Assembly (NCBI GenBank): GCA_963706795.1
Contig: OY970170.1
Location: forward strand, 1,020,001-1,052,000
Length of the DNA: 32,000 nucleotides
Direction of reading: 5' to 3'
DNA from: Candidatus Saccharimonadota bacterium
GTDB lineage: Bacteria; Patescibacteriota; Gracilibacteria; BD1-5; UBA2023
The notes under the pieces: model-generated
Seen by the model: the letters and a program-made list of their open reading frames with translations, nothing else
The model's database searches: none
Told to the model about the DNA's origin: nothing
In this document: positions 1 through 32,000 of the stretch, one piece after another
How positions within the stretch are numbered: position 1 is the first letter of the stretch
How the letters are laid out: every line of letters begins with the position of its first letter
Made by a program: the position numbers and the translations under genes

Positions 1-2006
1 CTTTGATGCACTGATGACGCATCAGTGAAATATAGCTCATTGTACATCTCAGGTGTGAGATATACAATAGCAGATTTCCCTGTGTCCTCACGATTGTATA
101 CGAATACATATTTTCGCTCTTGTCCATCAAATCAAAGCAAATTTAAGAAAAACGAGCCTCTTCAGAAAATTTGGGGCGTTTTCAATTGTCGCACATCGTC
201 TACATGGACTGGCAATGCGATTGAACCAGTCATGAGATCTTGTAGGATTGATAGATCTCATTTACTTTTTCAGTAAGTGACTGATCTTGATAGATAGGTG
301 GGTTTTTCCTGGTTAATGGCAACTTCAAGATATCCCTGAGGAGCTATTGTGGCATCTCTCGCTCAGAGTGTTATGTGATTGCTCAAGCTAGTGGCATCAG
401 GAGACACCTTTACTCCCGAGGAACAGCTGGGAAACCAAGCATTTACGTCGAAGGGTTCATGCTTTTTGTTTGCTCGTTCTTTTGAAATTCCTGACCACTG
501 TATGCTTTTTTGATGAGATGGAAGTATGCTTCGACTTGCATATAATAGCCCCTCTCAGAGTCCAGTAAACTGATGACCTCATAAACGATTCTCATTCCAG
601 TATGACAAAGAAATCCTGTTAATCATTGGTGCGTATTCTTCTGCCAATGATACCTTGCCCTTGGGAACAGCTGTTGATATATATGGAGCTCTTCCTGTAA
701 TTGTTACTATAAGGCTATGTAGGTCGAAATAATGAAGTGCCTCTTCTCAGATTTTTCCCTCCCAGTCGAGTGGATCGGAGCCGAGATATAATGTGGGTTG
801 AAAATCCCTGCCATACGATGCTGCTAAAAGCAGTATGTCAGAGATAGAAAAATGACTCAGATCTTTTGATTTTTTGCGCGACGGCTCAAGGGAGCAAAAT
901 GCACACCCAACACTACATCCGTTAGATAATTCAAGCCAGTGGATGTTTTTTAAAAGAGCATCGCCTGTTTGGCGTGACTTTGTGGTATTAAAAATCGAAT
1001 GACTGAAATCGGGTCTTTGCTTTAGCGTATCTTGAAGTATTTGAATGACAGGCTCAGCGCTTAATAAGGACAAAAAAGCTATTCTATCTTTTTGGGGAAT
1101 ATCCCTAAAAATTTGCACCAATTGGGCTATCAATTTTTGACTATCGTCTCATTTTTCAATTGCATCTGTGACCTCCTGATAGGGAATACGGTCATTCTTG
1201 ATTTTATAACTCAAAAGAAGCTTGTTTCTCGAAACGATTACAGATTCTGGAATATCGCTCGACTGATTTCAATAGTAAAAATGAGTTAAAAAGTCAAAAG
1301 TGAGCAATTTCGCCTCTACAATAGGTGAAATGAGTGTCTCAGTGAACAACTTTTCTCTCAGAAAATCCCCGTCTATATCAGGGAAGCTGTCAATTATTCA
1401 ACAAATGAATTTTACAACGTCTGGATGACAAGAAGATCCATCTTTTTCCTTTGTTTTAAGGCTTTCTAGTAATATCTTTTTTTGAGAATCTTGTTTTGTG
1501 CTTGTGTAAGAAAGCGATCGATCTCACAGGGGGTATCCTGTCATCTCTTTAGATGGGATATCTTTTCGGTATATATGTCAGAGAGAGTAGGCTGGTGGAG
1601 TATTAGTGACACTGGGGGCATTCATCTGTGCGAGTATTGCATCGACCGACAGTCTTAAATCATCTGGGGTATCCCGTCTTGCTGTCACCTTTCGTTCTTG
1701 TTGGGCTACTGAGTATTCTGCTGGGATATCCCTTTTTTTCTTTTGCCTCGGGGTTTTTTCTCATAGTAAAATACGCTCAACTGCACCAGATGAATTCATA
1801 CATACTTTCATAACTCCCTCCCGAAAGTCGAGAAAATTAATATCAGACAATGTAGCCTCCTGAGGAGTTCATCATTCAAAAAACTCTACCCTTGTGCTTA
1901 TGGGGCAAGAAATGGGTTTTTCATTTACAGGGAAGGATACTATCCCTGCTGGATGATTCGTTGAGGACCATGTCGGCACAGAAGTGGAAACGATAGATTC
2001 TGGCAT
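1..2006 (-). CDS. Large radical-SAM-domain protein; C-terminus runs off the left edge (>=668 codons)
   Basis: One minus frame is free of TAA/TAG from ATG 2006-2004 to position 1 when TGA is sense. I count 16 in-frame TGA, and there is an in-frame TAA just upstream at 2048-2046. It contains CxxxCxxC (NGCSVGCAFCS, codons ~917-894), the radical-SAM 4Fe-4S motif. The N-terminal ~290 aa are unrecognised. Confidence 0.6.
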
Positions 2007-2173
2007 GTTCAAAAAAAGGTACTTGAAACGTAGTGTGATTTTGGGTTACCCCTGCATCATACCTCTTCAGGATGGGGAATTCAAATATTGGGGTGTGATG
2101 TGAATAAATAGACTTAGCTCTTCGGCAGACGGAGTATTTTTAATGCTTTTTGGAAGGGTTGTAAGTGAGGTTT

Positions 2174-2327
2174 AAAAATATTGTGTCGCTAATTGTGTTT
2201 TTGTATGCGATTTTGGACAAAAAGAAAAGCATCAGTGTTTAAGTTCTGATGCCGTTCTTGAGGTTGTTGGAATGTGTGTAATGGTGGCGAGGAGTAGAAT
2301 CGAACTACCGACACAAGGCTTTTCAGG
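2174..2327. repeat. attL: 154-bp direct repeat with the displaced 3' 46 nt of tRNA-Phe (2282-2327), the tRNA terminator hairpin and downstream flank
   Basis: Base-for-base identical to 14213-14366 by direct comparison (offset 12039). Identity stops at 2328 (aat...) versus 14367 (cct...). Confidence 0.9.
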
Positions 2328-2387
2328 AATTTTGAATAAAAAGCCATAGTTGTCAATGACCTAACTTTTGCTTCAAGTAAGGTAAAA

Positions 2388-3284
2388 TTAGGTGTACAAG
2401 TCAAGCGAGTTTATCTTTGTTCTAATAGCATCTACTTGGAAGTTCAAATAGATTTTTGTTGTATTGAGGTTGCTATGACCAAGAATTTGTGAGATATTAT
2501 ACAGGTTCAAGTCTTTCTTCGCGAGTTCAGTTGCAAAAGTATGACGGAACATGTGGGTGGTGATCTTAAAGGTCACCTTCTTTTTTATTCTGTAGAGTAC
2601 GTTGTAGATTTCTCGATGTTGTAACTTTCCTCAAATATAGGTAGGGAAGTATGCTTTTGGGTCAGCAAAGGTTCTGTTTCGTAAACTCTCGAATGATCGA
2701 AGAATGGGTTGGAGTTTTTCAAGAATCGGAACAATCCTATCTTTTTCTCATTTCCCACTTTGTACTCTGATATAACCCTCACTATGGTTTACATCCTCGG
2801 GCCTGAGATTTATGAGTTCGTAAAGTCTAAGCCCAGTGTAGAGATATGTGTAAACGATAGTTTTGTTGCGGGTATCAATGATGTCATCCTTGGGATACAT
2901 GCTATGTAAGAGCCAAAGAATCTTATCTATTTGATCCTTGGTAAAGTGCTTTGGAAGCTCTTTGGGGATCTTTTTGCGTACGATCTGATCGATGGGATTA
3001 GTAGTGATATAGTTTTCACGTACCAAGTATCAGCAAAATACTCTGTAGTCCTTACGTAAGCGATTGTATGTATGAGACGACCAATTATTTCTTGTTGATA
3101 GGTCAAAGAGTAGTCTACGGAAATTCTGAGCTGTAAATGTAGTTGGATCATCAAGCTCGATGAGCTCGTAATTCTGTAAGTGCCGAAGGGCTGTCTTGTA
3201 TGCTGAGAGCGATGCTTTGGTGAGTCCTTGTCAGTATTGCTTCTCCTCTAAAAAGGCATCCATGAAGTAATTGTTGAAACGCAT
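2388..3284 (-). CDS. int: Tyrosine recombinase / phage integrase (298 aa)
   Basis: ORF-track pieces 2388-2576 and 2748-3026 lie in the same frame and join through in-frame TGA at 2631, 2748, 3030 and 3231. The joined sequence reads ...RVQSGKGEKDRIVPI...HMFRHTFATELAKK...LGHSNLNTTKIYLN (R..HxxR..Y catalytic pattern). Start is ATG 3284-3282 and the stop is TAA at 2390-2388. Confidence 0.85.
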
Positions 3285-3457
3285 GATAAACACGATTAAA
3301 AGGCTAGGCCTCGTCTGTTATTTCAAGTGGCAAGTCGGGAATATTAAGGAGCGGGCGTACCGAAGTTCTTTGTGGTACATGGGTATTATTGCAGGTATTT
3401 TGATTTATGTCAACTAAATAACAACCTAAATACAACCTTTCAATATGTAATGAAAGG

Positions 3458-3509
3458 TACATATTGTATATGTACAATCGCTTATATACGTTTATCTGTA
3501 CATATACAA
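3458..3509. promoter_or_regulatory. Inverted-repeat cluster between the divergent int and DUF3892 genes (candidate operator)
   Basis: GTACATAT-TGT-ATATGTAC palindrome at 3458-3476. TGTATATGTACA (3466-3477) is the exact reverse complement of TGTACATATACA (3498-3509). Confidence 0.4.
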
Positions 3510-3619
3510 ACGCTATATATAGTGGTATGATTAAATTTTCTTTTGACAGAAACTTACTATTTGTGAGAATTAAAACAGACAGCGCGGCTGCTGTCCGTAT
3601 ATTGAATAACTTTCATAAC

Positions 3620-3919
3620 ATGCCAGAATTTCAGGTTACATGCATCACGAAACCAAATCGTGAAAGCAAGCATGAACACATTACCCATATTGGTAACATC
3701 GCAAATAAGTGGAGACTTACTAGAGGAGAGGCTATTAGACGCATAGATGCCAAAGAACAAGCTTACTATACTATTGAGCCGAGAACCCAAAACAAAGCCT
3801 ATGTTTGAGTAGTTCGTGAGGCTGGGAAAGTCCCATATCTAAGAACCCACGCAGATGGTTTCTATAATGATAACCTATTGAGTCTTGAAGAGTGTACGGA
3901 TGCTTGTAAACTCTACTAG
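3620..3919 (+). CDS. DUF3892-like small protein (99 aa)
   Basis: Starts MPEFQVTCITKPNRESKHEHITHIGN..WRLTRGEAIRRIDAKEQAYYT.. and continues through TGA 3806-3808 as ..KAYVGVVREAGKVPYLRTHADGFYNDNLLSLEEC.., ending at TAG 3917-3919. The pattern matches my recollection of DUF3892. Confidence 0.5.
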
Positions 3920-3938
3920 AAAAATAGATATGAAAATA

Positions 3939-3976
3939 AGAGGGGGAAGGAAGCCTATGGCATTCCTTCCCCCTCT
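3939..3976. terminator. Bidirectional stem-loop between the convergent DUF3892 and Zot-like genes
   Basis: AGAGGGGGAAGGAA / loop / TTCCTTCCCCCTCT. On the minus strand it is followed by TTATTTT. Confidence 0.65.
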
Positions 3977-3998
3977 TTCAACAATAGTAGGGTTTCGG

Positions 3999-4037
3999 GA
4001 GTCAAGTGTAACGGTTCTACGAACCGACACTTGACTC
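3999..4037. other. Long composite hairpin overlapping the last codons of the Zot-like gene
   Basis: GAGTCAAGTGT-AA-CGGTTC-TAC-GAACCG-ACACTTGACTC (11 + 6 bp). The Zot-like TAG stop (4019-4017) sits in the loop. Confidence 0.5.
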
Positions 4038-4841
4038 GGGAGATGTATCGGGCAACTGTGGCCTTAATTCTGGTGCAGGGGTGTCTAAAGACACGCCCAT
4101 GCCCCGAAGTCTCTCAAAGAGAGAACCTTTTGTATAAATACTCACTCATTCTTCGATGAGTTCTTTTGTGTGGTACTCGTAGTAAGGAAAAGGGAAGAAG
4201 GGATGTAGGTTTACATGCATACCAAATCCTACCTTTTCAGCTTTGGAGAGGTCTGGATCATCTGGGTTGAGTACATAGTAGTCATGATACCATCTGATGA
4301 AGTAGAGGCCCATTTTGTAATGTCTCCAAGTGGTTGCGAGTCTTCGGAATTTTACATCGAGATCGTGAGGATTTTGAACTCAGCAGAGAAAGAGGCAGTT
4401 GAGCTTTCTGGGCTGATAAATGAAGGAGAGGAGAGCTTCATTTTTACCTTTGAAGTTCTTGTCGAAGTTGCGGGAGTTGAAGTAGATGCCACCTTCATCG
4501 AGCGCGATGTTGAACCAGAGGTCTTTTGGGAGATTTGGATAGGTAGATCGGAAGATTGTGGCGCGTTCTTCGTATTCTTCGAGGTGGAGCTTTGGTTTGA
4601 GTGAATAGAGCTTTGCACGATCCTTGTAGAGGTTGATGTACTGGTGATAGTCGTAGATGTCGGAGAGGATATTGAGAAGGTCTTCGTGTGATTGAATTTG
4701 GAAGTCTGAATATCCAGTCCAATAGTTGGATATATTCACTGTCACTTTACGGTTTGCATCGTGGAGGTAGCGAGTGATCGCTTGAGTCTTACCAGCTCCA
4801 AAACGACCAAGAGTGAGATAGAAGCCATAGCGTTTTGACAT
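4017..4841 (-). CDS. Zot / pI-like P-loop assembly ATPase (274 aa)
   Basis: N-terminus MSKRYGFYLTLGRFGAGKTQ (Walker A) and FNIALDEGG (Walker B-like). The frame continues through TGA at 4380 and 4146 to TAG 4019-4017. It is the last gene of the morphogenesis operon, as gene I is in Ff phages. Confidence 0.7.
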
Positions 4842-4868
4842 GGGAGAGATTTGTTAGTGTTTTGGTGT

Positions 4869-5237
4869 TTAGTCGGATTTGAAGAGTCGATATACAAGAG
4901 ATCCAATTGAGAGAACAAAGAAGGAGGAATAGGCGTAGATAACGAGTGCTACGGTTGTTTTAGCGAGGAAGAGTGAGCCAAAGAGTGTCCATCCCATACA
5001 TATATGATACAGCGTGAAGGCAAGCAGTGGCGCTGTGAAATTCATGAAGAAGAGGAAGAATGTTGTGAAGACAACGAGTGAGCCGTACTTGTTAAGAAAT
5101 CTGTAGAGCACCTTGAAATACTGTGGGAATACATCAGCTGCTTTATCTACTATGAAGCCGAGAGCGATTCCTAACTGTGGGAGGAAGCCTTTTATGAGTT
5201 CATAGAAGGCAGTGAGAGCGCGGAGAATGAGAGACAT
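4869..5237 (-). CDS. Polytopic small membrane protein, g6p-like by size and position (122 aa)
   Basis: Standard ORF. It is very hydrophobic with about 3-4 TM segments. It lies between the adsorption-like gene and the Zot-like gene, where gene VI sits in Ff phages. Confidence 0.6.
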   Translation of the reverse strand: MSLILRALTAFYELIKGFLPQLGIALGFIVDKAADVFPQYFKVLYRFLNKYGSLVVFTTFFLFFMNFTAPLLAFTLYHICMGWTLFGSLFLAKTTVALVIYAYSSFFVLSIGSLVYRLFKSD

Positions 5238-5238
5238 A

Positions 5239-7332
5239 TTAGAAACGCTTAAAGACTATGAAGAACCCAAAGAGGAGTGGAACAGTCGCAAAGAATAGGG
5301 CGAGATAGTCAGGGAAGCCCATTACTCAGGGTGTGAAATCGAGCGCATAGGGTCTTTGGGATGTAGGTAGAGCCATATAGCTTGCCTGCATCTTTTGATA
5401 GCTTACGATGTGTACTCTTCCAAAGTAGCAGACCTTAGTGTCTTGAGGGGAAATACCTACAGAGTTGAGAAGTGAGAGAATGCTATTGATTGGTGCGGTT
5501 GTGACATCAAAGAGCTTATCTACAATGCTGAGGGATGCTTTGAGAGTTGAGTTATCTACTGCATCGGATGGATGTACAGAGAGACGGAAAGAAGTACCGT
5601 TTGATGAGTAGGCAAATGATCCATCTGAGGCAAACATTTCACATGCACTTCATTCGTTGGTTCATGTTCCTGTGAGACTTGAGAAGTTACCCACTGCACT
5701 TCCAGTTCAGGTGTTACCAAGTGATCCAGTGAGTGATTTGACGGGTGTTTTAAAGATTGAGAGAGCATCGGAGGGTGAGCTAAATTGGAAATTGAGCCCA
5801 CTGCCAAAAGCATCACTTCCACTTCCATTCAGTTGCCTAAGAAAGTCAGGGCGGACTTTACAGTAGTCGCCAGATGCATAGCAGTATTCAGCTGGCCCAC
5901 ATGAGTCCTTGCTTGACCAAGAACAGGAGTATTGAGGCGTGGAGCAGGCATTGCGAGTAACATCTCAGGAGTATTGAACTGTACCTGATCCTGCATACTG
6001 TCATGGATTGCTTATTTCAGGCATACACATATCTCCATTCGTCTTACAGAGATGAGCATTTGCATCCTGACATCGATAGTTTCATGAGATTGTTTTCCAT
6101 GAACAGGTGTTTGGTTGGAGGTCTTGGGATGTTCCCGAGACGCTTGTTGAGCCTGAGAAGGTTTGTGGGGTACAGGTCTGGGATTCTGTGGAGTAGTTGT
6201 TGGTTGATCAGGTGTAGGAGAACCATCACTGAGTAGATCATGAAAAGATCGATCCAGTAGTACTCGATGATCAGTTGCCTCACGTAGATGGTGGTGGTAC
6301 TGACATTGTTCATCCGCAGGCTATCATTGCAGGATCAAAACGTCATGAATCATCGGCACAATAATTCTTCATGTCGCTTGGACGAAGAAAACAGGAGTTA
6401 TAGAGTGGATTATTGCAGTGGAGATCCCATGAGTATATTTTACCATCTCAGGCGTTGATATAGAGATATGGATTCTCAAAGGTGGTAAACTTTCCGAGTG
6501 CATATACATAGGATCATGTGAAATATGTACCACCTCAGGAGAAATTATCGCTTGTGAGGTTTTGCTTGAGGACAAAAGAATTATCAGAGGTAACAAAGGC
6601 GGCAACTAATCAATCATTGTTAAACTCAGGAGGCATGAAACCGAGTGGAAGTGGGGCGGGCTGGATTCAGGTTTCAAGAATAAAGGTAGGTGCATTGCCA
6701 AATGGATAAAATCGTCCGAGCTTACCGCTAGCTGTTGGGTAGAGAAACTGTGTACCCAGTGATGTGGCTTTGGTAACGAAACGTTGTACGCGAGATCATT
6801 GTGACGGCGCTTCGAATCCTGCGGGTTTTGGAGCTTGAGAGAGATAAGTGAAGGTGAGATCAGAGTTGATGGCGTAGTATTTTACATAGTCGCCCTCGAT
6901 CGTAACTTCGATATTGTCTTTAAAGAATGGAGTGGTTACTGGCTTCCATCGTCAGTTAGTGCTGTCATAGAGTGCTAATGCATTTTCTATACCTGATCAA
7001 ACAATTGAGATCAGAGAAACAGTGTCACTTATTTTGTATACTTCGTAGAAGTTATAGACCGTACGAATATCGAATCCACAGCATGGTTGAGAATAGACTC
7101 TTCCCCAAACTACAGCTGTGCCATATGTATCACTGAGTGAGTAGATGTAGGTAGTTCAATATGATGAATAGTACTGAACACTGAGATTTACGTTATTGAG
7201 TACTGTACCTTTTTGTGCAACGGTTGGGGTTGTAACTACGTTAAAAGCGCTCGCAGGATTTACGAACGCTAGAGATGTCAGAATTAAGAGGCTAATAGTG
7301 AAAGCTGAGAGGATTTTGATATTTGTTTTCAT
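5239..7332 (-). CDS. Secreted, C-terminally anchored adsorption (g3p-like) minor coat protein (697 aa)
   Basis: A single minus frame is open from ATG 7332-7330 to TAA 5241-5239 with 23 in-frame TGA (my codon-by-codon read). It has a signal peptide (MKTNIKILSAFTISLLILTSLAFVNPASA), Cys-rich and Gly/Ser/Thr-rich segments, and a C-terminal TM (GFPDYLALFFATVPLLFGFFIVFKRF). Confidence 0.75.
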
Positions 7333-7341
7333 AGGTACAAA

Positions 7342-8232
7342 TTAGCGAGTACGACTTCAGGCTTTGTAGGCACGGATGCAGAGGAGGAAGAAAATGAGGA
7401 GTGAGAAAAAGACTCACCAGAAAAATGCACAGACAGTCACGATGAATCGGATGTCGATTGCATATGCTCATGAGTCTGAGTGACAACCTGCGGGTAAGAG
7501 TGATCCTGTGGCTTCGAATGCAATACAGGGGGCAGGAGATCAAATGGCTCATGAGTTGGTTGATCCTGTATTCGTGGATCAAGTGTTCGTGCTTCATGAA
7601 TTTGTTGATCCCGAGCCACTTGTAGGAGGTTCGGATGGTGGAATATACGTAGGAAGAATGCCGTTGAGATCGATTAAATCGCCATTTAGGTAGGTTGGTG
7701 CACAGCCATCAGTTGCGAGCTTGGGAGTTGGATCGATGTAGTAACGACCGAAACCGTAGTAACCAGCAGAGGGATTAAACGGGAAGAGTTGTCCGTCAGG
7801 TTGTCAGTGGGCTGAGTCATAGAGACAGTACCATTTTGAAGTGGTAGAGTTTGAGACTTTTGCCTTTCCTGCATCACTTCTCATTTGGTATCACGAAGCT
7901 ACATCTATGGGAAGCATGTCTGTGAAGATGCCGTTTGCAGAGGTTGGTGGAATGGGGGTTGATTGGACTATGCCTTCGGGTATGTGGCCAGCAGTAATGT
8001 CTACAGCTTTAAGTGAGAGTACTGTATCGAGTCAGAGATCACCAGAGTTTGCATTGTAGAGTCCGTCACAACTTCCTGCATTTACACTGTGACAAAACCA
8101 GTCTGTATGTATTGCACCATCCGAAGAGAAACCGAAGAGCTGATTTTCACCTTGATATATGCTGTATGCTGAAGTACTTAAGGTCTGGAAAAGAGGAACG
8201 GTTGCGAGAGCGAGAAGAAAATATTTGCGCAT
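7342..8232 (-). CDS. Second secreted, C-terminally anchored virion-tip-like protein (296 aa)
   Basis: Open from ATG 8232-8230 to TAA 7344-7342 with 10 in-frame TGA. It has a signal peptide (MRKYFLLALATVPLFQTLSTSA), a linker SGSGSTNSGSTNTGSTNTGSTNSG and a C-terminal TM (FIVTVCAFFWGVFFSLLIFFLLC). Confidence 0.7.
7549..7620 (-). repeat. Peptide-level tandem repeat (GSTN[S/T])x4 linker, several of its glycines encoded by TGA
   Basis: Read directly from the minus-strand translation of 7620-7549. At nucleotide level the repeat is imperfect. Confidence 0.6.
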
Positions 8233-8234
8233 GG

Positions 8235-8384
8235 CTATGAAGTTATGATCCAAAGAAACCAACCGATACAGTAGAAGGCAAAAGCCCCGAGGATGTATCC
8301 GTGTGCATGGGTTGTGAAGAACCAAAGAGGCCAGAGGATTGCATCTGCTGAGGCATCGAAGAAATAGGGGAGGAGGTATTGCAT
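8235..8384 (-). CDS. 49-aa hydrophobic protein (g7p/g9p-like small virion or assembly protein candidate)
   Basis: Sequence is MQYLLPYFFDASADAILWPLWFFTTHAHGYILGAFAFYCIGWFLWIITS, from ATG 8384-8382 to TAG 8237-8235. The stop lies 2 nt from the next gene's ATG. The ORF is below the ORF-track size cutoff. Confidence 0.5.
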   Translation of the reverse strand: MQYLLPYFFDASADAILWPLWFFTTHAHGYILGAFAFYCIGWFLWIITS

Positions 8385-8409
8385 AGATGATCCGTTAAGA
8401 AAGACGATA

Positions 8410-8438
8410 GAATTGGACTGAACTTGTCAGTCCAATTC
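8410..8438 (-). terminator. Perfect 12-bp stem-loop immediately after the major-coat-like gene
   Basis: GAATTGGACTGA-ACTTG-TCAGTCCAATTC, 10 nt downstream of the coat-like gene's stop. This parallels the terminator after gene VIII in Ff phages. Confidence 0.55.
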
Positions 8439-8448
8439 GCGATCCCGC

Positions 8449-8745
8449 CTAGCGAGAGATGAAGCCCTTGATGAGGCCTGTAGCTTTGTTCGCGATTGCG
8501 ATGGCTACGAGTCCGCCAGTGAATCCGAGAACGACTGTGAGAAGTGAGACACTTCCGTTGGCCATAGCCGTGTTCACAGGAGATGTTTCTGATCCAGAGA
8601 GTGTGAGTCGTCCGAAGTCAGTAGAGGTTGTATCTGTGACAACCTGAGCAGCGTGTGTGGCGCTTACTACGAGGAGTGGAACAACTGCCATTGTGACAGC
8701 TGATGCCTTGCGGAGAGTCTTGCTCTCCATGATTGCCTTGAACAT
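8449..8745 (-). CDS. Major coat protein (g8p-like) precursor (98 aa)
   Basis: It has a signal-like N-terminus (..AVTMAVVPLLVVSATHAAQ), an acidic/polar segment, a hydrophobic helix (SLLTVVLGFTGGLVAIAIA) and a basic tail (NKATGLIKGFISR). The stop is TAG. Confidence 0.65.
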   Translation of the reverse strand: MFKAIMESKTLRKASAVTMAVVPLLVVSATHAAQVVTDTTSTDFGRLTLSGSETSPVNTAMANGSVSLLTVVLGFTGGLVAIAIANKATGLIKGFISR

Positions 8746-8788
8746 AGAAAAAAGATGAAAGGGTAGAAGGCAGGGGTTTAGAGCCCCG

Positions 8789-8863
8789 TTCCTAGCTTCC
8801 GTGACATTTCTAGCGAACCTTTATGTCGTCAGGTTCATTTCGCTACTAGAGGGAAACTAGGAA
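8789..8863. other. ~75-nt imperfect long hairpin in the leader upstream of the coat-like gene
   Basis: On the minus strand, the outer 12-bp stem TTCCTAGTTTCC / GGAAGCTAGGAA (one G-U pair) encloses an inner stem TAGCG..AACC / GGTT-CGCTA. Confidence 0.4.
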
Positions 8864-8888
8864 TCGAGCTCGAAGCTGTGTTTGAGTA

Positions 8889-8967
8889 GAAAAAAAGACA
8901 CAAAAAAAGTGGTTCTCCGGCAACAGGCAGGTGGGTTCAGCGACCTGCTTGTATATGGTGAACCACT
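8889..8967 (-). terminator. Rho-independent terminator after the 99-aa gene
   Basis: On the minus strand, the stem AGTGGTTC...GAACCACT with inner GCAGGT/ACCTGC is followed by TTTTTTTGTGTCTTTTTTT. Confidence 0.6.
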
Positions 8968-8996
8968 TGATCTAATGAACAGTGTCTTGGATGGAA

Positions 8997-9296
8997 TTAC
9001 TTAGCCTCTTTGGCGAAAAGAGTTCCGATCTCCTTGAATTCTTCTTTGGTGAGTGAGAGCTTGAATGGTACTGGGAAGTACTTTTTGAGTTCATCTACCC
9101 ATTTCTTGGTAGTGAGAACGATCTCAACACGGTCGGAGGTTTTAACTTCTCCTGTGTCAGTGTTTGTTCGTTCACTGGTATATGCGACAACTTCGAGTTT
9201 ACGATCTACGTAACCTTCGCTAGTGAGTGTCTCGTGATTTACGAGATTTTGTTCGTTTAGACGAGCGAACTTCGTTTTGTTTTTGTCTGCGGGCAT
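8997..9296 (-). CDS. 99-aa hypothetical protein, first gene of the structural operon (g5p-position ssDNA-binding candidate)
   Basis: Standard ORF with no TGA. The assignment rests only on size and position upstream of the coat-like gene. I see no sequence similarity to known g5p. Confidence 0.35.
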   Translation of the reverse strand: MPADKNKTKFARLNEQNLVNHETLTSEGYVDRKLEVVAYTSERTNTDTGEVKTSDRVEIVLTTKKWVDELKKYFPVPFKLSLTKEEFKEIGTLFAKEAK

Positions 9297-9363
9297 AATC
9301 GAAAAATGAAGTATTAAAAAAGCCCGTTCAAGAGAAAGAGAGATCGATCAAATGAACAAGCGT

Positions 9364-9391
9364 ATTTTACTTATTGAAGGCAATATGTCAA
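9364..9391 (-). promoter_or_regulatory. Sigma70-like promoter for the structural operon
   Basis: On the minus strand: TTGACA (9391-9386), 16 nt, TAAAAT (9369-9364), about 70 nt upstream of ATG 9296. Confidence 0.5.
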
Positions 9392-9394
9392 CCT

Positions 9395-9417
9395 AATTAC
9401 AACCAAAAGTTGTAATT
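9395..9417. promoter_or_regulatory. Perfect 9-bp inverted repeat next to the -35 box (operator and/or terminator of the 58-aa gene)
   Basis: AATTACAAC-CAAAA-GTTGTAATT. It overlaps the TAA of the 58-aa gene and ends 3 nt from the -35 hexamer. Confidence 0.45.
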
Positions 9418-9592
9418 ATCTAACTTCGGGATGACCGTTGGAATTTTTATAGTGAGTATAGAACCATATAAGATGGTTGATCTTATCGTCATAAGATGAC
9501 AACGAAACTCCCGCTACCTCTATATTCAATGCCTTCATTTTCTCAACAGTCTGAGCTTTTAACTTAATAGCGTTTGGCTTTTTATCTTCCAT
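9416..9592 (-). CDS. 58-aa small protein, possible ribbon-helix-helix-type regulator
   Basis: Sequence is MEDKKPNAIKLKAQTVEKMKALNIEVAGVSLSSYDDKINHLIWFYTHYKNSNGHPEVR, from ATG 9592 to TAA 9418-9416, verified by index. It is below the ORF-track cutoff. The RHH call is a guess from the strand-helix-helix-like pattern. Confidence 0.4.
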   Translation of the reverse strand: MEDKKPNAIKLKAQTVEKMKALNIEVAGVSLSSYDDKINHLIWFYTHYKNSNGHPEVR

Positions 9593-9785
9593 GCTAGTTT
9601 GATATATGACAACTAGGAGTGTACAGATGGTTGTGTATTGGGCAACTGCTTTTTATAACTAAATTGGTAACATGGTGAATACATGAATATTTATCTTGAG
9701 GCTTTAGGAGGGGAAAAGTAGTGATATAAGGGTTATCATCATTGTATTAGCTCGGTTGATTATGGTTGTCGATGATTGCTACAAC

Positions 9786-9813
9786 TTGTGACAACCGGAT
9801 TAAATATTATAAT
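9786..9813 (+). promoter_or_regulatory. Near-consensus plus-strand promoter
   Basis: TTGTGA (9786-9791), 16 nt, TATAAT (9808-9813), 35 nt upstream of ATG 9849. Confidence 0.5.
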
Positions 9814-9848
9814 GACGATCCTCCTTGTATATATCTTATTTTATTAGC

Positions 9849-10103
9849 ATGTTCGTTCAATTTACAGGTCGAGCTGGAAGGATTAATACTATTAATGCTG
9901 ATTACATCATTCGTATTGATCCGAGTTATGACTGAATAAGCAAGCGCATTTCCGCTACTATAACCATATACGAGTGACTCTCTACTAACTGATCTACAAG
10001 TAGCAGTTCCACTACGACAGAGAATATATCCGATGAAGACTACGAAAGAATTATTGATCAACTAATGGGTGATAATTCGATACGAGAAATAACTATCGTG
10101 TAA
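9849..10103 (+). CDS. 84-aa hypothetical protein, divergent from the 58-aa gene
   Basis: Code-25 ORF with 3 in-frame TGA: MFVQFTGRAGRINTINADYIIRIDPSYDGISKRISATITIYEGLSTNGSTSSSSTTTENISDEDYERIIDQLMGDNSIREITIV. The promoter above precedes it, and its TAA is immediately followed by the 10105-10134 terminator. It competes with the track's minus ORF 9807-10061. Confidence 0.45.
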
Positions 10104-10104
10104 A

Positions 10105-10134
10105 TAAAAAACCTCCAGACTGGAGGTTTTTTTA
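10105..10134. terminator. Bidirectional rho-independent terminator
   Basis: AAAAAACCTCC-AGACT-GGAGGTTTTTT, with T-tracts in both orientations, between convergent genes. Confidence 0.75.
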
Positions 10135-10254
10135 TTGACCGAACTATCTATTTCTCTTCTCTTCAAGTTCTTTTGTGCCTTTGGACTTCCCATATACGAA
10201 TATACTCAGCAGTGTACCAAGAGCACCTATAATTGTTACAATTCCATATACACT

Positions 10255-10572
10255 TTTACCATCTAGTATAAGGTAGAACCCTCATCCTATAGAGGATAGA
10301 GTGATTGCTGAGGAAGATATCCATCCCAAAATCTGCATCAACTGATTAGATGCTATGACAGATTTTTCAAGTCCCATTCTGTGGGCTGCCTGATTTTCAG
10401 CCATGGACAAAATCCTGTCAGCAGCACCAGATAATACTAGTTCATATTTCTGAAATTCTTCGGCTGGTGGAATTGGTCCGGAGTATTGAGTGCTTTGCAT
10501 GGCAATGGTACGTTGCTGGTCCACCATACTTTCACTCACTTTCCTAAGCTGCTTGGCTACTTTGTGACTCAT
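10255..10572 (-). CDS. DUF2335-like membrane protein (105 aa as encoded; possibly frame-disrupted)
   Basis: Contains ..YSGPIPPAEEFQKYELVLSGAADRILSMAENQAAHRMGLEK.., the DUF2335 pattern as I recall it. It reads through TGA 10284-10282 to TAA 10257-10255 after one TM. See the finding on the out-of-frame second TM. Confidence 0.55.
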
Positions 10573-10772
10573 ACTGCCTGCATACTGTTACGAATATCGT
10601 CTCAAACAGCTGAAAAGTCAGAGCGAATAGCTCTATTGTCAGCTTCTTCTGTTGTAGCTGATTCGTTATATGAATCAAAAGTGCTGTAAATATCCATCGT
10701 CCTAGACATGCCACTCAAGAAGCTTGGATTGCTAAAGAGAAAGGTGGATCTAATTAGAGTAGAATTATTCAT
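10557..10772 (-). CDS. 71-aa hypothetical protein
   Basis: Sequence is MNNSTLIRSTFLFSNPSFLSGMSRTMDIYSTFDSYNESATTEEADNRAIRSDFSAVGDDIRNSMQAVGVTK. It has two in-frame TGA, ends at TAG 10559-10557 and overlaps the DUF2335-like start by 16 nt. Confidence 0.5.
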
Positions 10773-10802
10773 TTTTTTGTTGGTTACGGTAGATATTACT
10801 CG

Positions 10803-11117
10803 TTAAGTTGTAAAGTACAACACTTCACAGTAAAAATATGCATTTTCACTTGTTTCAAGGTGATTATACCATATTTTACATTCATTTGTTAAATTCCTCT
10901 TATGTTCGATACTTTCAACATACTCAGCACTGGAAGCTTCGGATTTTTTACCGTCGTTATCTGCGTTGGCTATTTCTTCTTGGAGTACATTGTACCTGAG
11001 TTCAAGGGGTTGCATGCAGTCATAAGAAGGCATGATGATTCTCTGTTTGATAGAGCAATACACTACATAACATGGGGCTTGGTTATAAATATAGTGATTT
11101 TTTTTCTCTGAACTCAT
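10803..11117 (-). CDS. 104-aa Cys-rich hypothetical protein
   Basis: Standard ORF in an AT-rich segment. It lies 30 nt upstream of the next gene and 24 nt downstream of the previous one. Confidence 0.4.
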   Translation of the reverse strand: MSSEKKNHYIYNQAPCYVVYCSIKQRIIMPSYDCMQPLELRYNVLQEEIANADNDGKKSEASSAEYVESIEHKRNLTNECKIWYNHLETSENAYFYCEVLYFTT

Positions 11118-11141
11118 TCAATAGCTCAATTAACCTGAGAC

Positions 11142-11417
11142 TTACTCACAAATGCGGGAGAGATAGCTAAGATTGTTGTCAGTGTATTCAAGGACCTCGA
11201 AATCGGATCGATTCAACTCGTTATCTTTTTTTTCTCCTACACATTGAGCATATGCATGCTTATGTTTGTCTTGAGGTATATTGCACTTACAGTGATTTTT
11301 CTTGTAAAAATCACTGAGCGAATGGCTGACGATAATTTTATAACCAAGAAGATGACCTGTAAGTTCAAGCGAATTCTCTGACATGCAGTATCTATAATCA
11401 GAGAAACATGAAAACAT
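11142..11417 (-). CDS. 91-aa Cys/His-rich hypothetical protein
   Basis: Standard ORF and first gene of a compact four-gene minus-strand unit. It contains ..NHCKCNIPQDKHKHAYAQC.. (possible metal ligands). Confidence 0.4.
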   Translation of the reverse strand: MFSCFSDYRYCMSENSLELTGHLLGYKIIVSHSLSDFYKKNHCKCNIPQDKHKHAYAQCVGEKKDNELNRSDFEVLEYTDNNLSYLSRICE

Positions 11418-11534
11418 AATCTTGATAAGATCTAAATGAATCTGAGGGAATATTTTTACAGTATGAATCGCATGAGAACTAAGATGATTTTCGTATAAAT
11501 ACCTACTTTGCTATAACTTAATACGCTATATCAT

Positions 11535-11636
11535 ATGCGTAAAATTTCTCTAAAGATTAAACAAGTTATCGGCCTTGTAGTTTTACTTTTCATTATAGCT
11601 ACATGGTTACAACTCAAGCTTCATTGGTTTTGATAA
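11535..11636 (+). CDS. 33-aa hydrophobic peptide ORF (speculative)
   Basis: Sequence is MRKISLKIKQVIGLVVLLFIIATWLQLKLHWFG. The TAA (11634-11636) abuts the 11635-11658 hairpin. Confidence 0.25.
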
Positions 11637-11663
11637 AAGCATCCTAGAGGATGCTTTTATTTT
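11635..11663. terminator. Bidirectional terminator hairpin
   Basis: AAAAGCATCC-TAGA-GGATGCTTTT followed by ATTTT. It overlaps the stop of the 11657-11890 gene. Confidence 0.65.
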
Positions 11664-11890
11664 AAGGCTAAACTCTCTGATGTAAGTATTATAAATACCA
11701 CTGTGATAAGTATAAATACATAGGGTATAAGTAATGTTACTAGCCATCCTAGGAAGTGCGTTTTACCCTTTGGGATAGGTTTCTCGAATATTTCTGCCAT
11801 ATGAGATACTGCATCATAGCAGTATAGTGCACATAAACATGAGAGTATTACGAGATACGCGAGATTTCGATAGAAGAGTGCATCATGCAT
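11657..11890 (-). CDS. 77-aa membrane protein (2 TM)
   Basis: Standard ORF with hydrophobic segments LAYLVILSCLCALYCY and GWLVTLLIPYVFILITVVFIIL. Confidence 0.5.
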   Translation of the reverse strand: MHDALFYRNLAYLVILSCLCALYCYDAVSHMAEIFEKPIPKGKTHFLGWLVTLLIPYVFILITVVFIILTSESLALK

Positions 11891-11912
11891 AGTGTTAATG
11901 AATAAGGGGTAG

Positions 11913-12146
11913 TTATTTCGTATTAGCTTCGACTTTTACTTTCTGTAGCTCTTCGAACATTCCTTTTTGGACTGTTCGAAGTTGTTTTATTTGCTCCGAG
12001 AGAGGTGGAGGTGGTTTTGGGAAGAATGTGTCCCACATAGAGAATCCCACGAGCCCGAGGATTGCCAGAAGCAATCCTATTTGGGCATATGAGAGCTCCT
12101 TGAGTGATAATCCACTCTTATGCTTTGCACTATGATCTTGTGACAT
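11913..12146 (-). CDS. 77-aa single-pass membrane protein
   Basis: Standard ORF with TM IGLLLAILGLVGFSMW, then PKPPPP and a charged helical tail. Confidence 0.5.
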   Translation of the reverse strand: MSQDHSAKHKSGLSLKELSYAQIGLLLAILGLVGFSMWDTFFPKPPPPLSEQIKQLRTVQKGMFEELQKVKVEANTK

Positions 12147-12158
12147 AGAAGAGATGGA

Positions 12159-12620
12159 TTATCGGATAAAGTTCTCAGTAACTTTGGCCATGGGTGCATG
12201 GTTTTTTCCAAAGTTTTCGATGATTTCGTTTTTACTTCGTTCTGAGTGTTCTTGTACTTCTGTACTTGCTTGCAGTGCGAGATCGACGCAGGCTGAGGGT
12301 TGAAACCCTCCGATCTCGCGTAGGTAGTCAATGCGTATCTGGAGGAGCTTCTTGAGTTCGTCTTTCTCGTGTGTGGTGAGTATTCTAGAGAGTACGATGC
12401 GGAGTTCATCGAGTTCGATGGAGCAGGCGCGATCGATTGGTGCAATCTGTGATACGAGAGTGAAGAGGTAGAACTCCATGGTATTTGTGTTCATTTGGTG
12501 TTTTGGTGATTGATATTGATATTTCGTATGCACCGTCAAAAAGTCTGCGACTTTTGGACAGTGTTGCTTGCGACCATCAGAAACCCATATAAAACCCGTT
12601 TGGGTATTTGTTTGGGTCAT
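12159..12620 (-). CDS. 153-aa hypothetical protein (start uncertain)
   Basis: Standard ORF, 12 nt upstream of the next gene. It looks helical and I recognise no motif. Confidence 0.45.
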   Translation of the reverse strand: MTQTNTQTGFIWVSDGRKQHCPKVADFLTVHTKYQYQSPKHQMNTNTMEFYLFTLVSQIAPIDRACSIELDELRIVLSRILTTHEKDELKKLLQIRIDYLREIGGFQPSACVDLALQASTEVQEHSERSKNEIIENFGKNHAPMAKVTENFIR

Positions 12621-12755
12621 TGATAGTTTTGGCGAAGGGTTTTCTACAGGTTTCAGACAGTCTGAGCAGATTACCCCGATGGGGTAATGCTTTGCATGTA
12701 CTAGGTAGAATGTCTAACGACTATTCAAAAGAGGAGTTTGTTGTTTTTAATGAGG

Positions 12756-13925
12756 CTAAGCAAAGATGGTGTCATGAAGTTCGAGAGCCTTTGAAGTGTT
12801 GTTAGCAAAGATTGATTCGAGTTCGTAGAAGGTTGAGGTGGATGCTGGTATAGGTTCGTCTTCAAAGAGGCGGAATCCGTACATGAGTAGGTCTGTGCCA
12901 TAGCGGTCAAAGAGGGTTTTAAAGAGTTCTTGGCGTGAAGTGATGGATGAGTAGGAGTCCATGTATGCTTCGTACATGGTGCGTGAACGGTTCTTGCGCT
13001 TGTAGATGATGTCTGAGACGAGGAGATCGCGTGCTTGTTTGAAGTAGTTCTCGTCTGTAGGTTTACGTACGGGGAACGGTTTTCGTTTATGACTGAGTAG
13101 GTAGCTGAGTGAGAAGTTGAGATTTTCTTCGAATTGATCGATGGCGTATTGTTCTATATGCTCGAATATTGATTCGAGTGATAAGTCTACGAGCTCTTTT
13201 ATGCCTTTGGAGTTCTTGCGATACTCTAGGCGTGTAATTGGTGGTTGGTTCTCATCTTTATATGGTGCAAAGGGGAGAGTTCAGCGGGCTACTATTTCGT
13301 ATTTTCTCTTGTCTATGACATCGAGCATCTTGTTGTAGATGGCTATTTCGTGTCTGTCTGACTTGAGGTAGTACCATGTGGTGATTCAGTTTACTTTGAA
13401 TTCCTTGGTCTTTTTTTGGTTCTTGGCGTAGCGTTTGGAGAACTCGTGAGCGTCTATGCCTTGTATATCCACGCACCAGTCAATGCGAGATACAATCTTT
13501 TGAGTATGTACGTTTATCTCGAAGAGTTCGAAGAAGTAGGGGAGAAGGTCTGAGTAAGCTGTGAAGAAGAGTCCAGTGAACTCTATGTCCGAATAAACGA
13601 TCTTGAGATCGTTTTTCTTGGCGAGTTTGAGATGTATCGTTGCGATAATCTGTGCTGTTTCTGAGAGTACATGGAGTACTTTTAGGCGGTTTCCGTTTAC
13701 ATTGCCGAAGTAAGTAATGCGGAGTCAGTGATCCAATATGTGTGTATTGGAGTTGCCAACGAGTCCGTAGAGCTTGATAGCAATTCGTGTTCGGTTGGAG
13801 ATTCGAACTGTGAGGTAGTCGATGCCTTTATAGAAAACTGAGAGGTGATTTCTAAGGACTATTTTCTTGGTTCTCGCGTAGAGTTTTGTGTCCGTTTTTA
13901 GCGGGACATTTTGTGTTTTTGCCAT
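12756..13925 (-). CDS. Rolling-circle replication initiator, Rep_trans (PF02486)/RstA-like (389 aa)
   Basis: Pieces 13725-13925 and 12756-12977 share one frame, which is open throughout with TGA at 13725, 13386 and 13281. The motifs GIDYLTVRI, SRIDWCVDIQG and EIAIYNKMLD resemble the iDyl / RiDla.D / iY.K blocks I recall for this family. The stop is TAG 12758-12756. Confidence 0.6.
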
Positions 13926-13973
13926 TTCACTCGTTTTAATGATTGGGATGAGGAAAGGTTGGGTGTGTGGATA

Positions 13974-14011
13974 GTACCTATCGCCCCCTATTATCTATAG
14001 GGGGCGGGTAC
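13974..14011. other. Strong hairpin upstream of rep (origin or regulatory candidate)
   Basis: GTACC-TAT-CGCCCCCTA-TTATCTA-TAGGGGGCG-GGTAC. Confidence 0.45.
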
Positions 14012-14212
14012 ATTTATTTTTTCTGGAGAATTTGGGTAGTTTTTCGTGGGCGTGAGATGTACCAAAAAAGTATGCCTAGCATCACATATGGACTAAGGAC
14101 TATACCGATGGTTCATATTTCTTGTGGTGTCATGATTGGGCTTTTAGACAAATAAAAAGCCCGCTCCTTAATGAAACGAACCACTTGAAAAAACGAGGCT
14201 AAAATTTGGTCA

Positions 14213-14366
14213 AAAAATATTGTGTCGCTAATTGTGTTTTTGTATGCGATTTTGGACAAAAAGAAAAGCATCAGTGTTTAAGTTCTGATGCCGTTCTTGA
14301 GGTTGTTGGAATGTGTGTAATGGTGGCGAGGAGTAGAATCGAACTACCGACACAAGGCTTTTCAGG
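14213..14366. repeat. attR: 154-bp direct repeat supplying the 3' half of the intact tRNA-Phe and its terminator
   Basis: Identical to 2174-2327. Confidence 0.9.
14255..14291 (-). terminator. tRNA-Phe terminator, also present in the attL copy at 2216-2252
   Basis: On the minus strand: GCATCAG-AACTTAAACA-CTGATGC followed by TTTTCTTTTT. Confidence 0.6.
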
Positions 14367-14395
14367 CCTCTGCTCTACCACTGAGCTACCCCGCC
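14321..14395 (-). tRNA. tRNA-Phe (anticodon GAA), CCA encoded
   Basis: Reverse complement is GGCGGGGTAGCTCAGTGGTAGAGCAGAGGCCTGAAAAGCCTTGTGTCGGTAGTTCGATTCTACTCCTCGCCACCA. The cloverleaf folds by hand: 7-bp acceptor stem, GCTC/GAGC D stem, GAGGC/GCCTT anticodon stem, loop CTGAAAA, and a TTCGATT T-loop. Confidence 0.9.
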
Positions 14396-14498
14396 ATATG
14401 GTACTTCCTGCTGTACTGATGCCCGTTAGAGCCCGCACATCTTATGGAAAATGCGCGGGCATGCAAACGATTTTTTGTTTTGGGGGAATTTTTGGGGA

Positions 14499-17400
14499 TT
14501 AGGCGGGGACTGAGTCGAAATCTTCTCGGATTTTGGCGGTTTTCCAGCGGGTGGTGACCCAGACTTGGAGGGCTTGTTGGTCGTCGATCTTCATTTTGGT
14601 ATCGATACGCTGACCCTGGATGTCGAGGAAGATATGGATCGTGCCGTCGGTTGTTTGAGAAAGAAGGTGCTTGAGATCGAGGAGATCTTGTTTGGAAGCA
14701 CTTTTTGGGACAGTAATGAGGAGTGCCTTTTGCGGAGTTTTTTCGTCGATTTTGGTTACACCTTCGGCGGCGAGTGGGGAAGTGTAGTAGCTGACGCGGA
14801 ATTTTGCATCGAAGAGCTGCATTTCTTGGGCTTGGCTACGGATTGCAGTGATGGTGTTGGATTTGATGCTTGCGGCGATGACTGAGATTTCGCCCGAGTC
14901 GAGGTCACATTTGAGATTGCCTTCGACGAGGAGGATTTTGTCTTCTTCGAGGAGAGGGCCGAGGAGTTCGTAGTCCTTTGGGAAGACAACAGCACTAAAC
15001 CTAAAATCCGTGGAATCACACGTGGCCACTGCCATGAGCTTACCCGTCTTAGTTTGTATCTTGCGAATACTCGAAACAAGGCCGACAAATCGCACTCGAA
15101 TCATCTTTTCACGCTCCTTCTTTTGCTTTGGAGCATCGGTCGTGTCCTCGGGCATTGGTGCAAGGTTATCTTGGCCTTGTGTCGGTGCAGGAAGCGGTAT
15201 TTCGCCAGATGGCATGTCTGAATCTCCCATATCGGTGATAATTTCTTCGCGTTCCTCGAGTTTTTTGAGGAATTCTAGGACGTGTTCTTTGCCAATAATA
15301 CGGCGATCAATAAATGGTTTGAGGCCATCGAGTCCATGTCCAGAGACACAATATCCAATACTCGCTTTTTCACCACGGATGCGCTCTTCAAAGGTCATTG
15401 GTGGAGCCTTCTCAAGCGAGAAATTGAGTGCTCAGAGGTGTGAATCTGCAGCCGACATATCAAAGAGTCCGATCTGAGAGGAGGCGGCTTTGGATTCGTT
15501 TTCTTTGGCGTAGGAGATCATTTTAGGGATTGATCTGAGGAGGCTTGCGCGCTCTCCAAATCGGTCGAGGGCACCTGAGAGAGTGAGGGCTTCGAGAGAT
15601 TTTTTGTTGATGACATCTCCGCTCGTTTTGGTAACAAAATCGAGTGCGGATTCGTAGGCAGATTTTTCGCGTCAGATACGGATGGATTCGATGGGACCGC
15701 TTCCGAGATTTTTGACGGCTTTGAGTCCGAAACGGATATTTTGGCGATCGATATAGGTGAAGTGCTTCATCGATTCGTTAACGTCGGGTGGTAGGATGCT
15801 GATACCTTTGGCTTTGCATTCTTCGATTTCCATGGTGATGCGCTCGGCGTCTTCCTCGTCGGAGACCATGAGGGCGGTCATGAATTCGGTTGGATGGTAG
15901 GCCTTGAGGTAGGCAGTCTGGTACGAAATCATCGAATAACACGCGGCATGGGATTTATTAAATCCGTAACCGGCAAATGGTTCGATAATGTCTTCGAAGA
16001 TATATTTTGCGAGCTCAGTCGTATGTCCTTGGCTGTTGGCAGCTTCGATAAATTTTTGCTTCTGCTCCATGAGGAGATCGATTTTTTTCTTACCGATGGC
16101 ACGGCGGAGGATATCGGCTTCACCGAGCGAAAATCCGGCGAAGGCCTGTACGAGCTGCATGATCTGCTCCTGATAGACGGCGATTCCCTGGGTTGGCTTC
16201 AGGATGGCTTCGAGTGAAGGGTGTGGATAGGCAACTTTCTCCTTACCGTATTTGCGGGCAATATAGGTCGGGATATAGGCCATCGGTCCTGGTCGATACA
16301 ATGATACCATTACGATGATATCTTCGAAGGTATTGGGACGAAGCTCTCGGAGGTATTTGCGCATTCCAGGGGATTCAAACTGGAAGACTCCGGTGGTGTC
16401 ACCTTCGGCAAATATCTTAAATACTTTTTTGTCTTCAAAATTGATCTTGAGAAGATCAATATCGATCCCGTGGATATTTTTGACGATCTCGAGACATCGC
16501 TTCATGATCGTGAGATTTCGCAGTCCGAGGAAGTCCATCTTGAGAAGTCCGAGGTCTTCGAGTGGATATTGCGAGAGCTGGGTTACGACGGTTTCGTTAT
16601 CCTTTGGCGGGTGTTGCAGCGCACAATAATTGGTCATTTTTTGTGGCGCGATAATAACCGCACAGGCATGGACTCCGAGCTGACGGACGGATCATTCGAG
16701 CTTGAGGGCATTGTCGATAACCTTGTGGTAGCGCGGATCAGATTGATAGGCTTCTTTAAATTCGACGGATTCTTCGATGGCATCGGCGAGCTTGGTTCCT
16801 GGTCGAGCAGGGATGAGCGCGGCGAGTTTATTCATCTCGGCGAAGGGGATTCCGAGAACCTTTCCAACGTCCTTAACCGCGGCGCGGGCGGCCATGGTTC
16901 CAAAGGTACAAACACGAGTAACGTGGTCTGCCCCATATTTGTCGCGAACATATTCGAGTACGGCTCCGCGTCATTCGTCCGAAAAGTCGACGTCGATATC
17001 CGGCATGGAGATACGCGCAGGATTGAGGAATCGCTCAAAAAGGAGTCCGTATCTGAGCGGATCGATGTCGGTAATACCCGAAAGATACGCGAGAATGGCT
17101 CCGGCCGCAGATCAACGTCCAGGTCCAACTGGTACGTCATGTGCCTTCGCCCAGTTAATGAAGTCGGATACGATATTAAAATATCCGTTAAATCCCATGA
17201 GATCTACTACAACGAGCTCGTATTCTAGACGATTTACGATCTCTTGTTTTTTAGCATCGAATGCTCCAAGGATTTCTTTCTTTTTGTCGGTTTCGTAAGC
17301 GACTGAGAGCTCGATGAGCTCATCAACGCTCATCGCAGAAAGTTTTTTCTCTGGCTTTGGGATATCGCGTTTGTGAATGAATTCATTAATTGTGGCTTCA

Positions 17401-18398
17401 TCGAGCCCAAAATCATAGCGGTAATTGAGACCGCGAATACAGAGCCTTCGGAGATTCCATTCTTCGTCGGCGAGCTGGATTGTTCAGGGTGGAAGAATAC
17501 TGAGATAGGCGTTGTAGTCTGCTGCTTCGTCTGGTGCGAGCTCGAATTTTGGGATGAGGGTTTTTCCGTAGGGGATTTCGATATTGATCTGGCTGGAGAT
17601 CTTGAGGGTGTTCTCGATGGCATCTGGCGCATACGAAAAAAGCTCGCGCATCTCTTCGGGACTACGAAGCGAATAGTTTCCTTCGATGAGTGTAGGGCGA
17701 TCGGGGTCTTCAAGCGAGCGTCCATCTCCAATACAAAAGAGGAGATCTTGAGCCTCGTTGTCTTCTTCGGTGAGATAATAACTGTCATTCGCAGCCACGA
17801 GTGGGAAGCTGTATTCGCGGGCAATTTTTACAAATGTGTCATTGATCTTGGTCTGTGATCCACGATCTGGATGCTCGAGAAGCTCGAGATAAAAGTTACC
17901 TTTACCGAAGAGACTTTCGTAGTATTCGATGCGTTCGACGACATATTCTCGTGGACGACCGGTTGTGACGTGCTGGGCGATTTCACCGGTGTGATTACCG
18001 GAGAGTGCTATGAGATCGGACTTGTAATGATCGAGGAGCTCAAAGTCGATGCGTGGCTTAAAATAAAATCCATGGAGATAGGATTCGGTGACCATGGCGA
18101 TGAGGTTTTGGTACCCATCAAAATTCTTGGCTAAAAGCACGATCTGATAGAGATCATTGTCCTTATCTTTATTTGTACGACCCTTTCGTGCGATGGTAAA
18201 TTCGACTCCGATGATGGGATTTACGCCCGCTTCTTTGGCATATTTATAAAACTCAAATGCACCATACAAATTTCCTGCGTCCGTGAGTGCGAGACCTGGC
18301 ATGCCTAATTCTTTGGCTTTGTGTGCCAGCTTTTTAGGAGTTCCAAGACCCTGGAGGAAGGAATAATGTGTATGTGTATGGAGGTGTACAAATGACAT
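14499..18398 (-). CDS. dnaE: DNA polymerase III alpha subunit (1299 aa)
   Basis: Five ORF-track pieces share one frame and are joined by TGA at 17484, 17112, 16971, 16692, 15672 and 15432. No TAA/TAG occurs in the gaps I checked by index. It has the PHP N-terminus [17 protein letters not shown] plus GPGR[TGA]SAAG and KLE[TGA]..GVHA motifs. The stop is TAA 14501-14499. Confidence 0.95.
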
Positions 18399-18404
18399 GA
18401 AAAA

Positions 18405-18426
18405 GCGCGCTATTTGATTCGCGCGC
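18405..18426 (-). terminator. GC-rich hairpin plus T-tract directly abutting the dnaE ATG
   Basis: On the minus strand: GCGCGC-GAATCAAATA-GCGCGC-TTTTTC-ATG(dnaE). Confidence 0.4.
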
Positions 18427-18502
18427 CAGTGTAGTCGGAATTGGTGTTTTTTGAAGAGATTATTGTATGAATCGTGGTTTATGAATTACAGTCCTTGATT
18501 TA

Positions 18503-19561
18503 TTATGAAAGGAGTTTCTGAAGAGTGCCCCATGTGTTTGTGGTATCTGATTTTAGATACATTTCTTTATTGATGAGTGCTCGAAAAAATGTTCCCTGGC
18601 TATTGAAGACATGGAGATTTGCTTTATCTTTGAGCCCCCCTTTTGGGATATGAAATTTTAAAGAATACTCTCGCTTATTTTCTTTCTCTATTTCAGATGA
18701 AAAAAAACGGGTTTCACCATCGAATTCATAAGAGCAATCTGCGGTGCAGGTAACTTCTAATTTTGATCAATCTTTTCTGACTACCTCGATTTGTGTAATG
18801 CGGAAATACATAATCTGTTTTCCTTTGGAGTTACTTACAAGATCGCCAAAATCAAGCTTGTCTCCGTTTTTGAGAATATGCACTTCAGATACTTTTTTAA
18901 AATCCTGAACAAGCGTTTTATGGAACTTTGGGACATTCTTCTGCACAGCTCATAGTATAAGCTCCACTGGCTCTAGCGATTCTATGTGAGAAGCAACCCT
19001 GTCTTCTACTGTAACGCCACCCTGCGCAAGAAGTCTTTCCGCCGTCTTGCTGTCTCATCGTGCAAAGGCTGCGAGTAGCTCTGGCGACATACCAGAAGAT
19101 TGTGCGGGTACCGTTTTTGATATAGGAACAGCTTTGACTGGCTGAATTGTTTGTGATGCAAACTTTGCAGTACGCTCTTTGATTCTCGCAAGATGGTCAG
19201 CTTTCTTGGCAGCTTCGATGCGTTGTTCTTCCTTCTTTTGCTCTGCAATTTTCGCTTCTAATAGATGCGCTTGGACTTCTTTGCTTTTCCAGAGCATTAT
19301 AAAATGAGTGTTTTGCTTGAGTGTTTCATGAAGTTCGTCAGGCGTAATGGATTTCTTGAGATCCTCCGAAGCAGAGTATACCTGCGTAATATAAGATCTT
19401 GCGCCATTGAATAGCGCTATTTTATCTTTTTTACCATGGTCGAGCTCAGTCTTAATATAGACGTCAACGGTGGCGTGGACTTCTAATTGGGCAGCTCGAA
19501 GTCGTGGGTTGTTTGAAATACTGCCCCGATTCGTGGGAGAATTTGATGCAGATAGATTCAT
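18503..19561 (-). CDS. Hypothetical protein with a coiled-coil segment (~352 aa)
   Basis: ORF 19055-19615 continues through TGA at 19055, 18950 and 18767 to TAA 18505-18503. I prefer ATG 19561 as the start over the TTG at 19615. Confidence 0.55.
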
Positions 19562-19669
19562 AGCTCTTTCTTTACTAGATGCGTACAGTTGAACATATTT
19601 AATATTTGTCGTCAATTATTTGTATTAAAAATATTTGGCTTTCTGACTTCAAACTCCATACTACGCAAC

Positions 19670-20233
19670 ATGAACGAACAAAAATCTCTCATCCTCGCTA
19701 TCGTTGGTCCTATCGGATCAGGGAAGGGGACTGTATCCTCCTATATCGAGCGACATTATGGTGCTGTGACTTTCAAGTCTTCGAAGCCACTTCGTCGAAT
19801 ATTGGAAATCCTTGATATCGAAGTAAGTCGATCGACAATGCAATTTCTCTCACAGCTTTTGCGAGAGTCCTATGGACAGGATTCGATTGCTCGTATCGCC
19901 AAGCGCGAAGTTGCGAATTCAGATGCGCGCATCTCAATCATTGATGGAGCTCGTCGCATTCCGGATATTGCACCATTTTTGGGTCTGCCGAATTTTGCAC
20001 TTATCTATATCGATGCCAGCGCTGAGGTGAGATATTCTCGTATTACGAAACGTGCAGAGAATGCAGGAGATTCAGAGAAAACTTTCGAGGAATTCATGCA
20101 AGAAGAACTCGGTGAACCCGAAAGCAACACTCGCTCGCTTCACGAAAAAGCTGCATACACGATCGATAATTCTACCAATGAAGCCGAACTGATGGCACGA
20201 GTCGATGAAATTATGGCAAAACTTATGGCATAA
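19670..20233 (+). CDS. P-loop nucleotide/nucleoside kinase-like protein (187 aa)
   Basis: Starts MNEQKSLILAIVGPIGSGKGT (Walker A). It has IIDGARR and a lid-like region RYSRITKRAE. The stop is TAA. Confidence 0.6.
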   Translation: MNEQKSLILAIVGPIGSGKGTVSSYIERHYGAVTFKSSKPLRRILEILDIEVSRSTMQFLSQLLRESYGQDSIARIAKREVANSDARISIIDGARRIPDIAPFLGLPNFALIYIDASAEVRYSRITKRAENAGDSEKTFEEFMQEELGEPESNTRSLHEKAAYTIDNSTNEAELMARVDEIMAKLMA

Positions 20234-20245
20234 GCCTTGCTAAAA

Positions 20246-20281
20246 TAAAAACCCCTTTCGATCGAAAGGGGTTTTTATTTT
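20246..20281 (+). terminator. Rho-independent terminator
   Basis: AAAACCCCTTTCGATCGAAAGGGGTTTTTATTTTT. Confidence 0.8.
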
Positions 20282-20371
20282 TCGTAGAATTTTCCTTTAA
20301 AGTCTACCTCATTTTCATAGACTTCGCCAGAGCTGTGTTTACAAAGACAGAGTTGCTTCTATACTGAGTGC

Positions 20372-21319
20372 ATGACAAAAATCTCGGATATTCATCATTT
20401 GCGCGAGCAGGCGCAATCGCTTCTTGCACCATATATTATTGCGTCGGAACACTTGATCGATCTCTATTTAGTGTCGATCCTTGCGGGCGGACATTTGCTC
20501 CTTGTGGGTCCTCCAGGCGTGGCGAAGACTCGATCTGCGGGATTGTTTTCACAGCTACTTGATCTTGATTTTAAGCGTATTCAATTTACACCTGATTTGC
20601 TTCCGTCTGATATCACGGGTGCTGAGATTTATGACCCTAAAAAGCAGGAATTCTTTGTAAAAAAAGGACCGCTTTTTGCTTCATTTGTGCTTGCGGATGA
20701 GATTAATCGAGCTCCATCCAAGGTGCAGTCTGCTCTCCTCGAAGCTATGCAAGAAATGCAGGTGACGATCGGGATAGTTTCACATAAGCTTCCAGATCCG
20801 TTTTTTGTGGTAGCAACCATGAATCCACTCGATGGCCAGGGGACATATCCTCTTCCAGAGGCTTCACTCGATCGTTTTTTGCTCTCGTATCGGCTCGAGA
20901 TGCCAAGTGCAGAAACCGAAGTCGCCATTATGCTCCAGTCTCACACGAGAGAACATCCAAAACTTGATCCGCTTGCACAGTCGAGTGATATCGTTGAGAT
21001 GCACTCATGGATAGCAAAAAATGTATTTGTAGATGAAAAAATCATCCGATATATTGCTCGGCTCGTGACCTGCACCCGAGACGAGAAGATGACGGATTTT
21101 GCGCACGGTATTTCGCCACGGTGATCTCTCGCACTCCTTGCGACAGCCCGTGCATATGCCGCGCTCATGGGACGAGAATACGTCATCCCCGAAGACATCA
21201 AACTTCTCGCGCCACATGTCCTTGAACACCGAGTCTCTCTCTCATATGAGGCACTCTCACAAGGAAAAACCAATAGATCAGTTATCCACGAGCTTCTCGC
21301 GCTGATTTCAATAGAATAA
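20372..21319 (+). CDS. moxR: MoxR-type AAA+ ATPase (315 aa)
   Basis: Contains GHLLLVGPPGVAKT, VLADEINRAPSKVQSALLEAMQE and ATMNP. GISPR[TGA]SLALL reads through to TAA 21317-21319. Confidence 0.85.
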
Positions 21320-21355
21320 CCCAGTTACAGCGTTTTTATCCCTTCTTTTGCTCTT

Positions 21356-22534
21356 ATGTTCAATAATCGCGACGAGATTCTCCGCACAGAAATCACGCTC
21401 CTCGAGCAAGAATGACTCATCGACGCAAAGCTCGCAAAGAAGCTCCTTGTCCGTTATCCAGAAAACCACGAGTGAGCACTCGATCGATTTGTGCCGCTTA
21501 TTACAGGTGCTGGTGCAGTGCTGGTAGGATTGGGATTTATTCTCTATTTTGCAGCGAACTGGGGATATATTGCTGATATTTGGAAGACGGTTTTGCTCAT
21601 TGCAGCTGTCTTGTCTACGGGTACCGCAGGATATATTCTCTCTGAGAATAAAAACATGCCCAAAACGGGGGCGGCTCTCATTATTTTGTCGTCTTTGCTC
21701 TATGGGGCATCAATTTTTTTACTGGGACAGATATATAATCTCGGCGGGTCACTTACGGGAGCGCTACTTTTGTGGGCGATTGGGGTTATACCGATGGCAT
21801 ATTATACGGGATATAGGCTACTAATGATTTTGGGTGTTGGGCTTTTGGTGGGATCTGTCTTTTCGTTTTTAGAAGACCACCATGTATGGTTTGTGTGGGA
21901 TACACTTTTGATTTCAGTGGGAACTATTCTGCTCTTTGCATCGATATTTCATAAGAAACGCTATCCAGAATTTGCAGTTGATCTCGTTCGCATTGGAAGC
22001 GTGATCATCTTAGGTGTTTCGTATTTTCTGACATTTGATTTTACACCATACATGACCTGAGTGCCAAATGATAGCTTTTCACTTTTGGCGAGATTTGTTC
22101 CACTTACGGTCGCACTTGTACTCATAGTGTGGTTGCGATTTAAAAATTATCTACGCACGCTTGAGGCGAGCGGAATTGCTCTCCATCTGGTAATTATTGG
22201 AGCTATTGAATATATCCGCACTATGGGAGTGAATCTCTTTAGTGGCGTAACGAATGCGTATACGATCGTATCTTTTATATGTACGGCGTTTTCGATCTAT
22301 TACTTCCTGTTTTTGCTCTTTGTGGCATACATTTGAGTACATCGCAATTCGCGTGAACTCATCAATCTCTCAGTCGCATTTATGGGGATTTATATCCTCA
22401 CAAAATTCTTTGATGCGTTTTGAAATCTCATGGATCGAGGACTCTCCTTTATTTTTGGAGGAATCATCCTCGTAGGTGTTGGATATCTTATGGAGCGCGT
22501 TCGTAAACGACTTCTTGCTAATATTTCCCGTTAA
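21356..22534 (+). CDS. Polytopic membrane protein, DUF2157-like (392 aa)
   Basis: One frame runs from ATG 21356 to TAA 22532-22534 through TGA at 21413, 21473, 22058, 22334 and 22421. It has many TM segments and sits upstream of a GDYXXLXY gene, as in the cluster I recall. Confidence 0.6.
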
Positions 22535-22543
22535 TCCTCATAT

Positions 22544-23326
22544 ATGAAAAAAATATATATTTTCGGGTGTATCGCATTTCAAGTGGTATTACTCATGGTA
22601 ATGGCCGGTAGATATGAATATGTACTATATACAGGCACTCCCATGAAGGTTTTGGCTCAGGCAGTTGATCCAATGGATCTCTTCCGAGGACAATATGTAG
22701 CTCTCAGATATCCGATTTCGTCATGGACGGGCAGCCTCGATGAGTCGATTAAGACAGGGGATCGTGTATATCTTTCGCTCACAAAATCAGCGTCTGGGAT
22801 TGTAGATACCGTGTCGCATGCTTCTGCCTCAAAGTCAGACTGCCAAGGTCTCTGTGTTGGTGCAAAGCTGACATCACGCGAAGAACATCAGACTTTTAAA
22901 GTCGCGTACTCATATAAGGGTACTGGAGGCACGATAGTTAATCTCACAAATCAGTCATATAATAACGTAGTATACCAGTATCCATCCTACCAGGCTGCAG
23001 AATCAGTTTTTGCTGTCTGAGAAAAGATCAGAGTCACTACATGCGGCATGCCATCTGGTATTTGTGGGATAAGCAAAAAGACTCCCGAAATAGCTCAGTA
23101 TCCTTCGTATGAATATGATTTTGACGGCCAGATTGAGGCCATCTGACCAAAGGTGACCATTGCGAACTTTGAGCTCGATGCCAGCAGGTTTTATGTGAAG
23201 GAATGAACGGGATATTCGCTCGAAAAACTCATTCGTGATAGTGTGGTATACGCAAATCTCCGAGTAGGAAGCAGCGGTGTAACCGTTGTTGAAAGTCTCG
23301 AATCAAACGGTACGATTATCCGTTAA
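22544..23326 (+). CDS. GDYXXLXY-domain protein (260 aa)
   Basis: It has an N-terminal TM, then DPMDLFRGQYVALRYPI (RG-Y-x-LRY motif). It continues through TGA at 23018, 23144 and 23204 to TAA 23324-23326. Confidence 0.65.
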
Positions 23327-23327
23327 T

Positions 23328-24137
23328 ATGCAGCTGTTAACCTTCCCAGAATATCGGGCTGTGCGTGGAAGACAGGCAGGAACTTTTTTGTCTGCATATG
23401 CGTCACATGGAGGTGATTTCCATGAAATGCGAACCTACGAGCCTGGTGATAATGTTGCTCGTATCGACTGGCCAAAAACGCTCTCAAGATGAGGTGATCC
23501 GCTCGTACGATCCTATCGTGACGAAGTCGATCGTACACTCGCTATTTTTGTGGATATATCACCGCTGCTCAGATTTGCGGACGATCAGCATTCAAAACTC
23601 GATTGTCTCATTAGTTCCGTCCATTTATTGGTTCGATCAGCGTGGGTGCGTCAGATGGGTGGCATGGTTTCGTTTGTCGTGGATGGCAAAGTTAAAACAG
23701 TGCCACTCCCAACAAACGAATTGATTCTTGCAAAGCTTTTGGCGGATATACGGAATACGGTTTTGCATACTGACAAGATTGCAATCTGACTACTTGAACA
23801 GTCGATCGAGCAGCTACAACTGCAAGATGCACTCATTTTTGTTTTTTCGGAGCGAGTAAGTGACTTACCAAAAAGTGCACTTGGTCGACTTGGCAGACAA
23901 AATCTCATATATCTCTTGTCTATTCGCCATCCACTCGAAGAAGATATCCTTAAAAATTATCAATTCGTTGCCTCGGATGGCAAAAATTATACTGATGCCA
24001 GTCTGAGCGAGGCTGTATCAGTAAAGACTTCTGCAGATCATCCAATACATGCGGTTCAGAGTGTTGTGCTCGACGCTTCAAAGGATGTTTTCCCAATATT
24101 TGCTCACGCGTTCGCTCACCCCGTATGGAAGAACTAA
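23328..24137 (+). CDS. DUF58 protein (MoxR partner) (269 aa)
   Basis: Contains GGDFHEMRTYEPGDNVARIDWPKTLSR[TGA]GDPLVRSY, the DUF58 signature as I recall it. TGA occurs at 23490 and 23787. The stop is TAA 24135-24137. Confidence 0.75.
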
Positions 24138-25207
24138 TCTGGTCATATATCCATTTTCTCGGTTTTACACATCGGGAACTTTTTTTGCTTCATGAGATCG
24201 ATACTCGTGCAGATAAGCATCTCGAAGGTATCTGCCATGGGATTTTTGAACTCAAAATGGTCGAATCTCGCAAGCAGACTGTACGAGCAACTCTCCAAGA
24301 AACTCCACTCGAGAACTATCTCGAAAAACTCAAAAAAACAGGTGCGCGCATCGTGCTTTTTACACATCCAGAGTTTCCTGAGGCCTTTCATCATATTCCT
24401 AATAGACCGTTTTATCTCTCGGTCCTTGGTGTGCTCCGCGACATGCCGTTTCTCTCTATTGTTGGCTCTCGCCAATGTACGCCATATGGCCATGCGCTCG
24501 TGAAGCATTTCACTCCCACACTTGTGCAGGCAGGCTATGGAATTGTCTCGTGAGGTGCACTCGGGATTGACGCATATGCCCACGAGGAAGCGCTCAAAGC
24601 TGGAGGCTATACCATTGCCATCATGGGCACGGGCATTGATCAGCTCTATCCTATATCACACCGCCATCTCTATAATCGTCTTTTAGAATCGGGTTCGGCG
24701 ATTATTTCGCAATTCCCACTCTTGACCGAGCCAAAGCCATATAATTTCCCAGTGCGAAATGAGCTCATCGCGGGGCTCTCAAAATGAACCCTGCTCATCG
24801 AAGCTAAAGAAAAATCAGGCACACTCATTACGGCTCAGATTGCGGTTGAGCTCGGTAAGGATGTGTTTGCTCCGCCGGCGGATTATACTCGTGAAAATTC
24901 GATTGGTACAAACCTGCTTATCCAGCGTGGATGTGCTAAATTGGTGCTTTCACCCGAAGATATCCTCATAGAATACGATCATACTGTAGGTCAGGTCCAG
25001 GCAGTAACTACGCCGACATTTGAGGATATTACGACACAAAAGATTTACACAATGCTGCTGCATGGATATGCTCATCCCGATCAAATTACCAAAGTCTCGG
25101 ATCTTCCTGTCGACCAAATCCTCATAACCCTCTCGATCCTCGAGATGAGTGGACATGTGCGAATGCAGGCCGATGGCACCTATCAAACAACATTATGAAA
25201 AAAATAG
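24125..25207 (+). CDS. dprA: DNA processing protein A (360 aa)
   Basis: Contains GYGIVS[TGA]GALGIDAYAHEEAL and PVRNELIAGLSK[TGA]TLLIEAKEKSGTLITA. The ATGA overlap with murG is not a stop in code 25, so the protein ends ..TTLGKK at TAG 25205-25207. Confidence 0.9.
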
Positions 25208-26247
25208 CTTTCATCGGTGGCGGCTCTGGCGGACATATCATGCCAATCATCGCGATCTACAACTTCCTTAAAAATGATCCTGAGCTTTCTTTTGTGTGGA
25301 TAGGGGAGAAGGGTGCAATGGACGAGGCCCAAGCCAAAGAGCACAATATCCCATTTCGTGGAATTGTCTCGGATAAGCTCAGGCGTTATTTTTCGCTCCG
25401 TTCACTCATTGCGCCATTTCGTATCGCATTTGGGTTTTTACAAGCAATCAGCGTGCTCATAGGCGAAAAACCTGATGCAGTGTTTTCGAAGTGAGGACCG
25501 GTTTCTTTTCCGGTGGCCGTTGCTGCATGGCTGCTGCGAATTCCACTCTCGCTCCATGAATCTGATACCATTCCAGGGCTTGCTAATCGTGTCTCAGCAA
25601 AGTTTGCGACGAAGATTTTCCTTGGTTTTCCAGAGGCTGTACAATTTTTTGATAGCACAAAAACTGAAGTAGTTGGGCAGATTCTTGATCCATTCTTTAG
25701 TCAGTATCTAGCTCGTACCGACCTGCCAAAACTTCCTATTTGAGACCGAACAAGAGTCCTTGTGTCGTGTGGAAGTCTCGGTTCTACCATTATTTTTGAG
25801 AAGCTTCTGACCATCATTGCAGATTTTCCAAACCTCGATTTTAATGTCATCCTCGGGAAGCTTAATATACATCTCCATAGTCGTTTCGCAGGCATCGCCA
25901 ATGTCACAGTGATCGATTGGGCTGACCGTGCTCAAATCTCTGATCTCTATTATCAGAGTGATGTTAGTATTATGCGTCCAGGCGCAACAACGCTTGCAGA
26001 GACGCAGGCTTTTGGTCTTCGCATGATCATGATCCCACTCGGGGTATCCTCGTATTACCACCAATACTACAATGCGATTTCATGGTCCAAGCTCTACCAA
26101 GGACATACAGTGATCGAAGAAAAAGACTTAGACACACTCTCCGAAGTACTCCATTCGCTTGAATGAGTCCGCAAGACTGAACTCAAAAAATCAGACAATC
26201 TCGGTGCTGTTGAGGTGATTTCAGATTATTTGAAGGGAGGGAAGTAA
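25195..26247 (+). CDS. murG: UDP-GlcNAc:lipid I GlcNAc transferase (350 aa)
   Basis: Starts MKKIAFIGGGSGGHIMP and contains FSK[TGA]GPVSFPVAVAA and HESDTIPGLANR. TGA occurs at 25492, 25741 and 26164. The stop is TAA 26245-26247. Confidence 0.85.
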
Positions 26248-26250
26248 TAA

Positions 26251-26279
26251 AAAACACCATCGAGAGATGGTGTTTTTTT
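26251..26279. terminator. Bidirectional terminator between murG and miaB
   Basis: AAAACACCATC-GAGA-GATGGTGTTTT. Confidence 0.75.
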
Positions 26280-27726
26280 AAATTCGCTCAGCTTTCAAAA
26301 TCCATCCATCCAATTCTCCGATTTTTACCTTTACAAGTGTTCCAATTTCCTCTTTTCCCTCGAACCAGACTTCTTTAAAATTGCGCGTTCGGCCAAGCAT
26401 TTGGCCTTCTTTGCCGACTCCGGTGACGAGGACTTCTTCGGTGCGACCGAGCATGAGTTTGGCTCGGGATTCGACATTTTTGGCAAGGATATCATTGAGG
26501 ATGGTCCAGCGGCGTGCTTTTTCGGCAGGACTAACATCGTCTCAGAGTTTGTCAGCTGCAAATGTACCATTGCGGACGCTGTAACGTGCAATATATGCAA
26601 AATCAAAGGCGCATTCTTCCATTGCACGGGCTGTGAGTTCGAAGTCTTCCTCGGTTTCACCAGGGAATCCCACAATGATGTCCGTCGAGATCGAAAAGAG
26701 GGGATCATGTGACCGGAGATAGTCGACTTGAGCCTTAAAATCCGCATAGGTATGTTTCCGATTCATTGCTTTTAATACCTTGTCTGAGCCTGATTGGAGA
26801 GCAAAATGGAGATATGGACAAACTGCAGGGATTTCAAAATGTGCATCCAAAATATCCCGTGTCATATCATGCGGATTGCTCGATGTAAATCGGATGCGAT
26901 CGAGATTTGGTATTTCCCCAAGCGCATTTAAAAGTTCCCGAAATGGTGTAATTTGCCCGCTGAGATCTTTTTCCCATGTGAGCGACTCGGTATTCCAGAG
27001 TTTTGCACGGGTTTCCTTCCCATAGCTGTTTACATTCTGACCAAGAAGCGTGATTTCTTTGGTACCATTAGATGCAACTTCGCTCGCTTCGACAACGATT
27101 TCTGAGATGCTGCGAGAGGTCTCGCGTCCTCGGGTGTGAGGTACGATACAAAAAGTACAAAAATTATCGCATCCAGTTTGGATGATAACATTGGCACTTC
27201 CTGGATTTTCTTGGGCTTGCTTGATTTTGAGATATTCTTCCCATTTTTCGTCATTTCCGATGTCGAGTTTCCAGATGAGGGAGAGGAGCTTGGTGAGGTA
27301 GCCGGTTTCTTCAATTCGAAAGACAAAATCAATGCGCTCTGATCTCCAAAAGAGCTCGTCATCATAGTTGGTGATGTTGGTAGCATCTTCAAGTAGGCTG
27401 ATCTTATTTGGACGTTTTCGGCCGTCTGCTTCTGGGAGATATTTTTTAGCAAGTCCGGTGCGTCGCACCATACAACCAGTGATTCCTACGAGGATATCTC
27501 GATCATTTGCCTCGGCCCAGCTTTTGATTTCTTTAGCATAACTAAAGACCTTGTCTTCTCACTTTTGTCTGACGGAGCAAGTATTAAGGATGACAACATC
27601 AGCCTTGGTTGGATCGAGCACCTTCATGAGTCCAGACTGCAAAAGTATGCGGTGAATCTTTTCAGAATCCGCATAATTCATCGCACACCCGAAGGTTTTT
27701 ATATAGAAGGTTTTTTTCTGTTCCAT
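26278..27726 (-). CDS. miaB: tRNA methylthiotransferase, MiaB family (482 aa)
   Basis: N-terminus MEQKKTFYIKTFGCAMNYADSE..NTCSVRQKGEDK (UPF0004 domain), radical-SAM motif CDNFCTFC and a TRAM-like C-terminus. TGA occurs at 27559 and 26542. The stop is TAA 26280-26278. Confidence 0.85.
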
Positions 27727-27891
27727 GGAAGGTATTTGCTCTCGCTTTGATCCTCGATCTCCTGATGAACCACGAGATTTTTCAGATGCTTCAAAAAAAT
27801 TGGAACATACAAATCTGCAGAGGCCTGCATTTTAGAGAAAAGTACAGTTTTGTAAATTTGAAAAAGGATTCAGAGAGGCTATACTTTGCCC

Positions 27892-28284
27892 ATGTCAAAA
27901 ACCATCTTCACCCGAATCATCGAAGGCGAAATCCCTTCGTACAAGATTTATGAAACTCCGCATGTCTATGCATTCCTCGACATCAACCCTGTGCAGGAGG
28001 GGCATGTACTTGTAGTACCTAAGCTTGCTGTAGACGCCTTTACTGAGCTCCCAGAGCCGTTTTATACTGAGGTTTTCCATGCTGCAAAGCTCATTGCTCA
28101 GGCGCAGATCAAAGCATTTGGAACTTCACGTTCGGTGCTTTCAGTGCTCGGATTTGATGTGCCACATGTCCATGTTCATGTGATTCCAGCAAATAATATG
28201 TCCGAAACACACTTCGGAAATCCCAAAAAGCTCACGCCCGAAGAATTTACCGAAATTCAAAAGAAGCTCATTGCTCATCTCTAA
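27892..28284 (+). CDS. HIT-family (histidine triad) protein (130 aa)
   Basis: Contains IFTRIIEGEIPSYKIYE and the HVHVHVIP triad. The stop is TAA. Confidence 0.85.
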   Translation: MSKTIFTRIIEGEIPSYKIYETPHVYAFLDINPVQEGHVLVVPKLAVDAFTELPEPFYTEVFHAAKLIAQAQIKAFGTSRSVLSVLGFDVPHVHVHVIPANNMSETHFGNPKKLTPEEFTEIQKKLIAHL

Positions 28285-28287
28285 AAT

Positions 28288-29691
28288 ATGTCTCCGAAAA
28301 AGATCCTGTTCTTTGTTGCTGCTGGTGTACTCGTATTAGTGCTCGGTATCGGGTTTACGCTTCTCTCAAATTCTAAGAGTCAGCAGAAGGGTCCAAAATG
28401 ACCAAAAGAAATCACTATGTGGGTCGTGGGCGATGATACGATTGGCTTCGATGACATTGTGAAGCAATTTAAAACGAACGAAACCTACAAAAATACCAAT
28501 GTGGTCGTGACCAAGTTTGCGACTTACGGCGACTACGAAAAATCTCTTCTCAATGTCATTGCTGATGGGAATTCTCCAGATATTTTTGTAGTGCCATCCT
28601 CTGGCGCTGGGATTCTTGAGACCAAGACTGCAAATCTACCAGATTCTGCGGTTAATATTGATGACATGACGCGTAATTATAATAAGTTCTTCGATGATCT
28701 TATTATCTCAACTCCAGGCAAGAGCAAGGACGGCAAGGATATTACGATCCGTTCAGTAAAGGGAATTCCTCTCGGATACGAAACAATGGGCGCTTTTTAT
28801 AATCGCGCGGTTGTAAGCAATGCAGTACCAGTGACATGGGGCGATCTCAAAAAATATATTACAGAAAATACCACCGAGGACGTTGTGCCAGTGGCGCTCG
28901 GTTATGGGAATCGATATGTTACGCAGGCAGCGAATATCGCTTCTCTCTTCCTCATCCAGGCAGGAATAAACTCATATGATAAGATGTCAGATTCGCAGGC
29001 AAACAAGGCGATTGAGGATTATATTTCATATGCCGGAAGTGCTGATAATCTGAGCTCTGACAATCTCAATCATCTCTTCAAACTCAAAGACAAGATGGAT
29101 AAAGAAGGGATTTCTACGACTGATCTCTTCGTGCGCGGTAAGATCGGCGTAATTTTTGGATATCCATCAATGCTTCGTGAGATCGAATATTCACTCAAAC
29201 GTGCAAGCTCTGATGCTTCACTCGAGAAAAAAGATCTGAGATCTTCCGAAATCCCACAAACGGGTATTGGTAAAAAACTCAATCTCGCTCGATATAGCTA
29301 TTTTGCACTCTCAAAATATGCACCAAATCCTGACGCTGCCACAGATTTCCTCGTACATCTCTCATCAAAGGAATCATCCGAAGCCTATCTTGATGCATTC
29401 CCACACTATCTGCCAGCGCGCAATGATCTGGTAGAAACTCGCAAAGATAAAGTGATGAATAAAAACTTCCCATGGGTGCGATATGAGAGTTTTATCCCCG
29501 CAGGCGATGTTGATCTCGTCAATTTTGATCGCGGACTGACATCTGAATTCGAATACTTTTTTGGAAATGCACTTGATCGTCTAAATAGCTCACCAAAGGC
29601 TATACTCACCGATACAGTTACCGAAATTAATTGCCAAAAAAAGCACCTCATCAACCAATCTGGATACGAAGAAGCATGTAACGGGGGCTAA
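28288..29691 (+). CDS. Membrane-anchored extracellular solute-binding-like protein (467 aa)
   Basis: ATG 28288 is followed by TM ILFFVAAGVLVLVLGIGFTLL. One TGA (28399) joins it to ORF 28417-29691. The overall pattern resembles family-1 substrate-binding proteins. Confidence 0.55.
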
Positions 29692-29772
29692 TTTTTGCAT
29701 TCACTTGGGTCTTGTGATACCCTCATCTCAAGGCGTCAAAAACCGCTTCTCTACCTCCTAAAGGAATATACA

Positions 29773-32000
29773 ATGCTTCGTTTGGTGCGAATCATCCTTC
29801 TCGGACTCCTCTCTCTCCCACTTATCTCTCTTGTAGATACAGGAACGACGGGTCTTATAAACGTTACATCCGCTGGTTGTTCCATTTTCCAGCTGAATTG
29901 TGTGGATGACACTCAGATAAATATCTGTAACTCGAATGACCCAAGTTCATCGAAATACTGTTCTCTCGATAAGTGAACGGATCTCGTAAAGAACGGTATT
30001 AATGACATCAAGACCGATAAGCGGTTCTCTGACTATGTTCAGGATGTTATTGCCTACCTTCTCTCGTTCTTGGCTCTGGTCTCAGTATGACTCATATTGT
30101 GGGCGGGTTTCACGATCCTCACCTCCACCGGTGACGAAGAAAAAGTCAAAAAGGCCAAAAATATCATCGTCTATGCGCTGATCGGTCTTCTGTTGATCTT
30201 CCTCGCATTCTCTATTACGAGATTTATCCTCGGAACGGGCAAGGACAAAAAAGAAGGAATCATCAATGCGATCTCTAATGCATTCACTATTGATGGCGCG
30301 TATGCGGCAAGTGTCGATGATGGGAAGGGATTTGATTACTATCGCGCTCAGATTGAGGCAACATCTCAGGCTATCGGTCGAGATTATGATGTGGATGGTC
30401 GCGTAAAGATTGCTTCACTTCAGGATCTCCAGACTGCAGTAACTAAGAGTATTGATACATTTCCTGATGGAAATCGCGATCTCAATACGGGTCTTGCAAA
30501 TAGCGTGCTTACCTCTATTGCGCTTGTTAAGAAATATCCAGATTCTAATCTTTATACAGATCGTCTCGCACAGAGTCTCAAGGATTTCCTTACACGCGTT
30601 GCGATTGGTCAGATCACTACTAAGATCACCGCGACTCCCGATCGTGGAAATGCTGCACTCACAGTAACGCTTCGTGCAAATGAAGCACGTGATCCATCAG
30701 GCGTGCGCATCCCAGATGCGAACTATATTTGGTGGCTCAAGAATGCTGGTGGTATTCGTCAGGTTATTGGTAAAGGACCAACTATTGGTTACAAATTTAG
30801 CGAAGAAGGTGTCTATACGGTCAATCTCCAGATCCTCTCGGCAAGCAAAAATTCAAATGGTCGAACAGACGTGCTTCCTTTTAATGGAACTCAGGAGATC
30901 CGCGTAGAGCCAAAGCTCGCAAATATTCTCCTCTTCCTGAATGGGGCAAATGTTTCACAGCTTGATAATTACAAAATTACTCCAGCACAAGGAAGCGCAG
31001 GGGTGATTATTGATGCGACATCTTCGACGGCTGCTCAGGGGGCTTCGATCCTCAGAACAGAGTGGATTTTTGGAAATGGGAATAATTCAGTCTATAACGG
31101 ATCGCCTCGCGTAGAGCGTCAGGTCTTTGCGACGCAGGGGATTTATACTATCCAGCTCAAGGTAGTAACGAACGAAAAGGCTGAAATTATCAAGACAATT
31201 CGTCTCCAGGTTCAGGATCCTATTGCTTCTATTCGTACTGATAAGACAACAGGATTTGCGGGTGATGATTTTAAGTTCCAGGCAACTTCCAATGCTGCGG
31301 GTGTTCTCTTAACATATGACTGGAGTATTCTCGAGTCTGATACAGGAAAGATTCTCTATACAACCAAGGCTTCGTCTATCAACTACAAATTCCCACGAAT
31401 GGGGAACTATGTAGTGAAGCTCAAGACACTCTCATCGAGTGGTCGTGAAGACACAGATAATGTTTCGATCCACATTGATTCGAAGGATCCAATCGTGCAG
31501 TTTGAGGTCAAGGCAGCATCTGCTGAGACTCCAAATATGATCTTGCTCGACGCAACGAAGAGCTACGATCCAGATAGTCTCGATGCTTCAAAACTCACAT
31601 TTAATTGGACGATCGACGGTGAACGCGTAGATCTCGATAATAGCTCACGCAATGGAGCTCTCGGATATTACACTTTTACAACAAAGGGTACACATAACAT
31701 CGTCCTCGATCTTGGTAATCAGCAGGGGAAGGTCACAAATGGTAAGAAGGAATTCAATGTCGAATCTCTTCTCTCGGTTAAGCTTATTGTCACTCCAAAG
31801 ATTTCTCAGCTTGGTGCACCAGTTGCACTCGTAGCCGAATCTAAAGAGGCGACTGTATTCGAATGGGATTACGGAGATGGATCGAGCGAAAACACGAGTG
31901 AAAGCCGTGCATTCCACACCTATAAAAAGGCAGGAACCTACGATGTTCGTCTCACAGTTCGTGGTAATCCAAATGCGGGGAATTCTAATACAATTTCACG
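29773..32000 (+). CDS. Large surface protein with signal peptide, Cys-rich module, pilin-like 2-TM hairpin and multiple PKD-like repeats; runs off the right edge
   Basis: ATG 29773 follows AAGGAA. TGA occurs at 29974 and 30088, and the frame stays open to 32000. The 2-TM block is VIAYLLSFLALVSVGLILWAGFTILTSTGDEEKVKKAKNIIVYALIGLLLIFLAF. Repeats include WDYGDGS...H.Y..AGTYDV.L.V. Confidence 0.7.

Follow-up and report, generated by a model that had tools for sequence, protein, structure and literature searches.

A probable filamentous-type temperate phage integrated at a tRNA-Phe gene in a Gracilibacteria genome

The segment at positions 2174-14366 of the window, i.e., the whole 32,000-nucleotide stretch of DNA that was analysed, is a discrete 12-kb insertion with a tyrosine integrase at one end. 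It is probably an integrated and apparently intact temperate phage of the filamentous type (inovirus-like, Tubulavirales-like), and its host is an uncultured, ultra-small member of the Gracilibacteria in which TGA is read as glycine. Its gene set and layout are those of filamentous phages such as M13 and CTX, and the inovirus-like prophage proposed in a preliminary description of this DNA was largely supported, by structure, motif and synteny evidence rather than by Pfam.

Insertion boundaries, tRNA target and genetic code

A repeat search of the 32-kb window identified a direct repeat pair at 2169-2327 and 14208-14366 (159 nt, 99% identity, spacing 12039). Mismatches between the two copies were found only at 2172-2173, and the perfect repeat is therefore 154 bp long (2174-2327 and 14213-14366), as was claimed in the preliminary description for the borders of a 12,039-bp insertion. 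An exact repeat of 154 bp within 32 kb cannot have arisen by chance. The right copy, attR (14213..14366), contains the 3′ 46 nt of tRNA-Phe, a point absent from that description, plus 108 nt including the tRNA terminator hairpin (14261-14298), and therefore constitutes a classic tRNA att site. The intact tRNA-Phe(GAA) gene that served as the integration target is located at 14321..14395 (minus strand), directly downstream of dnaE (14499-18398, minus strand), and a copy of its 3′ 46 nt is present at 2282-2327 in the left repeat, attL (2174..2327), with an offset of 12039 from the gene. The dnaE-tRNA-Phe adjacency is also kept in L006, L022 and L024.

The tyrosine integrase (298 aa; 2388..3284, minus strand; PF00589, E 1.5e-30; phrog_1, E 1e-44) adjoins attL, and its homologues adjoin att in the relatives L001, L004, L005, L006, L010 and L011. 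A DUF3892 cargo gene lies on the opposite strand (3470..3919, plus strand; domain at residues 55-139; PF13031, E 6e-14; phrog_8224, E 2.4e-16). Both genes, which had been named before, passed Pfam, and outside the accessory block described below they were the only ones to do so.

An assembly artefact, in which a collapsed or duplicated repeat would have mimicked a discrete insertion, is extremely improbable. Logan contig L041, an independent sequence identical to 2298-6337, ends 30 nt inside the repeat, indicating that assemblers break there; however, de Bruijn assemblers are expected to stop one k-mer into a true repeat. Furthermore, the repeat corresponds exactly to the tRNA 3′ part and its terminator and has an integrase alongside, four other genomes show the same architecture with different repeat sequences, and related hosts have dnaE-tRNA-Phe without the element. 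A 100% identical contig is present in sample ERR12037365.

ORFs of at least 100 aa covered 79.9 kb when only TAA and TAG were taken as stops, as against 34.5 kb under the standard code. TGA codons occur at 19 of the 36 invariant Walker A glycines of the ATPases across relatives, indicating that TGA encodes glycine here. These two results bear out the assignment of a code-25 host, and under this code all genes listed in the preliminary description were found as intact ORFs.

Replication initiator and Zot/pI-like ATPase

The 389-aa protein encoded at 12756..13925 (minus strand) was characterized as a Rep_trans-type rolling-circle replication initiator (Rep) from its motifs, an AF2 model, structure matches and 48 homologues. 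Its motifs are IDYLT (35), RIDWCVD (147), YNK (197, with the putative catalytic Tyr) and TRLEYR (231). The RxDxAxD, YxK and RxE catalytic motifs are thus kept, with invariant R, D, D, Y, K, R and E positions, and the catalytic residues are shared, at the same spacing, with the Rep_trans active site of RepD (R140-D142-A144-D146, Y191-K193 and R212-E214; PMC4797284). For the AF2 model (pLDDT 86), the only significant PDB matches were the Rep_trans protein RepDE (4cwc and 4cwe, E 3.7e-7 and 8.1e-7; next E > 0.01), and the best BFVD match was a protein of Inoviridae sp. ctS4A1 (E 5.6e-11). The proposed Rep_trans/RstA-like initiator is thereby backed, as to the Rep_trans type, by the RepDE fold match and catalytic motifs and not by HMM; the Pfam check suggested earlier (Rep_trans, PF02486) was not obtained, and neither this family nor Phage_CRI nor any other Pfam model matched at usable thresholds.

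A perfect hairpin with a 10-bp stem and a 5-nt loop (13982..14006), located 57-81 nt upstream of rep, is a candidate double-strand origin carrying the nick site. It is identical in L001, although the flanks are only about 71% identical, and at the same place L007, L008, L012 and L016 have a hairpin with another stem and a related GATAA loop. Downstream of rep, an acidic protein is encoded (12159..12620, minus strand; about 112 aa if begun at the Met matching the L001 homologue) that has 72% identity to a 111-aa ORF of L001.

Rep_trans proteins are also used by pT181-type plasmids and ICE relaxases (PMC4797284), which would suit an integrative rolling-circle plasmid or an integrative mobilizable element with no virus and no filament. 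On that reading, Rep would initiate replication or act as a relaxase like MOBT, partition or coupling would be the task of the P-loop ATPase, and the membrane proteins would be surface factors or cargo. We consider this explanation unlikely.

The 274-aa P-loop protein (4017..4841, minus strand) has Walker A (GRFGAGKT) and Walker B (IALDE) motifs and was assigned as a Zot/pI-like morphogenesis ATPase by AF2/BFVD, hhalign and a family HMM. The four best viral matches of its AF2 model (pLDDT 86) in BFVD were Inoviridae Zot proteins (E 2e-11 to 1.5e-7), with moderate Foldseek TM-scores of 0.43-0.60. Other P-loop packaging ATPases of the FtsK-HerA/A32 type also matched, as the plasmid or mobilizable element would allow, but more weakly (E about 1e-5). 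One of the four Zot proteins comes from ctS4A1, so that the best viral matches of Rep and one of those of the ATPase are found in a single uncultivated inovirus, arguing against a plasmid. When the family HMM was compared with 46 reference inovirus proteins, M13 pI was the best match (E 8.9e-5), and hhalign of the ATPase family with pI proteins gave P = 3.7e-4, whereas negative controls were near 0.8. The alignment spans Walker A, the Walker B DExGxxFNxR motif and RKLxxxhhhhxQ, indicating that Zot-specific motifs beyond Walker A/B are shared with M13 pI. These structure matches and the pI profile alignment uphold the Zot/pI assignment of the preliminary description; the Pfam Zot match (PF05707) that it had suggested as a check was not obtained, no Pfam family matched at usable thresholds, and the match to phrog_1675 had an E of 0.0047. 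Note that the ATPase here is without the transmembrane and C-terminal domains that canonical pI has, and that the N-terminal membrane helix present in ATPases of many relatives is absent from this copy.

Coat-like and membrane-protein module

The genes between Rep and the ATPase were examined for the layout gII-gV-(gVII/gIX)-gVIII-gIII-gVI-gI that had been claimed. This order stood as to layout, sizes and topology, but the gV role of the 99-aa protein was unsupported. The coat, g3-like and g6-like roles given here are putative and were assigned not by homology but by the size, position and topology of the proteins and their conservation in relatives.

The 98-aa major-coat-like precursor (8449..8745, minus strand) has a signal-like segment at 14-32 ending in THA|AQ, an acidic N-terminal part, a TM segment at 66-84 and a basic tail. 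It had no HMM match in Pfam or PHROG, and no inovirus coat family was found at usable Pfam thresholds; blastp matched it to an ORF of L011 (E 5e-5). An automated screen of 15 relatives detected coat-like ORFs with this layout (80-108 aa) upstream of the g3-like gene in 13 of them. Directly after the coat ORF is a terminator-like hairpin with a perfect 12-bp stem and a 5-nt loop (8410..8438, minus strand), as had been stated before; it is the strongest terminator-like site of the region, and 7 of 15 relatives have a comparable GC-rich hairpin after their coat-like ORF.

The next gene encodes a 49-aa hydrophobic protein (8235..8384, minus strand), which by hydropathy and position is a candidate minor coat protein of the pVII/pIX type; hydrophobic ORFs of about 50 aa with a basic tail occupy the same position in L001, L003, L004, L005, L010, L038 and L039. 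It is followed by a secreted, C-terminally anchored 296-aa protein with a signal peptide and an STN-rich linker (7342..8232, minus strand), whose C-terminal part is homologous to anchored proteins of about 92 aa in relatives. The 697-aa protein in the pIII position (5239..7332, minus strand; 23 in-frame TGA) has a signal peptide and a C-terminal anchor, according to its terminal hydrophobic segments, and is a putative adsorption or terminal protein; its C-terminal ~150 aa are kept across relatives, and its N-terminal parts vary. In the pVI position, a 122-aa multi-pass membrane protein with at least 2 hydrophobic segments (4869..5237, minus strand) belongs to a conserved family with a YH motif located directly upstream of the ATPase in relatives, and no homology to pVI was found. 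The soluble 99-aa protein in the pV position (8997..9296, minus strand) has homologues in L001, L005 and L010 and resembled neither g5p proteins nor any PDB entry. Note that a relative within the closed genome CP042461 has a bona fide SSB (PF00436, 1.8e-27) at this position.

That the structural proteins are without detectable homology to phage coat proteins would also be consistent with a plasmid. However, the order and sizes of the inovirus morphogenesis block (signal-peptide coat-like gene with hairpin, ~50-aa hydrophobic gene, large anchored protein, multi-pass protein and ATPase) are reproduced in every relative, and T4SS, coupling-protein and partition families had no match in Pfam or PHROG. 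Secretin, terminase, portal and tail genes were likewise absent from the Pfam and PHROG results.

Taken as a filamentous-type phage, the element would be excised by its integrase through attL x attR recombination, yielding a circle with attP. Rep would nick the plus strand and become covalently attached through the YNK tyrosine as rolling-circle synthesis of ssDNA begins; the probable nick site is the AT-rich loop of the conserved GC-rich hairpin that precedes rep. The ssDNA may be coated (by SSB in one relative and by another protein here) and brought to the membrane, where the 66-aa coat protein left after signal-peptide processing would be waiting together with the ~50-aa hydrophobic protein and the two anchored proteins of 296 aa and 697 aa. 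The Zot-like ATPase would power filament extrusion. Its membrane tether would be an N-terminal helix in many relatives and, in this element, the neighbouring 122-aa membrane protein; a secretin would be dispensable because the host has no outer membrane. The strong hairpin after the coat gene may, as in Ff phages, keep the coat more highly expressed than the genes downstream, and integration would restore a functional tRNA-Phe with its terminator.

Relatives, mobility and accessory genes

About 40 relatives were found, the named ones nearly all from Gracilibacteria, and the synteny Rep-small genes-coat-g3-g6-ATPase-Int was seen at 12 genome loci as well as in Logan contigs. Relatives were not found in IMG/VR, and GenBank phages gave no BLAST similarity; judged from these comparisons, the phage lineage is divergent enough to escape standard databases. 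The earlier remark that the author was not aware of a characterised filamentous phage of Gracilibacteria/Absconditabacteria holds in that our literature search found no inovirus for Gracilibacteria specifically, but a previous study had predicted inoviruses in the Candidate Phyla Radiation (CPR) (Roux et al. 2019), and the element is therefore a very divergent member of a kind already known.

Four relatives are flanked by tRNA-derived repeats, namely L004 and L005 (tRNA-Phe), L010 (tRNA-Arg) and L006, which is inserted at the same dnaE-tRNA-Phe locus as the element in the window; this locus is unoccupied in L022 and L024. Two relatives, L001 and L040, are circular contigs of 8.6-9.0 kb, the former with a tRNA-Phe attP, in which 47 nt match the 3′ end of tRNA-Phe exactly, and the latter without an integrase. 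The att sites, circles and unoccupied loci together support predicted mobility. Circular contigs could be either plasmids or replicative forms; however, these circles hold the morphogenesis block and little else.

It is very unlikely that the element is a genuine inovirus-type prophage that has become cryptic or defective, i.e., vertically inherited with neither excision nor virions and perhaps kept for its DUF2335 and DUF3892 cargo. No excision or circular junction of this element came to light, an exact search of JGI metagenomes with the att sequence giving no match, its ATPase lacks the membrane helix, and no recognisable ssDNA-binding protein was found, all of which would suit such a state. 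On the other hand, the core ORFs are all intact under code 25, the att repeats are perfect over 154 bp, suggesting recent integration, close relatives were found as circles, and TM-less ATPases recur in several independent relatives (P0002, P0008 and P0020-P0026).

The remaining small genes include a 58-aa putative regulator (9416..9592, minus strand), which had no family match; among the family's small proteins it is the best conserved, with about 50% identity, and a perfect 10-bp inverted repeat (9394-9418) overlaps the 3′ end of its gene. A lower-GC accessory block (9593..11900; GC 0.35-0.38 versus 0.44-0.47 elsewhere) has no counterpart in the compact circular L001. It contains an 84-aa ORF (9849-10103, plus strand), a DUF2335 membrane protein (10144-10572, minus strand; PF10097, E 8.7e-13; phrog_3996, E 4.8e-30) and small ORFs at 10557-10772, 10803-11117 and 11657-11890. 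A 77-aa single-pass membrane protein (11913..12146, minus strand) is conserved in L001.

Insertion in tRNA-Phe and the genetic code

The window has one long direct repeat, at 2169-2327 and 14208-14366, whose copies are 99% identical with a start-to-start spacing of 12,039. The two mismatches between the copies are at 2172-2173, so that the perfect repeat is 154 bp (2174-2327 and 14213-14366), the length stated in the preliminary description. The tRNA in the repeat had been overlooked. Specifically, the sole tRNA that ARAGORN found in the window is tRNA-Phe(GAA) at 14321-14395 (-). The right repeat copy contains its last 46 nt, so that 2282-2327 in the left copy duplicates the 3' end of the tRNA gene. 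The other 108 nt of the repeat include a hairpin and a T-run on the tRNA strand (14261-14298), and the att repeat also carries the terminator of tRNA-Phe. The presence of the tRNA makes the repeats a textbook att site. A tyrosine recombinase gene (2388-3284; PF00589, E 1.5e-30) adjoins the att repeat, giving the 12.0-kb integrated element the arrangement of a tRNA-targeting integrative element, with a Phage_integrase domain beside a repeat that duplicates the tRNA-Phe 3' end. An exact search of JGI metagenomes with the att sequence gave no match, either to an empty site or to a circular junction of this strain. An independent contig in the Logan assemblies (L041, from ERR12037365) matches window 2298-6337 at 100% identity and stops 30 nt inside the repeat.

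We translated the window ORFs under code 25, with TAA and TAG as the sole stops. In six frames, ORFs of at least 100 aa amounted to 79.9 kb with TAA/TAG stops and 34.5 kb with the standard code, and the dnaE gene at 14499-18398 (-) has six in-frame TGA codons. Among the invariant Walker A glycines (GxxGxGKT) of the element's P-loop protein family, 19 of 36 are encoded by TGA across 12 elements, alternating with GGN, indicating that code 25 (UGA = Gly) is common to element and host. Under code 4, database homologues have a Walker A that reads 'WEFWAWKT', with W at the Gly positions. Note that many of the public proteins in our ATPase-family alignment (P0004-P0034) were translated by code 4 with W replacing Gly, which weakens HMM and word-based searches.

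The closest named relatives of the host DnaE are from Candidatus Gracilibacteria (66-72% identity), and the right flank encodes housekeeping proteins, namely MoxR, DUF58, DprA, MurG, MiaB and a solute-binding protein. An uninterrupted palindrome (20200-20323) with 62-nt arms, 71% complementary, and no spacer separates a nucleotide-kinase-like gene from a MoxR AAA gene. In the left host flank, 3-2006 (-) encodes an essentially uncharacterised protein of at least 667 aa. Its reading frame contains TGA 16 times, it carries a CxxxCxxC motif (CSVGCAFC), and its sole Pfam signal is a sub-threshold match to Radical_SAM (E 0.039).

Related elements and their mobility

Relatives of the element were then collected from genomes and metagenomes. 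The scan of GTDB species representatives, which used a glycine-free 40-aa block avoiding TGA-encoded G/W positions, placed the module at 12 loci, nearly all labelled Candidatus Gracilibacteria and including CP042461, the sole closed Gracilibacteria genome examined. Additional relatives were found at 13 loci in JGI metagenomes and in several Logan assemblies. The common order is Rep, a 58-aa protein, (a 99-aa protein), coat block, g3-like, g6-like, ATPase and integrase, where the element genes are named by their place relative to filamentous phages, and this synteny was seen in the 12 genome loci. The layout is thus that of a small genome of about 5-15 kb with short, co-oriented genes in the order rep, coat, adsorption and assembly.

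Four integrated relatives are also bounded by tRNA-derived repeats. The target is tRNA-Phe in L004 (repeat 73 nt, spacing 11,403), L005 (49 nt, spacing 10,588) and L006 (95 nt, spacing 11,028), the last lying directly after dnaE at the same locus as in the window, and tRNA-Arg in L010 (111 nt, spacing 12,084). The intact tRNA-Phe of L004 (837-12342) is on the opposite strand and at the integrase-proximal end, as against the Rep-proximal end in the window, L005 and L006; the attP segment seems to be inverted relative to int in the L004 lineage. A DUF3892 gene (3470-3919; Pfam E 6e-14) lies inside the att bounds in the window and in the ERR12037365 contig L041, and outside the att repeat in L006 (12456-12743); rather than belonging to the phage core, it may have come from the host or be mobile in its own right.

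Circular forms were found among the relatives. Two Logan contigs, L001 and L040, have a 30-nt terminal overlap, as expected for circles at k = 31, and all genes are co-oriented in both. The 8,635-bp circle L001 has the genes from Rep to integrase and, after the integrase gene, its attP, a stretch of 47 nt that matches the window tRNA-Phe 3' end exactly. The 9,032-bp circle L040 (L040:1-9062, Logan SRR15882481) carries Rep, g3-like, g6-like and ATPase genes and is without integrase. The GC content of L040 is 56%, far above the 28-45% of the other members; a DUF5658 ORF follows its ATPase gene, and TGA is still a sense codon, occurring 8 times in the g3-like gene. In the two hosts with the closest DnaE (70% and 66% identity), tRNA-Phe follows dnaE and no element genes are present.

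An assembly artefact, in which the repeats would be a duplication made during assembly, is very unlikely given the tRNA-derived att sites of the relatives, the circles, the element-free dnaE-tRNA-Phe hosts and the independent contig from ERR12037365. The same observations show that members of the family are mobile, insert at specific sites and also occur as small circles.

In the related Gracilibacteria MAG GCA_028713325.1 (JAQTON010000001.1; L024:14164-23978), other genes lie next to the dnaE-tRNA-Phe site; they encode a resolvase, a Toprim protein of 710 aa, an N6/N4 methyltransferase and a ResIII/SNF2 helicase. Several kinds of element may use tRNA-Phe as an integration hot spot.

In the closed genome (L003, CP042461.1; L003:1438-6293), BLAST found no integrase, and the module is bracketed by repeats of 261 nt (94%) and 130 nt (92%). 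The pV position of L003 holds a bona fide SSB (PF00436, 1.8e-27), the one indirect hint of a virion with circular ssDNA, and a Shedu SduA_C-like nuclease gene lies on the opposite strand. The L003 Rep (422 aa) has more canonical Rep_trans motifs (RLDIAID, RVYDK and RRIELE), and was missed by the Rep-family HMM. The paper on this genome mentions no prophage.

The initiator, the ATPase and the structural block

Among the genes first scanned, the integrase and DUF3892 passed Pfam, and the Rep and P-loop proteins matched nothing. The Rep candidate (12756-13925, 389 aa) had one homologue by word-indexed search and 48 by exhaustive phmmer. Its alignment contains very few invariant positions, which are grouped as R-x-D-[YW]-x-x-D, Y-[ND]-K and T-R-x-E-Y-R. 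The strictly conserved Rep_trans active site of RepD comprises R140, D142, A144 and D146, the catalytic Y191 with K193, and R212 and E214 (Carr et al., PMC4797284). The window Rep has R147-I-D149-W-C-V-D153, Y197-N-K199 and R232-L-E234, in columns that are invariant or at least 90% conserved among 35 homologues, and the D-to-Y spacing is 44 residues as compared with 45 in RepD. Hence the Rep_trans active-site residues are present with two departures from RepD: a Cys at the A144 position and a missing R189 equivalent.

The fold was examined with an AlphaFold model of a 71%-identical homologue, P0036 (pLDDT 86), which has the crescent beta-sheet catalytic fold of RepDE/RepSTK1. RepDE entries 4cwc_A and 4cwe_A were the only PDB matches at E <0.001 (E 3.7e-7 and 8.1e-7; probability 1.00; TM 0.43-0.46 on target), all others having E >0.01. 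The top match among predicted viral structures was a protein of Inoviridae sp. ctS4A1 (E 5.6e-11). On the other hand, the PF02486 (Rep_trans) HMM matched neither the window Rep nor any of 35 family members, and a Pfam scan of every member gave one match, to the related Phage_CRI (E 0.0049). A PDB sequence-profile search with the Rep alignment was empty. In hhalign against a mixed inovirus Rep alignment the family was not significant, with the RxDxxxD segment alone aligned (P = 0.42), and M13 gII was the top, non-significant match of the Rep HMM. Motifs and modelled fold together point to a Rep_trans-type rolling-circle initiator that has diverged beyond detection by the Pfam HMM. The Rep_trans/RstA-like assignment in the preliminary description was therefore upheld in its motifs and RepDE fold, although not in the expected PF02486 match.

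A perfect hairpin, CGCCCCCTAT-AGATA-ATAGGGGGCG, is located at 13982-14006, 57-81 nt upstream of rep. The hairpin is identical in L001, where the surrounding DNA is ~71% identical, and 4 more distant relatives have at the equivalent place a different GC-rich stem, TCGCCCTACA-ATGATAA-TGTAGGGCGA, with a related GATAA-containing loop. Since the stem has changed and the loop has been kept, the pattern fits a rolling-circle double-strand origin, which we infer for this hairpin.

The P-loop protein (4017-4841, 274 aa) has 35 homologues, none with a Pfam domain, and every named one is from Candidatus Gracilibacteria. Its structure was taken from the model of a 99%-identical homologue, P0001 (pLDDT 86). 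The top four matches of this model in BFVD were all 'Zonular occludens toxin [Inoviridae sp.]' (E 2e-11 to 1.5e-7; TM 0.41-0.60), one of them from ctS4A1, which also supplied the best Rep match; FtsK/A32-type packaging ATPases came next, at E about 1e-5 or weaker. We also compared the family with 46 proteins of the reference inoviruses M13, Pf1, VGJphi, B5 and MV-L1, and the best match of the ATPase family HMM was M13 pI (E 8.9e-5). In hhalign the family aligned with a pI alignment over 133 columns at P = 3.7e-4, as compared with about 0.8 for negative-control pairings. The aligned columns go beyond Walker A/B and include the DExGxxFNxR and RKLxxxhhhhxQ motifs ('LVLDECGTWFNTR' vs 'IALDEGGIYFNSR'; 'ARKLGWDIIFLVQD' vs 'PRKLNCLFLCGVQN'). 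Unlike canonical pI, the window ATPase has no transmembrane segment; an N-terminal helix is present in many of its relatives and C-terminal hydrophobic extensions in a few.

The window ATPase is thus pI/Zot-like by fold and family-specific motifs, and it is in these respects that its earlier designation as a Zot/pI ATPase stood. PF05707 (Zot) did not match the window protein, and its best E was 0.17 in one of 34 family members; PHROG gave a weak match to phrog_1675 (protein I of M13; E 0.0047), and a PDB sequence-profile search with the ATPase alignment was empty or noise. Consequently, the HMM searches that had been proposed as a check, with Zot PF05707 and Rep_trans PF02486, returned neither window protein, and, taken literally, the refuting outcome named in the preliminary description, an absence of significant Zot or Rep matches, very nearly came about.

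These two proteins also bear on the alternatives to a phage. Chief among these is an integrative rolling-circle plasmid that is not a virus, a reading that we regard as improbable. An ICE or mobilizable element with a MOBT relaxase was rejected, because Pfam and PHROG scans of all element proteins detected no VirB4/VirD4/FtsK-type coupling protein, T4SS or oriT module, and the grouping of the element's sole ATPase with Zot proteins also argues against a conjugative element. A tailed prophage was rejected as well, the same databases giving no terminase, portal or tail matches among the element proteins.

The layout of the structural block, which the preliminary description had outlined, was found as intact features. 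The coat-like protein (98 aa) has hydrophobic segments at 14-32 and 66-84 and a THA|AQ site. Its predicted mature form of 66 aa has an acidic N-terminal region, TM 66-84 and a basic tail, with 3 basic and 0 acidic residues in the last 15. It is thus a short protein with a signal-like segment, one TM, an acidic N-terminus and a basic C-terminus, resembling a major coat protein by features and not by homology. Directly 3' of this ORF is a hairpin with a 12-bp perfect stem (8410-8438), the best terminator-like site in the region. Downstream of the hairpin are genes for 49-aa hydrophobic, 296-aa, 697-aa and 122-aa multi-pass proteins, and then the ATPase gene; the 296-aa and 697-aa proteins each have a signal peptide and a C-terminal anchor, and the 122-aa gene abuts the ATPase gene. 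The roles implied by the g3-like, g6-like and coat-like names of the membrane proteins are putative.

When all element proteins were scanned against Pfam and PHROG, the coat, g3-like and g6-like proteins had no match, no homology to reference pVIII, pIII and pVI was found in the structural-block proteins, and hhalign of the g6-like and g3-like C-terminal families against reference pVI/pIII gave P >= 0.1. Absence of coat, pIII and pVI homology is usual between distant inoviruses. An automated screen found an 80-108-aa ORF with signal, TM and basic tail upstream of the large protein in 13 of 15 relatives, in many cases with a hydrophobic ORF of ~50 aa and a C-anchored one of ~92-123 aa after it, and a GC-rich hairpin 3' of the coat-like ORF in 7 of 15. 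Conservation in the large (g3-like) protein is confined to the C-terminal ~150 residues, with an N-terminal part that varies between relatives, the same pattern as in pIII. The 99-aa protein at the pV position has homologues in 3 relatives. Its proposed gV-like role was not borne out: hhalign of the family with g5p-type proteins gave a best P of 0.012 and no detectable link. PDB sequence searches with the 58-aa and 99-aa proteins returned noise.

The block at 9.6-11.9 kb looks like accessory cargo, because of its lower GC and its absence from the compact circle L001; it encodes a DUF2335 membrane protein. A perfect inverted repeat, TAATTACAAC/GTTGTAATTA (9394-9418), reaches into the end of the conserved 58-aa gene and is closely followed by a promoter-like site for the 99-aa gene. 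Another with 15-bp arms, AAGAGGGGGAAGGAA/TTCCTTCCCCCTCTT (3938-3977), lies between the ATPase and DUF3892 genes. These are possible operator, terminator or minus-origin elements.

Comparison with filamentous phages and assignment of the element

The window element shares with Ff phages (M13/fd) the order of initiator, small genes, coat with strong hairpin, anchored adsorption protein, multi-pass protein and ATPase, with core genes all on one strand, and the Walker A, DExGxxFNxR and RKLxxxhhhhxQ motifs of M13 pI align with its ATPase. Unlike Ff, it has its own tyrosine integrase and tRNA att site, no pIV secretin, an ATPase without the central TM and C-terminal domain, and an initiator with Rep_trans-type motifs and fold; M13 gII belongs to Pfam Phage_CRI. 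Furthermore, the ~50-aa hydrophobic gene comes after the coat gene and not before it, TGA is Gly, and there is no BLAST-level similarity to Ff.

CTXphi/VGJphi-type vibrio inoviruses resemble the element in a Rep_trans rolling-circle initiator, a Zot-family ATPase and lysogenic integration, and attP is annotated in the VGJphi record. These phages use host XerCD at dif instead of their own integrase at a tRNA, and their hosts are diderm. The CTXphi/VGJphi-type initiator has been placed in the Rep_trans family (PMC4797284). Between the Rep families there is no significant profile match. The inoviruses of monoderm hosts (Propionibacterium phage B5, Paulinoviridae; plectroviruses) are, like the window element, small and secretin-less with a short ATPase and a compact structural block; however, no similarity was detectable in any protein, and no integrase is annotated in B5. 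Inoviridae sp. ctS4A1/ctjYd14 in BFVD gave the best structural matches of the ATPase (E 2e-11 and 1.5e-10) and of Rep, yet at 16-19% identity and with no BLAST match. The element is closest in logic to the integrating Rep_trans inoviruses of CTXphi/VGJphi type and the secretin-less inoviruses of monoderm hosts such as B5, and differs from both in its own tRNA-aimed integrase, ATPase architecture and code 25.

Taken together, we consider that the element probably belongs to a temperate, inovirus-type phage/prophage lineage, a reading made from genes and models. The inovirus interpretation of the preliminary description thus has structural, motif-level and comparative support, although standard HMMs do not match. 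We regard the element as a strongly divergent member of known inovirus-type phages and not a new kind of system. In the mechanism that we propose, the integrase would excise the window copy at the tRNA-Phe att site, the Rep_trans-type protein would nick a putative site at the hairpin origin and start rolling-circle ssDNA synthesis, and the Zot-like ATPase would drive ssDNA packaging, membrane assembly and filament extrusion. As an outer membrane is absent from the host, no secretin would be required; the description of the closed genome CP042461 notes that a lipid A pathway is missing.

Inovirus-like proviruses have been predicted in silico in CPR/Patescibacteria genomes (Roux et al. 2019), and a later preprint counted nine such Patescibacteria phages. 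The accessible portion of the supplementary tables of Roux et al. 2019 has no Gracilibacteria or Absconditabacteria entry, and the family of the window element is absent from IMG/VR, where our scan found no relatives. A tblastn search of GenBank phages with the ATPase and Rep gave no match at E <= 1, so that the element lies beyond the reach of Pfam, PHROGs, BLAST against GenBank phages and IMG/VR. Our literature search found no paper joining Gracilibacteria with a filamentous phage, and the evidence for the Gracilibacteria prophages described in 2023 came from portal, tail-related, terminase or integrase genes. The novelty put forward earlier would therefore hold for Gracilibacteria, within the literature searched, but would not extend to CPR as a whole, and the surprise is limited because inoviruses were already predicted across nearly all bacterial phyla, CPR included. 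On balance, we favour the view that this is the first recognised filamentous-phage lineage of code-25 Gracilibacteria, a family-level Tubulavirales clade missed by HMMs, IMG/VR and GenBank. Such a clade would stand out by TGA-as-glycine coding, by an integrase of its own directed at tRNA genes, and by a secretin-less Zot-type ATPase that is truncated or anchored at its N-terminus.

In Gracilibacteria, which are uncultured and ultra-small, depend on hosts and have reassigned a stop codon, the phages and prophages reported so far have been identified via tailed-phage hallmark genes. If the assignment is right, a chronic, non-lytic infection mode would be added to their biology, and inovirus assembly would work in a CPR envelope without secretin. 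An active element would offer a natural small vector and a chronic infection model for bacteria without genetic tools, the candidate vector being an integrase-bearing, tRNA-targeting replicon of 8.6-12 kb that already uses code 25. pI-HMM inovirus detectors with standard-code gene calling miss the whole lineage, and W stands where G belongs in many mistranslated database proteins from these hosts. Inoviruses usually use type IV pili as receptors. Type IV pilus/T2SS genes (T2SSE, T2SSF) occur near related prophages or in related hosts (L015:1073-2068 and L024:2041-3144), and, by analogy, type IV pili are candidate receptors for these elements.

What the first reader, a model, noticed from the sequence alone, without database searches (positions are those of the whole stretch)
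5239..8232. Phage virion genes are densely recoded with UGA-Gly
By my count the 697-codon adsorption-like gene has 23 in-frame TGA and the 296-codon gene has 10 (about 3.3% of codons each). This compares with 6 in the 1299 codons of host dnaE. The Gly-rich linkers are partly built from TGA, including GSTN repeats at 7549-7620. The integrase (4), rep (3) and Zot-like gene (2) also carry TGA. The element therefore cannot express a single structural protein in a standard-code host. That differs from phages that use a code different from their host as a timing device: this one fully matches its host's rare code. The flanking radical-SAM gene is also TGA-rich (16 in 668 codons), so the enrichment is not uniquely viral.
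Basis: seen in the sequence. Interest (0 to 1): 0.65.

Follow-up and report, generated by a model that had tools for sequence, protein, structure and literature searches.

The report
Filamentous-type prophage written in code 25
A 12-kb filamentous-phage-like prophage sits in the tRNA-Phe gene of a Gracilibacteria bacterium that reads TGA as glycine; its two large surface-protein genes really are full of TGA, but code-matching by prophages of these bacteria is already published, and the excess most likely reflects weak selection on fast-evolving genes, not a special phage strategy.

Summary
TGA means glycine here; in dnaE it falls on conserved Gly positions.

The genes belong to a 12,039-bp element bounded by 159-nt repeats at tRNA-Phe. 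It carries an integrase, a Zot/pI-like ATPase (assigned by fold only), a coat-like gene and pIII-like and pVI-like genes. This makes it an inovirus-like prophage, with relatives in other Gracilibacteria.

TGA supplies 26% of Gly codons in the element and 8% in 12 host genes (p = 2e-7). The difference survives correction for synonymous-site GC and G content. The excess is confined to g697, g296 and the integrase. The coat-like gene, g122 and g99 have no TGA, so "cannot express a single structural protein" is wrong.

The TGA-rich genes match the share expected from base composition, while host genes fall far below it. The window's TGA codons lie mostly at non-conserved glycines. An orphan gene outside the element and an unrelated island in a relative show the same excess. 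In low-GC relatives TGA is 75–90% of Gly codons throughout.

Liu et al. 2023 already showed that prophages of code-25 bacteria are TGA-dense. Interest is modest.

The parts
2169..2327 (.). Left copy of the 159-nt direct repeat (att site) bounding the element
   Evidence: Direct repeat 2169-2327 / 14208-14366, 99% identical, spacing 12,039 bp. The independent contig L008 ends inside this repeat.
2388..3284 (-). Tyrosine integrase (298 aa; 4 TGA, 6 GGN)
   Evidence: Pfam PF00589 E = 1.5e-30; PHROG 1 integrase E = 1e-44. 46% identical to the integrase of the related element in L003.
3470..3919 (+). DUF3892 protein (149 aa; 1 TGA, 5 GGN); the only plus-strand gene I accept in the element
   Evidence: Pfam PF13031 E = 6e-14. 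Also called as a gene with this domain on L008.
4017..4841 (-). Zot/pI-like morphogenesis ATPase (274 aa; 2 TGA, 15 GGN) with a Walker A motif GRFGAGKT
   Evidence: AF2 model pLDDT 86, pTM 0.83. Best PDB match is 2R2A, the Zot N-terminal domain, E = 3e-6. The four best BFVD matches are all Inoviridae Zot proteins, E down to 2e-11. Sequence profiles give only PHROG 1675 (M13 protein I) at E = 0.0047. 34 homologues besides the window's own copy; every one that a source names is from Gracilibacteria.
4869..5237 (-). g122, a small multi-pass membrane protein in the position of pVI (0 TGA, 7 GGN)
   Evidence: Hydrophobic sequence. Weak homology to the gene in the same position in L002 and L006, E = 6e-8. 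Located between the pIII-like gene and the Zot-like gene.
5239..7332 (-). g697, pIII-like adsorption or minor coat protein (697 aa; 23 TGA, 41 GGN)
   Evidence: N-terminal signal peptide ending ...NPASA, Gly/Ser/Thr-rich middle and C-terminal membrane anchor. Only the C-terminal ~130 aa are conserved in relatives, E = 2e-16. 19 of the 23 TGA lie in codons 1-460.
7342..8232 (-). g296, second secreted and membrane-anchored virion-type protein (296 aa; 10 TGA, 22 GGN)
   Evidence: Signal peptide and C-terminal hydrophobic anchor. The C-terminal ~70 aa are conserved in L002, L006 and L007.
7549..7617 (-). G-S-T-N pentapeptide repeat linker within g296, built partly from TGA
   Evidence: Codons 206-228 use varied synonymous codons. 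Three of the Gly codons in the repeat are TGA, and a fourth TGA follows two codons later. No tandem DNA repeat was detected there.
8449..8745 (-). Major-coat-protein-like gene (98 aa; 0 TGA, 8 GGN)
   Evidence: Signal peptide, acidic stretch, hydrophobic helix and basic C-terminus. It lies just upstream of the pIII-like genes. Same architecture and position in L001, L002, L003 and L006, and one of the lowest TGA shares in each locus. No profile hit.
8997..9296 (-). g99, small protein upstream of the coat-like gene (0 TGA, 3 GGN); possible ssDNA-binding protein by position only
   Evidence: No profile hit. In L001 a gene with an SSB domain (PF00436) lies upstream of the coat-like gene, with one small gene between them.
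10144..10572 (-). DUF2335 membrane protein (142 aa; 1 TGA, 12 GGN), an accessory gene in the low-GC part of the element
   Evidence: Pfam PF10097 E = 8.7e-13; PHROG 3996 E = 4.8e-30. GC is 0.35-0.38 across 9-12 kb.
12756..13925 (-). Candidate replication initiator (389 aa; 3 TGA, 10 GGN)
   Evidence: Conserved in L006 (33% identity, E = 3e-59) and L003. First gene of the element next to the occupied tRNA. Shared motifs R-I/L-D-x-x-x-D, Y-N/D-K and R-I/L-E resemble Rep_trans initiators, from memory only. No Pfam, PHROG or PDB profile hit.
14208..14366 (.). Right copy of the 159-nt direct repeat (att site), overlapping the 3' part of tRNA-Phe
14321..14395 (-). tRNA-Phe(GAA), the integration target
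   Evidence: ARAGORN. The same dnaE and tRNA-Phe adjacency occurs in L009 and L010. The L003 relative is also integrated at tRNA-Phe, with 63-nt repeats.
14499..18398 (-). Host dnaE (comparator; 6 TGA, 78 GGN)
   Evidence: E = 5e-233 to Thermus DnaE. In the two conserved motifs that contain a TGA, it aligns to Gly.
3..2006 (-). Orphan gene with a CxxxCxxC motif, outside the element (comparator; 16 TGA, 24 GGN)
   Evidence: Lies to the left of the att repeat. No Pfam or PHROG hit. One distant homologue carrying PF04055. TGA share of 0.40 matches the composition expectation of 0.35.

Best explanation
Region 2169-14366 is a 12-kb inovirus-like (filamentous-phage-type) prophage. It is integrated by a tyrosine integrase into tRNA-Phe, next to dnaE, in a Candidatus Gracilibacteria bacterium that reads TGA as glycine.

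The element is written in its host's code, which is the expected and already published state for prophages of these bacteria.

The high TGA density of the two pIII-like genes is not a recoding strategy. In this host clade TGA is a disfavoured glycine codon. It is removed from conserved genes and probably from highly expressed ones: the host core genes, the family-conserved glycine positions of the phage, and the coat-like gene. It drifts up to the share set by base composition (about 35-40% of Gly codons) in weakly constrained, fast-evolving and probably low-expression sequence. That sequence includes the variable receptor-binding parts of g697 and g296, the integrase and a neighbouring orphan gene.

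Shown: the code, the counts, the element's boundaries, the Zot fold, the family, the statistics and the codon-by-codon comparison. Inferred: filamentous virions, the expression levels, and selection as the cause of the depletion.
For: Code 25:
- TGA aligns to Gly in conserved DnaE motifs.
- Relatives encode the Walker-A glycines of Zot with TGA.

The element:
- 159-nt repeats at tRNA-Phe.
- Integrase.
- Zot fold as the top hit in both PDB and BFVD.
- Coat-like, pIII-like and pVI-like architectures in the canonical inovirus order.
- A family of about 12-kb elements in Gracilibacteria, one of which (L003) is also integrated at tRNA-Phe.

TGA usage:
- Element 43/167 against host 31/376. The effect remains after correction for GC4 and G4.
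- g697 plus g296 (33/96) and the orphan gene (16/40) fit the composition-based expectation (p = 0.46 and 0.51). Host genes are far below it (p = 1e-24). The coat-like gene, g122 and g99 together have 0/18 (p = 0.0015).
- At family-conserved Gly columns the window uses GGN in 26 of 31, which is not distinguishable from host genes (p = 0.18). At non-conserved Gly positions it has 27/80 TGA (p = 3e-8 against host).
- The coat-like gene avoids TGA in all five related elements (Mantel-Haenszel OR 0.083).
- In the related genome L009, poorly conserved core genes have 13.6% TGA against 3.7% in genes with a Pfam hit (p = 0.002), and an unrelated mobile island has 34% against 7% in the core.
Against: - The host baseline is only 12 genes from this genome plus about 60 kb from three relatives at 70-76% DnaE identity. 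There are no genome-wide statistics, and no ribosomal or other clearly highly expressed host genes were available.
- The contrast between conserved and non-conserved positions within the element is only a trend (p = 0.10).
- A per-gene rank test of element against host genes is not significant (p = 0.52), because several small element genes have no TGA.
- Expression levels are assumed from what is known of M13-type phages and were not measured.
- The inovirus assignment lacks a recognisable replication protein. The coat and pIII assignments rest on architecture and gene order alone.
- L002 and L006 are close relatives, so the five-locus coat test has roughly three independent lineages.
Confidence: 0.6

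Rival explanations
1. Incomplete amelioration. The element arrived recently from a low-GC, TGA-rich Gracilibacteria lineage, where TGA supplies 75-90% of Gly codons, and still carries part of the donor's codon usage.
For: - All detected relatives of the element are in genomes of 21-28% GC with TGA shares of 0.75-0.9.
- A second, unrelated mobile island in the TGA-poor relative L009 is also TGA-enriched: 34% against 7%.
- Mobile elements are the genes most likely to move between clades.
Against: - At glycine positions conserved across the family, where relatives use TGA in 72 of 88 codons, the window uses GGN in 26 of 31. The inherited positions have therefore already been converted.
- The surviving TGA codons are mostly at lineage-specific positions.
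- GC at fourfold sites in g697 and g296 (0.38-0.39) lies within the host range of 0.35-0.62, and GC4 adds nothing once element membership is in the model.
- An orphan gene outside the element has the same share.
Confidence: 0.2
2. Adaptive throttling. TGA, a rare and probably slowly decoded codon in this host clade, is kept in the minor coat and adsorption genes to hold their output low relative to the TGA-free major coat gene. This would set virion stoichiometry or limit the toxicity of pIII-like proteins.
For: - The split follows the copy numbers known from M13-type phages. The coat-like gene, g99 and g122 have 0/18 TGA, while the pIII-like genes have 33/96.
- Coat-gene avoidance of TGA recurs in all five related elements.
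Against: - The TGA-rich genes sit at the share expected from base composition and not above it, which is what drift predicts without any selection for TGA.
- A non-phage orphan gene and the integrase behave the same way.
- g122, also expected to be a low-copy protein, has no TGA.
- In the TGA-rich relatives the adsorption-like genes simply match their hosts.
- There are no data here on tRNA-Gly(UCA) abundance or decoding speed.
Confidence: 0.13
3. Pure base-composition or strand-skew effect. The coding strand of the element is G-poor, so the Gly codon with the fewest G bases (TGA) is favoured mechanically.
For: - The plus strand has a strong positive GC skew over 2-9 kb and 12-15 kb.
- G at fourfold sites is 0.05-0.08 in minus-strand element genes against 0.10-0.25 in host genes.
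- Adding G4 to the model weakens the element effect from p = 1.9e-5 to p = 0.006.
Against: - The element effect remains significant with GC4 and G4 in the model.
- Equally G-poor element genes (coat-like, g122, g99, Zot-like) have 0-12% TGA.
- Host genes on the G-poor strand (dnaE, MiaB, h352: 11/132) do not differ from host genes on the other strand (20/244); my tally.
- The composition expectation is 0.26-0.40 for every gene, so composition cannot produce the contrast between genes.
Confidence: 0.05
4. Artefact. The long frames are spurious ORFs opened by treating TGA as sense, or they result from sequencing errors.
For: With TGA as sense, many overlapping frames open up. One example is a 413-codon plus-strand frame at 5371-6609 with 24 TGA.
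Against: - The minus-strand frames carry signal peptides and membrane anchors.
- They have homologues in the same position in five other loci.
- They form a coherent inovirus gene order.
- They are identical in an independent assembly over 2298-6337.
Confidence: 0.02

Closest known systems
Code-25 prophages of Gracilibacteria and Absconditabacteria (Liu, Jaffe, Chen, Bor and Banfield, mBio 2023, PMC10746230)
   Same: An integrated phage in a bacterium that reads TGA as Gly, with ORFs dense in in-frame TGA and therefore usable only in a code-25 host. That paper states this for all 27 prophages it found in these two lineages, and it discusses a codon-optimisation explanation.
   Different: Those prophages were recognised by a portal, tail-related, terminase or integrase gene, and the paper has no occurrence of 'filamentous' or 'inovir'. 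This element is a 12-kb inovirus-like one. Here the host clade uses TGA rarely (about 2-8% of Gly codons in core genes), so element and host differ in usage, and usage is strongly uneven within the element.
Inoviruses (Inoviridae in the broad sense, Tubulavirales), including the 'cryptic inoviruses' of Roux et al. 2019 (PMC6813254)
   Same: - Size of about 12 kb.
- A Zot/pI-like ATPase (by fold).
- A small coat-like protein with signal peptide, hydrophobic helix and basic tail.
- pIII-like proteins with Gly-rich linkers and a C-terminal anchor, and a pVI-like membrane protein.
- The gene order coat, pIII, pVI, pI.
- Chromosomal integration at a tRNA by a tyrosine recombinase.
- Roux et al. report inoviruses in the Candidate Phyla Radiation.
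   Different: - No sequence-profile match to any inovirus family except a marginal pI hit.
- No match in IMG/VR when searching with the Zot-like or rep protein.
- The replication protein is not recognisable.
- My term search of Roux et al. found genetic codes mentioned only for the standard code and code 4, and a joint search for 'Gracilibacteria' and 'inovirus' did not return that paper.
Filamentous phages of Mollicutes (plectroviruses such as Spiroplasma SpV1), whose genes are read with the host's code 4 (TGA = Trp)
   Same: A filamentous-type phage that shares its host's reassigned TGA codon. That plectroviruses do this is my own knowledge. Roux et al. predicted the genes of Acholeplasma phage MV-L1 with code 4.
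   Different: The reassignment there is to tryptophan in Mollicutes, not to glycine in the CPR. I found no sequence relationship.
Phages that use a code different from their host (Ivanova et al. 2014; Borges et al. 2022, preprint 10.1101/2021.08.26.457843)
   Same: In-frame 'stop' codons concentrated in some structural genes.
   Different: Those phages recode TAG or TGA while the host uses the standard code, and the mismatch is proposed to regulate late genes. Here phage and host share the code, so no switch is needed. The defining feature was tested and not met.

Membership tests
Genetic code 25 (TGA = Gly) genome | In-frame TGA at positions that are conserved glycines in homologues | tested here: met
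   The TGA codons in DnaE motifs GPGR-G-SAAG and LE-G align to Gly of Thermus DnaE. In relatives, the Walker-A and other conserved Gly positions of Zot are TGA.
Genetic code 25 (TGA = Gly) genome | tRNA-Gly(UCA) present and release factor 2 absent | not tested
   Neither gene lies in the window. The only tRNA found is tRNA-Phe. The source genome could not be retrieved.
Inovirus-like (filamentous) phage | pI/Zot-type morphogenesis ATPase | tested here: met
   By fold: the top PDB hit is 2R2A (Zot N-terminal domain), E = 3e-6, and the four best BFVD hits are Inoviridae Zot proteins, E = 2e-11. By sequence the evidence is only marginal: PHROG 1675 at E = 0.0047, and Pfam Zot in 1 of 34 family members at E = 0.17.
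Inovirus-like (filamentous) phage | Small major coat protein with signal peptide, hydrophobic helix and basic C-terminus | tested here: met
   By architecture and position only, at 8449-8745 and its counterparts in four relatives. No homology to known coat families.
Inovirus-like (filamentous) phage | Gene order coat, adsorption protein (pIII), pVI, pI, in a genome of about 5-15 kb | tested here: met
   The order is coat-like gene, g296, g697, g122, Zot-like gene, all on one strand. The element is 12,039 bp. The same order occurs in L001, L002, L003 and L006.
Inovirus-like (filamentous) phage | Rolling-circle replication initiator (HUH or Rep_trans type) | tested here: inconclusive
   The conserved 389-aa candidate has no Pfam, PHROG or PDB profile hit. 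The only support is motif resemblance recalled from memory.
Inovirus-like (filamentous) phage | Single-stranded DNA genome in a filamentous virion released without lysis | not testable with these tools
   This needs microscopy, particle purification or strand-specific sequencing.
Code-25 prophages of Gracilibacteria and Absconditabacteria (Liu et al. 2023) | Integrated in a code-25 host, with ORFs dense in in-frame TGA | tested here: met
   att repeats at tRNA-Phe and an integrase. 43 in-frame TGA in the nine minus-strand element genes tallied. The host's closest named DnaE relatives are Candidatus Gracilibacteria.
Phages recoded differently from their host (Ivanova 2014; Borges 2022) | The phage reads a stop codon as sense while the host does not | tested here: not met
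   Host dnaE and 10 of the other 11 host genes also carry in-frame TGA-Gly codons.
Radical SAM enzyme (the flanking gene at 3-2006) | Match to the Radical_SAM domain, including the CxxxCxxC cluster motif | tested here: inconclusive
   The motif CSVGCAFC is present, but there is no Pfam hit at E <= 0.01. The only homologue found is 38% identical over 19% of the query and carries PF04055.

The most novel reading that the evidence does not exclude
In a Gracilibacteria clade where the reassigned TGA codon is rare and probably slowly decoded, a filamentous-type phage uses it as a stoichiometry control. TGA is kept out of the high-copy coat gene in every member of the phage family examined, and it is tolerated or retained in the low-copy adsorption genes. 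The newest codon in the code would then act as a translational throttle. More broadly, TGA-Gly would be under continuing, clade-specific selection long after the reassignment: about 2% of Gly codons in some lineages and about 90% in others at similar GC.
Probability: 0.15. Interest if true: 0.55.

Novelty: new member of a known kind. Interest (0 to 1): 0.33.

Why it matters
The headline is expected biology and is already published: a prophage written in its host's rare code cannot work elsewhere.

Three things add something.
1. There is a family of inovirus-like prophages in Gracilibacteria that integrate at tRNA-Phe. Sequence-profile methods miss it, the IMG/VR scans I ran did not find it, and I found no description of it. 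One copy lies in a closed reference genome (CP042461.1) and is not mentioned in that genome's paper.
2. Use of the reassigned codon is very uneven. It ranges from about 2% to about 90% of Gly codons between Gracilibacteria lineages without tracking GC. Within this clade it is depleted in conserved genes and in the phage coat gene, and it sits near the composition-expected share in mobile, orphan and fast-evolving genes. That offers a simple handle on how selection acts on a reassigned codon after the reassignment.
3. A large public protein collection translates these contigs with TGA = Trp. This puts W where G belongs, even in P-loops, and degrades homology searches for these organisms and their phages.

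Tried and rejected
- IMG/VR scans with the Zot-like and rep proteins found no relatives.
In the second, the back-translated patterns ([WG] to TGG/GGN) cannot match TGA-encoded glycines, which may explain the failure. The source genome is evidently not a GTDB species representative.
- An exact look-up of the TGA-free coat-like protein found no record.
I therefore could not walk beyond the window or model rep.
- Sequence profiles for the Zot-like family gave no significant hit against PDB, and only one family member hit Pfam Zot, at E = 0.17.
- Rep profiles against Pfam, PHROGs and PDB gave nothing.
- Pfam and PHROGs gave nothing for g697, the coat-like gene, g99 or g122, and only a sub-threshold repeat hit for g296.
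- Rejected: recent tandem DNA duplication as the source of the TGA codons in the GSTN linker. The repeat units use different synonymous codons, and TRF finds no array there.
- Rejected: the strand-skew explanation.
- Rejected: the plus-strand ORF 4215-5174 picked by my greedy caller. It overlaps the Zot-like gene and g122, which have homologues and synteny.


Full report
**1. The observation**

Under the standard bacterial code the window breaks into short ORFs. With TGA read as sense, ORFs of at least 150 aa total 58.5 kb over the six frames, against 17.3 kb under the standard code. I translated the long frames and counted codons.

| Gene | Window coordinates | Codons | TGA | GGN |
|---|---|---|---|---|
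| g697 | 5239-7332 (−) | 697 | 23 | 41 |
| g296 | 7342-8232 (−) | 296 | 10 | 22 |
| dnaE | 14499-18398 (−) | 1299 | 6 | 78 |
| integrase | 2388-3284 (−) | 298 | 4 | 6 |
| rep candidate | 12756-13925 (−) | 389 | 3 | 10 |
| Zot-like | 4017-4841 (−) | 274 | 2 | 15 |
| left-flank gene | 3-2006 (−) | 667 | 16 | 24 |

- The G-S-T-N repeat lies at g296 codons 206-228, which is window 7549-7617. It holds three TGA codons, and a fourth follows two codons later.
- TGA means glycine. In the two conserved DnaE motifs that contain a TGA, it aligns to the Gly of GPGRGSAAG and LEG in Thermus DnaE.
- An independent public contig (L008) is 100% identical to window 2298-6337, so those frames are not products of assembly error.

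**2. What the element is**

- *Boundaries.* A 159-nt direct repeat (2169-2327 and 14208-14366, 99% identical) brackets 12,039 bp. The right copy overlaps the 3' part of tRNA-Phe(GAA), which lies immediately downstream of dnaE.
- *Genes inside, almost all on the minus strand:*
  - a tyrosine integrase (Pfam E = 1.5e-30);
  - a DUF3892 gene on the plus strand;
  - a 274-aa P-loop protein (the Zot-like gene);
  - a 122-aa multi-pass membrane protein (g122);
  - g697 and g296;
  - a 98-aa protein with a signal peptide, an acidic stretch, a hydrophobic helix and a basic tail (the coat-like gene);
  - a 99-aa protein (g99);
  - a low-GC stretch of small ORFs that includes a DUF2335 membrane protein;
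  - a conserved 389-aa protein next to the tRNA (the rep candidate).
- *The P-loop protein.* It has no significant Pfam hit and only a marginal PHROG hit to M13 protein I. An AlphaFold model built on 34 family sequences is confident (pLDDT 86, pTM 0.83). Its best PDB match is the Zot N-terminal domain 2R2A (E = 3e-6). Its four best matches among viral models are all Inoviridae Zot proteins (E down to 2e-11).
- *g697 and g296.* Both have the pIII-type layout: signal peptide, Gly/Ser/Thr-rich linkers and a C-terminal anchor. Only their C-terminal parts are conserved in relatives.
- *Gene order.* The order coat-like gene, g296, g697, g122, Zot-like gene is the canonical inovirus order.
- *Weak point.* The rep candidate shares conserved motifs with its relatives but matches no Pfam, PHROG or PDB profile. 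I could not model it. Its resemblance to Rep_trans initiators is my recollection, not a test.

**3. Relatives**

- The Zot-like protein has 34 homologues besides the window's own copy. Every one that a source names is from Candidatus Gracilibacteria, and none has a Pfam annotation.
- I fetched five loci. They include one in the closed genome CP042461.1 and one (L003) whose 12,524-bp element is also bounded by a repeat of the tRNA-Phe 3' end.
- Shared genes are rep, the coat-like gene (by architecture only), the C-terminal domains of the two pIII-like genes, the pVI-like gene, the Zot-like gene and the integrase.
- The host's DnaE is at best 77% identical to any database entry. The closest named entries are Candidatus Gracilibacteria.

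**4. Is the TGA density special?**

- *Within the window.* TGA supplies 43 of 167 Gly codons in nine element genes and 31 of 376 in 12 host genes to the right (Fisher p = 2.4e-7). In a binomial model the element effect survives correction for GC at fourfold sites (p = 1.9e-5) and for GC plus G content (p = 0.006). GC adds nothing once element membership is included.
- *The excess is not a property of virion genes as a class.* It sits in g697 and g296 (33/96) and the integrase (4/10). The rest of the element, integrase included, has 10/71. The coat-like gene, g122 and g99 have no TGA at all.
- *It is not a property of the phage alone.* The orphan gene outside the att site has 16/40.
- *Composition expectation.* A simple expectation from base composition, fT·fA/(fT·fA + fG), predicts a TGA share of 0.26-0.40 for every gene.
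  - g697 plus g296 match it (p = 0.46), and so does the orphan gene (p = 0.51).
  - The host genes are far below it (p = 1e-24).
  - The three TGA-free phage genes together are also below it (p = 0.0015).
  - The pattern is therefore depletion in some genes, not enrichment in the phage.

**5. Which genes and positions are depleted**

- Within g697, 19 of the 23 TGA lie in the non-conserved N-terminal 460 codons.
- I aligned each element gene codon by codon with its relatives.
  - At glycine columns conserved across the family, the window uses GGN in 26 of 31 cases, while relatives use TGA in 72 of 88 (p = 9e-11).
  - These conserved positions do not differ from host genes (p = 0.18).
  - At glycines specific to the window lineage, TGA is 27 of 80 (p = 3e-8 against host).
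- The coat-like gene has one of the lowest TGA shares in each of the five related elements. This holds even where its neighbours are at 77-84% (Mantel-Haenszel OR 0.083; CMH p = 3e-14). L002 and L006 are close relatives, so the test has roughly three independent lineages.

**6. The wider baseline**

| Locus | Relation to the window | GC | TGA share of Gly codons |
|---|---|---|---|
| L001, L002, L003, L006 | carry related elements | 21-28% | about 0.75-0.9 in most genes, element and host alike |
| L010 | DnaE 76% identical | 38% | about 0.02 |
| L009 | DnaE 72% identical | 40% | 0.07 in core genes |
| L012 | DnaE 70% identical | 34% | 0.78 |

- In the low-GC loci the adsorption-like genes carry 40-73 TGA each, so this window is a mild case.
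- The host's own clade is TGA-poor. TGA usage therefore differs greatly between lineages and does not follow GC.
- In L009, core genes without a Pfam hit have 13.6% TGA, against 3.7% in genes with one (p = 0.002).
- L009 also has an unrelated mobile island at the same dnaE and tRNA-Phe site (resolvase, a Toprim-domain protein, a methylase). Its TGA share is 34%, against 7% in the core (p = 4e-11).

**7. Explanation**

- *Best account.* In this clade TGA is a disfavoured glycine codon. It is removed from conserved sequence and probably from highly expressed sequence. It drifts to the composition-set level in weakly constrained sequence: the variable receptor-binding parts of pIII-like proteins, the integrase, orphan genes and other mobile DNA.
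- *Donor memory.* This rival says the TGA codons are left over from a TGA-rich donor. It fits the distribution of relatives but is contradicted by the conserved-column result.
- *Adaptive throttle.* This rival fits the contrast between coat and pIII-like genes. It is not required, because the TGA-rich genes do not exceed the composition-based expectation, and non-phage genes behave alike.
- *Strand composition.* This is rejected. Host genes on the G-poor strand (11/132) match those on the other strand (20/244); this is my tally. Equally G-poor phage genes have no TGA.

**8. Comparison with the literature**

- Liu et al. [quoted passage not shown] They discuss codon optimisation as an explanation. 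Their prophage calls rested on portal, tail-related, terminase or integrase genes, and the paper has no occurrence of 'filamentous' or 'inovir'.
- Roux et al. 2019 extended inoviruses to the CPR. My term search of that paper found genetic codes mentioned only for the standard code and code 4. A joint search for 'Gracilibacteria' and 'inovirus' did not return it.
- The paper on the closed genome that holds L001 has one occurrence of 'phage' and none of 'integrase' or 'mobile', so it does not describe the element.
- Shulgina and Eddy 2021 give the GC range of the code-25 clades. The passages I read contain no per-gene analysis of TGA usage.
- The case is therefore a new member of two known kinds: inoviruses, and prophages that share a code-25 host's code.

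**9. Verdict**

The code match and the excess over host genes are real. The claim that no structural protein could be expressed in a standard-code host is wrong, and the phenomenon is already known.
- Interest is modest. It rests on the undescribed phage family and on the uneven use of the reassigned codon.

Noticed in passing
window 4017-4841 (protein P0001) and the Zot family alignment A2: The public protein collection translates these contigs with TGA = Trp. P0001 has W at both TGA positions, and the family consensus shows the Walker-A motif as W-E-F-G-A-W-K-T where the glycines belong. This mistranslation probably weakens homology and domain searches for code-25 organisms and their phages.
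   Followed up: partly
L009 14164-23140: In the closest named relative of the host, the same tRNA-Phe downstream of dnaE is followed by a different mobile island (resolvase, a Toprim-domain protein, DUF5659, an N6/N4 methylase). Its TGA share is 34%, against 7% in the core genes. The dnaE and tRNA-Phe site looks like an integration hotspot in this clade.
   Followed up: partly
L010, L009 and L012 compared with L001-L006: The TGA share of Gly codons ranges from about 2% (L010, GC 38%) through 7-8% (L009 core genes, and this window) to 78% (L012, GC 34%) and about 75-90% (GC 21-28%). It does not track GC, which suggests clade-specific preference or avoidance of the reassigned codon.
   Followed up: partly
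L001 13627-15165; L012 632-1027 and 1994-2479: Some genes have no TGA at all in genomes where TGA is the main Gly codon: a 512-aa protein with no Pfam hit (0 TGA, 22 GGN), a hemerythrin (0/6) and a CheW (0/12). They could be very highly expressed genes or recent acquisitions from standard-code bacteria.
   Followed up: no
L002 7550-9658: The adsorption-like protein of this relative contains a collagen-like Gly-X-Y repeat (PF01391). It has 73 TGA among its 82 Gly codons, a far more extreme case of a glycine-rich linker built from TGA than the one in this window.
   Followed up: no
L001 (CP042461.1, positions 613336-634127): The closed Gracilibacteria reference genome carries a related inovirus-like element that includes a gene with an SSB domain. 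A minus-strand gene with a weak SduA_C hit lies between rep and the structural genes. The genome paper has one occurrence of 'phage' and none of 'integrase' or 'mobile'.
   Followed up: partly
window 2169-2327 and 14208-14366: The att repeat is 159 nt, which seems long to me for an att site. It extends about 113 nt beyond the 3' end of tRNA-Phe. The related element in L003 has a 63-nt repeat.
   Followed up: no
window 9300-12750: The inner part of the element has low GC (0.35-0.38). It holds only small ORFs without homologues, apart from a DUF2335 membrane protein (PHROG 3996, categorised as moron or auxiliary gene). It may be an accessory or regulatory module acquired separately.
   Followed up: partly
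window 3-2006: A 667-aa orphan protein has a CxxxCxxC motif and only one distant homologue (carrying a Radical_SAM domain) among 5.8 billion proteins. It lies directly next to the prophage att site. Its function, and whether it was left behind by another mobile element, are unknown.
   Followed up: partly
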